Assembly (NCBI GenBank): GCA_016930935.1
Contig: JAFGFT010000019.1
Coordinates: 5,664 to 69,663, forward strand
DNA: 64,000 nt
Direction: 5' to 3'
Source of the DNA: Dehalococcoidia bacterium
GTDB taxonomy: Bacteria > Chloroflexota > Dehalococcoidia > GIF9 > AB-539-J10
In this document: piece by piece, positions 1 to 64,000 of the stretch
Numbering within the stretch: position 1 is the stretch's first letter
How the letters are laid out: each line of letters begins with the position of its first letter
Program-made: the position numbers and the translations under genes
The notes under the pieces: model-generated
What the model saw: only the letters and a program-made list of their open reading frames with translations
Told to the model about the DNA's origin: nothing
Databases searched by the model: none

Positions 1-50
1 CCACCAACAAGCAATCCGATAAGCAGGTAGGCGCCACGGTTACTTTTCAT
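1..50 (-). CDS. 5' end of a gene running off the window (MKSNRGAYLLIGLLVG...), probably a membrane or secreted protein
   Basis: ATG at 50 on the minus strand, open to the window edge; basic then hydrophobic N-terminus; divergent from the S8 gene. Confidence 0.4.
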   Translation of the reverse strand, partial: MKSNRGAYLLIGLLVG

Positions 51-266
51 AATACCGCCGCTGTTCGATTCTACGCCGCGCCTTGGGGGTTTTCAACAGA
101 ATATCGACTGAACATCCGCCTACTTATGTCATCCCGTACCAAGTTCGCGTACCCCTCTGGACTTTCCGGTCTATTCATGCGCGGTTCTCCGCCCTACCCT
201 TCTTAATCATATTTAAGAGCACGAATCTCCCCCTGCATTCAACCTACCTGGAGGTATCAGCAACCA

Positions 267-3200
267 ATGAGACACTTTGCCCGTCTTCTCACCGCAGTAC
301 TCTGTTCACTTCTATTCCTCGCACCGGGCGCGCCGTTGACGCAGACGGCCCACGCCAGCGACGGCAGAGGAGCTGAGCTTCTTGAAAACCGACTCGTTGT
401 TCAGTTCGATGACGGCACAGATAGCCGTGAAATGGCCGCCGCGCACAAGCGCGCCGGCGTCACCGTCGTAGCCATGGTTCCCGAACTCAACACCTACGTT
501 GTAGAGCTATCCGGAGGCTCGAAATGGCTTTCTTCCGCACTCTACAAGCTGGACAGCCATGTCGCGGGGGTGGAAGACGACCCCATCGCGTGCACCACTG
601 AGGAGCCGAACGACCTCTACTACAACAACACCCAGGAGTGGGGACTCTTCAACATCGATGCCCAGGGAGCGTGGGAGGTCACCCACAGCAATCCCGACAT
701 CCGCATCGCGGTGCTCGACACCGGCATCCAGAGCACGCACCCCGACCTCGCGGACAAGATAGTCGCCGCAGCCGATTTCACCGGCAGCGGAACTCCTGAA
801 CCGGTCTCAAACACTCACGGCACACACGTTGCCGGCATCGCCGCTGCCTCAACGAACAATGCTATCGGCGTCGCATCAATCGGCTACAACGCGAGCCTGA
901 TGAACGCCAAGGTCATGAACGAAAGCGGCACGGGCTACTACTCCTGGATAGCCGCAGGCGTCATCTGGGCCACAGACAACGGCGCAGATGTCATCAACAT
1001 GAGCCTCGCCGGAACCAGCAATTCTTCGCTGCTGGCGAATGCAATCGACTACGCGTGGGAACACGGAGTAGTCGTAGTAGCCGCTGCCGGCAATGATAGC
1101 AGTACCACCCCGTACTATCCCGCAGCCGACCCCGATTGCATCTCGGTCGCAGCTTCCAACAGAACCAACGTCCTCGAGTCGTGGTCCAACCATGGCTCGT
1201 GGGTAGACGTCTCCGCGCCTTCATCCGCATACTCGACCAGAATCAACTCAAGCTACACCGCGATGCAGGGCACGTCCATGGCCTCGCCTTACGTCGCCGG
1301 TCTCGCCGCCCTGGTGCTCGACGTGGTATCCGACACGAACGGCAACGGCCGCACCAATGACGAAGCCAGGACCGCCATCGAGTCCACGAGTGTCGATTTC
1401 GGCACGGACGTGAAGTACGGCCGCATCGATGCGGCCGCGGCAGTCGCTGCGCCAACCCCACCTTCTGAAGGAGAAGTATCCGGCACAGTGCTGGAGGCAG
1501 CCACCTCGAATCCGCTCGAAGGCGTCTCCGTCACTGACGGCACGCGCTCAACCACCACAGACAGCCAGGGCTTCTACTTCCTCTCCAGCGTCCCTCCCGG
1601 CACGTACACCATCGCCGCAAGTGCGGACAACTACGTCCCGGCGTCGCAGGACATCACCGTTGTTGCCGGGGAGACCGCAACTACAGACTTCTCGCTCGAA
1701 CCCGTGCCTGCGCCCAACCAGGCGCCAGTCCTCGACGCCATCGGCAGCCTTTCAGTAGAAGAGAAGGAGTCGCTGGAATTCTCCGTCACCGCCTCGGACC
1801 CCGACGATGACGCACTGAGCTATTCGATCGACGGTCTGCCGGAGGGCGCGACCTTCGTTGACCCGGTATTCTCATGGACGCCTGCCGTCGGACAGGCGGG
1901 AAGCTACAACGTGACGTTCACCGTTTCCGACGGTGCACTGACGGACGAAGAAACCGTCACCATCAACGTTGAGCAGATACCCCCATACGGGACGGTGACA
2001 GGCACGGTCACGGACATCGTCAGCGGGGAACCCATAGCGGGTGCTCTCGTCTCCAATGGCGAGACATCGGCTATCACAGGCGTGCAGGGCACCTATACGA
2101 TGACGAGCGTCTTCGCAAGCGAATGGACGTTTACCGCCCGGGCCGACCGCCACGTAGACGCCGCAAAGGACGCCACGGTCGTCGCGGGTGACACGACCAC
2201 CGTGGATTTCACCCTCGAGCCGATTCCGAACACCCCTCCTGTCCTGGAGTACATCGGCGACAGGATTGTCGCTGAGGAAGAGATGCTCAGCTTCACTGTG
2301 TCCGGCTCTGACGCCGAGGGTGACAGCCTCTCCTATACGACGTCGGTTCTGCCTGACGGAGCGTGGTTCCAGGACCGGCGCTTCTCCTGGACTCCCTCTC
2401 TTGACCAGAGCGGCATCTACAGCATCACATTCACCGTATCCGACGGCGTTCTCTCCGACTCGGAGACAATCGCCATCGATGTTCTGGACGTGCAGAAATG
2501 CGGTTCCATCGGGGGAACAGTCAGCGACGCCTCGTCGGGTACGCCCATCGCAGGCGCGACGGTATCGGCAGCCGGCACTTCCACTATTACGTCCGCATCG
2601 GGCACGTACACGCTGGCCGATATCTCGCAAGGCGTCTGCTTCGTGGATGTGTCGGCAACCGGCTACGTTTCCTCTTCACGGGACGTGACCGTCACCGCCG
2701 ACAAGGTGTCGTCCGCCGACTTCACTCTCGACCTTCTCCCGAAAAATGCACCGGTCCTCGTCACGATTGGCGACAGGACCGTGGAAGAGACGCAGACACT
2801 GGAAATCACTCTCTCAGGTACGGACGCCGACGGCGACAGCCTGACGTATTTGGCAGGACAACTGCCCAAGGGCGCCAGTTTCGCAGGCCAGGCGTTCTCC
2901 TGGACTCCGGTCGAGGGACAGGCGGGCACCTGGGAGGTCACCTTCACGGTCACCGACGGCACACTCTCCGCGTCAGAAACCGTCACCATCACGGTCACAC
3001 CGGTCCAGCAGACCCCGGACGGCGCAATGTGGACTGAGAGCATCGATTTCTACGCCATCGGCACCCCCACACCCACCATGCTGCGCGTTATCGTGTCCGT
3101 GGTGAATCCCGACCCTCTCAAGGACGCCCTCGTGTTCGTTGACATTGCGGACTCCAGCGGAGCCGTACGTCACCTCTACACAAGGACAGACAGCCTCGGC

Positions 3201-4691
3201 CAGGCGAACTATCTCCTGCGCAACCCCGCCCCCATCACCTATACCGTCACCGTTTCCAGGGTGCTGCACGCCGACTACACATGGTACACATGGTCGGAAG
3301 CACTGGGCGTCACCGAGAAGAGTTTCCTGGTCGGCGAGCCACCGGCGTACGGCCGCGTGCAGGGACAGGTCACGTCGGCCGCCGACGGCCAACCGATAGT
3401 CAATGCAACCGTCACTGACGGAACGCGCACCTCTACTACCGACTCCATGGGAATGTACGCTCTCAACGATGTGCCCGCAGGCGACAACTGCATTGTCAGC
3501 GCCTCAGCGGACGGATACGTGACGAACTCATGTGAGGTCTCAGTCCTGGCCGATAGCACCACCACGCACAACATCACGCTGCAACCGGTGCCAAACACCG
3601 CTCCCTCTCTTAACGCCGTCGGGAGCAAGGCCGTGGACGAGGGCGAGACGCTCCAGTTCTCCGTCTCGGCAACCGACCCGGACAACGACCCTCTGTTCTT
3701 CTCGGCCACAGGGCTTCCGGATGGCGCGGCGTTCGCAGGACAGACCTTCTCATGGACACCGGCTGTCGGCGACGCCGGCATGTACGAAGTAACGTTCGAG
3801 GTCAGCGACGGAGAACTCTCCGATGCCGAAACCATCCATATCACCGTCAACGCAGTGCCGCAGTTTGGCACCGTGTGGGGGACCATCAGCGACATCAACA
3901 CGGGAGCGCCTGTTGAGGGTGCAAACGTGTGCGTTGGGAGCGTGTCAGACACGACGGGTGCGAATGGCGACTACGAGTTGCGCGGCATTCCCGCCGGAGC
4001 GTGGTCCGTCAGCACAAGCGCTGACGGCTACTACGAGGTTTCGCGCACCATCACGGTCGCCGGGAACGACCGCATCAGCGTGGACCTGCACCTGGAACCC
4101 CTGCCCAACGACCCACCGGTGCTTGAACTCATCGGCGACAAAGACGTGGTCGAAGAAGAGGCGCTGGAGTTCACTGTTTCCGCCTTCGATGCGAATGACG
4201 ACGCACTCTCCTACGATGCTGAAGGCCTGCCACAGGGAGCCTCATTCGAAGGGCAGACGTTCTCATGGACGCCCAACGCGGGCCAGGCAGGCAGTTACGA
4301 CGTGACGTTCACCGTTTCAGACGGCGAGGATTGTGACACGAAGACAATCACCATCACCGTGAACGAGGCGCAGGAAGCACCTGCTGATGGCATGTGGGTT
4401 GAGTCCATCAACTTCTACGCGCTGGGCGACCCCACGTCGATGCTGCGCATCGTCGTCTCGGTGGCAACTCCGGAACCACTGGCAGATGCCCTCGTTTTCA
4501 TCGACATCACCACTCCTTCCGGCAAGACGAGCCACCTCTACACCAGGACGGACAGCCTCGGCCAGGCCAACTACCTGCTGCGAAGCCCCGCCCGGGGCGA
4601 GTATCGGGCCACGGTGACACGAATCATGTGCGGTGACTACACGTGGGACACCACGCGAGGCACTGTTTCACAGAACTTCACTCTGCCATAG
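267..4691 (+). CDS. Secreted S8 (subtilisin/thermitase-like) serine protease with five carboxypeptidase-regulatory-like + Ig-like modules and two copies of a ~100-aa domain
   Basis: Signal peptide; catalytic triad motifs AVLDTG, HGTHVAG, GTSMASP; repeated G.V.G.V.D..SG.PI.GA.V and N.PVL..IG...V.E...L.F.VS..D.D.D.L.Y....LP.GA.F....FSWTP modules; GGAGG RBS. Confidence 0.92.
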   Translation: MRHFARLLTAVLCSLLFLAPGAPLTQTAHASDGRGAELLENRLVVQFDDGTDSREMAAAHKRAGVTVVAMVPELNTYVVELSGGSKWLSSALYKLDSHVAGVEDDPIACTTEEPNDLYYNNTQEWGLFNIDAQGAWEVTHSNPDIRIAVLDTGIQSTHPDLADKIVAAADFTGSGTPEPVSNTHGTHVAGIAAASTNNAIGVASIGYNASLMNAKVMNESGTGYYSWIAAGVIWATDNGADVINMSLAGTSNSSLLANAIDYAWEHGVVVVAAAGNDSSTTPYYPAADPDCISVAASNRTNVLESWSNHGSWVDVSAPSSAYSTRINSSYTAMQGTSMASPYVAGLAALVLDVVSDTNGNGRTNDEARTAIESTSVDFGTDVKYGRIDAAAAVAAPTPPSEGEVSGTVLEAATSNPLEGVSVTDGTRSTTTDSQGFYFLSSVPPGTYTIAASADNYVPASQDITVVAGETATTDFSLEPVPAPNQAPVLDAIGSLSVEEKESLEFSVTASDPDDDALSYSIDGLPEGATFVDPVFSWTPAVGQAGSYNVTFTVSDGALTDEETVTINVEQIPPYGTVTGTVTDIVSGEPIAGALVSNGETSAITGVQGTYTMTSVFASEWTFTARADRHVDAAKDATVVAGDTTTVDFTLEPIPNTPPVLEYIGDRIVAEEEMLSFTVSGSDAEGDSLSYTTSVLPDGAWFQDRRFSWTPSLDQSGIYSITFTVSDGVLSDSETIAIDVLDVQKCGSIGGTVSDASSGTPIAGATVSAAGTSTITSASGTYTLADISQGVCFVDVSATGYVSSSRDVTVTADKVSSADFTLDLLPKNAPVLVTIGDRTVEETQTLEITLSGTDADGDSLTYLAGQLPKGASFAGQAFSWTPVEGQAGTWEVTFTVTDGTLSASETVTITVTPVQQTPDGAMWTESIDFYAIGTPTPTMLRVIVSVVNPDPLKDALVFVDIADSSGAVRHLYTRTDSLGQANYLLRNPAPITYTVTVSRVLHADYTWYTWSEALGVTEKSFLVGEPPAYGRVQGQVTSAADGQPIVNATVTDGTRTSTTDSMGMYALNDVPAGDNCIVSASADGYVTNSCEVSVLADSTTTHNITLQPVPNTAPSLNAVGSKAVDEGETLQFSVSATDPDNDPLFFSATGLPDGAAFAGQTFSWTPAVGDAGMYEVTFEVSDGELSDAETIHITVNAVPQFGTVWGTISDINTGAPVEGANVCVGSVSDTTGANGDYELRGIPAGAWSVSTSADGYYEVSRTITVAGNDRISVDLHLEPLPNDPPVLELIGDKDVVEEEALEFTVSAFDANDDALSYDAEGLPQGASFEGQTFSWTPNAGQAGSYDVTFTVSDGEDCDTKTITITVNEAQEAPADGMWVESINFYALGDPTSMLRIVVSVATPEPLADALVFIDITTPSGKTSHLYTRTDSLGQANYLLRSPARGEYRATVTRIMCGDYTWDTTRGTVSQNFTLP
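3018..4688 (+). repeat. Two intragenic copies (approx 3018-3332 and 4386-4688) of an unassigned domain
   Basis: Both read DG(A)MW.ESI.FYA.G.PT..MLR..VSV..P.PL.DALVF.DI...HLYTRTDSLGQANYLLR.P; DNA near-identical in the core. Confidence 0.85.
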
Positions 4692-4715
4692 CAGCAGAAC
4701 GAGTACATACACTGA

Positions 4716-4740
4716 GAGCGGGGCCATAGTGGCCCCGCTC
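4716..4740. terminator. Hairpin between convergent S8 and SipW-class genes
   Basis: GAGCGGGGCCA-TAG-TGGCCCCGCTC perfect inverted repeat. Confidence 0.7.
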
Positions 4741-4766
4741 CCGGGTCTCACGCAAAAGTCCCGTTT

Positions 4767-5960
4767 CTACGGATCGAGTGCTATGAAGACCGTCTGGTAG
4801 CTAGTACCATCCTGGCAGATGACCGCCGCGAGTTGTCCGGCCCCTGGCACGAACGTCGCACCGTTCGCCTCCGCGTCATCGATGATGCCCTGTGCCGTGG
4901 CATCAATATTGGTAACAATGCCACCCCACAGGAAGTACCAGAACGCAACCTGCTGGGGCGAACCGGCAAGAACTTGTCCGTATGGCGCTATATTCACAGT
5001 CTTGCCGGACGGATAGTCCAGTGCCATGTACGCGGGTTGGTTCAAGACCCAGTTGATTTTGTTCCAGGCGGCAATGGTATTGAATGGAGCCTCAAGTGAA
5101 GACAGCAACGTGATGTCAACACTCAGCACCACGGAGTCCTCCGCCTCGCAGCACCACGCGTCCATTGGCTGTGGCTCCAACAGTATTAGGTCGGGCACCA
5201 CGCCCTGACTTGGATCCGTCTCGCTGAACGTCGCCAGGAAGGACCCACCCGGGCCGTTCCAGTTACTGTCCAGATCCAGGTGCACCTTGTAGTCAGGCAG
5301 GTCCATGACCTTCTGAACGTCGGGTTCGCACAGGTTCCACTGGATGGCTTCGAGCTCCAACCTGACGCTACCGGTCACACCGCGGAGCGACATGTCCTGC
5401 GGAATTTCGGCGTAGACGTTCACCTCGAACGTCTCGCACTCGTGGAGCTGGTACTCATCGTCAACGACGAACCTGGTGGCACCTCCGCCGTGGGTGATGG
5501 AACCGTCAGGCCAGACTATCTCCCACCACACGTACGGAATCAGTGCGTCCGGCACGACGACGAAGTCCGTCACACTCACGTGCGCCGGAACACCGTAGTA
5601 GTGCACCAACAGGTCAGCCTTGAACAGCGGTCCGGGGAAGATGTTGTCGAACATCATGAACGCAGTGTCTTCCTCGACGTCGTATTCATCGACGTACGCC
5701 GAGGCGACGTAGAGATAGTTCAGGTCAATCATCTCCTTTTCGCTGAACTTCTCGGTTCCCTCAACCAAGTCACCGTTGCTCAGGTTCTTGTACACGTAGG
5801 TCGCGGAGGTGTCCTCAATGACGAGGTTCACCTCGCCCATCTCTACGATGCCCTGTACGACAAGGTCGTCCGTCCACGAGGCGAAAGCCGCGCCGCAGAG
5901 TCCCACGGCCAGAACCGCAGCCATGGTCATGAGACCGAGTCTACCGAGTTTGCTTCTCAT
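4767..5960 (-). CDS. SipW-class signal peptide (TasA/CalY-like) protein with C-terminal putative thioester domain (TED)
   Basis: N-terminal GAAFA/SWTDDLVVQGIVEMGEVNL; core ends AIQWN; C-terminal AWCCE...WNKINWVLN...QQVAFWYF...SYQTVF motifs. Confidence 0.75.
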   Translation of the reverse strand: MRSKLGRLGLMTMAAVLAVGLCGAAFASWTDDLVVQGIVEMGEVNLVIEDTSATYVYKNLSNGDLVEGTEKFSEKEMIDLNYLYVASAYVDEYDVEEDTAFMMFDNIFPGPLFKADLLVHYYGVPAHVSVTDFVVVPDALIPYVWWEIVWPDGSITHGGGATRFVVDDEYQLHECETFEVNVYAEIPQDMSLRGVTGSVRLELEAIQWNLCEPDVQKVMDLPDYKVHLDLDSNWNGPGGSFLATFSETDPSQGVVPDLILLEPQPMDAWCCEAEDSVVLSVDITLLSSLEAPFNTIAAWNKINWVLNQPAYMALDYPSGKTVNIAPYGQVLAGSPQQVAFWYFLWGGIVTNIDATAQGIIDDAEANGATFVPGAGQLAAVICQDGTSYQTVFIALDP

Positions 5961-5987
5961 GCCATTCCTCCTTTTGCGCTACTTCGC

Positions 5988-6716
5988 CTAGTCAATGAGC
6001 GGATACTCGTTCCACTGGACCATGTTGATGGTGGTGGTGAAGCCGCCGGTCTTGTTCATGAGCGTGTTGTCCTGCGGGACATGAATCCACCACTCGATCA
6101 TGACCCTGTCACAGTACTCGAGCTGGAGTCCTTCCAGGTCGACCATGACCCATCCTGGTGTGGTACCTGCAGCGTCTTCCCACTTGTAGGCGACCATGTA
6201 GAACTCGGGCGCCGAAGTCATGTTCCAAAGAGCCGCAAGCCACTCACTTTCGTCACCGAACTCCATTGTCGGACTCAGCTTCGCCGGCACGCTGCCGATG
6301 TAGTGCAGCACGATGTCGGCTTTGAACCAGACGCACGGGAAGAGGTTGTTGAACTTCACCTCGAACGACTGGCCTTTGCCCTGGATGCAGTTTCCCTCAT
6401 CAAGCATGCCCGGAAGTTGCCCCGTCCAATCAGCGGAGGCGACAGGCAGCAGGATGTCTGCAGACACGTCGAGTTCCTCCGGCGAGACCAAGACGTCGCC
6501 GGGTTCATACGTTTCGTCATCAAACTCGTACTGCTGGAGCACCTTGTACACCCAGGTCTCAGAGAACCCGCAGATCTCGTAGCCGAGACTACCGGTGGTC
6601 ACCTCACCCTCGATGCTGACCTGGTCGGTCCACGACGCGAAGGCCGCGCCCATGGTGCCGACTGCAAACACAAGGGCCAACATCAGCATGCCGACCTTAC
6701 TTACTCTGCTTCTCAT
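5988..6716 (-). CDS. SipW-class signal peptide (TasA/CalY-like) protein
   Basis: Start re-assigned to MRSRVSK (GGAGG RBS); GAAFA/SWTDQVSIEGEVTTGSL; NLFPCVW; C-terminal VQWNE. Confidence 0.8.
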   Translation of the reverse strand: MRSRVSKVGMLMLALVFAVGTMGAAFASWTDQVSIEGEVTTGSLGYEICGFSETWVYKVLQQYEFDDETYEPGDVLVSPEELDVSADILLPVASADWTGQLPGMLDEGNCIQGKGQSFEVKFNNLFPCVWFKADIVLHYIGSVPAKLSPTMEFGDESEWLAALWNMTSAPEFYMVAYKWEDAAGTTPGWVMVDLEGLQLEYCDRVMIEWWIHVPQDNTLMNKTGGFTTTINMVQWNEYPLID

Positions 6717-6768
6717 TTCATTTCCTCCATGTAGTGATGCCGTCTGCGGCCGCTTTTGCGACCGCCGG

Positions 6769-6864
6769 CAGGACCACCCGCACCGACCGCGCCCCACGCC
6801 GGGCACATGAACCCTCCGGGCGCGCACGGGCCTCCATTGTTGTCCACTATCCTGCCGGGCATCA
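6769..6864 (-). ncRNA. Candidate structured RNA motif A, copy 1
   Basis: UGAU-GCCCG-GCAGGA...GCCCGG...GGUCG-nnn-CGGGU-GGUCC, shared with three other leaders. Confidence 0.45.
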
Positions 6865-6903
6865 TGTCAGTCACTTCCCTTGGATTCCTTGCGTTCCGTG
6901 AAC

Positions 6904-7752
6904 CTATTCAGCCCACTGTTCGGCATCGATGGTGATAAGGAACTCACAATCAGCGTTCTGTGGCATCACCATCAGACCGTTCGGCCCCTCAATGTCCTGC
7001 TCAAAGTGCCAGTTGAGCTGAAGCCACAGGGTGTGGCACGGCTCAAGCTGGAAGGGCTTACCTCCCTCCCATCCGGAGAGGAAATACTCCAGTCCTGCTG
7101 CACCTTGCATGCCTGTGTAGGTGGGTCCATTCGTCACACCGCTACAGGTAGTTGCATCGTGGACACACCACCACCAATCGTGCAGTTCAAGCCACTGCAA
7201 GACGGAGCAGTCTGTGGCACCCACCGGTTCAAAGTCCACGTCAACGATGTGCAGCGGAATCGAGCCGTTGTTGGCAATGCAGATGACCACGCCACTGGCG
7301 TACCACGGATAGGCATTGTGTATCTCCTCACGAATGGCACCGTAGAACGGAGCAGCATCCCCGAGCAGGTGCACGTCCTTGTTGAAGCGCAAGCTATCGG
7401 TGACGTTGTAGCTGTTCGTCGAGGCGACGTTCTTGAATTCCTCGTTGGTAGCGGATCCAAACTGTGGGTCAGGACTGCCGTTGGTCCACGGATCGGTGGG
7501 CGGGTTTCCGGGATAGAGCATACCCCCCTCTTCCGGCAGATAGTTTGGCCCCCAGTCAAGGTCCACCATGTAGTTGAGGTCCTGCAAGCCGGTCGCGGTC
7601 ACGTCACAAATGCCGACCTGGAAATCAGCGGTTGTCACAACGCCATTGACCACCAGTTGGTCAGTCCAGGACGCGAACCCTGCGCCCATAACGCCAACCA
7701 CAAGGACAAGCGCCACCATCAATACACTGACCCTTCCCAATCTGTGTTTCAT
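6904..7752 (-). CDS. SipW-class signal peptide (TasA/CalY-like) protein
   Basis: GAGFA/SWTDQLVVNGVVTTADF; NAYPWY; NNGSIP; QLEPC; C-terminal AEQWAE. Confidence 0.8.
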   Translation of the reverse strand: MKHRLGRVSVLMVALVLVVGVMGAGFASWTDQLVVNGVVTTADFQVGICDVTATGLQDLNYMVDLDWGPNYLPEEGGMLYPGNPPTDPWTNGSPDPQFGSATNEEFKNVASTNSYNVTDSLRFNKDVHLLGDAAPFYGAIREEIHNAYPWYASGVVICIANNGSIPLHIVDVDFEPVGATDCSVLQWLELHDWWWCVHDATTCSGVTNGPTYTGMQGAAGLEYFLSGWEGGKPFQLEPCHTLWLQLNWHFEQDIEGPNGLMVMPQNADCEFLITIDAEQWAE

Positions 7753-7784
7753 CTTCTATCTTCCTCCAAATCTCGTACCCGTTG

Positions 7785-7880
7785 CAGGCACCGCCCGTCT
7801 CGACCGTGCAGCGGGGTGCAGGCCCGCGCCTCCACCTCTGCTGCCTCCGGGCACATTGTCTTCTGTCCTGCCGGGTATCA
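7785..7880 (-). ncRNA. Candidate structured RNA motif A, copy 2
   Basis: UGAU-ACCCG-GCAGGAC...GCCCGG...GGUCGAGA-CGGGC-GGU. Confidence 0.45.
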
Positions 7881-7894
7881 CCTCAGTTCTTCCC

Positions 7895-8638
7895 CTATGG
7901 CAGGGGCGGGGCTCCGGTCCACTCGTTCCACTGGATGGCGTTGATGTCAACGCCCCACTGGGCACTCAGGTTCTGGAGGGCGTTGTCCTGCGGGATGTTC
8001 ATGATTACCTCAAGCAGCAGGTAGTCACAGTAGTGCATCTGCCAGCCGTTGTAGAGGTTGATCCTGCCAGGCCCCCAATCTGAATCTATGGACGCGTCAG
8101 GCTCGAACACACCCGTTTCAGGGTCGTAGTCACCTATCGTGGCGGTGTCGAAGATGGCCCGCGGAGTCACGGTTGAGTAGTCCCAGCCCATGATGTCAGT
8201 CAACGCTAAGTCGCCTGTCTTGAAGGTCTCATAGGCCCAGACCTCCGCCGGGATAGAGCCGTTGTAGTGCAGCAGGACATCTGCAACAAAACTCTCATAC
8301 GGGAAGATGTTGGTTGCCACACCCACTACGTCGGCGACCTCATCAGTTCCCGCCTCACGCATGTAGAATGACGCAATCTCTATGCCGCCCGCAGGCGCGC
8401 CGGGGAACTCGTCCATCCAGCCGTGCCAGTCGACCGTCTCATTGTTATCACCGCCCGGCACCTTCCAGACATACGTTCCCGAGTACCTGACTACTTCAAG
8501 GTCCAGGGTGCCCGTATCGACCTCTCCGGTAATCTGGACCTCGTCCGTCCAGGACGCGAACCCCGCGCCCATGACGCCCACCACAAGGACAAGCGCCACC
8601 GTCAGCAGCCCAATCTTTCCCAGTCTATGTTGTTTCAT
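7895..8638 (-). CDS. SipW-class signal peptide (TasA/CalY-like) protein
   Basis: GAGFA/SWTDEVQITGEVDTGTLDL; NIFP; HYNGSIPA; C-terminal AIQWNE; GGAGGAGG RBS. Confidence 0.82.
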   Translation of the reverse strand: MKQHRLGKIGLLTVALVLVVGVMGAGFASWTDEVQITGEVDTGTLDLEVVRYSGTYVWKVPGGDNNETVDWHGWMDEFPGAPAGGIEIASFYMREAGTDEVADVVGVATNIFPYESFVADVLLHYNGSIPAEVWAYETFKTGDLALTDIMGWDYSTVTPRAIFDTATIGDYDPETGVFEPDASIDSDWGPGRINLYNGWQMHYCDYLLLEVIMNIPQDNALQNLSAQWGVDINAIQWNEWTGAPPLP

Positions 8639-8732
8639 CTCTAATCCTCCTCCAATATCTATCTCTTGCCCGTTGCAGGGACTACGGCATCTCCGCCCGA
8701 CTCACCGGGAGAAGTCACCTCGCTCCCGCACA

Positions 8733-8815
8733 CAGGACCGCCCGTCTCGACCGCGCCCCACCTCTCTCCGGCGGGCACGCCCGGGCAACGGTTCCCCTGC
8801 CCTGTGCGGGCTTCA
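8733..8815 (-). ncRNA. Candidate structured RNA motif A, copy 3
   Basis: UGAA-GCCCG-CACAGGGC...GCCCGG...GGUCGAGA-CGGGC-GGUCCUG. Confidence 0.45.
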
Positions 8816-8966
8816 TCAAGTCACTCCACCTCGTCCCCATATTCGCAGGTGTGCCTTACCGGGCTTGCGCCCGACCGCCCGGGACCGACCGGCCCCAACG
8901 AACCCCCCTGGCCCCCGGACGACTCGGCAGTTGTATTCATATGGTTCTTCAACATCCTCTGTTGCA

Positions 8967-9857
8967 CTACGAAACTTCACACCAGAGACTGGCAATGACC
9001 TCAAGTTCGAGGGAGATGTTCGCGCCTTCCGGCATCGGCGTGCCCCCGGAGACATCCACGAAGTAGACGGCGACGCCAAGCTCAAGCGCCTCTCCCGGCT
9101 CCAGTTGTACCGGCCCGCTGTTGAGCCACGTGGCGAGGAACTCCTCGAGGGCAGGCCCGGTCTTGAAGGCATAGTCATCGCCCCAGCTATCCGCCACACT
9201 GCCTTCACTCCACAGAACCGCATCCCAGTGGTCCACCAGCGCGAATGGAAGGGCACCGGAAGGGTCGAGGACGTTCAGGACGTCCATGCCCTCAACGTTG
9301 ATTGGCAGCGTGCCTCCATTGCCGAACACGAGCGTCGTGCCCGTCAGGTACCATGGATACACGTTGTTGAATTCCTCCCGCACGCGGCCATAGAAGGGCA
9401 TGAAGCTCATGTCCTTCACATCTTCAAGGTCGAACAACCACGGCTCCAGGTTGGTGCTGTGGGTGGACGCAAGATTGGGGATGGTGACAATAGCGGGTTC
9501 AACCTTCGGCAGCAGGGCCGGCAGTATCACCGCCGCGCCGGCAGGAATGAAATAGCGCGCCACGGCGCTCCGAGCCACCATCTGGACACGGTTGTCTATC
9601 GTTCCGTCAAAGGGGGAATTCACAGGGAAGGCGGCCCCACCCGGCTCCAGGTAATTGGGACCGGGGTCCCAGGAAGCGTAGTCGTAGATGCCGTACTCCA
9701 CGTTTCCTGTCGTGACGACCGCGTCCACCACAACGTCGTCAGCCCAGTATGCGAAGGCCATGCCCATCGCCGATAGCGCGACAACCGAGGTCATCACCAC
9801 TATCCCGACAAATGCAGTCCTGCGCCTCCTCACGGCCTTCCCCACTCCTTCACGCAT
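8967..9857 (-). CDS. Divergent SipW-class signal peptide protein, first gene after the riboswitch
   Basis: GMAFA/YWADDVVVDAVVTTGNV; NVYPWY; GNGGTLP; QLEPGE; start uncertain (ATG 9857 or GTG 9833). Confidence 0.75.
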   Translation of the reverse strand: MREGVGKAVRRRRTAFVGIVVMTSVVALSAMGMAFAYWADDVVVDAVVTTGNVEYGIYDYASWDPGPNYLEPGGAAFPVNSPFDGTIDNRVQMVARSAVARYFIPAGAAVILPALLPKVEPAIVTIPNLASTHSTNLEPWLFDLEDVKDMSFMPFYGRVREEFNNVYPWYLTGTTLVFGNGGTLPINVEGMDVLNVLDPSGALPFALVDHWDAVLWSEGSVADSWGDDYAFKTGPALEEFLATWLNSGPVQLEPGEALELGVAVYFVDVSGGTPMPEGANISLELEVIASLWCEVS

Positions 9858-9879
9858 CAGGCGTACCGTTACTCCCTGC

Positions 9880-9914
9880 AAAAAGACAAAACCGCCCTCT
9901 CACCGAGGCCGGTT
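9880..9914 (-). terminator. Intrinsic terminator overlapping the 3' end of the riboswitch aptamer
   Basis: AAACCG-GCCUC-GGUGA-GAGGG-CGGUUUU-GUCUUUU (one mismatch). Confidence 0.65.
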
Positions 9915-9975
9915 TCGCCACTGGCTCCGCGCACCCCCGGCGACCAGATCGCGGGGCACGCATCAACGCCTCCTC
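9905..9975 (-). promoter_or_regulatory. c-di-GMP-II-like riboswitch
   Basis: GAGG-AGGCGUUGAUG-CGUGCCCC...GGUCGCC-GGGGGUGCG-CGGAGCCAGU-GGCGAAACC-GG-CCUC: P1 GAGG/CCUC, kink-turn-like UGAUG/GGA, P3 stem, pseudoknot GGUCGCC/GGCGAAACC, by eye against the RF01786 consensus. Confidence 0.8.
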
Positions 9976-10024
9976 TAGTTGTTGACGCCTCTGTCAGTAT
10001 TCTCTCTGCTTGTCTCTCTCCCTG

Positions 10025-10459
10025 TCAGTAGACTCTGGATGCTGAACCCTCCGGCGTACAGGCAAACCCGCCCGCCGAAGTCAGGTTTCTCTCTTCCTTC
10101 GTGGACCGTGACAACAACATCCTTACCCTCGCCAGCATCTCCCGCGCATCCAGCGGCATAGGAAGATAGGCATCCGCCCCCATCTCCAGGAATGGGACCC
10201 CGGCAACCTCTTCATAGTCATCGCCGAGCACGATTTTCGGCATGTCGAACAACCGGAACATCTGCCGCGCCACCCCACAGTCACACATTGCCGGACAGTG
10301 CTGCGCGACAATCACCAGGTCGGCCTCAGACCGGCGCTGCCCAACTGCCACATTCCGGCTTCCCACCCCCACATCAACCTGATAGCCGGTATGGCGGAGA
10401 AAAAACGCGATTCGCTCCCGGCGTTCACAGTCGGGGTCCAGCAGCAGTATCCGTTGCAT
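10025..10459 (-). CDS. Stand-alone atypical response regulator receiver domain
   Basis: RILLLD..., DLVIVA, LEMGADAYLPMP...EMLARVRMLL; phospho-acceptor Asp position is Ala; no output domain. Confidence 0.7.
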   Translation of the reverse strand: MQRILLLDPDCERRERIAFFLRHTGYQVDVGVGSRNVAVGQRRSEADLVIVAQHCPAMCDCGVARQMFRLFDMPKIVLGDDYEEVAGVPFLEMGADAYLPMPLDAREMLARVRMLLSRSTKEERNLTSAGGFACTPEGSASRVY

Positions 10460-11034
10460 GACCCAATCCAACACATTGCAAGGGTGGCTCAACACACTGG
10501 TGGGTACAGTGCAACGGAAGAGGAGAATGGTGGAAGAATGGAAGCAAAAGGTCGCGGCAGGGTATAAATTGGTGCCTATCTGGTCAACGCGACAACGATG
10601 GCTCGACGGAGGGATTCTCTGTCATCGCCTTCATCACATTCTCTGCACCACCACCCTGCGGCACTATGGAATCGAGCCGGGGTGGTGGCCGCCAATGTCG
10701 ACACGATTATCGGCAGTGCGAACCGTTCAACAAGACCTCGTTCCCGAACCCATGGCTCCGGACGCAACTACCGCGGTCGGCACATGAAGATGCCGACTTT
10801 TCCCGGTCAGCCTCTCACATTGTCCTTCCTCCTCACCACACGCATTCTGCATCTGTCACGTGGCCTGTTGCACAGGGAGACGTTGGCCTGTGCTTCACGC
10901 CTGCGCGGAAGCCTGTTCACCTCTTCCGCACTCCGAACGGAGCGGCGCCTCAAGGCATTGACGGACACGTATGCCGCGCCACACAGTGCCGAGAGCGAAC
11001 CGTCCTTCGGCAGCACAGACCGTGAAACGGGACT

Positions 11035-11067
11035 GCGAGGGCGGGGCCAGTGGCCCCACCCTCACGC
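11035..11067 (-). terminator. Hairpin downstream of the second TED-bearing gene
   Basis: GAGGGCGGGGCCA-G-TGGCCCCACCCTC; resembles the 4716-4740 hairpin. Confidence 0.55.
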
Positions 11068-11088
11068 TATCGCGCCGGTCTCAAGACG

Positions 11089-12270
11089 CTACGGGTCAAT
11101 CTCCACGAAAACGGTCTGGTAGCTGATGCCATCCTGACAGATGACTGCCGCCAACTGGCCGGCTCCGGGGATGAAACCTGCAGAGTTCGCGTTGGCGTCC
11201 GCGATGAGGACCTGCGAGATGTCCGCCGCAGGGGGTGACCAGCCACCCGGCTGGTAATTCCAGTACGCCCGCTGCCGCGCGGAGTGGGTCATCACTCCCG
11301 AGAGCCCGCCCACTGTCATCTGGAGCCCGTCGAAGTTGTACGGCGGGTCACGATACGCGGGCCGGTTCAACAGGTAGTTGATGGGCTCCCATGCAGGCAT
11401 TCCTATGGTCGAGATGAGCGTCACGTCGAGTTCCACAACTGAGGATGTCTCGAACTCGAAGCACCATGCCGGCCACGGGTTGCCGAGCTCCAGCCACTCA
11501 TACCCTGCGGGTACGCTGCTGAAGTACGCGTCGAAGTACGACCGCGGAGAACCGTACGAGTCAAGCGTCGGCGAGTACGCGCCCTGCAACACAAGGTGTA
11601 CCGGTGTAGACGGCAGGTCGAGTACTTTCTGCACGACCGGCTCGCACAGGTTCCACTGGACCGCCTCCATGGCGAACGAGACACTCCCTGTCAGGCCCTG
11701 CACTGCCGGGTCCTGCGGAAGTTGTGCGTAGATGTTGACCTCGAACTCTTCGCACTCGTGGACCTGGTAGTAGCCGTCCACGATGAACAAGAGAGTGTCC
11801 ATCGCCCCTGATGACGTGGTGCCGTCAGGCCAGACAATCTCCCACCACACATACGGGGCAAGCTCCGGGGGCGCGACGTCGAAGTTCTCGAGCGTCACGT
11901 GAGCAGGGACGCCATAGTAATGAATGAGAAGGTCTGCCTTGAACAACGGTCCGGGGAACAGGTTGTCGAACAGGACGGTGGCCGTGTCGTTCAGAACGTT
12001 CTCCTCGTCAGCGATTGCTTGCGCCGAGGCGATGAGCTTGTAGTCAGGATCAATCATCTCCTCTTCAAGCACGACTATCCCGCCGGTCGAGAGAATCTTG
12101 TACACGAGCGTCTCAGACGTGTCCTCGATAACAAGGTCGACTTCACCGGTTGAGACCGTTCCATGTACGACAACTTCGTCCGTCCACGAGGCGAACGCAC
12201 CTCCGCACAGTCCCACGCCGAGGACCATGGCCATGGTCATGAGGCCCAGTCTTCTGAGTCTGCTTCTCAT
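11089..12270 (-). CDS. SipW-class signal peptide protein with C-terminal putative thioester domain; paralog of 4767-5960
   Basis: Start MRSRLRR (GGAGG RBS); GGAFA/SWTDEVVVHGTVSTGEVDL; AVQWN; AWCFE...WEPINYLLN...RQRAYW...SYQTVF. Confidence 0.77.
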   Translation of the reverse strand: MRSRLRRLGLMTMAMVLGVGLCGGAFASWTDEVVVHGTVSTGEVDLVIEDTSETLVYKILSTGGIVVLEEEMIDPDYKLIASAQAIADEENVLNDTATVLFDNLFPGPLFKADLLIHYYGVPAHVTLENFDVAPPELAPYVWWEIVWPDGTTSSGAMDTLLFIVDGYYQVHECEEFEVNIYAQLPQDPAVQGLTGSVSFAMEAVQWNLCEPVVQKVLDLPSTPVHLVLQGAYSPTLDSYGSPRSYFDAYFSSVPAGYEWLELGNPWPAWCFEFETSSVVELDVTLISTIGMPAWEPINYLLNRPAYRDPPYNFDGLQMTVGGLSGVMTHSARQRAYWNYQPGGWSPPAADISQVLIADANANSAGFIPGAGQLAAVICQDGISYQTVFVEIDP

Positions 12271-12304
12271 GCCACACCTCCATTCAGCCAATCAGTCGCG
12301 GGAC

Positions 12305-12958
12305 TCACGGAGCAGGTTCGTTCCACTGAGTGTTGGTGATGGTGCAGGTGAACGAGCCGCTCTTGCTCATGAGCTCATCAAGCTGGTCGAGGTGGAACCA
12401 GAACCAGAGCTTGACGCGGTCGCAGAACTCCCACTGGTAGTAGAAGGGCTCGCTCATGAAGTCGATCTCCTCCAAGGTGTCATAGTTGTAGGCCTCGATG
12501 GACATCGTTTCGCCGAGCAGGGGGTCGCCCTCCCACTCACAGTCGACGGTCAGGTGCGCAGGGATACCTCCGATGTAGTGCAGACCTATGTCGATGCCGT
12601 GCCAGACACAGGGGAACAGGTTCCAGTACACGACCTCGAATGTCGGAGGAACCTCTATCTCGCGTCCTTCCGAAGCATCGAACGGGTCGACATCTACGAT
12701 ATCGGCATAGGAGACGAGCAGCATCTCGGGCGGTATGGGATCGAGAGGAGCGCCCAACGTAACGACTTCATCAGTCACAAGGTCCTTGTAGACCCAGACC
12801 TCAGAGAGTTGGTAGATCCTCCAGCCAAAATCCGCGGTGGTGACCGTACCCGACACAACGACTTGATCCGTCCAGGAGGCGAAGCCCGCGCCCATGACAG
12901 CAACGGCGAACACCAGCGCCAACATGAGCATTCCAACCTTTCCCAATCTTCCTCGCAT
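12305..12958 (-). CDS. SipW-class signal peptide (TasA/CalY-like) protein; paralog of 5988-6716
   Basis: GAGFA/SWTDQVVVSGTVTTADF; NLFPCVW; LHYIGGIPA; CDRV; C-terminal TQWNE. Confidence 0.8.
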   Translation of the reverse strand: MRGRLGKVGMLMLALVFAVAVMGAGFASWTDQVVVSGTVTTADFGWRIYQLSEVWVYKDLVTDEVVTLGAPLDPIPPEMLLVSYADIVDVDPFDASEGREIEVPPTFEVVYWNLFPCVWHGIDIGLHYIGGIPAHLTVDCEWEGDPLLGETMSIEAYNYDTLEEIDFMSEPFYYQWEFCDRVKLWFWFHLDQLDELMSKSGSFTCTITNTQWNEPAP

Positions 12959-13050
12959 CTTCTTACTCCTTCACGAATAACGCAGGCACAATCCTCTTGT
13001 GCCCATCACAGGCGCCACCAGCCTGTAAGCATCAACTCGCGCCTGTGCGC

Positions 13051-13164
13051 AAGACTGCCCGTATCGACCACGCACCACCCGCTGACAGTTGCGAGACAAC
13101 CCTCACCACTCCTCTCACCAGGTTGCTACGCCCGGACATCCGTATCGCGTCCTGCGGGGCACCA
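13051..13164 (-). ncRNA. Candidate structured RNA motif A, copy 4
   Basis: UGGU-GCCCC-GCAGGAC...GUCCGG...GGUCGAUA-CGGGC-AGUC. Confidence 0.4.
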
Positions 13165-13344
13165 CATCTCTTCTCGCGCTCGTGTCTGTCTTGTATCTTG
13201 ATTCACGGCGTGTCTCTCGGGATACCCTTCCCCACGCCCGGGATCGACCGGTCCACCGGCACTGGATGCGCCCTGCCCCCCGGCGATTCGGCTGGAAGAG
13301 ACAGTGTGTTGTGTCCTGCGATTGTGATCCTCCTTCACCAGAGA

Positions 13345-13371
13345 CCAAAAAACCGACCCTGAGGTCGGTTT
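13345..13371 (-). terminator. Intrinsic terminator overlapping the 3' end of the riboswitch aptamer
   Basis: AACCGACC-UCAG-GGUCGGUU-UUUU. Confidence 0.8.
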
Positions 13372-13435
13372 CGCCATTGGCTCCGCGCGCCACACCGGCG
13401 ACCATATGAAAGGACGCGCATCAACGCCTCCCCAG
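13359..13435 (-). promoter_or_regulatory. c-di-GMP-II-like riboswitch
   Basis: CUGGGG-AGGCGUUGAU-GCGCGUC...GGUCGCC...GGCGCGC-GGAGCCAAU-GGCGAAACC-GA-CCUCAG; P1, P3 and pseudoknot all pair. Confidence 0.82.
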
Positions 13436-13546
13436 CAGACTTGCGTCTTCTCTAACTCATCTTGCTCCGCGCGCCACTCCGGCGACCACATGATAGGACG
13501 CGCACATCAACGCCTCCTCAACAGACTTACGTCATCTCTTCCATCT
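13380..13546. repeat. ~84-nt tandem direct repeat; the upstream copy is a 3'-truncated riboswitch aptamer
   Basis: 13380-13462 and 13464-13546 both begin GCTCCGCGCGCCAC.CCGGCGACCA.ATGA.AGGACGCGCA. Confidence 0.85.
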
Positions 13547-13915
13547 CACAGCAGTGTCCGCCCACTGCGCCCGCACCCGTAGGACGGAAGCACCGCTGCT
13601 ACATCGAGGAACATCCCGTCTGCCGAATGGGCGTGCAACCATTCACACTTGATTGCAGGGGGTCTGAGCACGGAGGGCCACTCACCTTCTGCGCTCATGC
13701 GGAGGCATCATCGTACCCCGGCAACAGCATAATCCAGCCGACGCACACCAGGACCTTCGCCCCTCTTCCATCGAGTGCGGGACTCGCGGTAAAGAAGTAC
13801 AGGGTTGCAGGAGGCGGCGAGTGTACTGTGTCGCGTCCAACCGTGCAGTGCCTGTTGCGAGGAAACCCGGGGGAAGAACAGGGCTCAACCGTGCCATTCG
13901 GGAGGCATCCGGTGC

Positions 13916-14614
13916 CTAGTCAGTAGCTGAAGTTGCAGAAAGCATGTAGCCAACGCCGCGACGATTGACGATGTAGCGCGGCTCGGCAGGGTCTTCTTCC
14001 AGCTTCGCACGTAGGCGATGGATGTACTTCTTGACGAATTCGGGGTCCGCGTAGCCCTCATTACCCCACACCCGGCCAAGAAGATCCTGACGGGTCACCA
14101 CCGTGCCCTCATGTTTCGCAAGCTGACACAGCACCTTGAACTCCGTGGGCGTGAGCGTGGCACGCCTGCCATCGATGCGAACTTCCTGCGTGCCGAAATC
14201 GATGCTCAGCGCGCCGTTGAAGTACTTCGATTCCTCTGACATCGAGCCCGTCCCCACGCGACGCAGCAGTGCATTCACGCGGGCAATGAACTCCATGGGA
14301 ATCGAGGACGGGCGTATCCAGTCATCCGCTCCTGTCTCAAGCGTGCGGACCTTCGCAACGACGTCGTCGAATTGACCAACAACTATGAGGGGAACATCGC
14401 TGAAGGAACGAACCTGGGTGATGGCATCACAACAACGGGCGACGTCTTCGTCACAGGCGATGAGAAACAGTGAGGGCTCCTCTCTGCGGAGCGCGGCAAT
14501 GCTCTCACGAGCGTCACTGGTTCGTTGAATGACGAGGTTGCGCCATCTCACCTGGAGAATGACACGAAGGGTCTCTGCCAGTTCCTCCGTTCCACCCAGT
14601 ATCACCGCCTTCAT
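13916..14614 (-). CDS. OmpR/KdpE-family response regulator with atypical receiver
   Basis: C-terminal winged helix LTPTEFKVL...YIHRLRAKLEEDPAEPRYIVNRRGVGY; receiver lacks the acidic pair and phospho-Asp. Confidence 0.88.
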   Translation of the reverse strand: MKAVILGGTEELAETLRVILQVRWRNLVIQRTSDARESIAALRREEPSLFLIACDEDVARCCDAITQVRSFSDVPLIVVGQFDDVVAKVRTLETGADDWIRPSSIPMEFIARVNALLRRVGTGSMSEESKYFNGALSIDFGTQEVRIDGRRATLTPTEFKVLCQLAKHEGTVVTRQDLLGRVWGNEGYADPEFVKKYIHRLRAKLEEDPAEPRYIVNRRGVGYMLSATSATD

Positions 14615-14879
14615 TTCCAGCCCACCGCACCCTACAGGCCCAGCACGACCCCGGGGCTCCCCGGGGTTCCTAATGCGACAAATCAAGATGTGACAATCGT
14701 CACGCGTACCATAATACTATGCCGAGTCTGCTTGTCAACACCCACCACCTCACACAAGCCACAATTCAGAGAGATTCTTCATCGAATATGACCATCGTCT
14801 GCGATGTCAATGACTTTCTGGTGATGGACAGACAGGGCCTTTGTGGCTAGAGTGAAGTCACTGCAACTGGAGTAATGTC

Positions 14880-15086
14880 ATGGAACAGACCACAACCGTC
14901 GCGGAAAGCCGAACTGGATTGCTCTCGACCGCTCAAGCGGCCGAGATGCTCGGCGTGCACCCCAACACCATCCGCAACTGGGCCGACGCAGGATTGCTGA
15001 ATGCATTCCGCATCGGTCCGCGACGAGACCGGCGCTTCCTCCGCGCTGACCTCGATACATTCCTCACTTCGGACGCACACGCCTAG
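14880..15086 (+). CDS. Small HTH_17/excisionase-family (BldC-like) DNA-binding protein
   Basis: LLSTAQAAEMLGVHPNTIRNWADAGLLNAFRIGPRRDRRF; GGAG RBS. Confidence 0.85.
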   Translation: MEQTTTVAESRTGLLSTAQAAEMLGVHPNTIRNWADAGLLNAFRIGPRRDRRFLRADLDTFLTSDAHA

Positions 15087-15256
15087 GCCACCGCCCAGAA
15101 ATACGCATCACCACATCCACCCCTTTTCTCTTCAATTTTGCGTCACCGCACACGGTGCCGCCGGTAGCGTTTCAACACCTCGTGGGATATACTTTTGACA
15201 CGGGAAGGGATGTGACGGCCTGTCTGGCCCTCATAACGCGAAAGGAGGCCATCTGG

Positions 15257-15514
15257 ATGCGGTCAAGTCTCATCGGTAAGATCGAGAAAGCAAGGCGGTA
15301 CGCCAAAGAACCCGGCCGTGTGACGTTGAGCGGACTCACCGCCGATTTTCACGGCGAGAACGCCGAACACAAGGTCAACTATGTAGACGGGAAGTGGTCC
15401 TGCACATGTGACTTCTTCGGACAGTGGGAGACCTGTAGCCATGTGATGGCCCTGCAGGAGATGTTCAAGCAGGAGCTTCCGAGAGAGGCTCTGGCCTCAT
15501 TGCCTGAAGACTAG
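15257..15514 (+). CDS. Conserved hypothetical protein with SWIM-type zinc finger
   Basis: AAGGAGG RBS; MRSSLIGKIEKARRYA; CTC...CSH motif. Confidence 0.75.
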   Translation: MRSSLIGKIEKARRYAKEPGRVTLSGLTADFHGENAEHKVNYVDGKWSCTCDFFGQWETCSHVMALQEMFKQELPREALASLPED

Positions 15515-15574
15515 CCTCCCGCTCATATCGGTGTGAGGGCATTGCGCCATCGCATCATATTGATGTTCGCATTC

Positions 15575-16909
15575 TCAGCGAATGCTTGGTTGCCAGTCAT
15601 TCCATAGCCGCAACACATCCGCCACAAGGTACAACGAACCAGCCACGCAGACTATCCCCTCTTCCCCTGCCATCTGGCGTGCACGATAGATTGCCTCCAT
15701 CGGTTCAGGTTCTACTCTGACATCCAGTCCAAGTCCGGTCAGTCGCATCGCCACGTCACTCGGACGGGCAGCACGCGGCTGGCTGGAAGCCGTGAGCACG
15801 AACCGCGCTCCGAGCCATCCGAGCTCCGCCACAGACCCCACCATGTCCTTGTCGGAAGAGAAACCAAGCACGAACACCACGCACCGCCGGGGCCGTATGG
15901 CATCCATGCTCTGCGCAACCCTGCGCATCGATGCCGCGTTGTGCGCTCCATCAACCACCACGAGAGGATGCCTGCTCAGTACTTGAAACCTGCCCTGCCA
16001 TTCAACCGCACCAAGTCCGCGTTCGATACACCGCTCATCGAGTCTCACGCCACTTTCACTCAGCGCATGCAGCGCAGTCACAGCCACTGTTGCGTTCTCA
16101 GACTGGAACAACCCGGCAAGTGGTATGTGACATAGGGTCTCACCCCACGGGCCGGATACCGCCACGTCCTGTCCTGCGAGGTCGCTACCTGACACGACCC
16201 AGGACACCTCCACCCCAACTCGCACGAGCCGGACGTCGCGGTCACGACAGACCGCACAGATGACCGCATCGGCCTCCGGCAACTGAGGTGCGCTCACCAC
16301 GAGCGCCCCCGGCTTGATGATTCCCGCCTTCTCGGCAGCTATCTTCCCGATGGTGTTGCCAAGCACGGCGGTATGTTCGAGGCTGATAGGGGTGATAGCA
16401 CACACGTCCGGCTTCACCACATTGGTCGTGTCCAGCCTGCCCCCCAACCCCACCTCCACGACCTGGACATCCACGTTCATGCTACGGAAGTGCAGGAAGC
16501 AGAGCACCGTCAATATCTCGAAATAGGTGAATTGCCTCCACCGTGAATCGGCACGCATTGAGTCCAGGTGCGGACGTGCGGTCTCCAGCGCCGCAAGGAG
16601 TTCCCCTGGAGAAACGCATACTCCATCCACCCTGATGCGCTCCCCGAGATGCAGCAGGTGAGGAGAAGTGTACAGACCAGTCCTGTAGCCACACGCACTC
16701 AGGGCGCTTGCCGTCATCGCGGCAACACTGCCCTTGCCCTTGCTGCCCGCAACGTGGACAGTGCGGGGACCGATGTGCGGATTGCCAAGACGCCTCAGGA
16801 CCTCGTGCACATGGTCCAGGTTGTATCCCTCAGAGGCGAAGCCAAACCCGGGAATCACCTCGTAGTTGACGAAGGAGTCCAGATAACGTTCAATCGCAGT
16901 GTAGTCCAT
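15575..16909 (-). CDS. folC: Folylpolyglutamate synthase/dihydrofolate synthase
   Basis: HVAGSKGKGS, YTSPHL, EVGLGGRLDTTN, DGAHN, GSLYL. Confidence 0.95.
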   Translation of the reverse strand: MDYTAIERYLDSFVNYEVIPGFGFASEGYNLDHVHEVLRRLGNPHIGPRTVHVAGSKGKGSVAAMTASALSACGYRTGLYTSPHLLHLGERIRVDGVCVSPGELLAALETARPHLDSMRADSRWRQFTYFEILTVLCFLHFRSMNVDVQVVEVGLGGRLDTTNVVKPDVCAITPISLEHTAVLGNTIGKIAAEKAGIIKPGALVVSAPQLPEADAVICAVCRDRDVRLVRVGVEVSWVVSGSDLAGQDVAVSGPWGETLCHIPLAGLFQSENATVAVTALHALSESGVRLDERCIERGLGAVEWQGRFQVLSRHPLVVVDGAHNAASMRRVAQSMDAIRPRRCVVFVLGFSSDKDMVGSVAELGWLGARFVLTASSQPRAARPSDVAMRLTGLGLDVRVEPEPMEAIYRARQMAGEEGIVCVAGSLYLVADVLRLWNDWQPSIR

Positions 16910-17014
16910 TGCAGTAGCGGCCGATTATACCATCGCAGGACGGCATGTCCTTGCAACAGCAGCAAGCGAGTCCTACAATGTTCAACAGTATTCATCATCT
17001 GGAGGGACAACCGC

Positions 17015-17449
17015 GTGGCGCAACAGATTTACTATGAGGACGTGGTGGAAGGGCAGGAGATTCCATCTCTCAAGAAGCACCCGACGAGGCGACAGCTCGT
17101 GATGTGGGCAGGAGCCTCAGAGGACTTCTATGAGATTCACTACGACACTGAATTCGCGAAGAAGAACCAGCTTGGCACCTGCATAGTGCACGGCCGCCTC
17201 AAGGCCTCGTTCCTCGGCCAGCTCCTCACGGACTGGGCAGGCGCAGGTGGGGTGCTCCAGAAGTTGAGCTGTCGCTACAAGGGCACGGACCTTGTCGATA
17301 CAGACATGTTCATCAAGGGCACCGTGACAAAGAAATACGTGGAGGGGAACGAACACCGTATCGAGCTCGATGTATGGACGGAGAGGGAGGACGGCGTCAA
17401 GACGACACAGGGAACCGCGGTGGTGGTACTGCCCAACCACAGCAACTGA
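17015..17449 (+). CDS. MaoC-family (hotdog) dehydratase subunit
   Basis: GTG start after GGAGG; YYEDVVEG, WAGASEDFYEIHYD, IVHG. Confidence 0.85.
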   Translation: MAQQIYYEDVVEGQEIPSLKKHPTRRQLVMWAGASEDFYEIHYDTEFAKKNQLGTCIVHGRLKASFLGQLLTDWAGAGGVLQKLSCRYKGTDLVDTDMFIKGTVTKKYVEGNEHRIELDVWTEREDGVKTTQGTAVVVLPNHSN

Positions 17450-17510
17450 CACTGCCCCTGAACATGTCCTGCCGTACACATACGGCATTTTTCGCAAGGA
17501 GGATGACCCG

Positions 17511-17987
17511 GTGACTGATTCACTACTCACGCTTGACGACATGAAGAAATCTATCGGAACGAAGTCAAAGCCGCACGTGCTGCACATAGAGAAGGAACTC
17601 GTGAGGCGCTTCGTCGAGGCCGTACAGGATACAAACCCGCAATGGACGGGTGAACAGGGCACCGCCGAAGACGGCGCCATCGTACCCCCACAACTCTTCT
17701 GCGCAATCATGACCATTGCCCCCTGCAGCAAGGAGTCAGGGGTGATTCCCATACCGGTCCCCGAGGCACCGTTGCCGCGAGAGAACGTGCTGGAGGGTGA
17801 GGAGACCTGGGAGTTCCTCACACCGGTCAGAATCGGCGATGTTCTCACCTCACAAACCACGTTGACGGATGTCAAGCAACGCGAAGGACGTCTCGGAGAG
17901 ATGTTCATACTGGAATACGAGGCTGTGACCACGAATCAGAGGGGAGAAGTAGTTGCGAAGAGTATCAACACTATCGTGAATTACTGA
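17511..17987 (+). CDS. MaoC-dehydratase N-terminal/FAS1-like hotdog protein
   Basis: GTG start after AGGAGG; IEKELVRRFVEAVQDTNP, PVRIGDVLT. Confidence 0.8.
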   Translation: MTDSLLTLDDMKKSIGTKSKPHVLHIEKELVRRFVEAVQDTNPQWTGEQGTAEDGAIVPPQLFCAIMTIAPCSKESGVIPIPVPEAPLPRENVLEGEETWEFLTPVRIGDVLTSQTTLTDVKQREGRLGEMFILEYEAVTTNQRGEVVAKSINTIVNY

Positions 17988-18006
17988 CATGGCAGGGGGT
18001 GGAGAG

Positions 18007-18825
18007 ATGGGATTCAAGCGGAAGCTCCGTGAGGCGGTAGCCCTCAACAACAGCCTGTTGTGTGTCGGGCTGGACCCTGACCCTGAACTGATGCCTGCAG
18101 GGCTCAGCATCGCGCAATTCAACAGGGAAATCATAGACGCAACGAAGGACCTCGTCTGCGCATACAAGCCGAACCTCGCGTTCTTTGAGGCGGAGGGAAT
18201 TGAAGGACTTCGAGCCCTTGAAGAGACTCGCTCGTACATACCGTCCCATATCCCTGTCATCGGTGATGCCAAGCGTGGTGACATCGGCAACACCGCCAAT
18301 AAGTACGCCTACGCGCTGTTCGAGTCATTCGGGTTCGATGCGGCAACGGTCAACCCGTACCTCGGACTCGACTCTGTTGCACCATTCTTCAACTACTGCG
18401 ATAAGGGAGTCTTTCTCCTTTGCCGTACCTCAAATCCAAGTGCACGAGATTTCCAGGACCTTGTCGTGGACGGCCAGCCTCTGTATGAGCACGTAGCAAT
18501 GAAGGCGATAGAGTGGAATCTCTACGGCAATATCGGACTCGTTGTGGGCGCCACGTATCCGGAAGAACTGTCACGACTGAGAGAGTTGTGCCCCACAATG
18601 CCGTTCCTGATACCGGGCATCGGCCACCAGGGAGGAGACCTGCCGGAGGTGGTCCGTCGCGGCACGGACAAGTTCGGCATGCAGGCCGTCATCAACTCGT
18701 CACGCGCCGTCCTGTACGCATCGGCAGGCTCTGATTTCGCAGCGGCGGCACGCTCCATCGCAACCATTTCCCGCGACGAGATAAACATCTACCGCCCATC
18801 CATGACTGAACCTGGTGTCGAGTAA
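18007..18825 (+). CDS. pyrF: Orotidine-5'-phosphate decarboxylase
   Basis: LCVGLDP, YKPNLAFFE, DAKRGDIGNT, VVGAT, LIPGIG. Confidence 0.95.
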   Translation: MGFKRKLREAVALNNSLLCVGLDPDPELMPAGLSIAQFNREIIDATKDLVCAYKPNLAFFEAEGIEGLRALEETRSYIPSHIPVIGDAKRGDIGNTANKYAYALFESFGFDAATVNPYLGLDSVAPFFNYCDKGVFLLCRTSNPSARDFQDLVVDGQPLYEHVAMKAIEWNLYGNIGLVVGATYPEELSRLRELCPTMPFLIPGIGHQGGDLPEVVRRGTDKFGMQAVINSSRAVLYASAGSDFAAAARSIATISRDEINIYRPSMTEPGVE

Positions 18826-18834
18826 TAGGACCGC

Positions 18835-19047
18835 GTGGAACCTGAAGTGCAGGCCGGCGATACGGTGACTCTTCGCAAGCCCCACCCCTGTGGCGGAAAG
18901 GCTTGGCTGGTCACAAGAACGGGGGCTGATATCGGACTCAGATGCCTCCAGTGTGGGCACGTGGTCCTCCTGCCGCGCCATGAGTTCCGCACGCGCGTAA
19001 AGACCATCGAGAGACCATCCGCGGGCACAGAAACGGACTCCAAGTAA
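18835..19047 (+). CDS. DUF951-family protein
   Basis: LRKPHPCG..W...RTGADIGLRC..CGH. Confidence 0.85.
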   Translation: MEPEVQAGDTVTLRKPHPCGGKAWLVTRTGADIGLRCLQCGHVVLLPRHEFRTRVKTIERPSAGTETDSK

Positions 19048-19108
19048 CTGACGCCCAGGGCGTTATGTTAGTATTGCACAACGAGGCCCATACTATCTCG
19101 CTCACGCC

Positions 19109-20263
19109 ATGATACGCTGCATCTTCCACGTCGACCTGGATGCGTTCTTCGTATCCGTTGAGCAACTGCATGACCCTTCGCTCAAGGGCAAGCCGGTTAT
19201 CGTTGGCGGACATCCCGGCACACGAGGAGTCGTCGCTGCCGCCTCCTACGAGGCGCGCAGCCATGGAGTCCACTCTGCCATGCCCCTTGTGCAGGCACAG
19301 CGGCTCTGTCCACGCGCCATCTTCGTTCCCACCCATTTCGGGCGCTATGTGGAAGCGTCGGGGCGTTTCATGGAATTGCTGGACAGCATGGCACCGGTGA
19401 CCGAGCCACTCAGCCTGGACGAAGCCTTCCTGGACATGACCGACGTGTGCCCCGACTTCAAGGAATCAAGAGAGTACGCGCAAAGCCTGAAACAGCGGGT
19501 CCGGGACGAACTGGGGCTCGTGGCGTCCGTCGGAGTCGCCCCCTGCAAGATTGTGGCCAAGGTGGCTTCAGACTATGACAAGCCCGATGGACTCGTACTT
19601 GTGCTCCCGGGGGAGGAAGCCGCGTTCCTGGCAGGATTGCCCGCAGGCAAGCTACCCGGCGTAGGTCCGAAGACAGGTCAGATTCTCAGAGAACTGGGAG
19701 TGGAGACAATCGGACAACTGGCCGCACTGTCGCCCGGTGCAGCGCACCTCCGTCTCGGCAGATACGGAGACCTGTTGCGGCAGCATGCGCAGGGCATAGA
19801 CAACAGCAAGGTGGAACCCCGTGGCGAAGCCAAGAGCATGAGCAGGGAGACGACCTTCCAGACCGATACCCGCGATGTTTCCCTGCTACACAAGACCCTG
19901 CGTTCCATGTGCGAGCATCTCGCGCGCGACCTTCACTCTCACAAGAAGCGCGCCGCTACGGTCACTCTCAAACTCCGCTATGAAGATTTCCAGACCGTCA
20001 CACGGCAGTCTTCGTTGAGAGAGCAATCTGACATGGCAGGCACGTTTTTCGACGCAGCATCGGCGCTCCTCTGGCACCTGCTCTCCGCAAATGAGCAGCG
20101 TATCCGCCTCATCGGCGTACGGGTGTCACGACTCTCCGGACCCGAATGTCAGCTCGACATGTTTTCACCGGAAGTACAGCGCACACAGAACCTGGAGCAG
20201 GCAATCGCGCGCATCAACCGTCGCTTCGGAGAGGGGGCGATACGTACGGGAAGGTCCATCTGA
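19109..20263 (+). CDS. dinB: DNA polymerase IV
   Basis: HVDLDAFFVSVE, SYEAR, SLDEAFLD, KPDG, RLIGV. Confidence 0.95.
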   Translation: MIRCIFHVDLDAFFVSVEQLHDPSLKGKPVIVGGHPGTRGVVAAASYEARSHGVHSAMPLVQAQRLCPRAIFVPTHFGRYVEASGRFMELLDSMAPVTEPLSLDEAFLDMTDVCPDFKESREYAQSLKQRVRDELGLVASVGVAPCKIVAKVASDYDKPDGLVLVLPGEEAAFLAGLPAGKLPGVGPKTGQILRELGVETIGQLAALSPGAAHLRLGRYGDLLRQHAQGIDNSKVEPRGEAKSMSRETTFQTDTRDVSLLHKTLRSMCEHLARDLHSHKKRAATVTLKLRYEDFQTVTRQSSLREQSDMAGTFFDAASALLWHLLSANEQRIRLIGVRVSRLSGPECQLDMFSPEVQRTQNLEQAIARINRRFGEGAIRTGRSI

Positions 20264-20296
20264 TACAGGGATACGGCCCCTTCCAGAATGGAGGAC

Positions 20297-20326
20297 TTGA
20301 CAGCTCCATACACATCCCTTTACTAT
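20297..20326 (+). promoter_or_regulatory. Sigma70-type promoter of the ilv-leu operon
   Basis: TTGACA-18 nt-TACTAT. Confidence 0.6.
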
Positions 20327-20341
20327 TCAACGGTAACTGAC

Positions 20342-20440
20342 ATGAACACGACCAGTCGTATAGCGTCTTTGGGCCTCATCCTTATTAGCATCCTTATTAT
20401 CGTGCGCACCGAGCGTGCGACCGGGGGGCTTGTCAGCTAG
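20342..20440 (+). CDS. Branched-chain amino acid attenuator leader peptide (MNTTSRIASLGLILISILIIVRTERATGGLVS)
   Basis: Ile/Leu/Val run, followed by an antiterminator segment and terminator, directly upstream of ilvB. Confidence 0.85.
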   Translation: MNTTSRIASLGLILISILIIVRTERATGGLVS

Positions 20441-20463
20441 ACGACGTAGGCAAAGCATTTAGC

Positions 20464-20500
20464 AGAGGGGTTCTCCGGTAGGAGAGCCCCTCTTTTTTTT
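20464..20500 (+). terminator. Attenuator terminator of the ilv-leu operon
   Basis: AGAGGGGTTCTCC-GGTA-GGAGAGCCCCTCT-T run. Confidence 0.88.
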
Positions 20501-20538
20501 ACCATTTCCGGGAAAGTAGCGTTCGAGAAAGGAGAACC

Positions 20539-22233
20539 ATGAAGAAGACAGGTGCACAAATACTCTGCGAAAGCCTCTTGAAAGAGGGAGTGGACGTGAT
20601 TTTCGGCCTATCCGGCGGCACTGTCATTCCGATGTACGATGCATTCTCTGAGTATCCCCAGATTCACCGGGTCCTGGTGCGCCACGAGCAGGCAGCCGCT
20701 CACGCTGCAGCCGGCTATTCGCGCACACGGCAGAAAGTTGGTGTCTGCGTTGCCACATCCGGCCCCGGCGCCACGAACCTCGTGACCGGCATCACCGATG
20801 CATACCTCGATTCGACTCCCATCGTAGCCATCACAGGGCAGGTAGCCCGCTCCTTCATCGGCAAAGACGCTTTCCAGGAAACTGACATCACCGGTATCAC
20901 GCTCCCCGTCGTCAAGCACAGCTATCTCGTCCGGCACGCATCGGATATAGCCCGCGTCGTCAAGGAGGCATTCCACATCGCCGCAACCGGGAAGCCGGGC
21001 CCCGTACTCATCGACATCCCGAAGGATGTCCAGCTTGAAGAGGCCGAGTACTCCTACCCGGAATCGGTCGACCTGCCTGGCTACAAGCCAGACGTCAGGA
21101 CCGACCCGGTGCAGGTTGCGCGTGTGGCAGAACTGCTCAACCGGTCCGAACGGCCCGTCGTCATTTCGGGAAGGGGCGTTATCGTCTCTGGTGCTCATGA
21201 GGAACTGAAGACCCTCGCTGAAACCTTGCAGGCTCCCGTGGTGCACACGCTGATGGGCCTCGGGTCGTTCCCTCCCCAGCACCCTCTCAACATGGGACTA
21301 TTCGGCATGCACGGTTCTGTGTACGCGAACCGTGCGGTGCAGGATGCTGACCTCATCCTTGCCGTTGGCACTCGACTGGGTGACCGCGCAACCATGAAGG
21401 CGGAAGAGTTCGCACCCAACGCGATTCTCGTCCACGTGGACATAGACCCCGCAGAGATAAACAAGAACGTGATTGCCTTCACGTCGCTCGTCGGCGACGC
21501 GAAGAACGCCCTCGGACAGCTCAATCCCCTGATGGAGAAGGTCGACCGTGCCGGGTGGCTCGCGAAGGTGACCTCGTGGCGCGCCGCGAATCCCATGGAG
21601 GAATACACGGGAAGTGCGAAGCTCTCCACGCGAAGAGTGATTCGTGAGATATATCAGGCAACGGATGACCATTCCATAGTCGTCACCGGCGTCGGTCAGC
21701 ACCAGATGTTTGCCGCACAGGAATTTGCCGCGACTCGAGCGAACTGCTTCATCTCATCAGGAGGGCTGGGCACCATGGGCTTCGAACTGCCGGCAGCGAT
21801 GGGTGCCCAGATAGCCTGTCCGGATGCAAGCGTCTGGGTCATGGCGGGAGAAGGCGGCTTCCAGATGACCATGCAGGAGCTTTCGACAATCATCCAGGAA
21901 GGACTGCCCATCAAGATAGCGGTGCTCAACAACGGCTACCTCGGCATGGTGCGGCAATGGCAGGACATGTTCATGGCGCACAACCTGGTTGACGTTGCCA
22001 TCCACTCTCCCAACTTCGTGAAACTGGCCGATGCATACGGGATTTCCGCTGAGAAGGTGGAGACTCCGGAGCAGGTGGGCCCCGCCATCCAGAGAGCGAA
22101 GAACCATGCCGGACCGTACCTGATTGAGTTCACGGTTGACCCGGAAGAGAACGTGTACCCCATGGTCGCTCCGGGACAGAGCCTGAGTTGCATGATAGAC
22201 GCACCAAAGAAAGTACTGGCAGGAAAGGTTTAA
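20539..22233 (+). CDS. ilvB: Acetolactate synthase large subunit
   Basis: RHEQ, TSGPGATN, DAFQE, SGGLGTMG, GMVRQWQ. Confidence 0.96.
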   Translation: MKKTGAQILCESLLKEGVDVIFGLSGGTVIPMYDAFSEYPQIHRVLVRHEQAAAHAAAGYSRTRQKVGVCVATSGPGATNLVTGITDAYLDSTPIVAITGQVARSFIGKDAFQETDITGITLPVVKHSYLVRHASDIARVVKEAFHIAATGKPGPVLIDIPKDVQLEEAEYSYPESVDLPGYKPDVRTDPVQVARVAELLNRSERPVVISGRGVIVSGAHEELKTLAETLQAPVVHTLMGLGSFPPQHPLNMGLFGMHGSVYANRAVQDADLILAVGTRLGDRATMKAEEFAPNAILVHVDIDPAEINKNVIAFTSLVGDAKNALGQLNPLMEKVDRAGWLAKVTSWRAANPMEEYTGSAKLSTRRVIREIYQATDDHSIVVTGVGQHQMFAAQEFAATRANCFISSGGLGTMGFELPAAMGAQIACPDASVWVMAGEGGFQMTMQELSTIIQEGLPIKIAVLNNGYLGMVRQWQDMFMAHNLVDVAIHSPNFVKLADAYGISAEKVETPEQVGPAIQRAKNHAGPYLIEFTVDPEENVYPMVAPGQSLSCMIDAPKKVLAGKV

Positions 22234-22237
22234 GAGA

Positions 22238-22753
22238 ATGACCGTGCAGGATAATCGACACACCCTCGTCTCACTTGTGCAGGATGAACCCGGAGTGCTT
22301 ACCCGGGTCGCGGGGCTGTTCAGACGCCGTGGATTCAACATCGAGAGTCTCTCTGTTGGCCACTGCGAGCAGCCAGGACTCTCACGGATGACCATCGTTG
22401 TCATTGGCGACGATGCCGAGGTTGAGCAGGTCACCAAACAGCTGGACAAACTCATCGATGTAGTCAGCGTGACTGATATCACCCGCGACGAAATGGTTGC
22501 CCGGGAACTCGCCCTGATGAAGGTCTCTGCGAAAGCGGAAGACAGAAGCGAGATTATGCAGATAGTGGACATCTACAGAGCGAAGATCGTTGATGTTGGC
22601 ACCGAGTCCCTCACCGTGGAGGTGACGGGAAGCGAGGACAAGATCAACTCACTATTCAACCTGCTGCATGGCTTCGGAATAAAGGAGATGGCCCGAACCG
22701 GCAGAACCGCCCTCGTCAGGGGCAATCACCAGAGCATCGACCGACACGAATAG
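22238..22753 (+). CDS. ilvN: Acetolactate synthase small subunit
   Basis: PGVLTRVAGLFRRRGFNIESL, KQLDKLIDV, EMARTG. Confidence 0.95.
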   Translation: MTVQDNRHTLVSLVQDEPGVLTRVAGLFRRRGFNIESLSVGHCEQPGLSRMTIVVIGDDAEVEQVTKQLDKLIDVVSVTDITRDEMVARELALMKVSAKAEDRSEIMQIVDIYRAKIVDVGTESLTVEVTGSEDKINSLFNLLHGFGIKEMARTGRTALVRGNHQSIDRHE

Positions 22754-22769
22754 GTAAGGAGGAATTCAA

Positions 22770-23762
22770 ATGGCAAACATCTACTACGAGAAGGACGCGG
22801 ACCTTTCGCTACTCAAGGGCAAACTGGTTGGCATCGTCGGCTACGGAAGCCAGGGCCACGCACATGCACAGAACCTCCGCGACAGCGGATGTGACGTGAT
22901 TGTTGCAAGCAAGCCCGGTGGTACCGGTTGGAAGGCCGCCGAAGCCGATGGCTTCAAAGTCATGAGCGTTGCAGATGCCACCAAGGCAGCTGACATCATC
23001 ACCATTCTCGCTCCTGACAATCTGCACGCCGAGATATACAAGGAATCGATTGGACCGAACCTGACAGCAGGCAAGACCCTCATGTTCGCGCATGGGTTCA
23101 ACGTCCACTTCTTCCAGATTGTGCCTCCCGCGGATGTTGACGTCACCATGGTTGCACCCAAGTGCCCTGGCCACATGCTGCGGGCTATCTATAAGGAAAA
23201 CGCCGGACCTCCGGCAATCGTGGCAGTTCACCAGGACGTCTCAGGCAAAGCGAAAGCGGTTGCGCTCGCCTATGCGAAAGGCATCGGCTGCACACGTGCC
23301 GGAGTCATCGAGACCACATTTGCTGAAGAGACCGAGACCGACCTCTTCGGTGAGCAGACCGTGCTGTGCGGCGGCGTGACCGCCCTCATCAAGGCCGGAT
23401 TCGACACGCTCGTCGAGGCCGGATACCAGCCGGAAATCGCCTATTTTGAGTGCCTCAATGAGCTGAAGCTCATTGTCGACCTCATCTACCAGGGCGGCAT
23501 GAAGTACATGCGCTACTCCGTCAGCGACGTTGCAGAGTTTGGCGACTACACCAGGGGACCACGTGTCGTCGGTGAGGCCGTCAAGGTAGAGATGCGCAAG
23601 ATTCTGAAGGAGATCCAGGACGGCACATTCGCACTGGAGTGGGTGGCTGAGAACCAGGCAGGCAGACCTCACTACAACTCCATGAAGCGCACCGAACAGG
23701 CAGAACTCATCGAGGTGGTCGGCGCGCAACTGAGGGAGATGATGCCATGGACGAAGAAGTAG
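22770..23762 (+). CDS. ilvC: Ketol-acid reductoisomerase
   Basis: [30 protein letters not shown]. Confidence 0.97.
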
Positions 23763-23818
23763 ACATTACACGGAACGCCGAGGCCCGTGTGCCCGGCAAG
23801 AAATCAGAAGGAGCAGGA

Positions 23819-25399
23819 ATGAGCGATAGAGTGATTATCTTCGACACCACACTGAGGGATGGAGAGCAGGCTGCGGGAACGAGCCTTACTCCCAAAGAGA
23901 AGCTTGCAATCGCAATGCAACTCGACAAGCTCGGCGTTGATGTGATCGAAGCTGGTTTCCCCATCAGCTCACCGGGCGACTTCGAAGCAGTGCAACTGGT
24001 AGCAAACGAGTTGCGAAGACCTACTGTCTGCGGGCTGGCTCATTGCCGGCCCGCAGCCATCGACCGCGCGTGGGAAGCACTGCAGGGTGCGGCGCATCCA
24101 CGCATCCACATCTTCCTCTCCGCCTCGGATGTGCAACTGGCGCATATGCTCAAGAAGAGCAGGCTGGAAGCACTTGAACTGGCACGAGAGATGACCGCAA
24201 GAGCCAAAAGTTACACAGACGACGTTGAGTTCTCTCCTATGGACGCCACCAGGGCAGACGTGGGATTTCTGTACCAGTTGCTGGAAGCCGTCATCGATGC
24301 CGGGGCGACGACCGTAAACATCGCAGACACCGTCGGCTACAGCACGGTCAATGAATTCGGCGACCTCATCAAGGGCATCATGGAGAACGTGCCCAACATC
24401 GGAAAGGCATGCGTGAGCGTGCACTGCCATGATGACCTGGGAATGGCTGTTGCGAACAGCCTTGAGGCCGTCCGCCTCGGCGCGCGTCAGATTGAGTGTA
24501 CCGTCAACGGCATCGGAGAGCGAGCGGGCAATGCAGCGCTTGAGGAAGTAGTCATGGCCCTCAAGACAAGGCATGACATCTTCAACCTTGACACGAACGT
24601 GGACACCACCCAGATATCCAAGTCGAGCAGGGTGGTCAGCGAGTTGACCGGCTTCCTGGTACAGGCAAACAAGGCGATTGTTGGAGGGAATGCCTTCCGT
24701 CACCAGTCCGGCATCCACCAAGATGGAATGGTGAAAGAGTCCACGACGTACGAAATCATGGACCCTCGCTCGGTCGGAATATCCGCGAGCAGCCTCGTAC
24801 TCGGCAAGCTGAGCGGCAAGCACGCGTTCAGAGAACGCCTCGCAGAGCTTGGCTTCGCGTTGAGTGAGGAAGCACTCACACACTCGTTCCGTGCATTCAA
24901 GGAACTGGCAGACCAGAAGAGAGAGATATCCGACCGCGACCTGGAATCGCTGGTCAGCGAAGAGTTGCGCAGTGAGACCCAGGTGTACAAGCTCGACCAC
25001 GTCGACGTTGCCTGCGGTGACCACAGCCTGCACTCCGCGGCGGTCCGGCTCATCGGCCCCAAGGGGGAGATACTGTCCGATGCGGCTCTCGGTACCGGCC
25101 CGGTGGATGCCATCTACAAGGTCATCAACCGCATCGTCGGCATCCCGAACACGCTCGTAGAGTTCACTGTGAACGCCATCACTGAGGGCATGGACTCCAT
25201 CGGTGAAGTGCTCATCAGGATAGAGACCGAGGACCACCGGATATACACAGGGCGAGGTTCTTCTACCGACATTGTTGTCGCGAGCGCACGAGCTTACATG
25301 AACGCTCTGAACCGCCTCATCATCTCCCAACAGACACGGCAGGACCTGGATGCTGCGGCAGCCTCCAGCGGGAAGCCGGGAATGAAGGAGGCTGACTGA
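23819..25399 (+). CDS. leuA: 2-isopropylmalate synthase
   Basis: [33 protein letters not shown]; C-terminal regulatory domain. Confidence 0.95.
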
Positions 25400-26691
25400 T
25401 GGCGACGATTGCAGAGAAGATACTGGCAGCTCACTCGGGGCGAGAGACATTCTCGCCCGGTGAGTACGCCAATGTGTCCGTTGATATGGTTATGGCGAAC
25501 GACATAACCGGCCCCATCTCCGTGAAGGAGTTCCGAAAACTCGGCATCTCCCGTGTGTTTGACCCCATGAAGATTGTCATGGTCCCGGACCATTTCATCC
25601 CGAACAAGGACATCCCTTCCGCCATCCAGGCGAAGGCTATCCGAGAGTTCGCCAGGGAACAGGGAATCATCTATTTCGAGACAGGCCGTGCCGGTATTGA
25701 GCACGTCCTGTTGCCAGAGAAAGGACTCGTCGGCCCGGGACAAGTCATAATCGGTGCGGATTCTCATACCTGCACCTATGGGGCGCTCGGTGCTTTCGCA
25801 ACCGGCATGGGTTCTACAGACATCGGGATGGCGATGGCCACCGGTGATATCTGGATGAAGGTGCCCCCCACCATCAAGTTCGTCTTTCGGGGCAAACTCC
25901 AACCCTGGGTGGGAGGGAAAGACCTCATCCTGCACATTATCGGTGACATCGGCATCGATGGCGCACTCTATTCCTCGATGGAATTCTACGGAGAGGCGAT
26001 CTCCTCACTCGAAATGGATGGCCGGTTCACCATGTCCAACATGGCGATTGAGGCGGGAGCCAAAGCTGGAATCTTCCCCGTCGATGAGAAGACAGAGGCC
26101 TATGTGGCCGCGCACCCCTGTGAGTTCGGCCCCCGTCCCGTGGTGAAGTACACGACGGACAGCGACGCTGACTACGCGCGCATCATCGAATATGATGCCG
26201 CCAGTATCGAACCGTGTGTGGCATTCCCACACCTCCCCTCCAACGTGAGACCAATCAGCCAGGTGGGCACAGTCCCCATCGACCAGGTGGTCGTTGGAAG
26301 CTGTACGAACGGCAGGCTGAGCGACCTGAGAATCGCGGCAGGACTGCTGAAAGGGAAGTCCGTTCACCCATCGGTACGGTGCATCGTCATTCCCGGCTCC
26401 CAGAGAGTGTACAAAGATGCGCTTGACGAGGGTCTGCTCAGCATCTTCATGGACGCGGGAGCGGTTGTCAGCACACCGACATGTGGCCCCTGTCTTGGCG
26501 GCTACATGGGGGTGCTCGCACCGGGCGAACGTTGTGTCTCAACCACGAACCGGAACTTCGTGGGTCGGATGGGCAGTCCAGAGTCCGAAGTCTACCTTGC
26601 CGGCCCCGCGGTTGCGGCGGCAAGCGCGATTGCAGGGCAGATTGCAGGCCCCGAGGGGCTGCCAACCAGCACACAGGAGGTACCGGATTAG
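25399..26691 (+). CDS. leuC: 3-isopropylmalate dehydratase large subunit
   Basis: [28 protein letters not shown]. Confidence 0.95.
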
Positions 26692-27194
26692 TGAGACTGC
26701 AAGGCAAGGCACACACATTCGGTGCTGACGTAGATACGGATGCAATCATTCCTGCGAGACACCTCAACGTGTCTGACCCGCAGTTGCTCGCCGCTCACTG
26801 CATGGAGAACATCGACCCGGAGTTCAGGGAACGCGTCAGCAAAGGCGATATCATTGTGGCAACAACCAACTTCGGCTGTGGTTCCTCACGCGAGCACGCG
26901 CCGATTGCAATCGCGGCGTGCGGCGTCTCCTGCGTCATCGCCCACAGCTTCGCACGTATCTTCTTCCGAAACTCAATCGATATCGGCCTCCCATTGATGG
27001 AGTGCCCGGAAGCCGTTGATGCGTGCGAGGCGGGTGATATACTGGAAGTTGACCTGACCCGCGGCGAGATACTCAACAAGACCAGGGGGAGTTCCTTCAC
27101 AGCCAAACCATACCCTGAGTTCATGATGGGCATCATCGATGCGGGCGGCCTCGTTCCCTACACAAGACATAGATTGGAGGGTCAACACGCATGA
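26691..27194 (+). CDS. leuD: 3-isopropylmalate dehydratase small subunit
   Basis: VDTDAIIPA, NFGCGSSREHA, SFARIFFRN; GTG overlaps the leuC stop. Confidence 0.95.
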   Translation: MRLQGKAHTFGADVDTDAIIPARHLNVSDPQLLAAHCMENIDPEFRERVSKGDIIVATTNFGCGSSREHAPIAIAACGVSCVIAHSFARIFFRNSIDIGLPLMECPEAVDACEAGDILEVDLTRGEILNKTRGSSFTAKPYPEFMMGIIDAGGLVPYTRHRLEGQHA

Positions 27195-28279
27195 ACTTCA
27201 GAATCGCAGTACTCCCTGGCGATGGGATAGGGCCAGAGGTAACAACCGAAGCACAGAAGGCGATGGTCGCCATCGCAGAGCGTTTCGGCCATAGCTTCGA
27301 GTTCACAGAGGGCCTGGCTGGAGGCGCAGCCATCGATGCCCAGGGCACGCCGATGCGGGATGAAACGCTGGAGCTTTGCCAGAAATCCGATGCAATTCTC
27401 TTCGGGGCCGTTGGAGGCCCGAAATGGGACAACCCCAAGGTTGATTCCCGTCCTGAGCAGGCGCTATTCAGACTGCGCAAGACACTGGACCTGTTCGCAA
27501 ACCTTCGCCCTGTACGCGCCTACCCCATGCTCGCGGAGAAGAGTCCGCTTCGACCGGAAGTGCTGCTTGGCTCAGACATCATCGTGGTGAGGGAACTTGC
27601 GGGAGGACTGTACTTCGGACAGCCAAAGAAGCGCTGGGAGACAGAGGAAGGAAGGCGCGCGGTAGACACGATGGACTATGCCGATTGGGAAATCTCCAGG
27701 ATAGTCCGTGTCGCCTGTGAGCTTGCCCGCAAGCGCAGCAAGAGGGTCACGTCCGTGGACAAGTTCAACGCGCTCATTTCTTCACGGCTCTGGCGACAGG
27801 TTGCAACAGAGATTGGCGAAGAATATGCAGACGTCGAGGTGAGCCATATGCTCGCTGACACGTTCGCCATGCAACTGGTGACAAACCCCTCGACGTTCGA
27901 CGTAATCGTCACCGGCAACATGTTCGGTGATATCTTCACAGATGAAGCTGCTGTTCTGGCAGGCTCCATGGGATTGCTACCGTCAGCCAGTCTGTCCGGA
28001 TTACCGACCGGCAGGACACTGGGTATGTATGAACCGATTCACGGTTCGGCCCCGACCATCGCCGGCAAGGGAATCGCGAATCCGCTCGCCGCAATACTGA
28101 GCGCGGCAATGCTCATGCGCTACTCTCTCGACCTTGAGGAAGAAGCGAAGACGATTGAGGACGCCGTGATGGCAGTTCTTGTCGACGGATATCGCACAGA
28201 AGACATACTGACTGCGGGGGGCAAGAAAGTCGGTACAGTACAGATGGGAGACCTTGTCGTTGAGAAACTGCGCACATAA
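27191..28279 (+). CDS. leuB: 3-isopropylmalate dehydrogenase
   Basis: PGDGIGPEV, NLRP, NMFGDI, EPIHGSAP. Confidence 0.96.
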   Translation: MNFRIAVLPGDGIGPEVTTEAQKAMVAIAERFGHSFEFTEGLAGGAAIDAQGTPMRDETLELCQKSDAILFGAVGGPKWDNPKVDSRPEQALFRLRKTLDLFANLRPVRAYPMLAEKSPLRPEVLLGSDIIVVRELAGGLYFGQPKKRWETEEGRRAVDTMDYADWEISRIVRVACELARKRSKRVTSVDKFNALISSRLWRQVATEIGEEYADVEVSHMLADTFAMQLVTNPSTFDVIVTGNMFGDIFTDEAAVLAGSMGLLPSASLSGLPTGRTLGMYEPIHGSAPTIAGKGIANPLAAILSAAMLMRYSLDLEEEAKTIEDAVMAVLVDGYRTEDILTAGGKKVGTVQMGDLVVEKLRT

Positions 28280-28284
28280 GACCA

Positions 28285-28313
28285 TTGACATCGCATCGCG
28301 TCACTCCTACAAT
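28285..28313 (+). promoter_or_regulatory. Sigma70-type promoter for ilvE1
   Basis: TTGACA-17 nt-TACAAT. Confidence 0.75.
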
Positions 28314-28341
28314 AGTGTTTCGAACACATTTCAGCAGGTTG

Positions 28342-28434
28342 ATGATGAAAGTTTTGGTCTTGCTTACAATCGTGGTGGTAGCAGCTATGGCACCCATGCG
28401 CACTGTGGGTGCGCGAGGGAGGCTCTTCCCGTAG
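28342..28434 (+). CDS. Attenuator leader peptide (MMKVLVLLTIVVVAAMAPMRTVGARGRLFP)
   Basis: Val/Leu-rich; contains GGGAGGCT complementary to the terminator 5' arm AGCCTCCC. Confidence 0.82.
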   Translation: MMKVLVLLTIVVVAAMAPMRTVGARGRLFP

Positions 28435-28474
28435 GAAGCAGGAAAGAAAAGTTCGAAAAACCTGAAGAATCAAG

Positions 28475-28509
28475 AAGAAGCCTCCCGCAGGGGAGGCTTC
28501 TTTCTGTTT
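28475..28509 (+). terminator. Attenuator terminator upstream of ilvE1
   Basis: AAGAAGCCTCCC-GCAG-GGGAGGCTTCTT-TCTGTTT. Confidence 0.8.
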
Positions 28510-28639
28510 CCCAAAAGCAGCAGAAAAGGGCAAAGAGCAACCAGCAGTGCAATGACAACACCCCAATCCTGATCATCGCACCCGGCGGTTCTGAGATAGA
28601 GAACTCGTAAAAACTCAGTGATAGGAGGAACACAATTAC

Positions 28640-29554
28640 ATGGAACCTTATGCTTTCTTCAAGGGCGAATACATGCCCCTCAAAGATGCCAAGATAGGGA
28701 TCCTCACACAAGCACTGCACTACGGAACCGCAACGTTCGGTGGCATCAGAGCCAACTGGGATGAGGAAAAGCAGCAGTTCTGCCTGTTCAGGGTCTGGGA
28801 CCACTACCACAGACAGCTTAACGCCTGCAAGATTCTCAACATCCACCTGCCATACGATGAGAACGACATGGCGAAACACACGGTCGAGGTCGTGAAACGC
28901 ACAGGTTTCAAGCAGAACGTCTACTGCCGGCCATTGGCCTACAAGTCTTCCGAGGCCATCGGCGTGAAGCTGCATGACATCGATGACGATTGGTTCGTTC
29001 TCGCGACTACACTGCCCCCCTACCTCGGCGAAGGTGGCATCAAGTGCTGCACATCTTCATGGAGAAGGGTCAGTGACACCCAGATTTCCACTCATGGAAA
29101 GGTGACAGGCATCTATGTAAACAGTGCTCTCGCCAAGACCGATGCGAATCGCGCAGGCTTCCAGGAAGCCATCATGCTGAATGAGGCAGGTCACGTATCC
29201 GAGGGAACCGGCGAGAACATCTTCGTTGTCATCAAGGGACAACTTGTGACTCCTCCTCCCTGCGACAGCATTCTGCTCGGAATCACACGGGACACGGTCA
29301 TGCAGCTCGCAAAGAATGAACTCGGCATGGAAACCGTCGAGCGCGCCATAGTCCGAAGCGAGCTCTACATTGCTGACGAGGCATTCTTCACCGGTACCGC
29401 AACCAACGTTGCGCCTATCAGCGAAGTTGACAACAGGCCCATCGGCACCGGTGAGACCGGCCCGATTACCGCCAAACTTCAGAAGCTATTCATGGAGGTC
29501 GCACTGGGCCGGAATCCCAGGTATTCCGAGTGGTACACCATTCTGAAGCCCTAG
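28640..29554 (+). CDS. ilvE: Branched-chain amino acid aminotransferase (copy 1)
   Basis: ALHYG, YVNSALAK, EGTGENIF, LLGITR, FFTGTA. Confidence 0.93.
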   Translation: MEPYAFFKGEYMPLKDAKIGILTQALHYGTATFGGIRANWDEEKQQFCLFRVWDHYHRQLNACKILNIHLPYDENDMAKHTVEVVKRTGFKQNVYCRPLAYKSSEAIGVKLHDIDDDWFVLATTLPPYLGEGGIKCCTSSWRRVSDTQISTHGKVTGIYVNSALAKTDANRAGFQEAIMLNEAGHVSEGTGENIFVVIKGQLVTPPPCDSILLGITRDTVMQLAKNELGMETVERAIVRSELYIADEAFFTGTATNVAPISEVDNRPIGTGETGPITAKLQKLFMEVALGRNPRYSEWYTILKP

Positions 29555-29689
29555 CAGGCAAAACGGAGAGCTACGTGGAGCACGATGGCGATAGCGAGCC
29601 AAAGTGCTGATGGAGAAGACTCGCCTTCAGACAGGTTGAAGCCAACGTGAAGTGCGACTTGCACACTCGTTCGATGTGAAGGATTGACG

Positions 29690-29782
29690 ATGACAATGAG
29701 TCGCGTCCTGAGTATGGCAACAATCGTGGCTATGATGCGCACCATGTGTGCGCACGGGAGGCTATTGCCGAAGAAGGGCTGA
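29690..29782 (+). CDS. Attenuator leader peptide, Met-rich (MTMSRVLSMATIVAMMRTMCAHGRLLPKKG)
   Basis: Homologous to the 28342 leader; GGGAGGCT antiterminator segment; downstream terminator. Confidence 0.72.
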   Translation: MTMSRVLSMATIVAMMRTMCAHGRLLPKKG

Positions 29783-29810
29783 CAGAAGTCAGACTGACAG
29801 AAAGCGAAAG

Positions 29811-29843
29811 GAAGCCTCCCTCCAGGGAGGCTTCTTCTTGTTT
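29811..29843 (+). terminator. Attenuator terminator upstream of ilvE2
   Basis: GAAGCCTCCC-TCCA-GGGAGGCTTC-TTCTTGTTT. Confidence 0.8.
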
Positions 29844-29915
29844 CAGGCACTGTCACGACACCCACACGTGAAGTAACAGACGTCGATGAAAGTATCGCTC
29901 AAGGAGGAACACGAG

Positions 29916-30833
29916 ATGGCCGAACCCTATGCCTATTTCAAAGGAGAGTACGTACCCGCGAAGGATGCCAATATTAACATCCTTACCCAGGCATTCCACT
30001 ATGGCACCGCAGTCTTCGGAGGTATCAAGGCCAACTGGGATGAGGAGAAGCAGCAGTTCTGCCTCTTCAGGATGAAGGACCACTACCTTCGGCAGTTGAA
30101 CGCATGCAAGATGCTGAACATGCACCTCCCGCTGAACGCGCAGGACATGGCGGACATCACGGTGGAGGCCGTCAGGCGCACTGGCTTCCGAGAAACCGTG
30201 TACTGCAGGCCTCTCGCGTACAAGTCCTCACCGTTTGCCGGCGTCAAGCTTCACGGTTCTGAGGATGACTGGTTCGTCATCGCCACCGTGCTACCCCCCT
30301 TCTCCAGTACCGGCGGCATCAGATGTTGCACCTCCTCCTGGACGAGGACCAGCGACCACCAGATTCCCACGCACGGCAAAGTGAGCGGCATGTATGTGAA
30401 CAGCGCGCTCGCCAACACCGAGGCATATCAGAACAATTTCGATGACGCCATCATGCTCACGCAGGCCGGACACGTCTCCGAGGGAAGTGTCACGAACGTA
30501 TTCGTCGTCATCAAGGGACAACTCATCACTCCTCCTCCCAGCGACAGTATTCTGCTCGGCATCACCAGGGATACGGTTATGCAACTCGCGAAGGACGAAC
30601 TTGGGCTTGAGACGGTCGAGCGCAGTATCGTGAGAAGCGAACTCTACCTGGCAGATGAGGTGTTCTTCTCAGGCACGTACGCGGACGTCGTTCCTGTCAT
30701 CGAGATTGACAGAAGGACCGTCGGAACCGGGGAGCCAGGGCCTCTGGCAAGCAAACTCAGAGAGATGTTCAGGGACGTTGTGCGGGGCAGAAATCCCAAC
30801 TACCCGGAATGGTACACGTTCATGAAACCCTGA
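29916..30833 (+). CDS. ilvE: Branched-chain amino acid aminotransferase paralog (copy 2)
   Basis: Colinear with copy 1; AFHYG, EGSVTNVF, LLGITR, FSGTYA; AAGGAGG RBS. Confidence 0.88.
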   Translation: MAEPYAYFKGEYVPAKDANINILTQAFHYGTAVFGGIKANWDEEKQQFCLFRMKDHYLRQLNACKMLNMHLPLNAQDMADITVEAVRRTGFRETVYCRPLAYKSSPFAGVKLHGSEDDWFVIATVLPPFSSTGGIRCCTSSWTRTSDHQIPTHGKVSGMYVNSALANTEAYQNNFDDAIMLTQAGHVSEGSVTNVFVVIKGQLITPPPSDSILLGITRDTVMQLAKDELGLETVERSIVRSELYLADEVFFSGTYADVVPVIEIDRRTVGTGEPGPLASKLREMFRDVVRGRNPNYPEWYTFMKP

Positions 30834-30879
30834 CTGGTACGCCTGTGGAGAGGAGAGAGCAGCCAGGGGTCCTCACACT

Positions 30880-31428
30880 TCAGCGCAGAGAGCGGAGAAG
30901 ACAGAGGACTTTGCAGCTCTGCTCCAGAATACTTGTGAGGTAGTAGGCTTCCTCAAGAAGCTCGGCAATGGCGAAGCTGCCATGGCCCTTCACCAGGACG
31001 ACTCTGGAGTCGCCGAAGGCCTCGGCAATCTCTTCACACAACTCCCCGGGGCCGGAGAGGTAGTCCTGCCCGATGATAGGCACGCGCGGCAACGTGATGC
31101 GCCCTTCGATGTCGGAGGGTACGAGTTCCTTCTCAAGGAAGGTGAGGGCTACCGCATGGCTGGGATGGGCATGAACGATTGCGTGAGCAGAGGTCTTGCG
31201 GTAAATTGCCCTGTGAACGGGGAGTTCGCTTGAACAGAGCGGGGTGCTCCTGGTATTTCTATTGACGCTCGTCTCGACAACATCCACCCGCCCCAGGCTG
31301 CCAAGTGGAGAACCACGGTGGGTAATATGAAGCGCATCGCCCTGGCGAACACTGAGATTGCCGCCATGCGAAGAGACAAGCCCTTCTTCAAAAAGAGACC
31401 GACCGACTTTCTCGAACTGAGAAAACAC
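30880..31428 (-). CDS. Class II aldolase/adducin-family protein
   Basis: GGNLS, SSELPVH, VHAHP, KGHG. Confidence 0.88.
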   Translation of the reverse strand: MFSQFEKVGRSLFEEGLVSSHGGNLSVRQGDALHITHRGSPLGSLGRVDVVETSVNRNTRSTPLCSSELPVHRAIYRKTSAHAIVHAHPSHAVALTFLEKELVPSDIEGRITLPRVPIIGQDYLSGPGELCEEIAEAFGDSRVVLVKGHGSFAIAELLEEAYYLTSILEQSCKVLCLLRSLR

Positions 31429-31515
31429 CAGTCTTCACCTCCTCTCAACGGGCTTAATCACGCCACAGGACGACACCTGCGTAGCAGAGAGTGACCTTTG
31501 CGGTACTGTTTCGCG

Positions 31516-31797
31516 CTATTTCTCTTCGCTTGTGGAAGAGAGTGCATTCACATGCCGGGTCAGACGGGACTTGAGCCTCGCCACCTTGTTCCTGTGAAAC
31601 ACGCCCTTCTTGCCCGCTCTGTCCAGGGTCACTATCGCGTTTGCCACAGAACTCTGCGCCTGTTCAACATCACCCGACGCAACGCTCTGCCTGGCATTCT
31701 TGAGTATGGTGCGCGTCTTGCTGCGAACGTCACGGTTGTACAGACGCTTCTTCTCCTGAACGCGAGCAGTCCTATCTGCTGACTTGCTCTTTGACAA
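31516..31797 (-). CDS. rpsT: 30S ribosomal protein S20
   Basis: KSA.R..R...KRLYN, LDRAGKKGVFHRNKVARLKSRL. Confidence 0.93.
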   Translation of the reverse strand: MSKSKSADRTARVQEKKRLYNRDVRSKTRTILKNARQSVASGDVEQAQSSVANAIVTLDRAGKKGVFHRNKVARLKSRLTRHVNALSSTSEEK

Positions 31798-33949
31798 TGG
31801 TATCTCCTTTTCTCACCACATTAATGACACTCCACAGCGATTGAATCTTCGCAAGCAACTTGCTTAGCTGTGCAGTGCTCGTAACTTCCACATCTACGTT
31901 GAGGACGGCCACACCGTCCCCCGCTCGAGCGAACCCGATATCGGTGATATTCACGCCCGCTTCCGCAATGACCGCTGAGATGTCACGCACAAGGCCCATT
32001 CTCTCCCAGGAGTCTATCTGCAACTTCACAGGATAGACCTGTTCAACATTGCCCCAGTCAACAGCGACAAGGCGCTCTTTCTCCACCTCGTTGATGACGT
32101 TGGGACAGTCCTGTCGATGAACGGTTACGCCGCGACCCTGTGTAATATACCCGATTATCTCGTCACCCGGCAAGGGATTGCAGCACTGGGCCATCCTGGT
32201 ATACAAGTCACCGACGCCAAGAACCCGCACACTTCCCGAACCGGCTCTCTTGGGAGCAGACACGGGGATAGGCTTTTCAGGCACTTCGATGTCTGAACTA
32301 AGTTTGGCAGCCACCTGGGAAACCGTGATATTACCCCTGCCCATGGCAAGGTAGAAATCATCCACGCTGGGATATCCGAGTTTGGTTGCGAGCTTATCCG
32401 CTCCCGGCACCGCAATCGCCAGTCGGCTGAGGCCGCGTTCGAGCATCTGTCGACCGGTATCAATCGCCTGGCTCCTCTCCTGCTTATTGAACCACTGTCG
32501 CACCTTGCTGCGGCCATGAGAGGTCTTCACATAACCCAGTTCGGGATTCAGCCAATCCATACTGGGGCCCCTCTCCGTCTTGGACGACATGATGGAAATC
32601 ACGTCGCCATTCTTGAGAGCCTGATTGAGCTGAACGAGCTTCCCGTTGACCTTCGCGCCGATGCAGCGATAGCCGAGGTCGGAGTGGATGCGGAAAGCGA
32701 AGTCGAGCGGAGTGGCTCCCGCGGGCAGGTCCACAATCTCACCTTTCGGTGTGTAGACGAACACCTGGTCGGTGAGCACGTCGGTCTTCAATGACTCGAC
32801 GAACTCCTCACTATCAATCTCGTCGCGCCGTTCAGAGAGGTCCTGCAGCCATGCCATGCGACCGTCCATGGTACGGTCGGGCTTACTGCCCTCCTTGTAA
32901 TGCCAGTGGGCGGCAACACCAAAGGCAGCCACCTGGTTCATCTCGTGCGTACGTATCTGTACCTCGATGGGCGTGGTTCCCTTGCAGAGAACGGTGGTGT
33001 GGAGAGACTGGTATCCGTTCTCCTTGGGATTGGCGATGTAGTCGTTGAACTCCTCAATCATCGGATGCCAGAAATTGTGAATCACTCCGAGGGCCTTGTA
33101 GCAGTCAGACACCGTGTCCACGAGCACCCGCAGCGCGAACAGGTCATGGATATCACCAAAGGTCTTGCCCATTTCGGCGTAGCGCGCGGCTTTCAGATAC
33201 GTGCTGTAGATGTGCTTCGGGCGGCCAAGAACACGGGCCTTGATATCTGCACGGTTCAACTCCTCGCTGAGGGCTACCATTGCCTCGTCGACGAAGTCTT
33301 CACGCTGGGCACGATTCGTGGCAATAAGCCGGGTGAATCGACGGTACTGTTTCGGCTCAAGATAACGAAACGCAAGATCCTCAAGCTGCCATTTCATGCG
33401 GCGAAGGCCGAGCCGGTGCGCCAGCGGCGCATACACGTCGAGCGTCTGCCGGGCTATGGCTCTTCGCTTCGCCAGAGGAAGCGCGCCCAGTGTGCGCATG
33501 TTGTGGTGCCGGTCTGCCAGCTTCACAAGCACCACCCGGAGGTCGTCAGCAGTCGCCATGAGCAACTTGCGAAGATTCTCTGCCTGGAGCTTGGACTCTA
33601 TCTCCTGTTCCTCGGTGCGGATGGACAGACGCCTCAGCTTGGTCACCCCGTCCACGAGTTTCGCCACATCAGGGCCGAACTGCGCCTCAATCTCAGACAG
33701 TTGGACGTCACAGTCCTCCACCACGTCATGCAGCAGCGCCGCAGCGATGGTGGCGGGGTCAAGCTGTAACTCAATGAGAGTCAGCGCAACGTTAAGAGGG
33801 TGGTCCAGATAGGGCTCTCCGGAGGCACGCAGTTGCCCTTCGTGAGCCCTGGCCGCGAAATCGTACGCCGACCGGATGAACTCCAGTTTCTCCTCAGGCA
33901 GGTACTTTCTCGCTTCCGAGAGGACGTTCTCAACATCCATTGTCCGCAT
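31772..33949 (-). CDS. relA: Bifunctional (p)ppGpp synthetase/hydrolase (long RSH)
   Basis: HEGQLRASGEPY, LLHDVVED, GRPKH, YQSLHTT, TGS and ACT domains. Confidence 0.95.
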   Translation of the reverse strand: MRTMDVENVLSEARKYLPEEKLEFIRSAYDFAARAHEGQLRASGEPYLDHPLNVALTLIELQLDPATIAAALLHDVVEDCDVQLSEIEAQFGPDVAKLVDGVTKLRRLSIRTEEQEIESKLQAENLRKLLMATADDLRVVLVKLADRHHNMRTLGALPLAKRRAIARQTLDVYAPLAHRLGLRRMKWQLEDLAFRYLEPKQYRRFTRLIATNRAQREDFVDEAMVALSEELNRADIKARVLGRPKHIYSTYLKAARYAEMGKTFGDIHDLFALRVLVDTVSDCYKALGVIHNFWHPMIEEFNDYIANPKENGYQSLHTTVLCKGTTPIEVQIRTHEMNQVAAFGVAAHWHYKEGSKPDRTMDGRMAWLQDLSERRDEIDSEEFVESLKTDVLTDQVFVYTPKGEIVDLPAGATPLDFAFRIHSDLGYRCIGAKVNGKLVQLNQALKNGDVISIMSSKTERGPSMDWLNPELGYVKTSHGRSKVRQWFNKQERSQAIDTGRQMLERGLSRLAIAVPGADKLATKLGYPSVDDFYLAMGRGNITVSQVAAKLSSDIEVPEKPIPVSAPKRAGSGSVRVLGVGDLYTRMAQCCNPLPGDEIIGYITQGRGVTVHRQDCPNVINEVEKERLVAVDWGNVEQVYPVKLQIDSWERMGLVRDISAVIAEAGVNITDIGFARAGDGVAVLNVDVEVTSTAQLSKLLAKIQSLWSVINVVRKGDTIVKEQVSR

Positions 33950-34130
33950 GGTAACGCAGCTACGTCAGCCACGCAAACCAACGCGTTTCACGCAGGAACG
34001 AGGACTCTTTCACTTCATGGGAAATCGGTCTTCAGGAGGCTTCTCCACAGCCCTGTAGCGCACCGGAGCATGATAGTCTTCCCGTGGTTCGCACGCATAG
34101 TGCGCGGGCGCAAAGGAGTGGCACAACGTG

Positions 34131-34751
34131 ATGATGGAGGAATTTGACCGACAGCTTCGTGGACTCGTAGACAGGGGATATCCGGGCGCTGCAGCCATGT
34201 CTCTGCAATAGTTCCTTCAACACGTGGAGCCACTCAGGGACAAGGTATGGAAACTCAATCCGTCTTTGGAGCAGGATGATGGACGTCTCCCGTTTGTGCT
34301 GGTCATCAAAGGAGACGTGGTGTCGGTTGAACGGGCCATGGCGCTGGTTTCACGTGAAGACAAGGCAGGCTATGTTGGCCTCAGTCCGGTTACGCCTAAC
34401 CATTTCAAACCCATCGAGACAGTTCACGTACCCGACGGGATGGCCTACCTGCTGGTGGACATCGACCGCGGCAAAGATACGCTGAATGCGACGCCGGAGC
34501 AGGCTCTGAAGTCAGTTGGGGAACAGGGCAGAACTCCGCTCACCATAGATGAGGGCATCGCTATCCTCACTCACTTCCCGGACTTTCTCAAGAAGAACAA
34601 CTGCTTCTGGCTGGCCGCATCGCGTGGCACTGACCGCCGGGTTCCGGCACTCTGGATAAGCGCAGGCAGACCCAGGCTCGGCTGGTGCTGGGCGGGTGCA
34701 CCGCATACTTGGCTCGGCATGGCCTCCTGCGTCCAGCGTGTTGGTGCGTGA
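34131..34751 (+). pseudogene. DUF5701-like protein interrupted by an in-frame TAG at 34209-34211
   Basis: AAGGAG RBS, MMEEFDRQLRGLVDRGYPGAAAMSLQ*FLQHVEPLR, in frame with RTPLTIDEG...RVPALWIS..RPRLGWCWAGAPHTWLGMASC. Confidence 0.65.
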
Positions 34752-34917
34752 AGCCCCACATGTACAAAGGTGAGCCGGAGCACTTTCGATAGGCAAAACT
34801 CTTCAGTCCGAAGAATCATGGTTCGGCAAAAACTGCCAACAATCCCCCCATGCCGATTTCAGGCTCCGGTACAATCCGCGCTACACTCCCGGGAATTGAC
34901 TGGAAACCGGGGCAACA

Positions 34918-36015
34918 ATGAACAAACGAACAGGTGTAGTGATTGCTTTCTTCGCTTTGATGATGATGGCGCTTCCATCATGCGCGGATAATAGACTGGA
35001 CGAGCCACTCGTGTCGGCCGATAGCGTTGATGAGGGTTTGCAGACTGCCACCTTTGCCGGAGGATGCTTCTGGTGCATGCAGCCACCCTATGACCTGCTG
35101 GACGGCGTGGTGGAAGTCGTGGCGGGGTACACCGGTGGCGACGTGGAGAACCCGACCTATCAGGATGTCCTCATGGGAGACTCCGGCCACTATGAGGCCA
35201 TACAGGTTACTTACGACCCGACAGAAGTGAGCTACGAGCAGCTGCTTGATGTCTTCTGGCGACAGATAGACCCCACTGACGCAGGAGGTCAGTTCGCGGA
35301 CCGGGGGTCACAGTACATGACCGTCATCTTCTATCATGATGAATCGCAGAAGGAACTGGCCGAGAAATCCAGACTCGATTTGGAGAATTCCGGCAAGTTC
35401 AACGCACCGATAGCAACCCAGATACTCCCCGCCACAACATTCTACCTAGCTGAGGAATACCACCAGGACTACTACTTGAAGAACCCGTCCTACTATGACT
35501 CCTACAAATGGGGGTCGGGTAGAGGGGGCTTTCTGGAATGGACGTGGAAGGAACAGGTGAGCGCCTATGACGACTTTCAGAAGCCCTCTGAGGAGGAGTT
35601 GAGAGAGTCGCTGACCCCCTTGCAGTACAGGGTTACACAGGAGAACGCAACTGAACCCTTCTTCGATAACGAGTACTGGGACAACAAGGCAGAAGGCATC
35701 TACGTTGACCTTGTCTCAGGCGAACCCCTCTTCAGTTCCACGGACAAGTATGATTCCGGCACCGGGTGGCCCAGCTTCATCAGGCCCATTGATCCCATCT
35801 ACATGGTGGAGGTAGAGGACAGAAGCTACCTGGGAATGCCCCGCATCGAGGTGAGGAGCAAGTACGCCGATTCTCACCTCGGGCACGTGTTTGATGATGG
35901 CCCGGAGCCAACGGGTCTGCGCTACTGCATCAATTCCGCTGCCCTGCGGTTCATTCCAAAGGACACGATGGCAGAAGAGGGCTACGGGGAATATGAGTCC
36001 CTCTTCGATGAATAG
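34918..36015 (+). CDS. msrAB: Exported fused peptide methionine sulfoxide reductase MsrA-MsrB
   Basis: Lipoprotein-like signal; [14 protein letters not shown]; [27 protein letters not shown]. Confidence 0.95.
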
Positions 36016-36094
36016 ACTTCAGTCGGTGTGACCGTGGGCAAGCGCCGTGGTGGGAATTCCGGATTCCAGAGACACCCAGACTGAGAGGCCGTCC

Positions 36095-36108
36095 CGAACA
36101 CGTGTTCG
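36095..36108. promoter_or_regulatory. Palindrome matching the Gram-positive/Chloroflexi-type LexA box
   Basis: CGAAC-ACGT-GTTCG; lies between convergent genes. Confidence 0.35.
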
Positions 36109-36180
36109 TATTTGAGGCTCGCTATTCCGTCCGTCGAACTCCTGTCCCCAGAATCCCACACCGGTACTCTGCGACCATAT

Positions 36181-37263
36181 CTACACCAGCGTGAGAAGTC
36201 TCTTCGGATTCTCGATCATCAACGTGTCGACTTCTTGCTGGGAATAGCCGTACACGTACATCAGGGGCACGACGTCACGGACTATGTGAGCATATCCCCA
36301 GCCACCGTAGGCAGTGAGCTGCATCTTCATGCCAATGTCATGTGACATCAGAATCTGTGTCAGGTAGCCACGCCCAATAAGGTCACGCATCTCCTTGATT
36401 CGGCCCACGTCATTGGGCGTGTCCGGCAGATGACCTTCAGCCAGAGCGACCCTGGCGGGGTAGTAGCCTTCAAAGCCAAACAGGTCATACTCGACAAAAC
36501 AGCCTGCGTCGAGGAGCCTCAGCCTTGTGTCGAGAGCATAGCCGCACCTGTCCATGTGGCTCATCACAACACGGGAAAGGTCAGCACCGGCCCGCTGGAG
36601 AACGTCGATGATTTCCAGGGGTGCTTCATCATTCCGTCCGGGATGCACGTTGATTGAGGCACCGCTCTGCTGCTGTGCGAGTGCGGCAGCCTCAAGAACC
36701 TTCTTCTCGTTGGGTTTCAACGGCCACGTGCAACCAAGCTCCCCGATGATTCCAGACTTGATACGGGTCTGGTCCACGCCCACCGTCATATCCTGCACAA
36801 TCCTGGATGCGAAATCCTCAACGTCCATCGAGTCTCGCTCCTCTTGTGTAGAAGGACCGTCAACGTAGAATCCACATCCCATGACGATATTGAGGCCTGT
36901 GGCTCTCGAAATGCGGAGGAGCGCCCCCGGGTCTCGGCCAATACCAATGTTCGTCTGGTCGACAATGGTGCCACCACCCCGTAGATAGAACAGGGACGCT
37001 TCCCGTGCCGCCAGGTGCTCATCCAGCAAGAACTGATTGTCATAGTTGTCCTTCATATGGCGGCGCACCCACCACAGGTTCTCCAGGCAGACGGGTTGAT
37101 GTGCCAGAATCCGGTCGCTCGCACCTTCCGGTTCAACAAAGTAGACGCCCCCAACTGTCTGGTCAATCAGCAAGTGTTCGTGGGGAAGGGTTATTCCCAG
37201 AGATTCAGGGCTGACAATCCCCTGGACCGTCTGCACATAGCCGGCATTGGGCGAAATTCCCAT
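36181..37263 (-). CDS. Phosphotriesterase-family amidohydrolase (PHP/PLL-like)
   Basis: LGITLPHEHL, IGRD, GIIGELG, SHMDR, SHDI. Confidence 0.9.
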   Translation of the reverse strand: MGISPNAGYVQTVQGIVSPESLGITLPHEHLLIDQTVGGVYFVEPEGASDRILAHQPVCLENLWWVRRHMKDNYDNQFLLDEHLAAREASLFYLRGGGTIVDQTNIGIGRDPGALLRISRATGLNIVMGCGFYVDGPSTQEERDSMDVEDFASRIVQDMTVGVDQTRIKSGIIGELGCTWPLKPNEKKVLEAAALAQQQSGASINVHPGRNDEAPLEIIDVLQRAGADLSRVVMSHMDRCGYALDTRLRLLDAGCFVEYDLFGFEGYYPARVALAEGHLPDTPNDVGRIKEMRDLIGRGYLTQILMSHDIGMKMQLTAYGGWGYAHIVRDVVPLMYVYGYSQQEVDTLMIENPKRLLTLV

Positions 37264-37713
37264 TGGCTCTGTCCTCCTCTATCTTGATTCTACGTAGCAA
37301 CAACCATTCTCATTGCCGGAGAAGACATTGAGTAGACAACCTGGGGTCTCGGTCAACGAGGTATGAATCCCCTCAAGCCTCCTGCCGTAGGACTGCGTCA
37401 AACGTACTCATTTCGAAGAGTATCAACATCAATTCATAGTGGTGGAGACACATTACGGAATTCGATAAGCTTCCGCCATAGGCGCTCGGCAAGAAGCCCG
37501 GATTGAACCTGACAGAGCCGACTTTCTGTGACACTCCCGAATCTTGGAAACGATGTCGCGATTGTCTCGTCGTGGCAGGTGTCAGGGTAATCTGGTAGCA
37601 TCGAAGATGGGTAGAGAGGAGAACCACGCATAGCGTTCTTTGCCCCCGAACGGGATGCTGGCTCGCGTTATTGTGAGCCAAGAGAACGATACAGCCGGTA
37701 CAAGGAGGGTGCC

Positions 37714-37947
37714 ATGACACAACTCGACCCCAGTGTTCAGATTCGCTTGATCGACGCCACGCTCGACCTTCTGGGTACTCATGCCCGCCTCAGAGACGAA
37801 GGGCACGCCAAGAAATACCTTCTCAGTTTCAGGTACGTGTACTGCGGTCTTTCAGCAGCTGTGGCGAAGGGAGAGTTACGTGCTGAAGGCGAACCTGAAG
37901 AGTGCTTCGAGAAGCTTCCGCAGGTCCGTTCACGCCTACAGGGGTGA
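37714..37947 (+). CDS. Hypothetical protein
   Basis: AGGAGG RBS and ATG; no recognised motif. Confidence 0.4.
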   Translation: MTQLDPSVQIRLIDATLDLLGTHARLRDEGHAKKYLLSFRYVYCGLSAAVAKGELRAEGEPEECFEKLPQVRSRLQG

Positions 37948-38434
37948 TTGCTGAGCCCCACGTCAGGGAACACCGCAGTTCGCATCGGTGGCTGACAGTT
38001 TGCGAAATCGGGGAGGATGCCATGCGGCGTTCACCTCGTTTTCGCCATTGGGGCAGAGTGAATGACCTGCCTCGAAGCAATCGTTGTCGATGTTTCAGTC
38101 TCCTCAAACGATTGTCCAAGGGACCGGTTCCCGCCACGATGTTGCCGCTGGCGTAGCCCTTCCCAGCTTCCTGGTGGTGTGGGGAAGATGGGAAGGAACA
38201 GGGCTACACCGGTTCTGGACACCACGCCGTACTTCCCGCAGTACGACGAAGCAATGGACGCTGCCACTCCCGAGTGGGTTGAGAAGTTGATATCAGGCTA
38301 TTTCCAGTCCTTACAGCTACTCTACGGGGACGCGATGCGTCATTCGCTCAGCGTATGTTACAACGAAGCACCCACGCAGGATGAAGGACGAGGACTGCCC
38401 TCGTCCTCACGTATTGCCGTGGTGAAACCCGGAC

Positions 38435-38953
38435 CTACTTCTGGCTTTCCTGGATATCCAGCATGAACTCAGCCGCCATACGGGCGGCCTTGCCGCAAAC
38501 CTTGCTACACAAGTCATAGGCGCCGGCCTCTACGAACTTGCGGTATTCGTCAGCATCAGCAGTGTCAAAACACCTACCCAGTCCCACCGCCCGGATATCA
38601 AAACACCGAGTGTTGCCCAATTCTCTCTCGAACTTCCGGTAATACTCGTTGCCTGCCTTCATGGAACCACGGATACCATCCATGCCCGCGTCCTCAAGCT
38701 TGCCGGGAATCGCGACCATGCCTATTCCCATCACGCCACCCAGTAGCGCAGCGCAGGTATTCCTTGTCTGTGCAATGCCACCCGAAAGAGGCAACATCCC
38801 TTTGAGCGCCACTTCTGCACATTCCTTGTCCATCAGGTCGAAATTCGCCAGCAGGGCAGAGAGTACACAGCGCCCACAGCCATGAACATCTCGCTCACAC
38901 GTTGAAGCCGCTGCCTCCACCTTGTCCAGGAGTTCGTCTCGATTCGATTGCAT
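38435..38953 (-). CDS. C-GCAxxG-C-C family putative redox protein
   Basis: GCGRCV, SGGIA..RNTCAALLGG, GNTRC, C...CG.AA; start MQSNRD with GGGAGG RBS. Confidence 0.8.
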   Translation of the reverse strand: MQSNRDELLDKVEAAASTCERDVHGCGRCVLSALLANFDLMDKECAEVALKGMLPLSGGIAQTRNTCAALLGGVMGIGMVAIPGKLEDAGMDGIRGSMKAGNEYYRKFERELGNTRCFDIRAVGLGRCFDTADADEYRKFVEAGAYDLCSKVCGKAARMAAEFMLDIQESQK

Positions 38954-39032
38954 AGATATGCTACCTCCCTCGTTACTTGATCGGACATTATAGCGGTGTG
39001 AGGTGCAGGAAGTCGCGATATGCGTATAAGAA

Positions 39033-39701
39033 CTAGAGGATGCCCAGTTTCTTGTGTGACTCTTCGAACGTGGCTCCATTGTTCAGATTCGCCATGAACT
39101 GCCCTTCAAGCTCTTCACGGTGCTGGCATTCTTCCAGCACCTTCTGCGCCACGGCCGATGGGACGATAGCAACACAGGTGGCATCTGCCACTACGATGTC
39201 GCCGGAACACACGCGGATACCGGCCACCTCAATTGGCTCATTCACCGCGAGTATCCTGATTCGGGTGCGTGCGCCAGTGGCGCAGACATGACGCGAATAG
39301 GCTGGGAAGCCGATACTCATGATGTGGTCGATATCGCGACATCCGCCATCGATCACCATTCCTGCAACACCCCGCGCCTTCATGGCAGTGGCAGCCAACC
39401 CTCCGACATGTGAGACCTCCCTACCACCAAGATCCACCACAAACACGTCGCCTTCCTCCATCTTCTCAATCACCTTCCCAATCGGGAAATCGGCTGCGGT
39501 ATACGTATCCCGCTCACCAGCAATCGACTTGACAGTGAAAGCGCTTCCTGCAATTCTGACCTCAGGCATCAGGCATCGGAAGCCGTTCACAATTCCGCTT
39601 ATCTTCATGCTGTCCAGAACATCGCTGATGGTAGCCGTGGGAATGGCTTTGAATCCTTCAAGCATCTCTCCTGACGGGCGCGCTATCGTACCTTCCTGCA
39701 T
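39033..39701 (-). CDS. RraA-family / HMG-aldolase-like protein
   Basis: TATISD, GSAFTV, GGL, VIDGGCRD, GDIVVAD. Confidence 0.88.
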   Translation of the reverse strand: MQEGTIARPSGEMLEGFKAIPTATISDVLDSMKISGIVNGFRCLMPEVRIAGSAFTVKSIAGERDTYTAADFPIGKVIEKMEEGDVFVVDLGGREVSHVGGLAATAMKARGVAGMVIDGGCRDIDHIMSIGFPAYSRHVCATGARTRIRILAVNEPIEVAGIRVCSGDIVVADATCVAIVPSAVAQKVLEECQHREELEGQFMANLNNGATFEESHKKLGIL

Positions 39702-39743
39702 CTGGTTGTTCCTCCGCTTCAGATTCCCCGTACAGACCCCTGC

Positions 39744-40610
39744 CTATTGCCCCAGTATCTCCTTCAGAACCTCATCCTTCATGTGGTAGGTATGCTCCGG
39801 TCCGGGATACACGCCCTGCTCCACTTCTTGCTTGTACTGTTGCAGCGCCTGTACGATGACCTCAGCGAGGTTGGCGTACTTCTTCACGAACTTGGGCGTG
39901 AACTTCTCAAACAGTCCCAGGATGTCGTACATGTTGATCGTCTGCCCGTCGGTATTCGGCCCTGCACCCATCGTGGTGACAGGGATAGCCAACTCTTTGC
40001 AGATGACTTCGGCCAGACGGTCGGGCGCTCCTTCCAGCGTCAGCATGAATGCTCCGGCATCCTGTAGCGCCTTCGCATCATCAATCAGTCTGCGCGCAGT
40101 CGCCACATCAGTACCCTGCACCTTGAATCCGCCTGCCATGGCCGCACTCTGGGGAGTAATTCCGATGTGACCGACGACCGGAATACCGGCCCTGGCGATA
40201 GCCCTGACGGTCGGGGCGAAGTCCTGGCCGCCCTCCAGCTTCACCACATCCGCTCCGCCCTCTTTGACCAGTCTGCCGGCATTGTATATCGCGTCTCTGA
40301 TATCCGTCTGATAGGACAGGAATGGTAGGTCGCCAATGACCATGGCATACTGAGCAGCCCTGGACACTGCTTTACAATGGTAAATCATCTCATCCATAGA
40401 CACTGGGACGGTGCTCTTGAGACCCGCCATCACCATGCCACAGGAGTCTCCCACCAGGATGGCATCCACTCCAGCCCGGTCTGCCAGCAACGCCATGGGA
40501 TAGTCGTAGCACGTGATTCGGACAATCTTCTCGCCACGCTGCTTCTTCGCCAGCAGGTCCATGGGAGTGATCTTCTTTCTCTCCGGCGACTTGATGTCGG
40601 GTGACGTCAT
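39744..40610 (-). CDS. panB: 3-methyl-2-oxobutanoate hydroxymethyltransferase
   Basis: TCYDY, ILVGDS, DLPFLSY, VKLEGG, GHIGITPQ, PKFVK. Confidence 0.93.
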   Translation of the reverse strand: MTSPDIKSPERKKITPMDLLAKKQRGEKIVRITCYDYPMALLADRAGVDAILVGDSCGMVMAGLKSTVPVSMDEMIYHCKAVSRAAQYAMVIGDLPFLSYQTDIRDAIYNAGRLVKEGGADVVKLEGGQDFAPTVRAIARAGIPVVGHIGITPQSAAMAGGFKVQGTDVATARRLIDDAKALQDAGAFMLTLEGAPDRLAEVICKELAIPVTTMGAGPNTDGQTINMYDILGLFEKFTPKFVKKYANLAEVIVQALQQYKQEVEQGVYPGPEHTYHMKDEVLKEILGQ

Positions 40611-40666
40611 TGTCGGACGACCTCCTCAGTTCTTGCTATGCACCGCTTTGCCCTGTCCCTGCCGGT

Positions 40667-41419
40667 CTACCCGTACCGTGCCTGATCCAGCACCTTGAAA
40701 TCATGCCCCGGCAGCACATGGTCGGCCATGCGCTCCATATTCCTGAGCGTCTCGTAGTACAGGCTGAGGTTCTCAAAAATCATTCCAGGAATGGGACGCC
40801 CGAATTTGTTACCCTCAAGGTTCTCGTACAGCGGCACGTTGTCGCCGGCGATGTAGTACAACCCTTTGGCGGTATTGATGAGCGGACACTGCATCCCGGG
40901 CGCATGTCCCGGCGCAAAGACCAGTTTCAGTCCTTCGGCCAGGTCGTATTCGCCATCCAGCACTTCGAACTTCGTCTTGCTGTAGGCCGGCGTCATTCCT
41001 GTGATGGGAGCCTCATACACATTTGCGAAGATTGGAGGAGGCGCCGCCGCGTACTGCAATTCTCTCCTCTGGACCAGGAAGCGAGCATTGGTAAACAACT
41101 CATGGTTGTAGCAGTGGTCCCAGTGGAGATGCGTGGCCACCACGATGTCTATCTCTGCAGGGTTCACGCCGATGGCCGCAAGTGCCCGAGCGGGTTCCTG
41201 CTCCGGCGTGCGGACAAGGGATTTGTGATACTTCGTGCCCCACTCGGGCTCCGCGCATCCGGTATCTATCATGATGCGCTTGCCGCCACCTTCCACATAG
41301 AACATCAGCACAGGGGCCTTCACCTCGGTGCCCCATCCCTGACCCCACACAAACTGCGGCTTGTCGATGTTCAGTGTGCCCACACTCACCGGCGTGATAG
41401 TGTACTGAGTGCCATTCAT
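40667..41419 (-). CDS. Metallo-beta-lactamase-fold lactonase (AHL-lactonase family)
   Basis: IDTG, THLHWDHC, PGHAPG, IAGD, PGHD. Confidence 0.88.
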   Translation of the reverse strand: MNGTQYTITPVSVGTLNIDKPQFVWGQGWGTEVKAPVLMFYVEGGGKRIMIDTGCAEPEWGTKYHKSLVRTPEQEPARALAAIGVNPAEIDIVVATHLHWDHCYNHELFTNARFLVQRRELQYAAAPPPIFANVYEAPITGMTPAYSKTKFEVLDGEYDLAEGLKLVFAPGHAPGMQCPLINTAKGLYYIAGDNVPLYENLEGNKFGRPIPGMIFENLSLYYETLRNMERMADHVLPGHDFKVLDQARYG

Positions 41420-41616
41420 GTGATGCCTCCTTCCACGCATCGCTGCAACTTCGCGCCATTCTAGCACCGTGGAATTCGGGGAAACACAATACGTGCTTCA
41501 GCGAATCGCAGGAAGAACGACGCGCCTGTTGAAACAACAGGCGCGCCATGATCTGATTTGGAGCAACACTATCGCTGGTAGTGTCTCCCCACGCCATGAC
41601 CCAACAACTCCGAGAA

Positions 41617-44600
41617 TCAGCCGCTTCTTCCCTTGCCGATTACTCCTTTCCACGCCAGGATTCCCAGCACTATCGCCGCAGCCGCGACCCCGATGAGAAC
41701 CGGCACGAGCGGGAAGCTGCTGCCCTGCGGCGTGCTCTCCTTGCCGTTGCGAAGAACGTGAAGACTGCCGCTCTCCTCCGTTGTCCTCCAGTCTTCGGGA
41801 GTGAGCTCGACTGTCTCTCCTCCACCCACCCTCACATCTTCGACGGTGGACCCAGGGATGAACGGCAGGTCCTCAAGATCCCCTTCCACTTCATCCAGTG
41901 ATTCCGTACTCCTCATCGTAGCGTCGAATTCCAGATCGTCCTCCCCATTGTTCTCAACCACCAGGGAATCGCCTCCCTCTTCGACAAAGACCGAGAAATC
42001 TATGTCACCGAGTGTCGGCGCAATCTCCATCACGTATTCACGTCCGATGAAGTCGCTATCCGTGGCAGCGACGTATCCCTCAAACATATGAGCCAGGATG
42101 AGATTGAAGGTAGTGTCGGTCTGAGATGGCTTCACGCGCATCTTGTGACCGATTGCGTCTCCCCATGGCTCGAGAGTGAAAAAGTCCTCCGCTCCTGCGG
42201 AAAGGTGCTTCTGCTCAACGGCGAATAGTGAACCTCCACCCAGCAGGCCAAAGACGTACTCGTCATCCCCGTTGCCGGAGATACGTATCCGCATGGTCTT
42301 GTCAATGGGCAGGACGTACAGCTCATGCTCAGTGAACGGCCCTCCCATCATCGGGTACATGGCCATCGATTCCGGAATGTCCTCAACGACCTCCCCCTTG
42401 TAGATGCCGGTCATGTTGCCCTCTTCGTCCTCAATGACCAGATCGACGTCGCCGCCGATGGGGGCGAAGAGATACTGCCACACGCTAGGGATGTCGTGGT
42501 CGGTCAGGTGCGGGCCCCATGGCCCTGCTATTTCGTTCTCCTGCCCCATGTCGCCGCAGGCCTCTTCGTAGCTGAAGTAGTTCAGCTCGTCGTTCCACGT
42601 CGTTCCATCGCCCCATAGGTAGCTCCAGCTCGAGCCGTCGAACTCGACGTAGGGATAGTGGTTCCTGTTATTGAAGTCGAATGCAGGATTGTCAGTGCCG
42701 CCGTCGCGGGTGGAGATGATGCCACCCTCGCGGTTGCAGTCATAGATGTAGATACGTGTGGTGCCATCGGGCATGTGTCGGGACATCCATGGCACGACGG
42801 CATGGCCGCCGCTCTCGTAGATGCCCATCACCCCGGGCACGTCGTTGTAGAGGTCGGCTTCAATGGAGTTGAGCTTGTCAGACGTGCTTACGTAGCGCTG
42901 GTGGTAGCGTGTGAACGCGACCTCCTCACCTAGCTGGCCGCCCTGCCGGGCCTCAACCCATTCCTTTGTGTAACTGTTGTCGTAGCTCATGTAGGAGGCC
43001 GCACTGGCTGATGGTTCCACCGCGTTGGCGGTCACCCTGTTCTGGTATATCTCGTTGCAGAGCGTGCTCATGCCGAAGCACTCACCGTTGTCAGCGATGC
43101 TCTTGAAGGCCGCGTGGTACCAGATGAGCGCATAGGGACTCTTCCACTCTTCCGGCAACCAGTAGCATTCCCCCACGCCGAAGGTCTGCACCATCCGTTC
43201 CCAGGACAACCTGCTGTTCGACGGGTTGTGGAACCCGGGTGCCGCTGTTGACATCAGCAGGAGGCCACCAGGATTGACGATATCGATGTACTCACCATCG
43301 GTGCTTGTGTAGTTGCCTTCGAGGTCAACAGCGCTGGCACGGCACGAAAACGTGGTAGCGCTGGGATTGTCATTGACCCAGTACACAGTCTCGCTGACGG
43401 AGTTCTCTCCGTCAAAGTCGAAGTGCTGCTCCCCGAGTCCGCTGACGTGTATGTCAAGATAGTCGATGCCTTCAGGGTCCGTGGCGGTCGCCGTTATGGT
43501 CGCAACCTGACCATCTTCCCTGATAAGCCGGTACCGTTCCGGGATCACCTCATCGATCTCCCATTCGATATCCACATTGACCTCGGGGGCAGTACCCGTA
43601 CCTACCACGGGAATCGTGACGCTTTGAATCACTTGCGAAGTAGTGGCACTACGATCTTTGGCCGCCACCAGGTACCCCAGCGACGGCAGCACCGCCTCCT
43701 CGGTATACGACACGCTGAGTTCGGTCTGTCCGGACGACGCATCACGTCGTGCCAGCTCTCTGGAGCCCCGGTATATCGCGACGTACCGCATCTCCACGTC
43801 GTCGGTGGCAGTCGCCGTGATGGTCACCATCTGACCGGGCGCAGGATGAGCTGGCGACCAGTGAATATCCAGGTCGCAGGGAACCGTGTCTTCGACGGGC
43901 GTGGGAGGAGGCGGAGTCGGTTCCGGCGCAGCCCCGAGGTAGGAGATGACAAGCGACGGGTGGTAGCTGTGCTCATCGCTGTAGAAGGCTATCGAGCGGC
44001 TACAATCCGTCCAAGTGGGACACAGCGCAAGGCGCAAGCCGTGGTGGTAGGCAATAGCATCGTTCAGGGCAAACTCCGGGATATCGAGATACGTCCATCC
44101 GTTCGCCGAGGACACCGACGTGCTGGCGGTCGGCGAGTTGTAGCGGTTCGGACGGGTGTTCCACGTCGCAGAGCCTTCATTGAAGCCATCCATCAACCCG
44201 TAGACCTTGACGGTGCCGGAGAGTCCGGATTCCTTGCGAATCTTGACCTGGGCTTCCGTTATCGAGGCGCCATCGGGCAGTGGTCCACCATCAGCTTCGG
44301 CAATAGGGCCGATATCCAGCAATGTCCACAGTTGCCCGCAGAATTCGGGGCCGGTGCCGACACGGAGGTAGTCACCCTGGAGTGCCCCGTTGTTGTTGGT
44401 GGAGGGGTTCGTTTCATCGACAAAGACCGCCTTCTGACACGCAACCTCCACCTCATACTCGGTCAGAGGGGCTGATTGGCAACTATCGGATTGCGGGTCT
44501 GTCGGCGCTGTCACCGACGGATTCGCTCCCAACGGTCGTTCAGTGATACTACCAGCGGGCATACTGCCCATGGTGGCGGTCAGCAACAGACACGAGAGGA

Positions 44601-44703
44601 GCAATGCTGCTACCGGAAGTCTATGTTGAGGTCGCCTCCGTGCGACCCTCCCCGACGAATTCTCGAAAGGACCCCTGGGAGTGTCACCTGTCAACGTGCC
44701 CAT
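41617..44703 (-). CDS. Large secreted, C-terminally anchored protein with DNRLRE-like domain, Ig-like repeats and a putative Cys-His-Asp catalytic domain
   Basis: Signal region; FVDETNPSTN..LRVG..LPDGASITEAQ..ATWNTRP; GECFGMS, GHAVVPW, IYDCN; C-terminal TM plus basic tail. Confidence 0.75.
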   Translation of the reverse strand: MGTLTGDTPRGPFENSSGRVARRRPQHRLPVAALLLSCLLLTATMGSMPAGSITERPLGANPSVTAPTDPQSDSCQSAPLTEYEVEVACQKAVFVDETNPSTNNNGALQGDYLRVGTGPEFCGQLWTLLDIGPIAEADGGPLPDGASITEAQVKIRKESGLSGTVKVYGLMDGFNEGSATWNTRPNRYNSPTASTSVSSANGWTYLDIPEFALNDAIAYHHGLRLALCPTWTDCSRSIAFYSDEHSYHPSLVISYLGAAPEPTPPPPTPVEDTVPCDLDIHWSPAHPAPGQMVTITATATDDVEMRYVAIYRGSRELARRDASSGQTELSVSYTEEAVLPSLGYLVAAKDRSATTSQVIQSVTIPVVGTGTAPEVNVDIEWEIDEVIPERYRLIREDGQVATITATATDPEGIDYLDIHVSGLGEQHFDFDGENSVSETVYWVNDNPSATTFSCRASAVDLEGNYTSTDGEYIDIVNPGGLLLMSTAAPGFHNPSNSRLSWERMVQTFGVGECYWLPEEWKSPYALIWYHAAFKSIADNGECFGMSTLCNEIYQNRVTANAVEPSASAASYMSYDNSYTKEWVEARQGGQLGEEVAFTRYHQRYVSTSDKLNSIEADLYNDVPGVMGIYESGGHAVVPWMSRHMPDGTTRIYIYDCNREGGIISTRDGGTDNPAFDFNNRNHYPYVEFDGSSWSYLWGDGTTWNDELNYFSYEEACGDMGQENEIAGPWGPHLTDHDIPSVWQYLFAPIGGDVDLVIEDEEGNMTGIYKGEVVEDIPESMAMYPMMGGPFTEHELYVLPIDKTMRIRISGNGDDEYVFGLLGGGSLFAVEQKHLSAGAEDFFTLEPWGDAIGHKMRVKPSQTDTTFNLILAHMFEGYVAATDSDFIGREYVMEIAPTLGDIDFSVFVEEGGDSLVVENNGEDDLEFDATMRSTESLDEVEGDLEDLPFIPGSTVEDVRVGGGETVELTPEDWRTTEESGSLHVLRNGKESTPQGSSFPLVPVLIGVAAAAIVLGILAWKGVIGKGRSG

Positions 44704-44999
44704 GAAACACCCTCCTTGAAGCAGACCATCGACTGCTCTGTCATTTGTGGGGGCAGTATCATAGTCTTATACGCTGAATCGTCCTGTCAAGTTGACTCCG
44801 AGGGAAGGTCGCCGTACCTCAATGATACGTTTGCCGGTCCGTGTTGCGTCACTATCTGCAACGTGCAGGTGACCGGTCCAGGAGTCCAGTTGGCTTTCTG
44901 CGAAGAGATGCCGAATATGAATGAAGAATGAGCCTGTCGCATCCCTCGCGGAAGGGCGCCAGGCTCATGTCAGACAAGAGCAGAGTGGGAGAACAGTCT

Positions 45000-45965
45000 C
45001 TAGAGGGGATAGCGCTCCGGGTGAGCCCGAACTTCCTTTGCGAAATCCTCAACGATGGCATCAACCGTACCGAACTTAGGCTGCCAGTCCCATTCCGCGC
45101 GAGCAGGGTCATCATTCAGTGCATCAAATCGCAGGGTAGCGAAATACTGCACCACGACAGGGTCAGGGTCATACGAAATGACAGCGTCCGGTATCAACCT
45201 CTTCACCGCAGCTTCGATATCTCTCGGAGTCGCAGAAACGTTGACCCCTGCAATGTTGTAGTTGATGGTCTTGATTCTGTCCATGTCCGCATCAGACAGA
45301 GCAGCGAACGCGGCAGCCGTGTCCTTGTAGTAAATCAACGGAAGCCCTCTGTCCGGCAGTCCGTAGCACACGTATGGTCTGCCCAGTGCGGCCGCCTCAA
45401 TCATCCATGAGTTGTATTGCCCGATAGCCCGTGTCTTGATACCCGGCCCCACCAGTGACGGGATTCGGACAGACCGGAAATCCGTTCCGAACTTCTTGCG
45501 ATAGAACCGGCCCTGTAGTTCCGCAAACACCTTTGTGCTGCCGTACATCGTGGTTGGCCGCTGAAGTGTCGTGTCGGTAATCTCAGGTGCATCTATGTCC
45601 AGACCGTATGTACCTGTGGTGCTGGCCATGATGATCTTGTTGGGACCGAACAAACGGACTGCCTCAAGCATGTTCATCGTCCCCACCACGTTCACCTGGA
45701 ATGCCGCCCATGGATTCGCCTCCGAGGGCAGACTCAGCATTGCCGCCAAGTGGTAGACGCAATCGATGGAGTTGTCATGAAAGACGTTCATGACCTCGGG
45801 CCAGTTTGTGATGTCCCCAATAACGATCTTTGGTTTGCGGCTGGCTCCATCCCAGTGATTCGTCTGTGCCCTGTCCAGGACAACTACTTCATCGCCCCGT
45901 TCGAGAAGCTGGTCTACCAGGCACGCGCCGATGAAGCCAGTGCCTCCTGTAACAAGCTTTGCCAT
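45000..45965 (-). CDS. NAD-dependent epimerase/dehydratase (extended SDR, L-threonine dehydrogenase-like)
   Basis: LVTGGTGFIG, YHLAAMLS, RPTTMYGSTK, DFRSVR. Confidence 0.85.
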   Translation of the reverse strand: MAKLVTGGTGFIGACLVDQLLERGDEVVVLDRAQTNHWDGASRKPKIVIGDITNWPEVMNVFHDNSIDCVYHLAAMLSLPSEANPWAAFQVNVVGTMNMLEAVRLFGPNKIIMASTTGTYGLDIDAPEITDTTLQRPTTMYGSTKVFAELQGRFYRKKFGTDFRSVRIPSLVGPGIKTRAIGQYNSWMIEAAALGRPYVCYGLPDRGLPLIYYKDTAAAFAALSDADMDRIKTINYNIAGVNVSATPRDIEAAVKRLIPDAVISYDPDPVVVQYFATLRFDALNDDPARAEWDWQPKFGTVDAIVEDFAKEVRAHPERYPL

Positions 45966-46231
45966 GTTCAAATACCTCCCGCTCGGTTCTACTGTCAATA
46001 CCTCGGACGAGGATGACCCTCTCCGTGTCAAATCGCATATTACGTCATAGCGTATGCCGACGCCAGCCGAAGATGGTGAGCGCGGCTAGTTCCCTGCGCT
46101 TTATCAGACCACCCACCTTCACTTGCAGCACGCAAGTGCGAGTCTGTACATTCACTGGCACCGAGGGGAGGCTCCACCGTCGGAGCTACTGACCGATGCG
46201 GCGGAGCCCCCGCCCGAAAGAGGAGCAACCA

Positions 46232-47872
46232 TTGCTCACTAGAATCAGTGTCCTGGCAGCTTACTTCGTCATCCTTCTCTCCATCGGCTTTCTGGCGCGA
46301 AGACGTCTCAAAGACAGCCCTGGAGAGTATTTCCTTGCGGGTCGCAGTCTTTCTGTCTTCGTCCTCGTCGGGACCATGGCAGCCACCAATTTCTCCGCCT
46401 TCACCGTGTTTGGCACATCAGGAGCCGGATATCGCGACGGCCTTGCCTTCTTCCCCATCATGGCGTTCGGCACAGGCTTCATGGCCCTCACTTTCTGGCT
46501 GCTCGGCCGCAGGATTTGGAGGCTCGGTCGTGCCCGCGGCCTCATCACACCGGCAGAATTGATAGGCTCCCTCTACAACCACCGGGGTCTGAGTGCCTTG
46601 TTCGCTCTCGGCATGGTCGTCTTCACCATTCCATACCTCGCGCTGCAGCCACTGGCCGCCGGGCTGGTCCTCAACAGCCTCTTCGGACTGCCACAGGCCG
46701 CTGGTGCCGGCCTCATTACGCTCATCATCGTGCTCTATACCGTACGTGGGGGATTCAGGGCTGTGGCGTGGACAGACGTCTTCCAGGGCCTGCTCATGGT
46801 GACGTTGATGGTAGTTGCCCTCCTGCTGGTTGCCTCCCACTTCGGCGGGCTGACGCAGGCCACAAAAGAGGCACTGCAGTTGCACCCGGAACTGTTCTCG
46901 CGCCCCGGCGGTGCGGGCTTCTACACCCCCGCCATCTGGTTCTCCTACCTGATGCTCTGGTTCTTTTGCGACCCCATGTTTCCGCAACTCTTTCAACGTT
47001 TCTACACGGCACGAAGTGAGCGAGTACTGGGCCGGACTATGCTGCTCTATCCCGCCATCTGCACGCTGGCCTTCTTCCCTCCCGTGGCACTTGGCGTCCT
47101 GGGACGGCTCAACTTTCCGGGCCTGGCTGACAAGGCTGCCGACAATATCGTCCCTCTGCTGATGACGACTATCGCGGGTGACTTCATGGGCACCCTCATC
47201 CTCACCGCCGGGCTGGCTGCCCTTATGTCCACAATGGATTCCCAACTTCTCACGCTGTCCTCGATATTCGCACGTGACCTTCATCCCCTCATCTCCCGAA
47301 AACCCGACACGACCGGCCGCACGGGCCGGTTCTTCGTCCTGGGTCTCGCCATCGTCGGGTTCGCCCTTGCAATCAACCCTCCCGCCACCATCCTGCAGAT
47401 TGCCACTCAGGCCTTCACAGGCCTCGCAGTGCTGTTCCCAACGGTCTTCTTCGGGCTCTATCTGAAGACACCACGCCCTACAGCGGCGCTCGCCTCCATC
47501 ATCACAGGCGAGGCACTGGTCATTGCCTACGCCCTTCACCTCCTGCCCACCTTCGGATTCCTGCCCGCCGTGCCGGCAATCGCAGGAGCTATCCTTGCCT
47601 ACGTGTTGGCTCTGCCGCTGCATCGACTGCGCTACAGTCCCTGCCTCCAACGAAGACCTGCCATATGCCTCACAGGATTCGGCCTTCTGTTCCTCGCGGC
47701 TCAGGACTTCTGGCGCTGGGGGGAAACGGGGCCTCTCATCCTCGGATGGCCGACCTGGGCCTGGTATTTCGTGGTTCTCAGCGCCGCACAGACAGCCCTC
47801 ATGGTCTACTGGCTGCAAACCCCTGAACCTGTTGCAGGGACACTGGACGGAACGAGGACCGTAACGAACTGA
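46232..47872 (+). CDS. Sodium:solute symporter (PanF/PutP-like) with a fused C-terminal small membrane domain
   Basis: YFLAGRSL, ATNFSAFTVFG, AWTDVFQG, AALMSTMDSQLL; TTG start after GAGGAG. Confidence 0.9.
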   Translation: MLTRISVLAAYFVILLSIGFLARRRLKDSPGEYFLAGRSLSVFVLVGTMAATNFSAFTVFGTSGAGYRDGLAFFPIMAFGTGFMALTFWLLGRRIWRLGRARGLITPAELIGSLYNHRGLSALFALGMVVFTIPYLALQPLAAGLVLNSLFGLPQAAGAGLITLIIVLYTVRGGFRAVAWTDVFQGLLMVTLMVVALLLVASHFGGLTQATKEALQLHPELFSRPGGAGFYTPAIWFSYLMLWFFCDPMFPQLFQRFYTARSERVLGRTMLLYPAICTLAFFPPVALGVLGRLNFPGLADKAADNIVPLLMTTIAGDFMGTLILTAGLAALMSTMDSQLLTLSSIFARDLHPLISRKPDTTGRTGRFFVLGLAIVGFALAINPPATILQIATQAFTGLAVLFPTVFFGLYLKTPRPTAALASIITGEALVIAYALHLLPTFGFLPAVPAIAGAILAYVLALPLHRLRYSPCLQRRPAICLTGFGLLFLAAQDFWRWGETGPLILGWPTWAWYFVVLSAAQTALMVYWLQTPEPVAGTLDGTRTVTN

Positions 47873-47952
47873 CACGAACGCACTGTGCGACTACCAGACT
47901 CCCATGCGGCCCGTCTTCTCCATCTCCAGCCCACTCCTGCTATCATTTCCAC

Positions 47953-48684
47953 ATGATGCAGCACCTTGCCGAGGGCGCCGCCCTGATGGGATACGCGCTT
48001 TCTTCCGCTCAGCTTCAGCAGTTTGAGGAATTCCGCACCGAACTGCAGCGCGGGAATGAGAGCATGAACCTGACGTCCATCAAACAGCCGGCAGATGTGG
48101 AGAAATTGCATTTTCTTGACTCTCTGACCGTGCTGCTCGCGCTCGACCTGCCGCAGAATGAAGACAACTCCCCATTGATACTGGACGTCGGCTCCGGCGC
48201 CGGATTTCCCGGCATTCCACTCAAGATAGTGCTCCCCAAAGCACGCATCAGAATGCTGGAAGCAACAGGGAAGAAGGTGTCTTTCATGAGACAGGTAATC
48301 ACCACGATGGGCCTGCCCAACATCGAGGTACTACAGGGTAGAGCAGAGGAACTCGCTCACACTCCAACCCTACGGGAATCCTTTCCCTTCGTCGTTTCAC
48401 GTGCGGTTGCCCCGCTCGCAACCCTCGTCGAACTGTGCCTGCCCTTCTGTAGCGTCGGCGGCACGTTCATCGCAATGAAGAAGGGGGACATGGATGCCGA
48501 ACTGAAAGCAGCCGCGCACGCCATCAGGGTTCTTGGAGGAGAGCCCCTCAGTCGCATGGCCGTCCCATCAAAGCTGTTCGAGGACAACCGCATACTGGTC
48601 ACCATCGAGAAGCGCATCGCCACTCCACGTTCCTACCCACGGAGGCCCGGCGTACCGTCCCACAACCCCCTGCTCAAGGGCTGA
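47953..48684 (+). CDS. rsmG: 16S rRNA m7G527 methyltransferase
   Basis: MNLTSI, HFLDSL, DVGSGAGFPGIPL, GRAEE, SRAVA, YPRRPG. Confidence 0.94.
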   Translation: MMQHLAEGAALMGYALSSAQLQQFEEFRTELQRGNESMNLTSIKQPADVEKLHFLDSLTVLLALDLPQNEDNSPLILDVGSGAGFPGIPLKIVLPKARIRMLEATGKKVSFMRQVITTMGLPNIEVLQGRAEELAHTPTLRESFPFVVSRAVAPLATLVELCLPFCSVGGTFIAMKKGDMDAELKAAAHAIRVLGGEPLSRMAVPSKLFEDNRILVTIEKRIATPRSYPRRPGVPSHNPLLKG

Positions 48685-48789
48685 TTCACCCTCTTTGAGG
48701 CCCCCCTTCGGATCCCCGGCGCCCGCTTCAAGGCACACACGAAAATGTGCTAGGATACGAGCAAACCACCAAAAGGAGACTACACAACG

Positions 48790-49560
48790 ATGGATTCTTC
48801 TCCATTCTCGCTTGAGGGCAAGATTGCTCTTATCACGGGTGGAAGCAGGGGTATTGGAAGGGAGGCCGCTCTCCAGTTCGCCGGCGCTGGTGCCGACGTG
48901 GTTGTCGTCGGCCTCGATCTCCCCGACCTTCAGAACGTTGCTGCCGAGGTCAAGGCTCTTGGGCGCAGGTCCCTCGCACTCGAGGTAGATCTGACAGACA
49001 GCGAGCAGATATTCTCAACCGTCGCCCGCGCAACTACGGAGATGGGAGCGATAGACATACTCGTCAACAATGCAGGCATGGGTCTGACCGAGCGCTTCAT
49101 GGAAGGCAAGATAGCAACCTGGACGAAGCTCCTCAGCCTCAACCTTCTCGGCCACATCGTGATTACACGGGCCGTCCTGGAAGGGATGATAGAGAGGCAG
49201 TCAGGAAAAATAGTCAACATTGCGTCAGATGCTGGCCGAGCCGGCAGCTCCGGCCAGGTTGTCTACGGCGCCACCAAGGGTGGCATGATAGCCTTCACAC
49301 GGAACCTCGCCGTGGAGATGTCTCGCTACAAGATAAACATCAACTGTGTTTCGCCCGGCCTTATCAACACTGTCATGTGGAATAAGACCCGACAGGTGAC
49401 TCCCAAACTCGCCGAGGCGTACGAGAAGACCATCCCTTGGAAGAGGCTTGGAACACCGGCCGAGATTGCCTCTGCGATACTCTTCCTCGCCTCAAACAAG
49501 GCTGACTACATCACCGGACAGATACTCAGCGTCAATGGCGGTGTTTTCATCGGCGGTTGA
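48790..49560 (+). CDS. Short-chain dehydrogenase/reductase (FabG/BadH-like)
   Basis: TGGSRGIG, NNAG, SDAGRAGSSG, YGATK. Confidence 0.9.
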   Translation: MDSSPFSLEGKIALITGGSRGIGREAALQFAGAGADVVVVGLDLPDLQNVAAEVKALGRRSLALEVDLTDSEQIFSTVARATTEMGAIDILVNNAGMGLTERFMEGKIATWTKLLSLNLLGHIVITRAVLEGMIERQSGKIVNIASDAGRAGSSGQVVYGATKGGMIAFTRNLAVEMSRYKININCVSPGLINTVMWNKTRQVTPKLAEAYEKTIPWKRLGTPAEIASAILFLASNKADYITGQILSVNGGVFIGG

Positions 49561-49605
49561 CGGCAAGAGCCGATTGTCATTCGGACATAAGGAGGAACGC
49601 GCAGC

Positions 49606-50463
49606 ATGCAAATCAAGAAGATCGGTGTCGTCGGCTGCGGCCTCATGGGTTCCGGCATCGCAGAGATTTCCGCGAAGGCCGGCTATGATGTCGTGGTAGT
49701 CGAGGTTGCGGAAGAGTTCCTGAAGAAAGGACTCTCACGAATTGAAACGTCCACACAGAAGGCCGTAGACAAGGGCAAGTCCACAGCGGAAGAGCGCACC
49801 GCCGCGCTCGCACGCATCAAGGGCTCCACGAAGATGGAGGACCTGAAAGACTGCCAGATGGTCATTGAGGCCGTCATCGAGAAGATGGAGGAGAAGAAGA
49901 AGGTCTTCGCCATTCTCGAGGGTATCTGTCCTGCTGAGACCATCCTCGCCAGCAACACGTCTTCCCTTTCAATCACGGAGATTGCCAGTTCAACGAAGCA
50001 TCCAGAACGTGTGCTCGGACTGCACTTCTTCAGTCCTGTCCCTGTGATGAGGCTGCTTGAAGTCATCCGAACCATCATGATTCGCGACGACGTTGTCGAG
50101 GCAGGCGTTGCCTTCGGCGCCGCGGTTGGTAAGGAAACCGTAGTCTGTAAGGACTCCCCCGGCTTCATCGTGAACCAGTTGTACCTGCCGTACTCGCTGG
50201 TCGCCATCCGGCAATGGGAACGCGGACTGGCGAGCATGGAAGATATCGACAAGGCAATGATGCTCGGGCTGAACTACCCCATGGGTCCTTTCACACTGAT
50301 GGATTTCGTGGGTCTCGACATTCACTACAACGCATGTATGGCCATCTATGAAGAAACCAAGGACCCTGCATACCTTCCCCCACTCGTGCTGAAGAAGATG
50401 GTTCAATCGGGACAGCTCGGTAGGAAGACAGGCAAGGGATTCTACGACTATGCGAGCAAGTAG
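49606..50463 (+). CDS. hbd: 3-hydroxybutyryl-CoA (3-hydroxyacyl-CoA) dehydrogenase
   Basis: GCGLMGSGIA, SNTSSLSI, GLHFF, PGFIVN, PMGPF, GRKTGKGFY. Confidence 0.9.
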   Translation: MQIKKIGVVGCGLMGSGIAEISAKAGYDVVVVEVAEEFLKKGLSRIETSTQKAVDKGKSTAEERTAALARIKGSTKMEDLKDCQMVIEAVIEKMEEKKKVFAILEGICPAETILASNTSSLSITEIASSTKHPERVLGLHFFSPVPVMRLLEVIRTIMIRDDVVEAGVAFGAAVGKETVVCKDSPGFIVNQLYLPYSLVAIRQWERGLASMEDIDKAMMLGLNYPMGPFTLMDFVGLDIHYNACMAIYEETKDPAYLPPLVLKKMVQSGQLGRKTGKGFYDYASK

Positions 50464-50515
50464 CAACGCGATGGAGCGCTGCACTTGTCCGGCAGAAGGA
50501 AGGAGTCAATAAGAA

Positions 50516-51931
50516 ATGACAGGAATCGTATCGTACGCACCATATCTGCCCCTCAACAGGTTGGACAGGGCCGAGATTGGCCGCGCCTGGGGTAAGGGAG
50601 GCAAGGGAGAAAAGGCGGTCGCCAGTTTCGACGAAGATGCTCTGACCATGGCGGTTGCAGTCGGCCAGTCGTGCCTCAAAGGCATCGACGTCAAGACGGT
50701 CGACGGACTGTTCTTCGCCTCAACCACCGCACCCTACGCCGAGAAGCAATCGGCTGCCACCATCGCGGCAGCGCTCGGGATGGGAGCAGAAGTCTACACC
50801 GCCGATTTCGGCAACTCTCTCAGGAGCAGCACCAATGCGCTCCGTGCGGCCGTTGATGCCGTCAACAGCGGTTCTCTCAAGAATGTCCTTGTCTGCGCAG
50901 CAGACCGCCGAATTGCCCTCCCCAATGGCGCAAATGAGATGGCGTTTGGCGATGGCGCAGGCGCATTGCTCATCGGCAAGGAAGGCGTTGTGGCCTCCAT
51001 CGACTCGATGTACACGATGTCCGACGAGATAATCGATGTATTCAGGTCAGACACCGACCGTTACGTGAAGTCATGGGAGGTCCGCTTCGTTCGCGACGAT
51101 GGTCACGGCCGTGTGGTCCCCCAGGCAATCAAGGCCGCCCTGGACAAGCAGGGCGAGACGATTGCTGACTTCACGAAGATAGTGATGTACTCACCGGATG
51201 CGCGACAATTGGGCGCTGTCACCAAGGCCATGAAACTGGACCCTGCGAAGGTACAGGACACGTTCTTCAACGAGTTTGGCGATACAGGCAACGCACAGGT
51301 ACTAATCACCCTCGCGGCCGCTCTTGAGCAGGCCAAGGCGGGCGACCGGATTCTGGTTGCGTCCTACGGCAATGGTGCGGATATATTCGCGCTTACCGCA
51401 GCCGAAGGTCTCGCCGCAGCGAAGCCTGCGCGCGACATAGACTACTACCTCACGACGAAACTCATGATCTCAACCTATGAGAAGTATCTTCGCTGGCGTG
51501 AGGTAGTTGAAGTGGAGCCCCCCGCCACCGCTGCAATGGAGCAGCCCTCTCCTGTTGCGCTCTGGCGCGACAACAAGAGCGGCCTTGACCTCCATGGTGT
51601 GAAATGCAGGAAGTGCGGCACCCCGCAGTATCCAGCACAGCGCGTGTGCATCGAGTGTGGCTCGAAAGACGATTTCGATGACTACTCGTTCTCAGACAAG
51701 GAATCGTTCCTTTCAACCTATAGCCATGACTCCCTGGGCGTCAGCGCTGACCCGCCAACCACCATCGCTGCTGTCGACTTCACGGGAGGCGGCAGAATCA
51801 CGTGCGACATGACGGACAGAAACCCTGCGGAGATCAAGATTGGCATACCGATCGAGATGGTCTTCAGGATACTCAGAAACATCGGTGGCTTCTACACCTA
51901 CTGGTGGAAAGCACGCCCGAAGAGAGACTAG
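50516..51931 (+). CDS. HMG-CoA synthase/KAS-III-like protein fused to a DUF35 Zn-ribbon/OB-fold domain
   Basis: DEDALTMAV, GDGAGA, SYGNGAD; C-terminal CRKCG...CIEC; catalytic Cys motif absent (GNSLRSST). Confidence 0.85.
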   Translation: MTGIVSYAPYLPLNRLDRAEIGRAWGKGGKGEKAVASFDEDALTMAVAVGQSCLKGIDVKTVDGLFFASTTAPYAEKQSAATIAAALGMGAEVYTADFGNSLRSSTNALRAAVDAVNSGSLKNVLVCAADRRIALPNGANEMAFGDGAGALLIGKEGVVASIDSMYTMSDEIIDVFRSDTDRYVKSWEVRFVRDDGHGRVVPQAIKAALDKQGETIADFTKIVMYSPDARQLGAVTKAMKLDPAKVQDTFFNEFGDTGNAQVLITLAAALEQAKAGDRILVASYGNGADIFALTAAEGLAAAKPARDIDYYLTTKLMISTYEKYLRWREVVEVEPPATAAMEQPSPVALWRDNKSGLDLHGVKCRKCGTPQYPAQRVCIECGSKDDFDDYSFSDKESFLSTYSHDSLGVSADPPTTIAAVDFTGGGRITCDMTDRNPAEIKIGIPIEMVFRILRNIGGFYTYWWKARPKRD

Positions 51932-51958
51932 CAACACTAGCTACAAGCGAGGTGAAAA

Positions 51959-53149
51959 ATGGACGGAATCAAAGATAAGGTCGCTATCGTTGGGATGGGA
52001 TGCTGCAAGTTCGGCGAAAACTGGGACAAGAGCGCCGACGACATGATAATCGACTCGGTATACGAGGCCTACGAGGACGCGGGCATCGAGCCGAAGGATA
52101 TCCAGGCTGCATGGCTCGGCACCTACATGACTGAATGGACAGGACAGATGCTGTCACGTGCGTTGAAGCTCGACTTCATTCCAGTCACCAGGGTCGAGAA
52201 TGCGTGTGCTACGGGTTCGGACGCCCTCCGGAATGCGTGCTACGCAGTCGCGTCCGGCGCGTGCGACATCGCACTCGCCGTCGGCGTCGAAAAACTGAAG
52301 GACTCAGGGTTCAGTGGACTGCCCGACTTCGAGATTCACCGAAGGCAGCTCAACACCTACCGGAGCCGCTCCTTCAGCCCTCCAGGGCACTTCGCGATGA
52401 TGGCCACGAAGTACTTCGATAAGTACGGCCTCAGTTACGAGGAAGGCAAGCGCGTCATCGGGAGCATCTCCGTGAAGAACCACTACAACGGTTCGCTTCA
52501 CCCCAAGGCTCACTTCCAGGCCGAGACAACCCTTGAGAAGGTTCTCAAGTCCCCAATCATCGCATCACCCCTCGGATTGATGGACTGCTGTGGCGTCAGT
52601 GATGGTGCGGCCGCAGCCATCGTAACCAGGGCCGATCTGGCGAAGAACTTCAGGCCAGACCCCATCTACCTCAAGGGACTCCAGATTGCCGTCGGCCCGG
52701 GCGAAGGCTACATGAGTCAGAAGTATGACTGGGTCCACGTCGAAGAGACCCTCAGGGCCGGACAGCGCGCGTACGCCGAGGCAGGCGTCAAGAACCCGCG
52801 AGAAGAGATCAGCATGGCTGAAGTGCATGACTGCTTCAGCATCACCGAACTGGTCATCATGGAGGACCTGGGATTCAGCGAGCGCGGCAAGGCGCCCGAG
52901 GATGTTGATGCCGGCTTCTTCAAACTGGACGGCGGTCTGCCGATCAATACCGACGGCGGTCTGAAATGCTTCGGACATCCCATCGGAGCGAGCGGCCTCA
53001 GGATGATGTACGAGGTCTACAAGCAGCTTCAGGGCAAGGCCGACAAGCGGCAGATTAAGAACCCGCGACTGGGTCTCACACACAACCTTGGCGGCACACC
53101 CGCCACTTGTAGTGTGAGTGTCATCATCGCCGGCAACGAGAAGGGATAG
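51959..53149 (+). CDS. Thiolase (SCP2-type acetyl-CoA acetyltransferase family)
   Basis: ENACATG, EVHDCFS, GHPIGASG, HNLGG. Confidence 0.92.
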   Translation: MDGIKDKVAIVGMGCCKFGENWDKSADDMIIDSVYEAYEDAGIEPKDIQAAWLGTYMTEWTGQMLSRALKLDFIPVTRVENACATGSDALRNACYAVASGACDIALAVGVEKLKDSGFSGLPDFEIHRRQLNTYRSRSFSPPGHFAMMATKYFDKYGLSYEEGKRVIGSISVKNHYNGSLHPKAHFQAETTLEKVLKSPIIASPLGLMDCCGVSDGAAAAIVTRADLAKNFRPDPIYLKGLQIAVGPGEGYMSQKYDWVHVEETLRAGQRAYAEAGVKNPREEISMAEVHDCFSITELVIMEDLGFSERGKAPEDVDAGFFKLDGGLPINTDGGLKCFGHPIGASGLRMMYEVYKQLQGKADKRQIKNPRLGLTHNLGGTPATCSVSVIIAGNEKG

Positions 53150-53213
53150 ACACCTTCCGCAGGGTCGCCATGCCGATGGCGCATGGCCCTACGACGGCAA
53201 CAGGACATCGAAA

Positions 53214-53260
53214 GGCGGTAGGACTGAGGACGACGGGTCCTCAGCCCGCCGCCTTTGTCT
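53214..53260 (+). terminator. Intrinsic terminator after the thiolase operon
   Basis: GGCGG..GACTGAGGAC-GACGG-GTCCTCAGCC..CCGCC-TTTGTCTT. Confidence 0.65.
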
Positions 53261-53333
53261 TTCCCTTTTCCAGAGACGCTGCGCACGAGTCAGGTTTCAG
53301 TTTCCTCGATTGACCCGCACGAGTATGATGCCT

Positions 53334-53362
53334 TTGCTTCCCGCGAGTAGCTGACCTATAAT
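53334..53362 (+). promoter_or_regulatory. Promoter giving a probably leaderless pdxS transcript
   Basis: TTGCTT-17 nt-TATAAT, ATG 6 nt downstream, no SD. Confidence 0.65.
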
Positions 53363-53368
53363 ACAACC

Positions 53369-54250
53369 ATGGAGAAGAGCACTTTCCGGACGAAGAGCGG
53401 TCTTGCACAATCCCTCAAGGGCGGCGTGATTATGGACGTCGTGACCGCAGAGCAAGCAAAGATAGCCGAGGACGCCGGGGCATGCGCAGTCATGGCCCTT
53501 GAGCGCGTCCCTGCCGATATCAGGGCAGCCGGCGGCGTGGCCAGGATGGCTGACCCGACGGTGATAACTGCAATCATGGAAGCCGTCAGCATCCCGGTCA
53601 TGGCCAAGTGCCGCATCGGGCACTTCGTCGAAGCGCAGGTCCTGCAATCGATGGGCGTCGACTTCATCGACGAGTCGGAAGTGCTCACCCCCGCAGATGA
53701 GAGTTTCCACGTATGGAAACACGATTTCGATGTCCCCTTCGTGTGCGGTTGCCGGGAACTCGGAGAGGCGCTACGCCGCATCGCAGAGGGAGCGGCGATG
53801 ATTCGAACCAAGGGAGAGGCTGGCACTGGCAACATCGTCGAGGCGGTACGCCACATGCGCGCTGTGCAGGACGGCATCCGCAGAGTACAGTCTCTGCAGA
53901 AAGAACAACTCGTCACAGAGGCCAAGAATCTCGGTTCACCCCTTCAGCTTCTCCTCGACCTGCACGAGTCAGGAAAGCTACCTGTCGTCAACTTCGCTGC
54001 CGGGGGAGTTGCCACTCCTGCCGATGCAGCACTCATGATGCAACTCGGAGCCGAGGGCGTGTTCGTCGGTTCAGGCATCTTCAAGTCCAGCAATCCCGCA
54101 GCGAGAGCGAAGGCTGTGGTGGAGGCTGTGACTCACTACCAGGACCCAGCCATCATCGCGCAGGTCTCCAAGGGACTTGGTGAGGCAATGCCCGGCATCG
54201 AGATCGGGTCCATTCCTCCGCAGGACCTTCTGGCCTCCAGGGGTTGGTAG
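53369..54250 (+). CDS. pdxS: Pyridoxal 5'-phosphate synthase lyase subunit
   Basis: [38 protein letters not shown]. Confidence 0.97.
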
Positions 54251-54258
54251 GAGCGCGG

Positions 54259-55686
54259 TTGCGAAAGGTAGTAGCTGACGCACTTGATGCTCTCCTTGAC
54301 GTGCTTCCGCCCCATGTCCGCGAACCTCTTCGCGAGCAGTCACGGATAAACGACATCCTCGAGATTGTCATAGACCTCGGGAGTCCCCCCGAAGCGCGCT
54401 TCCCTCAAGAGGAAGTGCTCGTCAGCAGCAAAGAAGTCGACCAGGAAGACATCGCCTATGTCGTGTCGCGAATCGGGGAGTTTACCAGTGACAACAGGGC
54501 GGGCATCGAACGTACGCTGCACCGCATCTCAGCGATGCGCAACCGCCATGGCGCCATTGTCGGACTCACCTGCAGGGTCGGCCGTGCCGTATTCGGCATG
54601 GTTGACATGATAGAGGACCTTATCGAGTCCGGGCAGAACATCCTGCTCCTCGGCAGACCGGGAGTTGGCAAGACGACCATGCTGCGCGAGGCAGCCAGGG
54701 TACTCGCAGACAGCGCGAAGAAGCGCGTCATCGTTATCGACACATCGAACGAGATTGCCGGTGATGGTGATATTCCCCATCCCGCCATCGGTCACGCTCG
54801 GCGCATGCAGGTCTCTTCTCCTGAACGGCAGCACGCAGTGATGATTGAGGCCGTCGAGAACCACATGCCCGAGGTCATCATTATCGATGAAATAGGAACT
54901 GAACTTGAGGCTCAGGCCGCGAGGACGATTGCCGAAAGAGGGGTACAACTCATCGGAACGGCACACGGCAACAGCTTGGACAACCTCATTCTGAACCCCA
55001 CACTTGCCGACCTCGTTGGAGGCACGCAGTCCGTGACACTGGGAGACGAAGAGGCACGGCGGCGGCGCACGCAGAAGTCCGTGCTGGAACGCAGGGCACC
55101 TCCCACGTTCGACGTAATCGTTGAGATTGTCGATTTCTACCGTGTCTCGGTCCATCTGAATGTTGCCGAAGCTGTGGACAGCCTTCTGGCTCACAAGTCC
55201 GTGCAGACGGAGACTCGCTGGGTTGATAGCGAAGACCGCGTCCGGCGGGAGACCCAGCGCTCCACTGCCACTGGTGCCACAACTCGTGAAGAAGAAGCCG
55301 AGGTTTCGTTCCTTCCGGGTCATGAGATACCCGTCAGAATCTTCCCCTTCGGTGTGAACAAGTCCCGCCTCGATGTCGCTGCCAGAAGAGAGAAGAAAGC
55401 AATACAGATAGTGGAGGATTTCCGCGGCTCCGACCTGTTCCTGACAACGTTGCCTCACTACCGGCGGAAGCCGCAGCGGGTTCGCGACGCCGAAGCGCTC
55501 GGCATTCCGGTCTACGTGCTCAAGAGCAACGACCTCTCACAATTGCGCCAATGCCTGCACTCCATGTCGCCCGGCCTCTCAAGAACCAGCTATGTCCAGG
55601 AACTGCAGCAGACCCTCTCCAGCAGGAAAGGCAAGAACAGGGGCAGCGCCCAGCCACATGACAGAATCCCGCAGGAGGCAGCGTAG
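54259..55686 (+). CDS. Ycf45/SpoIIIAA-like AAA ATPase
   Basis: DNRAGIERTLHRISA, GLTCRVGRA, GRPGVGKTT, DTSNEIAGDG, IDEIG, TAHG; TTG start after AGGAG. Confidence 0.88.
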   Translation: MRKVVADALDALLDVLPPHVREPLREQSRINDILEIVIDLGSPPEARFPQEEVLVSSKEVDQEDIAYVVSRIGEFTSDNRAGIERTLHRISAMRNRHGAIVGLTCRVGRAVFGMVDMIEDLIESGQNILLLGRPGVGKTTMLREAARVLADSAKKRVIVIDTSNEIAGDGDIPHPAIGHARRMQVSSPERQHAVMIEAVENHMPEVIIIDEIGTELEAQAARTIAERGVQLIGTAHGNSLDNLILNPTLADLVGGTQSVTLGDEEARRRRTQKSVLERRAPPTFDVIVEIVDFYRVSVHLNVAEAVDSLLAHKSVQTETRWVDSEDRVRRETQRSTATGATTREEEAEVSFLPGHEIPVRIFPFGVNKSRLDVAARREKKAIQIVEDFRGSDLFLTTLPHYRRKPQRVRDAEALGIPVYVLKSNDLSQLRQCLHSMSPGLSRTSYVQELQQTLSSRKGKNRGSAQPHDRIPQEAA

Positions 55687-55690
55687 TCTG

Positions 55691-56329
55691 ATGGGGCTGC
55701 TCATCACATTCGAAGGAGGCGAGGGCTGCGGCAAGAGCACCCAGTCCAAGCGCCTTGCCCAGAAGTTGACAGAAGCAGGTCATGAGGTGGTGCGGACCTA
55801 CGAGCCAGGAGGTACCGACCTCGGCATGGAGATTCGGCGCTCATTGAAGAAGCCCCGAGAGACCACCGTAGCTCCCGAGACTGAACTGCTCCTCTTTGCC
55901 GCGGCAAGGGCGCAACTCACACAAGAGGTCATCCTTCCTGCACTCTCAGAGGATTGCATTGTCATCTGCGACAGGTTCACAGACTCCACTCTCGCATACC
56001 AGGGATACGGGAGAGGAATTTCTCTCGACCTCGTTGAGACTCTCAATACCATTGCGGCACGGGGAATCATTCCCGACCTCGTTCTGCTACTCGACATGGA
56101 CCCGGCTCTCGCCCTCAAGAGGAAAATGCAGTCGCGCGACCGCTTCGAGTACGAGGACATCAGTTTCCATGAGCGCGTGAGAAAGGGCTACCTGTTCCTT
56201 GCGGAGCAGGACCCGGAGCGATGGCTGGTCCTGAACGCGGCACAGCCCCTGAACTACACGTCACAGGCTATCCTCGAAAGAGTCCAGGGTCTCATTGCAC
56301 AACACCGGATACGGTTGCGCCGTTCGTAG
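55691..56329 (+). CDS. tmk: Thymidylate kinase
   Basis: FEGGEGCGKSTQ, EPGGT, CDRFTDSTLAYQG. Confidence 0.95.
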   Translation: MGLLITFEGGEGCGKSTQSKRLAQKLTEAGHEVVRTYEPGGTDLGMEIRRSLKKPRETTVAPETELLLFAAARAQLTQEVILPALSEDCIVICDRFTDSTLAYQGYGRGISLDLVETLNTIAARGIIPDLVLLLDMDPALALKRKMQSRDRFEYEDISFHERVRKGYLFLAEQDPERWLVLNAAQPLNYTSQAILERVQGLIAQHRIRLRRS

Positions 56330-56370
56330 TAGACGCCACCTGTGAGAGCAAGCAGGTCTGGCGGATTTCC

Positions 56371-57417
56371 ATGACACATCGAGCAGCGATCGCCCTCAGC
56401 GGAGGCGCCGATTCCGCGGTGACGGCCCTCATCCTGCGAGAGCAGGACTACGACTTGTTCGCCCTCCATCTCCTTCTCGTCAACACGCCCGCATCATTGT
56501 TGCAGCACGACAGGGCGCGCGATATCTCACGTCGTCTCGGCATCGAATTCCAGGTTGTCGACCTCACTCAGCAGTTCGCTGAACGCATTGTGACGCCCTT
56601 CTGTTCGGAGTATGCCAGAGGAAGAACGCCGAACCCCTGCATCAGCTGCAACAGGGACATCAAGTTCGGCCTTATGCTTCAGGAAGCGTGGGAGAGAGGG
56701 GCCGACTTTCTGGCGACAGGTCACTATGCCAGGGTTGTGCGCACAGCGGGACAGGCCTCGCTGCTACGCGCAACTGACAGGCACGCAGACCAGTCCTACT
56801 TCCTCTACGCCATCGACGATACCGCCCTGGCAAGCGTCCTCTTTCCCCTCGGTGCAATGCCAAGAAAGAAGGTCCGAGCAGTCGCGCAGGACGAGGGTTT
56901 CCAGACGGGACAGCCGAGCCAGGACATCTGTTTCGTGAGCGAGAAGAGCTACCATCAGTTCCTTGAACCAAGGACGTCGGCTGTGCCGGGCGACATCGTG
57001 GACACCGCAGGGAAGGTCCTGGGAAAGCACAAGGGGCTTCCGTTCTACACTGTGGGACAGCGCCGTGGATTGCGATTGTCTCTTGAGGAGCCGCGCTACG
57101 TACTGAGACTCGATGCACCCAACAACAGGGTGGTGGTGGGCAAAGAAGATGAATTGTACGTCGACGCAGCACTATTGTCCGACCTCGTCTGGCATGGCGG
57201 CACGCCGGCCACGAGTGAACTGGATGTATGCGCGAAGACCCGATTCCGCTCGCGAGAGGCTCCCGCACGCGTAACTGTGGATAAAAACGCCGCGTGCGTA
57301 GCTTTCAGCGAGCCACAGCGTGCGATTGCCCCCGGTCAGTCGGTCGTGTTCTACGAAGGCGATGTCGTGCGTGGAGGCGGCATCATCACGGAGAGCACGC
57401 GTGGAGGCACCCCGTGA
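56371..57417 (+). CDS. mnmA: tRNA 2-thiouridine synthase
   Basis: SGGADS, TPNPCISCN, ATGHYA, DQSYFL, SQDICF, TVGQRRG, PGQS. Confidence 0.94.
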   Translation: MTHRAAIALSGGADSAVTALILREQDYDLFALHLLLVNTPASLLQHDRARDISRRLGIEFQVVDLTQQFAERIVTPFCSEYARGRTPNPCISCNRDIKFGLMLQEAWERGADFLATGHYARVVRTAGQASLLRATDRHADQSYFLYAIDDTALASVLFPLGAMPRKKVRAVAQDEGFQTGQPSQDICFVSEKSYHQFLEPRTSAVPGDIVDTAGKVLGKHKGLPFYTVGQRRGLRLSLEEPRYVLRLDAPNNRVVVGKEDELYVDAALLSDLVWHGGTPATSELDVCAKTRFRSREAPARVTVDKNAACVAFSEPQRAIAPGQSVVFYEGDVVRGGGIITESTRGGTP

Positions 57418-58055
57418 CCACCGCACAACGCTACCCCACTGCAGAGAGGGAGACCGAACTGCGTGAAGAGCGACTGTGGCCGGTCGCGGGAGTGGATGAG
57501 GCGGGCCGCGGTGCGCTGGCCGGCCCCGTTGTTGCCGGAGCTGTGGTGGCTGACTGGTGTCTGCACTTTCCATGGCACGATGAAGTGCGCGACAGCAAGC
57601 AACTCTCGGCCTCCAAACGAGAGCAACTGTTCGACATTATCTGTCTCGAAACAAGCGGCGTCGGCGTCGGAATCGTCCCGAATACGGACGTTGATGCGAT
57701 TGGCATCGCTGCCGCCACCCGCAAGGCGATGTGCCTGGCACTCGACAACCTTGCGGTGCGCCCGAACTACGTGCTCATCGACTGGATGACGCTGCCACAA
57801 CTGCGGATTCGGCAGGAGGGAATCGTGAAAGGAGACAGCCGATGTCTCTCCATCGCCTGCGCATCCATCATTGCGAAGGTCACCCGTGACCGCATCATGA
57901 ACGAAATGGATACGCTCCATCCGGGGTACAACTTCTCTCAGCACAAGGGCTACGGCACTGTTAGTCACCTCGCGCTTCTCAGGGACAATGGGGCATGTCC
58001 CGTTCACCGTTTCAGCTTCCGGCCCGTGCGACTGGTAGAGGCAGGTCTTCTTTGA
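57414..58055 (+). CDS. rnhB: Ribonuclease HII
   Basis: GVDEAGRGALAGPV, DSKQL, KGD, ASIIAKVTRD, HKGYGT. Confidence 0.94.
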   Translation: MTTAQRYPTAERETELREERLWPVAGVDEAGRGALAGPVVAGAVVADWCLHFPWHDEVRDSKQLSASKREQLFDIICLETSGVGVGIVPNTDVDAIGIAAATRKAMCLALDNLAVRPNYVLIDWMTLPQLRIRQEGIVKGDSRCLSIACASIIAKVTRDRIMNEMDTLHPGYNFSQHKGYGTVSHLALLRDNGACPVHRFSFRPVRLVEAGLL

Positions 58056-58420
58056 AGCCTGCGGAGGTCGGACGGCGTGGCGAGGAACACGCAAAGGACC
58101 TGCTCAAGAAGCGCGGGTATAAGATAATCGAGACCAACGCTCGTGGCCACTACGGAGAGATAGACATCGTGGCGAAGACGAAGGACTGCCACGTGTTCGC
58201 GGAGGTGAGAACACGTACTACGAACGAATTCGGGACTCCCGAGGAGTCCGTCAACCACCGCAAACAGCACAAGCTGGTCACCTGTGCACTGGATTATGTG
58301 GCTACTCACGAGGGGTTCGAGGACAAGCCATGGCGAATCGACGTAGTGGCGATTGAGCTGGATGAGAAGGGCAACCCAACGCGCACCGATATCATCGAGA
58401 ATGCTGTGCCCCTGTCCTGA
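58052..58420 (+). CDS. YraN/UPF0102 family protein
   Basis: GRRGE, GEIDIVA, FAEVRTR, RIDVVA. Confidence 0.9.
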   Translation: MKPAEVGRRGEEHAKDLLKKRGYKIIETNARGHYGEIDIVAKTKDCHVFAEVRTRTTNEFGTPEESVNHRKQHKLVTCALDYVATHEGFEDKPWRIDVVAIELDEKGNPTRTDIIENAVPLS

Positions 58421-58471
58421 TAGTCCCCGTAGTATAATGGCGCAGATTCCGTTGGAACGAGGAGGCATCAC

Positions 58472-59437
58472 ATGAAGGTTTTCGTTTCTTTCTGGCTGCC
58501 CGAAGCCCCTATCGCAATACTGCGGCAGAAGCACACCGTCGTCATGAACGAGGAGCAACGCGTATTGCCGCAGGACGAACTCATAGCAGGGCTTGCGGAT
58601 GCTGATGCCATGCTCTGTGTCGGAAGCCGAGTAGACAAGACGGTGCTGGATGCAGTTGGCCCGAAGCTGAAGATTATTGCCAACTGGGGCGTCGGCTACA
58701 ACAACATCGATGCGGAATATGCCGCCACAAAAGGCATCATGGTCACCAATACTCCGGACGTGCTGACGGAGACAACTGCAGACCTTTCCTGGGCGATACT
58801 TATGGCCGTGGCAAGAAGAGTCGTCGAGGCCGACAAGTACGTCAGGGCGGGCGATTTCGTGGGCTTCAAGCCGTTCGCGATGCTGGGGGCGGATGTGTGG
58901 GGCAAGACGATTGGCATCATCGGCTACGGACGTATCGGTCAGGCAGTCGGACGGAGAGCAAAGGGCTTCGGCATGAGGGTCCTCTATCACAACAGGAAAC
59001 CGGTCGCGGATGACCCGTCGGGTGCTGAGTACACCGATATCGACTCGCTTCTGAAGGAATCGGACTTCGTGTCTTTGTATGTACCTCTTTCCGACGAGAC
59101 GCGGCACCTTATCGACGCAAAGAGACTCGCTCTCATGAAGCCGTCTGCCTTCCTCGTGAACATATCACGCGGCCCCGTGGTCGACGAGCAGGCGCTTGTC
59201 GACGCGCTGAAAGCGAAGACGATTGCCGGAGCTGCGCTCGACGTGTTTGAGAAGGAGCCCGAAGTGACAAAGGAGCTTCTCACCATGTCCAACGTGGTGC
59301 TGACACCTCACATCGGTAGCGGAAGCTGGGAGACAAGGACCAACATGGCCCACGTGTCCGTGAAGAACATCATTGCCGCTCTCGACGGACAGACTCCCCC
59401 CAACCTCGTGAACAAGCCGGTAGGACCTCGAGGCTAA
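58472..59437 (+). CDS. D-isomer-specific 2-hydroxyacid dehydrogenase (glyoxylate reductase-like)
   Basis: NTPDVLTETTADL, GYGRIG, NISRG, LDVFEKEP, PHIGS. Confidence 0.92.
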   Translation: MKVFVSFWLPEAPIAILRQKHTVVMNEEQRVLPQDELIAGLADADAMLCVGSRVDKTVLDAVGPKLKIIANWGVGYNNIDAEYAATKGIMVTNTPDVLTETTADLSWAILMAVARRVVEADKYVRAGDFVGFKPFAMLGADVWGKTIGIIGYGRIGQAVGRRAKGFGMRVLYHNRKPVADDPSGAEYTDIDSLLKESDFVSLYVPLSDETRHLIDAKRLALMKPSAFLVNISRGPVVDEQALVDALKAKTIAGAALDVFEKEPEVTKELLTMSNVVLTPHIGSGSWETRTNMAHVSVKNIIAALDGQTPPNLVNKPVGPRG

Positions 59438-59460
59438 GCAGCAATCCAGATTGACATCGC

Positions 59461-59486
59461 GGTGGCGGGCGCGGTTGCCCGCCACC
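59461..59486. terminator. Hairpin between convergent genes
   Basis: GGTGGCGGGC-GCGGTT-GCCCGCCACC. Confidence 0.6.
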
Positions 59487-59506
59487 GTCGCATCCAACGA
59501 AAGAGT

Positions 59507-61216
59507 CTATGCGGTCTTCGTCCCGGCAGCCTTCTGCAATCCGAGTTCCGCGATGGCAGTCTCCCGCATCTTGAACTTCTGTATCTTGCCCGTGACCGTC
59601 ATGGGAAACTCGCTGACGAACTTGACGTACTTCGGTATCTTGTAGTGGGCAATCTTACCCTTGCAGTACACCTTCAGCTCCTCTTCTGTGAGCGTCTCAC
59701 CTTCACGTACCTCAATCCACGCCTGAATCTCTTCACCGTACTTCTCATCAGGGACGCCAATGACCTGGACGTTCTTCACCTTCGGGTGACTGAAGAGGAA
59801 CTCCTCAATCTCCCGTGGATAGATGTTCTCGCCTCCCCTGATAATCATCTCCTTGGCTCTGCCCGTTATCTTGCAGTATCCCCGCTTGTCCATGGTGGCA
59901 AGATCACCGCTGTGCAGCCACCCCGCAACGTCGATGGTCTGAGCGGTCGCTTCGGGATTGTTGTGATAGCCACGCATGATGTTATAGCCGCGATAGCAAA
60001 TCTCACCATTCACTCCGCAGGGAACGATGGCGCCGGTTTCCGTATCGATAACCTTGACCTCAACGTGCGGACTGGGGAGGCCAACGGTGTTGGTGCGGTC
60101 CTCCAGCGCTGCGTCCACGGGCGTCTGGGTCGCAATCGGTGATGACTCGGTCTCGCCATAGCCGATGGTCATCTCGCTCGCGTGCATCTTCCCGCCGACC
60201 TTCTTCATAATTTCCACGGGACAAGGCGCCCCCGCCATGATGCCCGTGCGCAGCGAACTGAGGTCGAACGAATCAAACTCCGGATGTTCCAGTTCCGCAA
60301 TGAACATCGTCGGCACTCCGTGAAGCGCCGTGCACCTCTCCTGCTCCACCGCTTTCAGAGTCGCGAGGGCATCGAAGCTCTCCGCAGGCACTACCATCGT
60401 TGCTCCATGCGTGACGCACGCCAGGTTCGCAAGTACCATGCCGAAGCAGTGGTAGAAAGGCACGGGTATGCAAAGCCGGTCAGCGTGTGTCAGTTTCATG
60501 CCTTCCCCGGAGAAGAACCCGTTGTTGAGGATGTTGTGGTGCGTCAGCGACGCACCCTTCGGTTGGCCAGTTGTCCCCGACGTGTACTGGATGTTGATAA
60601 CGTCGTCGAAATCCAACGATGCTTGACGATTGTCAAGTTCCTCGTCACTCACGCCCTCACCGAGAGCAAGGAACTCCTTCCATCCATACATGCCGGGATT
60701 GCTGCCTTCTCCGATAAGAACCGCGCTGCGGAGTTGAGGCAGAACAGCCGACGCTATCGCCCCGGGAGAGGCTTCACGTGCTTCGGGGCACACCTCATAG
60801 AACATCGAGACGTAGTCCGAGGTCTTGAACCGCTCAATGAGCAGAAGCGCGCGTGCACCGGAGTTGTTGAGTGCGTGCTCAAGTTCGTGCGTCCGGTACG
60901 CGGGATTGATGTTCACCAGGACGGCCCCCATCATGGCACTGCCGAATTGCACGAGCACCCATTCGGGGTGATTGGTCGCCCATATCCCCACCCTGTCTCC
61001 CGCTCCAATTCCGAGCTTCATCAGGGATTTGGCCACTCTGCGGCAATCACCCCTGAACTGAGAGTAGGTCCAGCGGCGTCCGCCGGGAACGTCAACAAGT
61101 GCCTCATTTGCGGGAAACTTCTCAGCGATGTGGTCCAGGTAGTCCGGAATGGTGAGTCCTAGCAGCGGTTGGGCTGAGACGCCATGCGCGTAGCTCAGCA
61201 AAAGTGAGCGCGTCAT
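59507..61216 (-). CDS. AMP-binding acyl-CoA synthetase
   Basis: YTSGTTGQPKG, YGETE, SGDL, IIRGGENIYPREIE, TGKIQK. Confidence 0.93.
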   Translation of the reverse strand: MTRSLLLSYAHGVSAQPLLGLTIPDYLDHIAEKFPANEALVDVPGGRRWTYSQFRGDCRRVAKSLMKLGIGAGDRVGIWATNHPEWVLVQFGSAMMGAVLVNINPAYRTHELEHALNNSGARALLLIERFKTSDYVSMFYEVCPEAREASPGAIASAVLPQLRSAVLIGEGSNPGMYGWKEFLALGEGVSDEELDNRQASLDFDDVINIQYTSGTTGQPKGASLTHHNILNNGFFSGEGMKLTHADRLCIPVPFYHCFGMVLANLACVTHGATMVVPAESFDALATLKAVEQERCTALHGVPTMFIAELEHPEFDSFDLSSLRTGIMAGAPCPVEIMKKVGGKMHASEMTIGYGETESSPIATQTPVDAALEDRTNTVGLPSPHVEVKVIDTETGAIVPCGVNGEICYRGYNIMRGYHNNPEATAQTIDVAGWLHSGDLATMDKRGYCKITGRAKEMIIRGGENIYPREIEEFLFSHPKVKNVQVIGVPDEKYGEEIQAWIEVREGETLTEEELKVYCKGKIAHYKIPKYVKFVSEFPMTVTGKIQKFKMRETAIAELGLQKAAGTKTA

Positions 61217-61304
61217 CCCTATCCCTCCTTACAGAACGAGTTCACCACCTCGCAGCCCTGCAGATGCAGGGGAGCACAGAGCCGCGGATAGACCTTACCC
61301 TACG

Positions 61305-62546
61305 CTACATGTATTTGCTGAGAGCCTCGGGCACCAGTACAGTGCCTTCCGGTTGCTGGTAGTTCTCCAGCACGGCAATGAGTACTCTCGGTAGCGCCAA
61401 TCCCGAACCGTTCAGTGTATGGACGAATTGAGGTTTGGCCCCAGCCTCCGCGCGGAATCGCACGTTGGCCCGCCTCGCCTGGAAATCCTGGCAATTGCTG
61501 CATGAACTCACTTCGAGCCACTCGTTCGAGCCGGGTGCCCACACCTCAATGTCGAACGTCTTGCAGGACGCGAATCCGATATCTCCGGTACAGAGTTGTA
61601 CGACGCGGTAGGGAAGGTTCAGTTTCTGCAGTACCTCCTCTGCATCAGAGAGCAGCGAGTAGAGTTCTGCATCGGAGTTCTCGGGCAAAACGTATTTATA
61701 GAGTTCGACCTTATCGAACTGATGACCTCTCTTGATGCCGCGCGTATCTTTTCCTGCAGCCATCTTCTCGCGGCGAAAGCAGGGAGTGTATGCCGCGTAG
61801 TAGATAGGCAGTTGTGCCCCATCCAGAATCTCATCACGGTGCATGTTGGTCAAGGGAACCTCGGCCGTGGGAACGAACCAGAAGTCCTCTTCGGCATCGT
61901 GATAGAGATTGTCCGCAAACTTCGGCAGATTGCCGGAACCGACCATGCATTCCCTGCGCAGCATGAACGGCGGATATATCTCTGTGTACCCGTGGTCTTT
62001 CGTGTGCAGTTCGAGCATGAAGTTGATGAGCGCATGTTGCAGGCGGGCACCAAGCCCCTTGAGTACATAGAATCGGCTACCGGACAGCTTGACGCCTCTC
62101 ACGAAATCGATGATGTCCAGACGCTCGCCTATCTCCCAGTGGGGAGCGGGAGTGAAATCGAACTGTCTCGGAGTTCCCCATGTGCGAGCGATAACGTTGT
62201 CGTCAGCGTCCTTTCCCAGTGGTACGCTCTCATGCGGCATGTTGGGAAGCTCGAGAAGGAGCGAATCCAGTTCGTCCTTCGCTTCCTTCATTCTGCCCTG
62301 CAACTCGGCTATCTCTTCACCCAGTTCGCGCATCTCCGCCATGAGTTCGGGAGGGCGTTCCTTGCTCCGTCCGAATTCCTTACTGGCCTGGTTGTGCTTC
62401 GCACGAAGGCTCTCAATCTCCTGCAACAGCGCCAGGTGTTTCTCATCGGCCTTGATGACAGCGTCGAGGATGCCGGGCATGCCTCGCGACTCCATCGCCC
62501 GCTCAACACGTTGACGGTCTTCCCTGATTAGCCGTATATCAATCAT
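61305..62546 (-). CDS. serS: Serine--tRNA ligase
   Basis: [34 protein letters not shown]. Confidence 0.96.
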
Positions 62547-63999
62547 CGCGCTTCCCCTTTAGCTGAGGAAAAAGTATCACGTCGCGGATGGAATCCTGCC
62601 CCGTCAGCAGCATGACAAGCCGGTCGATGCCGATGCCGAGTCCCCCCGTTGGTGGCATACCATACTCCATCGCCTCAATAAAGTCTTCATCAGCAATCTC
62701 GACTTCTTCATCGCCAACCTGCTCCCGCAGTTGCTGCTCCAGGCGCTCGCGCTGGTCGACGGGGTCGTTCAATTCCGTGAAGGCATTCGCGAATTCCATT
62801 CCCGAAATGAATGCCTCGAACCGCTCCACCATCCGGTCATTGCCCCTCTTCCGCTTCGGAAACGGCGACATATCGATAGGATAGTCGAGCAGAAATGTCG
62901 GCTGCACGAGCTTCGGCTCCACGAAGGTTGAGATGAGGTCATCGATGAGCTTGGCCCGACGTGGCTCGCCCTCGACTCTCATTCCCTGTTGCAGCATCCT
63001 CTCATGAAGAAGCTCGGCTTCCTGAAACTCCTCGATGTCGATTCCGCACGCCTCTTTGATGGCATCCCTGAGATACAGTCGCTTCCACGGTGGTGCCAAT
63101 TCAATCTGCTGTCCGCGGAACTGGACGCAGCTGCTGCCAAGCACCTCCTGTGCAACCGTCGAGAAAAGGCGCTCAGTGAGGCTCATCATGTCTTCATAGT
63201 CGGCATACGCGCAGTAGCACTCCATGAGCGTGAACTCAGGGTTGTGCCGCACTGAGATGCCCTCGTTCCTGAACACTCTGCCAAGTTCGTACACCCTGTC
63301 GATGCCGCCAACTATGAGTTTCTTAAGAGAGAGTTCCAGCGCAATGCGAAGGAAAAGGTCTTCTCCCAGGGCATGGTGATGGGTGACAAACGGCTTCGCA
63401 AGCGCGCCGCCTGCTTTCGACTGGAGAACCGGGGTCTCTACCTCGACGTATCCCTGTCCATCCAGGAAGCGCCGGGTCGCACTCACTATCCTGCTGCGCA
63501 GCATGAACGTGCGGCGCACTTCTTCGTTCGAAATAAGGTCGAGATACCGCTGCCGGTACCTCGTCTCAACATCCACGAGGCCATGCCATTTCTCAGGCAG
63601 AGGCCGTATGGACTTGGCAAGAATCTGATACTTCGCCACATCGACGGTGACCTCTCCGGTCTTTGTGAGGAAGAGTTCTCCCTTCGCGCCGACGAAATCG
63701 CCTACACCGATATCGCGCAGGAGTGCGTATTCCTCATCTCCCAGAAGGTCTCTTCGAAGGCATACCTGCATCCTGCCTGAGGCATCCATGAGGTCAAGGA
63801 AGGCCATCTTCCCCATCTTTCGCCTGGCCATTACCCGGCCGGCAATTGAGACAACCTGCGTCCGCTCACCCTCCCGTTCGCACAATGCGCGGGCAGCGGC
63901 AGCGGTGTGGTCCGAATGATACGTGTGGGGATACGGGTCGATGTCACGCGCTCTCAGGTCCTGAATGGTCTTGAGACGTTCTTCCGTGACACGATCAAG
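62539..63999 (-). CDS. lysS: Lysine--tRNA ligase (class II), N-terminus runs off the window
   Basis: [42 protein letters not shown]; frame open to the edge. Confidence 0.96.
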
Positions 64000-64000
64000 G

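Follow-up and report, generated by a model that had tools for sequence, protein, structure and literature searches.

Adhesins with an internal thioester are known from the literature as a Gram-positive device, mounted on sortase-anchored proteins and pili (PMC4450167; 10.64898/2026.02.05.703941), and PMC4450167 gives thioester domains (TEDs) as reported exclusively in Gram-positive bacteria. In TEDs of class I, for which CpTIE-TED (5A0G), SfbI-TED (5A0L), PnTIE-TED (5A0N) and the Cpa TEDs (4C0Z and 2XI9) served in the comparisons below, the Cys lies on strand 3, a QxxPhiW motif on a helix and the Gln on the last strand, as set out in PMC4450167 and PMC6194298. The longer form of the helix motif, TQxxPhiW, is common in TEDs, but it is not universal. 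For class II (BaTIE 6FWV, SaTIE 6FX6, EfmTIE86 6FWY and the TIE of plasmid pLS20), a beta-sandwich insert of ~75 residues and a slipknot are described in PMC6194298. The criteria given in PMC4450167 for a thioester are a mass defect of -17 Da and a reaction with small amines, both of which a Cys mutant should lack.

Fibres of the TasA type, whose subunits are expected to have a jelly-roll core with a free N-terminal donor strand and to polymerise through strand complementation, were represented by the TapA-SipW-TasA system of Bacillus subtilis, camelysin (PF12389) and the archaeal TasA-like fibres (bundling pili and cannulae). Literature searches brought up no member of the TasA family that carries a thioester domain. 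Sortase pili with a TED tip adhesin, such as Cpa on the T-pilus of Streptococcus pyogenes, offer the same concept as the protein described here, that of a polymeric surface fibre equipped with a covalent-binding warhead; assembly in the present case would not depend on sortase transpeptidation but would use SipW processing and, probably, strand complementation. The protein probably represents a divergent, thioester-forming TED on a non-sortase, TasA-like scaffold.

Genes of the locus and layout of the fusion protein

The window analysed (the whole stretch of DNA, 64,000 nt in length) derives, with the fusion protein, from an uncultured sediment bacterium. The fusion gene (copy 1, product P0001) occupies positions 4767..5960 of the minus strand and, according to the ORF list and its translation, encodes 397 aa. 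A SipW-type signal opens the protein, a TasA/camelysin-like beta-sandwich follows, and a domain of ~175 aa forms the C-terminus. The signal peptide, SipW-dependent by its motif, comprises residues 1-27 (5880..5960, minus strand), with a likely cleavage site at ...GAAFA/SWTDD; residues 2-28 form a helix in the full-length model. The segment that follows, residues 28-44 (5829..5879, minus strand), is unstructured, with pLDDT below 50 at residues 29-33 and 35-38, and by analogy with TasA-type fibres it is a candidate donor strand. The beta-sandwich core covers residues 45-209 (5334..5828, minus strand); its strands span 45-207, mostly with pLDDT above 90. A linker, residues 210-225 (5286..5333, minus strand; pLDDT below 50 at 210-215), leads to the TED-like domain, residues 226-397 (4770..5285, minus strand). 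The pTM was 0.52 for the two-domain model, as against 0.85 for the C-terminal domain alone.

The core is shared with five shorter TasA-like paralogs in the window, which match residues 1-209 of P0001 in searches of its own genome and lack the extra domain. Four of them (5988..6719/6827, 6904..7752, 7895..8638 and 8967..9881) lie directly upstream of copy 1 on the minus strand, spanning 5988..9881. The fifth (12305..12958, minus strand) precedes a second, paralogous fusion gene, copy 2 (11089..12291, minus strand; likely start ATG at 12270), which is 53% identical to copy 1 over its full length. It is apparent that both fused genes stand last behind shorter paralogs, at distances of 27 bp (or an overlap with the longest p3 ORF) for copy 1 and 13 bp for copy 2.

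A gene for a SipW/archaeal-type signal peptidase of 383 aa starts at 1..50 of the minus strand and continues past the window's left edge. Its product scored 72.1 bits with TIGR02228, against a cut-off of 51.85 (G000:C30:4571-4870; ORF L003, 1492..2643, minus strand), and the peptidase is fused to a multi-TM N-terminal part. The subunit is probably exported by the Sec pathway and cleaved by a SipW-type peptidase. Between this gene and copy 1, and convergent with the latter, lies a gene (267..4691, plus strand) for a secreted S8 subtilase of 1474 aa, in which a Pfam scan found repeated CarboxypepD_reg, He_PIG and Big_9 modules; its position suggests that it may be linked functionally to the fibre genes. 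A scan of 4500-13500 for promoters and terminators gave one promoter-like site (2.4 expected) and eight terminator-like sites (4.4 expected), and was not informative.

RNA libraries of two studies yielded contigs over 4741-5348 (96-98% alike) and 5525-6046 (100%), which places copy 1 in RNA libraries and is no proof of transcription. Positions 9072-11290 and most of copy 2 were uncovered by the RNA-library contigs of four runs, an observation that shows nothing either way.

The likeness to TasA-type systems lies in the SipW-type signal motif, the SipW/archaeal-type peptidase gene nearby, the N-terminal strand that is disordered in the predicted model and is followed there by a beta-sandwich, and the paralogous subunits in a row. 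Unlike those systems, copy 1 scores below the HMM cut-offs, and the peptidase carries the multi-TM fusion. PF12389 matched residues 7-97 with an E value of 0.0018 and 18.5 bits, below its cut-off of 22.5; NF046066 reached 14.3 bits against a cut-off of 450; and with TIGR04088 (cut-off 19 bits) copy 2 and all but one of the five short paralogs scored 10.9-17.3 bits (15-17 among the paralogs), copy 1 being absent from the list. Structural comparison of the core was non-specific. With the full-length model, a wide VIA search returned 261 chains at Z≥5, and since these form a long list of generic beta-sandwiches over residues 41-212, the N-terminal fold is not diagnostic. Among them were the Sulfolobus 0406 filament (7pnb, Z 7.3) and the Pyrodictium cannulae (9h8b, Z 6.4); TasA was absent from the best 50 entries, and Foldseek with the same model found nothing at E≤0.001 and returned no TasA. 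The label 'TasA-like' rests on HMM matches below threshold, on the SipW-type peptidase gene next door and on a beta-sandwich fold that is not specific.

Prediction of a complex between the core and a neighbouring paralog gave weak support, with a score of 0.49 as against 0.00 for the best of three controls. This mark had been attained in 51 of 78 solved complexes and in 2 of 108 mismatched pairs; at 0.60 or below, however, it was attained in only 5 of the 78 solved complexes, along with all four mismatches that passed. The runs agreed in at least 92% of contacts, and the pLDDT of the partner was at least 78.

Predicted fold of the C-terminal domain

The initial annotation had proposed that a putative Cys-Gln TED is fused to a SipW-class subunit, and had named four motifs in the added part. 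That part is indeed present: 4767..5330 corresponds to C211-P397 plus the stop codon, 187 aa past the ...IQWN209 with which the shared core ends. The motifs occur in the order claimed, AWCCE at residues 268-272, WNKINWVLN at 299-307, QQVAFWYF at 336-343 and SYQTVF at 387-392, and they go beyond chance: copy 2 keeps counterparts of AWCCE, QQVAFW and YQTVF, and nearly all of 119 instances of the domain keep Cys270, Gln337, Trp341 and Gln389. In copy 2 they read AWCFE, RQRAYW and YQTVF, with Cys277, Gln340 and Gln392 as the candidate residues.

A template-free AF2 model of the domain (pLDDT 85.8) contains six main strands and three helices, with the Cys at the end of strand 3, the QxxPhiW motif on the middle helix and the Gln before or at the start of the last strand. 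The candidate thioester Cys270 (WC270CE; codon 5151..5153, minus strand) ends the strand at 61-65 of the domain model. Gln337 of QQVAFW (codon 4950..4952, minus strand), the counterpart of the TQxxPhiW motif, is on the helix at 130-139, and the candidate thioester Gln389 (YQ389TVF; codon 4794..4796, minus strand) leads into the strand at 186-190; all three codons were checked. The Cys motif, W-C270-C-E, fits the [YFL]C-hydrophobic-hydrophilic motif that TEDs carry on a beta-strand, save that Trp replaces Y/F/L. The helix motif, Q-Q337-V-A-F-W341, fits TQxxPhiW save at the Thr position, where copy 1 has Gln and the wider family Ile or Val, and Y-Q389-T-V-F fits the hydrophobic-Q-polar-hydrophobic-hydrophobic motif of the last beta-strand.

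The model was compared with solved structures in several ways. In a Foldseek search of the PDB, the three matches at E≤0.001 and the first ten rows were all TED-type adhesin domains, including Cpa (4c0z), SfbI (5a0l), CpTIE (5a0g) and FNE (5dcq), with probabilities of 0.95-1.00 and TM scores of 0.39-0.47. A second look with VIA again placed TEDs in all of its best ten entries, led by 5a0g_B (Z 9.0, rmsd 3.7 Å over 139 aligned residues), the next entry having a Z of 3.3. In an independent VIA search of 48,161 PDB chains, all eight chains with Z≥5 were TEDs (Z 5.8-8.7), and the next reached 3.8. The scores themselves are middling (TM at most 0.47, Z at most 9, rmsd 3.5-4 Å). These results argue for a class I TED fold, a beta-barrel with a three-helix bundle, as the predicted structure of the domain.

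Residue 192 of the model aligns to residues 275, 269 and 255 of 5a0g, 5a0l and 5a0n, respectively. Q184 of the domain (Q389 of the protein) lies eight residues before this aligned end, as does the thioester Gln of each of the three structures, published as Gln267 (5A0G), Gln261 (5A0L) and Gln247 (5A0N) (PMC4450167); the equivalence of Q389 to these residues is supported, indirectly, by the equal offset. The Cys-Gln spacing, 119 residues, is close to the 129 of CpTIE (Cys138 to Gln267).

In contrast to this structural likeness, sequence similarity to class I TEDs is undetectable. The HMM check recommended with the initial annotation did not bear it out: PF08341 (cut-off 22 bits) was without a match when the full-length protein was searched at E≤1, and neither it nor TIGR03934 (the TQXA domain) detected anything at E≤10, whether in the isolated domain or across the genome. 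All other Pfam and NCBIfam models returned nothing meaningful on the domain. A profile of the domain family, run against PDB sequences, returned no TED at E≤10, and HCMV UL130 alone (E 0.02-0.04; 0.088 with the domain itself) was returned and regarded as a chance match.

Copy 1 also differs from class I TEDs in that its domain is C-terminal, with no LPXTG motif in the protein and no isopeptide stalk, and in that no sortase (PF04203) was found in the 92%-complete genome. The layout of TIE-type adhesins, with an N-terminal TED, LPXTG, sortase anchor and isopeptide or ester stalk, is not that of this protein. Class II TEDs were matched in their upper lobe (Z 7.0-8.1); the domain is too short to hold the class II insert, and has neither that insert nor a slipknot. 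Profile-profile comparison with TEDs of the pLS20 type gave nothing: with hhalign, Prob was 1.5% for the family profile against a profile of class II built from 61 rows (the pLS20 TIE query and 60 relatives), and 0.15% against the single pLS20 TIE TED sequence.

Conservation of the candidate residues and the nature of the putative bond

The domain was compared in 119 instances, drawn from metagenome proteins as well as genome loci. Gln389 is present in every one of them and Cys270 in 118; as in class I TEDs, no other residues are conserved as well as this Cys and the last Gln. Next come Trp341 with 115 instances and Gln337 with 113. The 59 genome loci were retrieved with a peptide pattern over W299-N307, taken from a 12-row alignment, so that the conservation of W299, N303 and N307, an extra W..xN..xN helix that sets the family apart from class I TEDs, is partly selected; the Cys and Gln columns lie outside that pattern.

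The TED-specific predicted fold, the placement of the motifs and the conservation of Cys and Gln together support the domain assignment that the initial annotation had made. It is rather probable that the C-terminal ~175 residues are a divergent, thioester-forming TED of compact class I, carried on a TasA/camelysin-like fibre subunit, with a putative Cys270-Gln389 thioester. The same fold is no proof of the same chemistry, and the domain could instead be a non-covalent binding module with the TED fold, in which Cys270 is a free thiol or is paired with Cys271 or Cys382 and the Glns are structural. Such a module would be consistent with the failure of every TED HMM to match and with the two further cysteines close by in the sequence. 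It is nonetheless unlikely, as position 271 is Cys in only 18 of the 119 instances and position 382 in 54, far below the conservation of Cys270 and Gln389, and as these two occupy the structural elements on which solved TEDs hold their bond-forming pair.

If the preferred reading of a thioester-forming TED is followed, the signal would be removed after export near GAAFA/SWTDD, and by means of its free N-terminal strand and its beta-sandwich core the subunit could then join fibres of the five shorter paralogs. The C-terminal domain, held on a flexible linker, would form the Cys270-Gln389 thioester spontaneously. A nucleophile on the target, most likely a lysine amine, would then attack the thioester, and the resulting isopeptide bond to Gln389 would lock the fibre onto its presumed target, giving covalent adhesion. 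The domain had been envisaged as the tip of the filament; the subunit that bears it might just as well stud the fibre from end to end.

The arrangement of the genes, in which each fused gene ends a run of shorter paralogs, would also suit a genuine thioester that serves the organism's own matrix, reacting with a lysine in an adjacent subunit or in the cell envelope and so cross-linking or anchoring the fibre, instead of acting as a harpoon for foreign targets. A precedent of sorts is the SipW-dependent matrix protein of Clostridium perfringens with intermolecular isopeptide bonds, as presented in 10.1101/2024.11.04.621531, and the failure to find a fibre-anchoring sortase in the 92%-complete genome is in keeping with such a role. 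Nothing in the analysis pointed to an acceptor lysine, however, and the domain is also found on membrane-anchored archaeal proteins, lipoproteins and large multidomain proteins without fibre subunits, which argues for a general outward-facing binding role; a bond confined to the organism's own matrix is accordingly judged quite improbable.

Very little credence can be given to a Cys-dependent enzyme (protease or transglutaminase-like) on a fibre subunit, for which the nearly invariant Cys with an aromatic residue before it and the adjoining gene for a large secreted protease might speak, as such an identity was rejected for the lack of conserved His or Asp (the invariant and near-invariant columns hold no His, Asp or Glu for a catalytic set) and of any enzyme-fold match (all at Z≤3.8 among the 48,161 chains).

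Should the bond really form, this would be the first TasA-type fibre armed with a covalent warhead, a large unannotated family would be opened for tests of covalent adhesion, and compact new TED scaffolds would become available for protein-ligation tools.

Hosts and scaffolds of the domain family

The domain family is without annotation in Pfam, and 49 cluster representatives match it at E≤1e-3. Unlike class I TEDs, it has hosts among archaea and non-Firmicute bacteria; 33 of the 59 genome loci that encode the domain are labelled archaeal, and the archaeal members include Bathyarchaeia proteins of ~225 aa. The consensus at its Cys motif is W-C-V-D, and where the domain is C-terminal the sequence closes with ...DP in 43 of 44 instances. 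N-termini positive for PF12389 precede the same C-terminal domain in P0013, P0017 and P0045.

These observations raise the broader possibility that the domains make up a third, so far unrecognised class among Cys-Gln thioester domains, carried on non-sortase scaffolds; taken as a whole, the case for this proposal is evenly balanced. The class so conceived would be compact, with the signature WC(V)D / (I/V)QxAIW / QxTF(I)E, would often end in ...DP-COOH and would be absent from both Pfam and NCBIfam. It would be widespread among archaea, in Bathyarchaeia, Thermoplasmatota, methanogens and Nanoarchaeota, and likewise in the Chloroflexota, Bacteroidota, Planctomycetota, Verrucomicrobiota, Acidobacteriota and WOR-3. 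As scaffolds it would use TasA-like fibres, lipoproteins and archaeal proteins anchored in the membrane. If the proposal holds, prokaryotes at large would employ covalent harpoon adhesion, which would then no longer be peculiar to Gram-positive pathogens and would reach into archaeal and environmental biofilms.

With P0001 as the query, matches were obtained in 4 of 41 genomes of the same genus or order, its own genome (G000) included, and those outside G000 were limited to residues 1-216; the fused form was thus not found among the genomes of the 40 relatives by that query. No ORF of loci L065-L067 and L069 matches the TED-like HMM. A look-up in the ESM Atlas with a protein language model gave best scores of 0.80-0.81, too weak to use. 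One ESM Atlas cluster carries PF08341 on 11% of its members.

Some relatives bridge to known TEDs: among 47, PF08341 matches two (best E 0.0013, 19.6 bits, over the TQxxPhiW helix only) and TIGR03934 also matches two (best E 2.4e-6). One relative, P0014, has the classical layout, in which the domain is N-terminal and is followed by DUF7507, DUF11 and SdrD_B and then by a weak LPXTG match.

The fused gene and the predicted fold of its C-terminal domain

The initial annotation described a SipW-class subunit at 4767..5330 that carried some 185 additional residues after QWN, read as a putative Cys-Gln thioester domain (TED), with four motifs in a set order. Translation agrees with that description. 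The span encodes Cys211-Pro397 and the stop codon of a 397-aa ORF (copy 1; 4767..5960, minus strand, from the ORF list and its translation), i.e. 187 residues beyond ...IQWN209, which ends the part common to copy 1 and the shorter TasA-like paralogs. All four motifs were found in the order claimed, within residues 268-392 and on the minus strand: AWCCE (268-272; Cys270 codon 5151..5153), WNKINWVLN (299-307), QQVAFWYF (336-343; Gln337 codon 4950..4952) and SYQTVF (387-392; Gln389 codon 4794..4796). A fused paralog, copy 2 (11089..12291, minus strand, likely start ATG at 12270), is 53% identical to copy 1 and has kept AWCFE, RQRAYW and YQTVF.

The full-length model of copy 1 (pLDDT 85.7, pTM 0.52) consists of a signal helix (residues 2-28), a low-confidence stretch (29-44), a beta-sandwich (45-207), a low-confidence linker (210-215) and the TED-like domain. 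The 192 C-terminal residues were also modelled template-free with AF2 from a 38-row alignment, yielding three helices and six main strands (mean pLDDT 85.8, pTM 0.85). A Foldseek comparison of this domain model with the PDB returned 3 matches at E<=0.001; these and the first 10 rows were all TED-type adhesin domains, from Cpa 4c0z, SfbI 5a0l, CpTIE 5a0g and FNE 5dcq (probability 0.95-1.00, TM 0.39-0.47). In a second look with VIA-align, the best 10 entries were TEDs, ranging from 5a0g_B (Z 9.0, rmsd 3.7 A, 139 aligned residues) to 5a0n (Z 5.8), and the next entry had a Z of 3.3. An independent VIA-align search of 48,161 chains gave Z>=5 for 8 chains, every one a TED (5a0g 8.7, 2xi9 8.4, 6fwv 8.1, 5a0l 7.5, 6fwy 7.4, 6fx6 7.0, 5dcq 6.7 and 5a0n 5.8); the next chain scored 3.8. 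The TED matches cover residues ~17-192 of the model. Because of this coverage and the score gap to all other chains, the predicted TED fold is a specific assignment, although the absolute scores are middling.

Placement and conservation of the candidate thioester residues

In the TED motif descriptions of Walden et al. 2015 (PMC4450167) and Miller et al. 2018 (PMC6194298), the Cys lies in [YFL]C-Phi-zeta on beta-strand C, the Gln in Phi-Q-zeta-Phi-Phi on the last strand (strand Q), and TQxxPhiW on a central helix adjoining the bond. The candidate residues occupy the same elements in the domain model: the third strand ends with Cys270, the middle helix carries Gln337 and Trp341, and Gln389 lies at the lead-in to the last strand. 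Model residue 192, the end of the VIA-align alignment, stands opposite 275 in 5a0g, 269 in 5a0l and 255 in 5a0n, in which residues 267, 261 and 247, respectively, are the thioester Gln (PMC4450167). In all three, the Gln is 8 residues before the aligned end, and Gln389 has the same offset, an equivalence that presumes an ungapped last strand. The 8-residue offset holds for Cpa as well (Gln575 versus 2xi9 583). By this indirect route, Gln389 is the predicted counterpart of the thioester Gln in the solved TEDs.

Conservation was assessed with a local family HMM, which gathered 127 domain instances from the collected proteins and loci, 119 of them spanning the Cys-to-Gln region. Cys270 is kept in 118 of these (Ser in the exception, metagenome protein P0029), Gln389 in 119/119, Gln337 in 113 and Trp341 in 115. 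Trp299 (115/119), Asn303 (117/119) and Asn307 (119/119) occupy columns that were selected for, since the genome loci were retrieved by the W299-N307 pattern; the Cys and Gln columns lie outside that pattern and are hence unselected. No His or acidic residue shows comparable conservation in the 119 instances, which argues against a catalytic-triad enzyme. The thioester interpretation is supported at three levels, namely the predicted fold, the placement of the residues and their conservation; the thioester bond itself, a target and a tip position for the subunit are what we infer.

Of 44 instances in which the TED-like domain closes its protein, 43 finish precisely with ...DP (CP in the other), as compared with a DP near the domain end in 2 of 81 non-terminal instances. 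This ending, Asp396-Pro397 in copy 1 (4770..4775, minus strand), looks like a conserved C-terminal signature of the TED-like domain in metagenome proteins and genome loci.

Copy 1 is covered by contigs that come from the metatranscriptome libraries of two studies, labelled sediment and marine sediment: the stretch 4741-5303 shows 22 differences over 563 letters, a further stretch is 4767-5348, and 5525-6046 shows 0 differences. Among the contig differences listed (57 more exist), none falls in the Cys270, Gln337 or Gln389 codons. These contigs indicate presence in an RNA library and do not prove transcription.

Relationship to known models and distribution of the family

The HMM check proposed in the initial annotation gave no match: PF08341 and TIGR03934 were silent on the C-terminal 192 residues of copy 1 at E<=10, and neither matched anywhere in the genome (2.38 Mb, 92% complete). 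The sole Pfam match to copy 1 was PF12389 (camelysin/TasA) on the N-terminus (E 0.0018; 18.5 bits, below the 22.5 cut-off), and the NCBIfam TasA model NF046066 matched weakly (E 0.02). Searched against PDB sequences at E<=10, the family profile retrieved no TED. Profile-profile comparison with hhalign, which covered class II TEDs of the pLS20 type alone, gave a Prob of 0.15% against the single TED of plasmid pLS20 (taken from NC_015148.1, in which PF08341 gives a match at E 5.7e-7) and of 1.5% against a 61-row profile of its relatives. Membership of the TED superfamily is therefore proposed from the predicted structure, the placement of the motifs and their conservation, and not from sequence statistics. 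The precomputed Pfam column for relatives of the pLS20 TED-bearing adhesin (TIE) lists the newer accessions PF26764, PF27071 and PF27438 on class II TED proteins; the Pfam copy scanned here was one without these three entries.

A word-indexed search returned just four close relatives (P0002-P0005; 42-67% identity), all with the two-domain layout and without any precomputed Pfam entry. When 1.84 billion cluster representatives were searched exhaustively with HMMER, 49 proteins matched at E<=1e-3, of which 5 reached E<=1e-10 and 2 reached E<=1e-30. The aligned matches define a domain of ~160-190 residues with the consensus ...GWCVD...W..VNYILN...(D/E)(I/V)QxAIWYF...GF(V/I)PG.GQ..AVIC..G...QxTFIEV(DP). 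With P0003 and P0004 set aside, PF08341 matched weakly in 2 of 47 (best E 0.0013), TIGR03934 in 2 (best E 2.4e-6), and PF12389 and the SipW-signal model TIGR04088 in 4 each; the one PF08341 match inspected, on P0047, covers the QxAIW helix only (19.6 bits, below the cut-off of 22). The family is best classed as divergent, compact TEDs outside existing models, its domain grafted in the present genome onto a SipW-dependent, TasA-like subunit.

A single genome was scanned for each species; of the 160 pattern matches, 60 were confirmed, in 59 loci, where the local HMM matches 68 ORFs (E 1e-27 to 2.5e-66). By record title, 33 loci are labelled archaeal (Bathyarchaeia, Thermoplasmata/Thermoplasmatota, Methanoregula, Methanobacteriota, Nanoarchaeota) and 26 are bacterial (Anaerolineales and other Chloroflexota, Bacteroidota, Ignavibacteriaceae, Planctomycetota, Verrucomicrobiota, Acidobacteriota families, Thermodesulfovibrionales, Syntrophobacteraceae, WOR-3). 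In the literature searched, no paper described a TED on a TasA-family protein or one in archaea; supplementary TED alignments may bear on the motif comparison.

Several architectures were observed. Many archaea have a signal peptide, the TED-like domain and a C-terminal hydrophobic/basic tail (~220-245 aa); Bacteroidota have a lipoprotein-like signal, ~310 aa and a C-terminal TED-like domain, often 2-3 in tandem; and some multidomain proteins of great length carry the domain too. The combination of a TasA-like N-terminus with the C-terminal domain was detected by a local N-terminal HMM in P0001 (copy 1), P0002-P0005, P0011, P0012, P0016, P0030, P0037, P0038 and one Ignavibacteriaceae ORF, and by PF12389 above cut-off in P0013, P0017 and P0045 (3 of 10 proteins scanned). 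In P0014 the layout is the classical TIE-like one: an N-terminal TED-like domain followed by DUF7507, DUF11, SdrD_B and a weak LPXTG match. With copy 1 as query, the fused form was not found in 40 relatives of this genome. A genome of the same genus encodes a 371-aa TasA-like subunit (locus L069 1426..2541, minus strand) whose C-terminal extension (~130 aa) is a different one and has no TED-like HMM match, which suggests that C-terminal cargo domains on TasA-like subunits are modular and interchangeable.

In the metagenome protein P0019 (398 aa), the TED-like domain (~73-230) apparently lies between a signal/donor-strand segment (3-68) and a TasA-like core (191-394). Five Bacteroidota MAG loci (L018, L020, L023, L027 and L043) contain two to three tandem genes for lipoprotein-like proteins of ~490-570 aa, each closing with a TED-like domain ...KLDP.

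The putative filament scaffold and its genomic neighbourhood

A structure search with the full-length model of copy 1 matched residues 41-212 to generic beta-sandwiches (261 chains at Z>=5), among them the donor-strand filament subunits 7pnb (Z 7.3) and 9h8b (Z 6.4). Pair prediction for the core (residues 29-212) and the adjacent paralog scored 0.49, the best of 3 controls scoring 0.00, and is weak support: that mark was reached by 51/78 solved complexes and 2/108 mismatched pairs, but at 0.60 or under by only 5/78 solved complexes, together with every one of the 4 passing mismatches. Between runs, at least 92% of contacts agree, with a partner pLDDT of at least 78.

Five short TasA-like paralogs that lack the extra domain are encoded on the minus strand at 5988..6827, 6904..7752, 7895..8638, 8967..9881 and 12305..12958, and copies 1 and 2 are each last in their own run of fibre genes. 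A SipW/archaeal-type signal peptidase (TIGR02228, 72.1 bits versus a cut-off of 51.85) is encoded on the minus strand at 1..50 and on leftward (locus L003 1492..2643), within a 383-aa protein of which it is the C-terminal part and of which the first ~230 residues form a multi-pass membrane domain. No sortase was found in the genome (92% complete). Between the peptidase and fibre genes, a secreted S8 subtilase of 1474 aa (267..4691, plus strand; Pfam) is convergent with copy 1 across a 75-bp gap and contains a fervidolysin-like prodomain, five CarboxypepD_reg and five He_PIG/Big_9 modules.

The peptidase gene is followed downstream by one for an acidic protein (479+ aa) that has a TM segment at its C-terminus. 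A 156-aa ORF between the two fibre-gene runs (10025..10495, minus strand) has no Pfam match at E<=0.001 and by eye resembles a receiver domain; an OmpR-type regulator is encoded at 13916..14686 (minus strand). Long ORFs of 367-484 aa antisense to the fibre genes (5280..6734, 8382..9776 and 12098..13201, plus strand) are probably open frames typical of G+C-rich coding DNA and no genes. Named relatives of the IlvC encoded in the window carry the labels Chloroflexota (74% identity) and Dehalococcoidia (71-72%), besides a single partial match of 96% labelled Hyphomicrobiaceae on a 1.2-kb contig, and the host is therefore tentatively regarded as a Chloroflexota-like bacterium. The Pfam scan also identified ordinary bacterial housekeeping genes in the window (Mur ligase, IlvC, LeuA and OmpR-type regulators).

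Follow-up and report, generated by a model that had tools for sequence, protein, structure and literature searches.

Genes and RNA elements at the locus

The analyzed stretch of DNA, called the window below, comprises 64,000 nt. Its minus strand carries four paralogous genes, which encode secreted TasA-like fibre subunits. The gene at 5988..6716 (-) encodes a 242-aa paralogue with a SipW-type signal peptide and a TIGR04088 score of 17.7 bits (cut-off 19); it has orthologues in the metagenome loci L142 and L143 (see below). The 282-aa paralogue encoded at 6904..7752 (-) has three homologues with 56–74% identity, and its nearest named Atlas cluster is Peptidase_M73 (0.92). The 247-aa paralogue at 7895..8638 (-) and the 217-aa paralogue at 12305..12958 (-) had TIGR04088 scores of 17.3 and 16.3 bits, both below the cut-off, and a full-length homologue of the former, 38% identical, was found in G366. 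The N-terminal signal peptides of the tandem paralogues are 44–66% identical over about 50 aa.

Two riboswitch aptamers were identified in the same region, a c-di-GMP-II aptamer at 9898..9982 (-) at the head of a five-gene module (Rfam RF01786, 59.1 bits vs. a gathering score of 53.5), and a c-di-GMP-II-GAG aptamer at 13354..13440 (-) at the head of a two-gene module (RF03169, 60 bits vs. 40).

The leader or intercistronic spacer before each of the four TasA/camelysin-like subunit genes is filled by an element that is called motif A here. Copy 1 (c1 type; 6735..6866, (-)) precedes gene 5988-6716, copy 2 (c2 type; 7776..7882, (-)) precedes gene 6904-7752, copy 3 (c3 type; 8667..8820, (-)) precedes gene 7895-8638, and copy 4 (c4 type; 12999..13168, (-)) lies between the c-di-GMP-II-GAG riboswitch and gene 12305-12958, as part of the leader of this gene. 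A related element, A′, is present directly 5′ of copy 3 (8830..8941, (-)) and directly 5′ of copy 4 (13189..13305, (-)), with scores of 116.8 and 92.8 bits, respectively, in the covariance model (CM) R3.

Motif A is restricted to the subunit genes

A CM was built from the four stretches given by the original prediction. In the window it recovered 6760-6866, 7777-7882, 8724-8817 and 13041-13166, all on the minus strand, with 80.5–91.7 bits (copies 1 to 4: 89, 91.7, 88.3 and 80.5 bits; copy 1 reached 74.3 bits with the R2 model), and in the rest of the 2.38-Mb genome no further match above 20.7 bits was found. The core pattern GGTCGNNNCGGGYRGT, with at most one mismatch, occurred five times in the window vs. 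0.65 times expected, and none of 100 shuffles reached five. The predicted four minus-strand copies are thus real and non-random. The fifth match to the core pattern (2133-2148), inside a plus-strand ORF, is not a copy of motif A.

When 74,919 nt were searched on both strands at E ≤ 0.5, exactly 11 matches were obtained, and every one of them is located directly 5′ of a paralogous subunit gene. In the window motif A was found only before the four genes for proteins of 217–282 aa. At the same threshold nothing was detected before the gene at about 9833-9881 nor before two genes for proteins of 397–400 aa, which confirmed the predicted absence of the motif before the TED genes and the gene at 9857. 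No family of Rfam 15 matched the copies, in line with the original prediction, in which the motif was not matched to a family either, and its ribozyme and riboswitch families did not score even at E ≤ 10 with a 151-nt stretch or with 9 kb. Motif A is a previously undescribed folded RNA element within a wider, unnamed family of leader RNAs.

The fold of motif A

The closing helix P0/P1 is long. Its 5′ strand reads roughly (U)GAUGCCCG-GCAGG, and its 3′ strand, CCUGC...CGGGCAUC, contains an insert of 0–65 nt (bulge or hairpin) and falls outside of the originally predicted coordinates. The other parts are a variable, A-rich internal loop of 10–25 nt, the 6-bp GC helix P2 (YGCCCG/CGGGCG), the hairpin P3 of variable length, and the invariant GGUCG plus 3 nt, which forms a bulge in the 3′ half of the structure, between P3 and P2. 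Across the paralogous copies 14 alignment columns are invariant.

In the alignment of 11 copies 82.1% of the cells were paired in this nested fold and eight pairs had changed on both sides. None of 500 shuffles was as high on all five measures, with an alignment that had been fitted to the structure of the model and so leans toward the nested fold. In slid controls, with the partner shifted by 1–3 columns, only 25–46% of the cells were paired. P2 was 98.2% paired, and its first pair occurs as G-C, G-U and A-U. RNAalifold, applied to a MAFFT alignment that was not fitted to any model, found P0, P1 and P2 independently. In the eleven independent minimum free energy (MFE) folds the 5′ columns that pair are identical; 126 of 142 cells are paired, and compensatory pair types occur at columns 5, 7, 8, 10, 11 and 14. 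The effective sample for covariation is small, because motif A proper is limited to four organisms and the L141 and L143 copies are nearly identical. Folding z-scores ranged from -2.4 to -4.4 when the closing helix was included, and from -0.15 to -1.45 within the originally predicted boundaries. The fold is strand-specific because of its G-U pairs.

The helices that had been proposed at first, i.e., the 5′ GCCCG with the CGGGC after GGUCG-NNN and GGAC with GYCC, did not withstand this analysis: 83.9% of their cells were paired, but 363 of 500 shuffles were equal, and the GCCCG/CGGGC end helix did not contain any double change in the 11 copies. The proposed three-way junction is not common to all copies; it is confined to elements with a hairpin inserted into the 3′ strand of the closing helix, namely copies 1, 3 and 4 and the related A′.

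Copy 1 has P0/P1, the A-rich loop, P2, P3, the GGUCG bulge and a short hairpin inserted before the P0 3′ strand (6741-6735); its MFE z-score is -2.67, none of 200 shuffles was equally stable, and its helix ends 21 nt from the ATG. In copy 2 (z-score -2.44) the closing helix has a 2-nt bulge, and at column 7 an A-U pair replaces G-C, a compensatory change. Downstream of its core, copy 3 has a proximal and a distal 3′ strand (the latter at 8672-8667), with a conserved additional hairpin between them; this extension is kept in L141 and L142, and the MFE fold is a three-way junction. Copy 4 shares the long architecture of copy 3, and in its MFE fold the 5′ strand pairs with the distal strand 13004-12999.

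In all 11 copies the 3′ end of the helix lies 19–41 nt before the start codon, and the Shine-Dalgarno (SD) sequence is in the single-stranded tail. None of the predicted folds visibly sequesters the main SD, and motif A therefore has no clear on/off platform. Motif A is very probably a genuine, conserved RNA structure of about 105–170 nt on the sense strand, and the claim of a cis-located structured RNA that is kept by evolution was supported.

Motif A is conserved in orthologous loci

Seven of the 11 copies come from three orthologous metagenome loci (L141, L142 and L143), where their positions are syntenic; these loci are collinear with the window at 67.6–69.6% DNA identity. The search of related loci with a CM, which had been proposed along with the motif, yielded these seven copies, and across the 11 copies the nested helices are kept by compensatory changes. 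Between the orthologues the four-fold degenerate sites of the flanking genes are only 0.44–0.63 identical. The paralogous copies, which are ancient, have a core identity of 0.59–0.66. The c2-type copies of L141 and L143 are 95% identical vs. 60% for the downstream proteins; their substitutions are amino-acid-changing, and are either located in the variable loop or convert G-C to a G-U pair. The types c1, c2 and c3 each have orthologues in other organisms, and therefore the duplications predate the split of the four organisms; copy 4 is without an available orthologue.

A start codon is buried in the closing helix

The closing helix buries a conserved AUG or GUG, which opens a frame across motif A; it is found at alignment columns 5–7, or in frame at columns 2–4, in 11 of 11 copies. 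In copy 1 this leader frame (6713..6865, (-)) runs from the conserved AUG to a UGA that overlaps the ATG of the gene (ATGA). The frame stops on the main start codon in four of four c1-like copies, and 6–16 nt before it in three of three c2 copies. It is open across the element in seven of seven c1- and c2-type copies vs. two of seven for each other frame, which is statistically weak because open frames are cheap at 70% GC and the copies are related by descent. Copy 4 has a leader frame of 16 codons only, and the c3-type frames end 43–79 nt before the gene; the idea of a functional start codon therefore does not generalize. The frame in which GGUCG is read differs between c1 and c2 copies. As far as the sequences tell, the constraint on motif A acts on the RNA rather than on a peptide.

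Element A′ represents a wider family of leader RNAs

A′ was found through an alignment of the spacers, and its fold was derived with RNAalifold. It consists of a UGCC/GGCA closing stem, a long GC helix, a variable hairpin, a GGUCGGU bulge and a GCAA hairpin. Of its cells 86.5% were paired, 14 pairs had double changes, and none of 500 shuffles was as high. A′ is also present in six to seven other genomes of the same bacterial family, in the leaders of genes for TasA-like or other secreted proteins, and in other genera it precedes genes for SipW-type or Sec-type secreted proteins. No c-di-GMP riboswitch was found near these remote A′ loci. From these comparisons motif A appears to be a lineage-specific elaboration and repeat of the wider A′ unit; the kinship was read by eye from shared blocks, and neither CM scores the other element.

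Possible function of motif A

The motif A family probably controls the amount that is made of each subunit. The reading that is favored here, with a probability of roughly 0.45, is that motif A could be a per-cistron post-transcriptional operator, recognized by a trans-acting factor, by which ribosome entry or mRNA lifetime would be set for each cistron. It would act in cis and after transcription, downstream of the c-di-GMP-II transcriptional switches. The folded element would place a rigid helix at a fixed short distance upstream of a free SD, and would hide the conserved AUG or GUG, whose frame runs to the subunit gene's own start. The invariant GGUCG/GC-helix module would be presented to the trans-acting factor, most likely a protein, and binding or unfolding by this factor would set ribosome entry or coupling, and hence mRNA lifetime, separately for each subunit cistron. 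What the sequences show is the presence, conservation, fold and position of motif A and its association with genes for secreted proteins; which factor binds, in which direction it acts and what the buried start codon does are inferred. A known example of such control is CsrA/FliW, which exerts post-transcriptional feedback on flagellin via a protein-bound 5′-UTR with GGA-containing sites near the SD. In motif A, too, a CAGGA is conserved and an SD follows closely on the 3′ side of the helix, but this CAGGA is base-paired and not presented in a loop, and CsrA (PF02599) was not found in this genome, which is 92% complete.

It is unlikely, though worth weighing, that A′ and/or motif A is an orphan riboswitch for a small molecule, e.g., a biofilm- or fibre-linked second messenger, which would stabilize the closing helix and thereby alter translation of the leader frame and the subunit gene. 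Invariant nucleotides cluster at junctions and bulges, the stems covary and one hairpin is free in length, which is the usual look of aptamers, and the operon is already under riboswitch control. After A′ a CACCU...AGGUG anti-SD:SD hairpin is MFE-predicted in 6 of 11 tails, with a compensatory change from A-U to G-C in L141. Furthermore, two alternative partners are available to the GGCA 3′ strand of A′, its own 5′ UGCC and the UGCC in the AUGCC that follows, which makes a switch plausible. Against a ligand speaks the gene context, with structural secreted proteins and not enzymes or transporters, as well as the lack of an evident expression platform in motif A itself, the unusual arrangement of up to four copies and two A′ per locus, one per cistron, and the absence of a match among the riboswitch families of Rfam 15. 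The c-di-GMP-II riboswitch (RF01786/RF03169, clan CL00127) is a cis-acting structured leader RNA in the same operon and shares the words UGAUGC (5′) and GGUCG with motif A. However, its models score neither motif A nor A′ even at E ≤ 10, and its helices are arranged differently: its GGUCG is part of a pseudoknot-forming hairpin loop, whereas that of motif A is a 3′ bulge beside an inserted hairpin.

Equally improbable is a constitutive signal for processing or stability, in which the hairpins would be endoribonuclease sites and/or 5′ stabilizers that need no regulatory factor, and the polycistronic RNA would be cut into subunit mRNAs that are each stable on their own. Hairpins for intercistronic processing and stability are known from the fimbrial operons pap and daa and from the RNase III sites of phage T7. 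As in pap and daa, each spacer of an operon for secreted filament subunits has one structured element, and uncoupled subunit levels are a plausible shared outcome. The element nearly fills the spacer and starts about 8–50 nt after the upstream stop codon, its closing helix is long and stable, and copy 4 follows a riboswitch and its terminator in a long leader, where after trimming the hairpin would stand at the 5′ end of the mature RNA. The RNA-library data consist of assembled contigs, from which RNA ends and levels are not readable; one contig, covering 7660-7875 across copy 2, has its start only 2–3 nt away from the 5′ strand of that copy's closing helix (7875-7877), which is a weak hint at processing, but the contigs 8744-8997, 6850-6970 and 6556-6825 cross element borders. 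The pap, daa and T7 elements are related to motif A neither in sequence nor in structure. Unlike these hairpins, motif A keeps invariant unpaired nucleotides, and a plain hairpin leaves the conservation of GGUCG and the junction sequence across paralogues and genera unexplained.

A translated leader, i.e., a small upstream ORF that is reinitiated after the preceding cistron and relays ribosomes, with the fold being secondary, is very unlikely. Leader-peptide and translational-coupling devices are known, as are STAB-SD 5′ stabilizers with SD-like sequences. Motif A resembles these in its conserved start codon, its open frame in a structured leader, the overlap of stop and start, and the SD-like GAGGUGA words of the c3 extension. 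In addition, a canonical SD (GAGGUGG) is found 7–9 nt before the AUG in copy 3 and remote homologues, and the length differences of c1-like copies are multiples of three (39, 3, 0). Yet the peptides are not conserved and range from 7 to 123 codons in remote homologues, a terminator/antiterminator pair is missing, the compensatory changes in copy 2 preserve pairing and destroy the AUG, conserved nucleotides fall into different frames by copy type, and the frames of copy 4 and the c3 copies end early.

That the copies are neutral remnants of the tandem duplication of the genes, or a product of concerted evolution in the 5′ regions, and have no function is hardly credible. In favor of this reading, the tandem paralogues have similar N-terminal signal peptides, and copies b and c of L142 are closer to each other than to their own orthologues. 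The reading, which the original prediction had named as one that would refute it, is largely refuted by the duplications that are older than the split of the four organisms, with orthologues for each copy type, by four-fold sites near saturation (44–63%), by the 14 invariant columns, by helices that are maintained through double changes in a fold that beats the shuffles, and by the related A′ that is kept across genera. A small self-cleaving ribozyme between the cistrons is just as remote: size, conserved unpaired nucleotides and intercistronic position are compatible, and the 5′ UGAUG and the GUC of the bulge loosely resemble core words of the hammerhead, but the order of conserved blocks does not fit its core, the RNA-library contigs span motif A elements, and no ribozyme family scored in the Rfam 15 search. 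REP/BIME palindromes are, like motif A, GC-rich hairpins between operon genes; while REPs are scattered and number tens to hundreds, motif A is present in four copies at one locus, which is syntenic in other organisms.

Motif A Is Repeated in Front of Four Paralogous Genes and Is Conserved in Metagenomic Loci

At 4.7-13.5 kb of the window the minus strand carries two modules of paralogous small secreted-protein genes. A scan with Rfam 15 at gathering thresholds placed a riboswitch at the head of each, a c-di-GMP-II-GAG aptamer (13354-13440, minus strand) for the first module and a c-di-GMP-II aptamer (9898-9982, minus strand) for the second. Each copy of motif A occupies a spacer, and the gene that immediately follows is one of four paralogues of 217-282 aa. 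The four stretches of the original prediction could be aligned with one another, and the covariance model R1, which was built from these four copies, returned the same four places with 80.5-91.8 bits; the next match in the 2.38-Mb assembly scored 20.7 bits. The 16-nt core word was found five times in the window, compared with 0.65 expected occurrences, and none of 100 shuffles reached five. The fifth occurrence falls within an ORF on the plus strand and is not a copy. As had been proposed, R1 (E <= 0.5) detected no copy in front of the two genes of about 400 aa or of the 304-aa gene next to the riboswitch. Four types can be distinguished by the length of the protein encoded just downstream: c1 (242 aa), c2 (282 aa), c3 (247 aa), and c4 (217 aa), the last being known from the window alone.

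The 282-aa protein had just three homologues among 5.8 billion clustered proteins, all of them metagenomic (74, 66, and 56% identity), and their contigs, L141-L143, proved collinear with the window (DNA identity, 67.6-69.6%). Since the metagenome scan that gave these contigs was seeded with a protein and covered carriers among the matches listed, further carriers of motif A may exist. On L141-L143 R1 identified seven further copies, all syntenic and each before the orthologous gene. The window and these loci (74,919 nt, both strands) contained 11 matches at E <= 0.5 and no others. As c1, c2, and c3 each have orthologues, the duplications predate the split of these organisms. Identity at four-fold degenerate sites of the flanking genes had dropped to 0.44-0.63, and nevertheless the cores of the paralogous copies in the window were 0.59-0.66 identical and 14 columns were invariant across all 11 copies. 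The view that the similarity merely reflects neutral remnants of gene duplication was therefore rejected, because neutral decay would not have kept the core in such old paralogues. The c2 copies of L141 (4144-4248) and L143 (231-335) were even 95% identical, versus 60% for the following proteins and 62% for the four-fold sites, which points to either strong constraint or a recent exchange of the leader.

A Nested Fold Replaces the Predicted Helices

The two helices of the original prediction did not withstand a shuffling control, as 363 of 500 shuffles reached the observed percentage of paired cells; they look paired because GCCCG and CGGGC each occur twice. A nested structure was found instead, which consists of a closing helix (P0/P1), a GC helix (P2), and a variable hairpin (P3). 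In the 11-copy alignment A5, which was fitted to the model and hence favours this structure, 82.1% of the cells were paired, eight pairs were changed on both sides, and none of 500 shuffles equalled it on all five measures. Sliding the partner by 1-3 columns in A5 reduced the paired cells to 25-46%. P2 was 98.2% paired, and its first pair occurred as G-C (8), G-U (1), and A-U (1). RNAalifold also predicted P0, P1, and P2 from a plain MAFFT alignment of six copies, and in 11 separate minimum free energy (MFE) folds of the full leaders the same 5′ columns paired with a downstream strand (126 of 142 cells). The pair types of these folds alternated at columns 5 (A-U/G-C), 7 (G-C/A-U), 8 (C-G/U-A), 10 (C-G/G-C/A-U), 11 (G-C/C-G), and 14 (G-C/A-U/G-U). 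Owing to the G-U pairs the fold is specific for the sense strand, and together with the compensatory changes they argue for an RNA rather than a DNA site. A promoter or DNA-site reading was rejected, no sigma-70-like promoter being present near any copy and the only one being located at 10028-9999.

The 3′ boundary had to be corrected as well, because the 3′ strand of the closing helix is outside the predicted coordinates. Folding z-scores were -0.15 to -1.45 within the former bounds and -2.4 to -4.4 when this strand was included. From 5′ to 3′, the consensus begins with (U)GAUGCCCG-GCAGG, which forms the 5′ strand of P0/P1, and continues with a variable A-rich loop of 10-25 nt. P2 is made up of YGCCCG (5′) and CGGGCG (3′), which enclose the variable hairpin P3 and, after it, the invariant GGUCG with three further nucleotides. 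Then come G(N), CCUGC for the 3′ side of P1, an insertion that may be absent or up to 65 nt long, and (A)CGGGCAUC for the 3′ side of P0. In type c1 the three nucleotides that follow GGUCG lengthen P2 by pairing with the 5′ side, and an A-U to G-C covariation was observed there between copies b and c of L142; all other types have unpaired, purine-rich nucleotides at this place. Attempts by eye to interpret the GGUCG(A/G)NN bulge as a K-turn, a T-loop, or a GNRA motif, or to pair GGUCG with the A-rich loop, gave no consistent fit across the copies.

As for the insertion, c2 and two of the c1 copies have a bulge of 2-6 nt, copy 1 of the window has a short hairpin, and c3 and c4 have a module of about 65 nt, at whose start the 3′ strand occurs a second time (proximal copy). 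The proposed three-way junction thus applies in part: the MFE folds contained it in the longer insertion forms and not in the other copies. The c3 extension (8700-8735, minus strand, and its equivalents in L141 and L142) carries a conserved Shine-Dalgarno (SD)-like word, GAGGUGAC, which precedes the real SD by about 75 nt, and behind the word a hairpin, CUUCGCCCC...GGGGCGGAG, which is likewise conserved. Judged from its sequence, the word looks like a relic or a decoy ribosome-binding site.

A Start Codon Is Buried in the Closing Helix

The end of the closing helix was situated 19-41 nt before the start codon in 11/11 copies, with a GGAGG-type SD in the unpaired tail. All 11 copies also contain an AUG or GUG in the 5′ strand of the helix, at columns 5-7 or in frame at columns 2-4. 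The frame from this buried start was open across the element in 7/7 c1 and c2 copies, versus 2/7 for each other frame; in copies 1 and 2 it extends over 6713-6865 and 7756-7881 (both minus strand). In all four c1-like copies the UGA stop of this frame overlaps the main start (AUGA/GUGA), and in the three c2 copies the frame ends 6-16 nt before the main start. The c3 frames stop 43-79 nt upstream, and that of copy 4 has just 16 codons. The encoded peptides show no conservation, c1 and c2 differ in the frame in which GGUCG is read, and in copy 2 a compensatory exchange of G-C for A-U keeps the helix and removes the AUG, all of which indicates that the conserved object is the RNA. The buried start codon with its open frame is a lead offered by the sequences and is rated no higher, because open frames are no rarity at 70% GC and the copies are kin by descent.

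Motif A Matches No Family of Rfam 15

In line with the original prediction, which could not assign motif A to a family, the 4227 models of Rfam 15 at gathering thresholds detected only the two c-di-GMP-II aptamers in the window. At E <= 10 the sole addition over 5500-14500 was a partial c-di-GMP-II-GAG match at 13461-13514, a 151-nt stretch with copy 2 yielded three meaningless matches of 10-15 bits, and the remote and orthologous loci contained just a riboswitch in L141 and a tRNA. The c-di-GMP-II models RF01786 and RF03169 matched none of the four copies and not the related element A′ (see below). Locally, motif A may resemble the guanidine-III (ykkC-III) riboswitch. The guanidine-III model is a 41-nt pseudoknot, and it was absent at E <= 10 from the 151-nt stretch with copy 2. 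REP/BIME elements are defined by many dispersed copies, and motif A, with four copies at one locus of the 2.38-Mb assembly, is not of this kind. The excerpts available from the full-text literature on TasA/SipW/camelysin, riboswitches, and c-di-GMP-II-GAG contain no description of such a motif.

The models R1 and R2 detected motif A in none of 15 other genomes of the genus and in none of 150 genomes sampled from the class. In a scan of 60 relatives two weak matches (22.9-24.8 bits) were obtained, and they were discarded because their alignments lacked the core. These scans of relatives scored 28-150 candidates per genome, so that weak copies could escape. The TasA-like clusters of four other genomes (G004, G007, G020, and G366) were devoid of motif A, and thus it is not a general feature of such clusters. 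A 38-bit pattern found at least 118 stretches in genome contigs, mostly of GC-rich Actinomycetota and Proteobacteria. These are chance matches, because the best of 80 loci scored with R1 reached 27.1 bits, versus 80-92 bits for the true copies.

The Upstream Element A′ Probably Links Motif A to a Wider Family

An alignment of the c3 spacers revealed a second element of about 110 nt, A′, directly upstream of copy 3 (8830-8941, minus strand); another copy is located directly upstream of copy 4 (13189-13305, minus strand). It is also present in L141 (3114-3225), in L142 (1-112), and in the loci L158, L159, L160, L162, L164, and L165 of remote genomes, and it is better conserved than motif A. According to RNAalifold, it has a closing stem UGCC/GGCA and a GC helix of 9-10 bp, then a variable hairpin, GGUCGGU bulged out on the 3′ side, and a GCAA-capped hairpin. 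A′ has a three-way junction with a GGUCGRU bulge, its core resembles that of motif A minus P1 and the A-rich loop, and Rfam does not contain it. In ten aligned sequences 86.5% of the cells were paired, 14 pairs showed double changes, and none of 500 shuffles reached the observed values.

In the own genome the A′ model R3 detected the A′ places only. Within the same family 7/118 other genomes had a match at E <= 0.05, and the carriers number six to seven; G022, G034, G578, and G884 scored 24-28 bits and G020, G875, and G834 lower, G834 being doubtful. The matches cover five further genera. A word pattern of A′, searched in 400 genomes of the class including 12 of the family, was found in the own genome only. 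The genes after A′, TasA-like ones or those of other secreted proteins, encode proteins with SipW-type signal peptides in G884, G875, and G020 (TIGR04088 at 19.3 bits, at the cut-off, in the last) and Sec-type secreted proteins in G022 and G578.

At most remote loci A′ is followed by a CACCU...AGGUG hairpin, which is present in 6 of 11 MFE folds, would mask a strong SD, and has an A-U to G-C double change in L141, and then by an AUG within AUGCCCGAUGAG. After A′, remote genomes have a AUGCCCGAUGAG...GGUCGAUGUGGGC unit at the place of motif A in the window, and in G022, G034, and G578 a GGUCGAU(G/C)UG(G/C)GC word is located another 136-190 nt downstream. The 3′ tail of A′, AAGGCACRCCU, can pair with the downstream AGGUG of the SD GAGGUGG (about 8836-8870, minus strand; L141, L142, and L158-L165), an AUG is present 7-9 nt after this SD, and the GGCA strand of A′ has an alternative partner in the UGCC of the downstream AUGCC. 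In these modelled pairings the arrangement looks like an expression platform. The long leaders of L158 (about 1690-1770 and 1880-1930), L163, and L164 contain inserted palindromic words, GUCAUUGCGAGG...GAAGCAAU and GUAGUGCGAGG...UCGCACUAC, which look like dispersed REP-like repeats inflating spurious ORFs.

By eye, motif A and A′ appear to share a series of blocks in the same order, a 5′ AUGCC(C)G, a GC helix with a hairpin of variable form, GGUCG+NNN as a bulge, C(C)GGGCG, and a 3′ GGCA. R3 scored no motif A copy and R2 no A′. From the common position and word order in the remote loci we infer that motif A is probably a lineage-specific, elaborated, and repeated form of the A′ unit, the blocks having been matched by eye and the models not scoring each other's elements.

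Possible Functions of Motif A

It is established that motif A is a conserved, strand-specific fold, which occurs per cistron at a fixed position relative to the start codon and which A′ connects to leaders of genes for secreted surface proteins. Contigs assembled from metatranscriptomes of three studies lie at 4.7-8.9 kb, and those that span motif borders (7660-7875, 6556-6825, 8744-8997, and 6850-6970) are compatible with the elements being part of an RNA; assembled contigs are no proof of transcription, of RNA ends, or of levels. For this reason nothing was concluded from the common end of two contigs of one study at 6825 or from the scarce or absent cover of 9155-11233 in X3 and X6.

Motif A would act in cis and post-transcriptionally, and the invariant unpaired GGUCG beside the GC helix could form a recognition surface for a trans-acting factor. 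A protein-recognised operator of translation or stability is ranked first, with a probability of roughly 0.45. CsrA is not the factor, as none was found in the genome, which is 92% complete. A small-molecule riboswitch comes next and is considered doubtful; a conserved fold with covariation, as in riboswitches, was found for both motif A and A′, and mutually exclusive pairings were found in motif A solely as the alternative proximal and distal 3′ strands of types c3 and c4. On a level with it is a constitutive processing or stability signal, for which the per-cistron position would be suitable; against it stand the border-spanning contigs and the invariant unpaired GGUCG, for which a plain stability hairpin would not account. 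That ribosomes are relayed through the leader frame to the main start is quite improbable: the c1 and c2 frames would be in favour of it, and the unconserved peptides and the shorter c3 and c4 frames speak against it. At the very bottom are neutral remnants, in conflict with the kept cores, and a ribozyme, as no model of the self-cleaving types (hammerhead, twister, pistol, hatchet, hairpin, and HDV-like) matched at E <= 10 over 5500-14500 or copy 2.

A more far-reaching idea, which is regarded as unlikely, is that a single new class of riboswitch-like sensors, restricted to this uncultivated family, comprises both A′ and motif A as its repeats. The UGCC/GGCA closing stem of each unit would compete with the AUGCC of the next unit, and folding upon binding of a ligand or factor would be relayed unit by unit, via the buried start and the leader frame, to the subunit start. 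With one unit per cistron, one signal could then set the ratio of the paralogous subunits, on top of transcriptional control by c-di-GMP-II riboswitches.

Structured cis-regulatory leader or intercistronic RNAs are well known as a kind. New are the family, its tandem, per-cistron layout beneath c-di-GMP-II riboswitches, and the start codon buried in the closing helix. A′ and motif A together would define a new structured-RNA family with covariation support over six or more genera of a little-studied lineage, tentatively assigned to Chloroflexota by the ESM Atlas search, and this family is a candidate orphan riboswitch-like or protein-binding leader of narrow known taxonomic range, and R2 and R3 are directly usable for metagenome mining. 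If the fold is regulatory, it would add a second, post-transcriptional layer for each gene beneath the c-di-GMP riboswitch control of an extracellular fibre operon, and it would give concrete access to the way in which bacteria adjust the proportions of their paralogous TasA-like subunits.

Downstream Proteins and Further Features of the Locus

The SipW-cognate signal peptide model TIGR04088 matched three of the four genes preceded by motif A with 16.3-17.7 bits, under the cut-off of 19. Weak matches to Peptidase_M73 (camelysin/TasA) were confined to the two neighbouring proteins of 397-400 aa, and this family was also the nearest named ESM Atlas cluster (0.92). The contig also encodes a SipW-type signal peptidase (TIGR02228, 72.1 bits, above the cut-off), about 1 kb ahead of the start of the window (G000:C30:4571-4870, minus strand). 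On these grounds "TasA-like fibre subunits" is a reasonable, not a proven, label for the downstream proteins. The predicted structure of the 282-aa protein had a pLDDT of 49.1, too poor for a check of the fold, and a profile search against PDB sequences gave no significant match (best E 0.068).

A response regulator of 156 aa that consists of a receiver domain only is encoded between both modules (10025-10495, minus strand), and L141 has recognisable pieces of it (1456-1927). The weak partial c-di-GMP-II-GAG match at 13461-13514 (minus strand; 18.8 bits, E 9.7), immediately upstream of the complete GAG aptamer, may represent a degenerate tandem aptamer. The fibre cluster is adjoined by the gene of a secreted subtilase of 1474 aa (267-4691, plus strand) with CarboxypepD_reg, He_PIG, PKD, and PEGA repeats, which resemble the repeats of an anammox S-layer glycoprotein.
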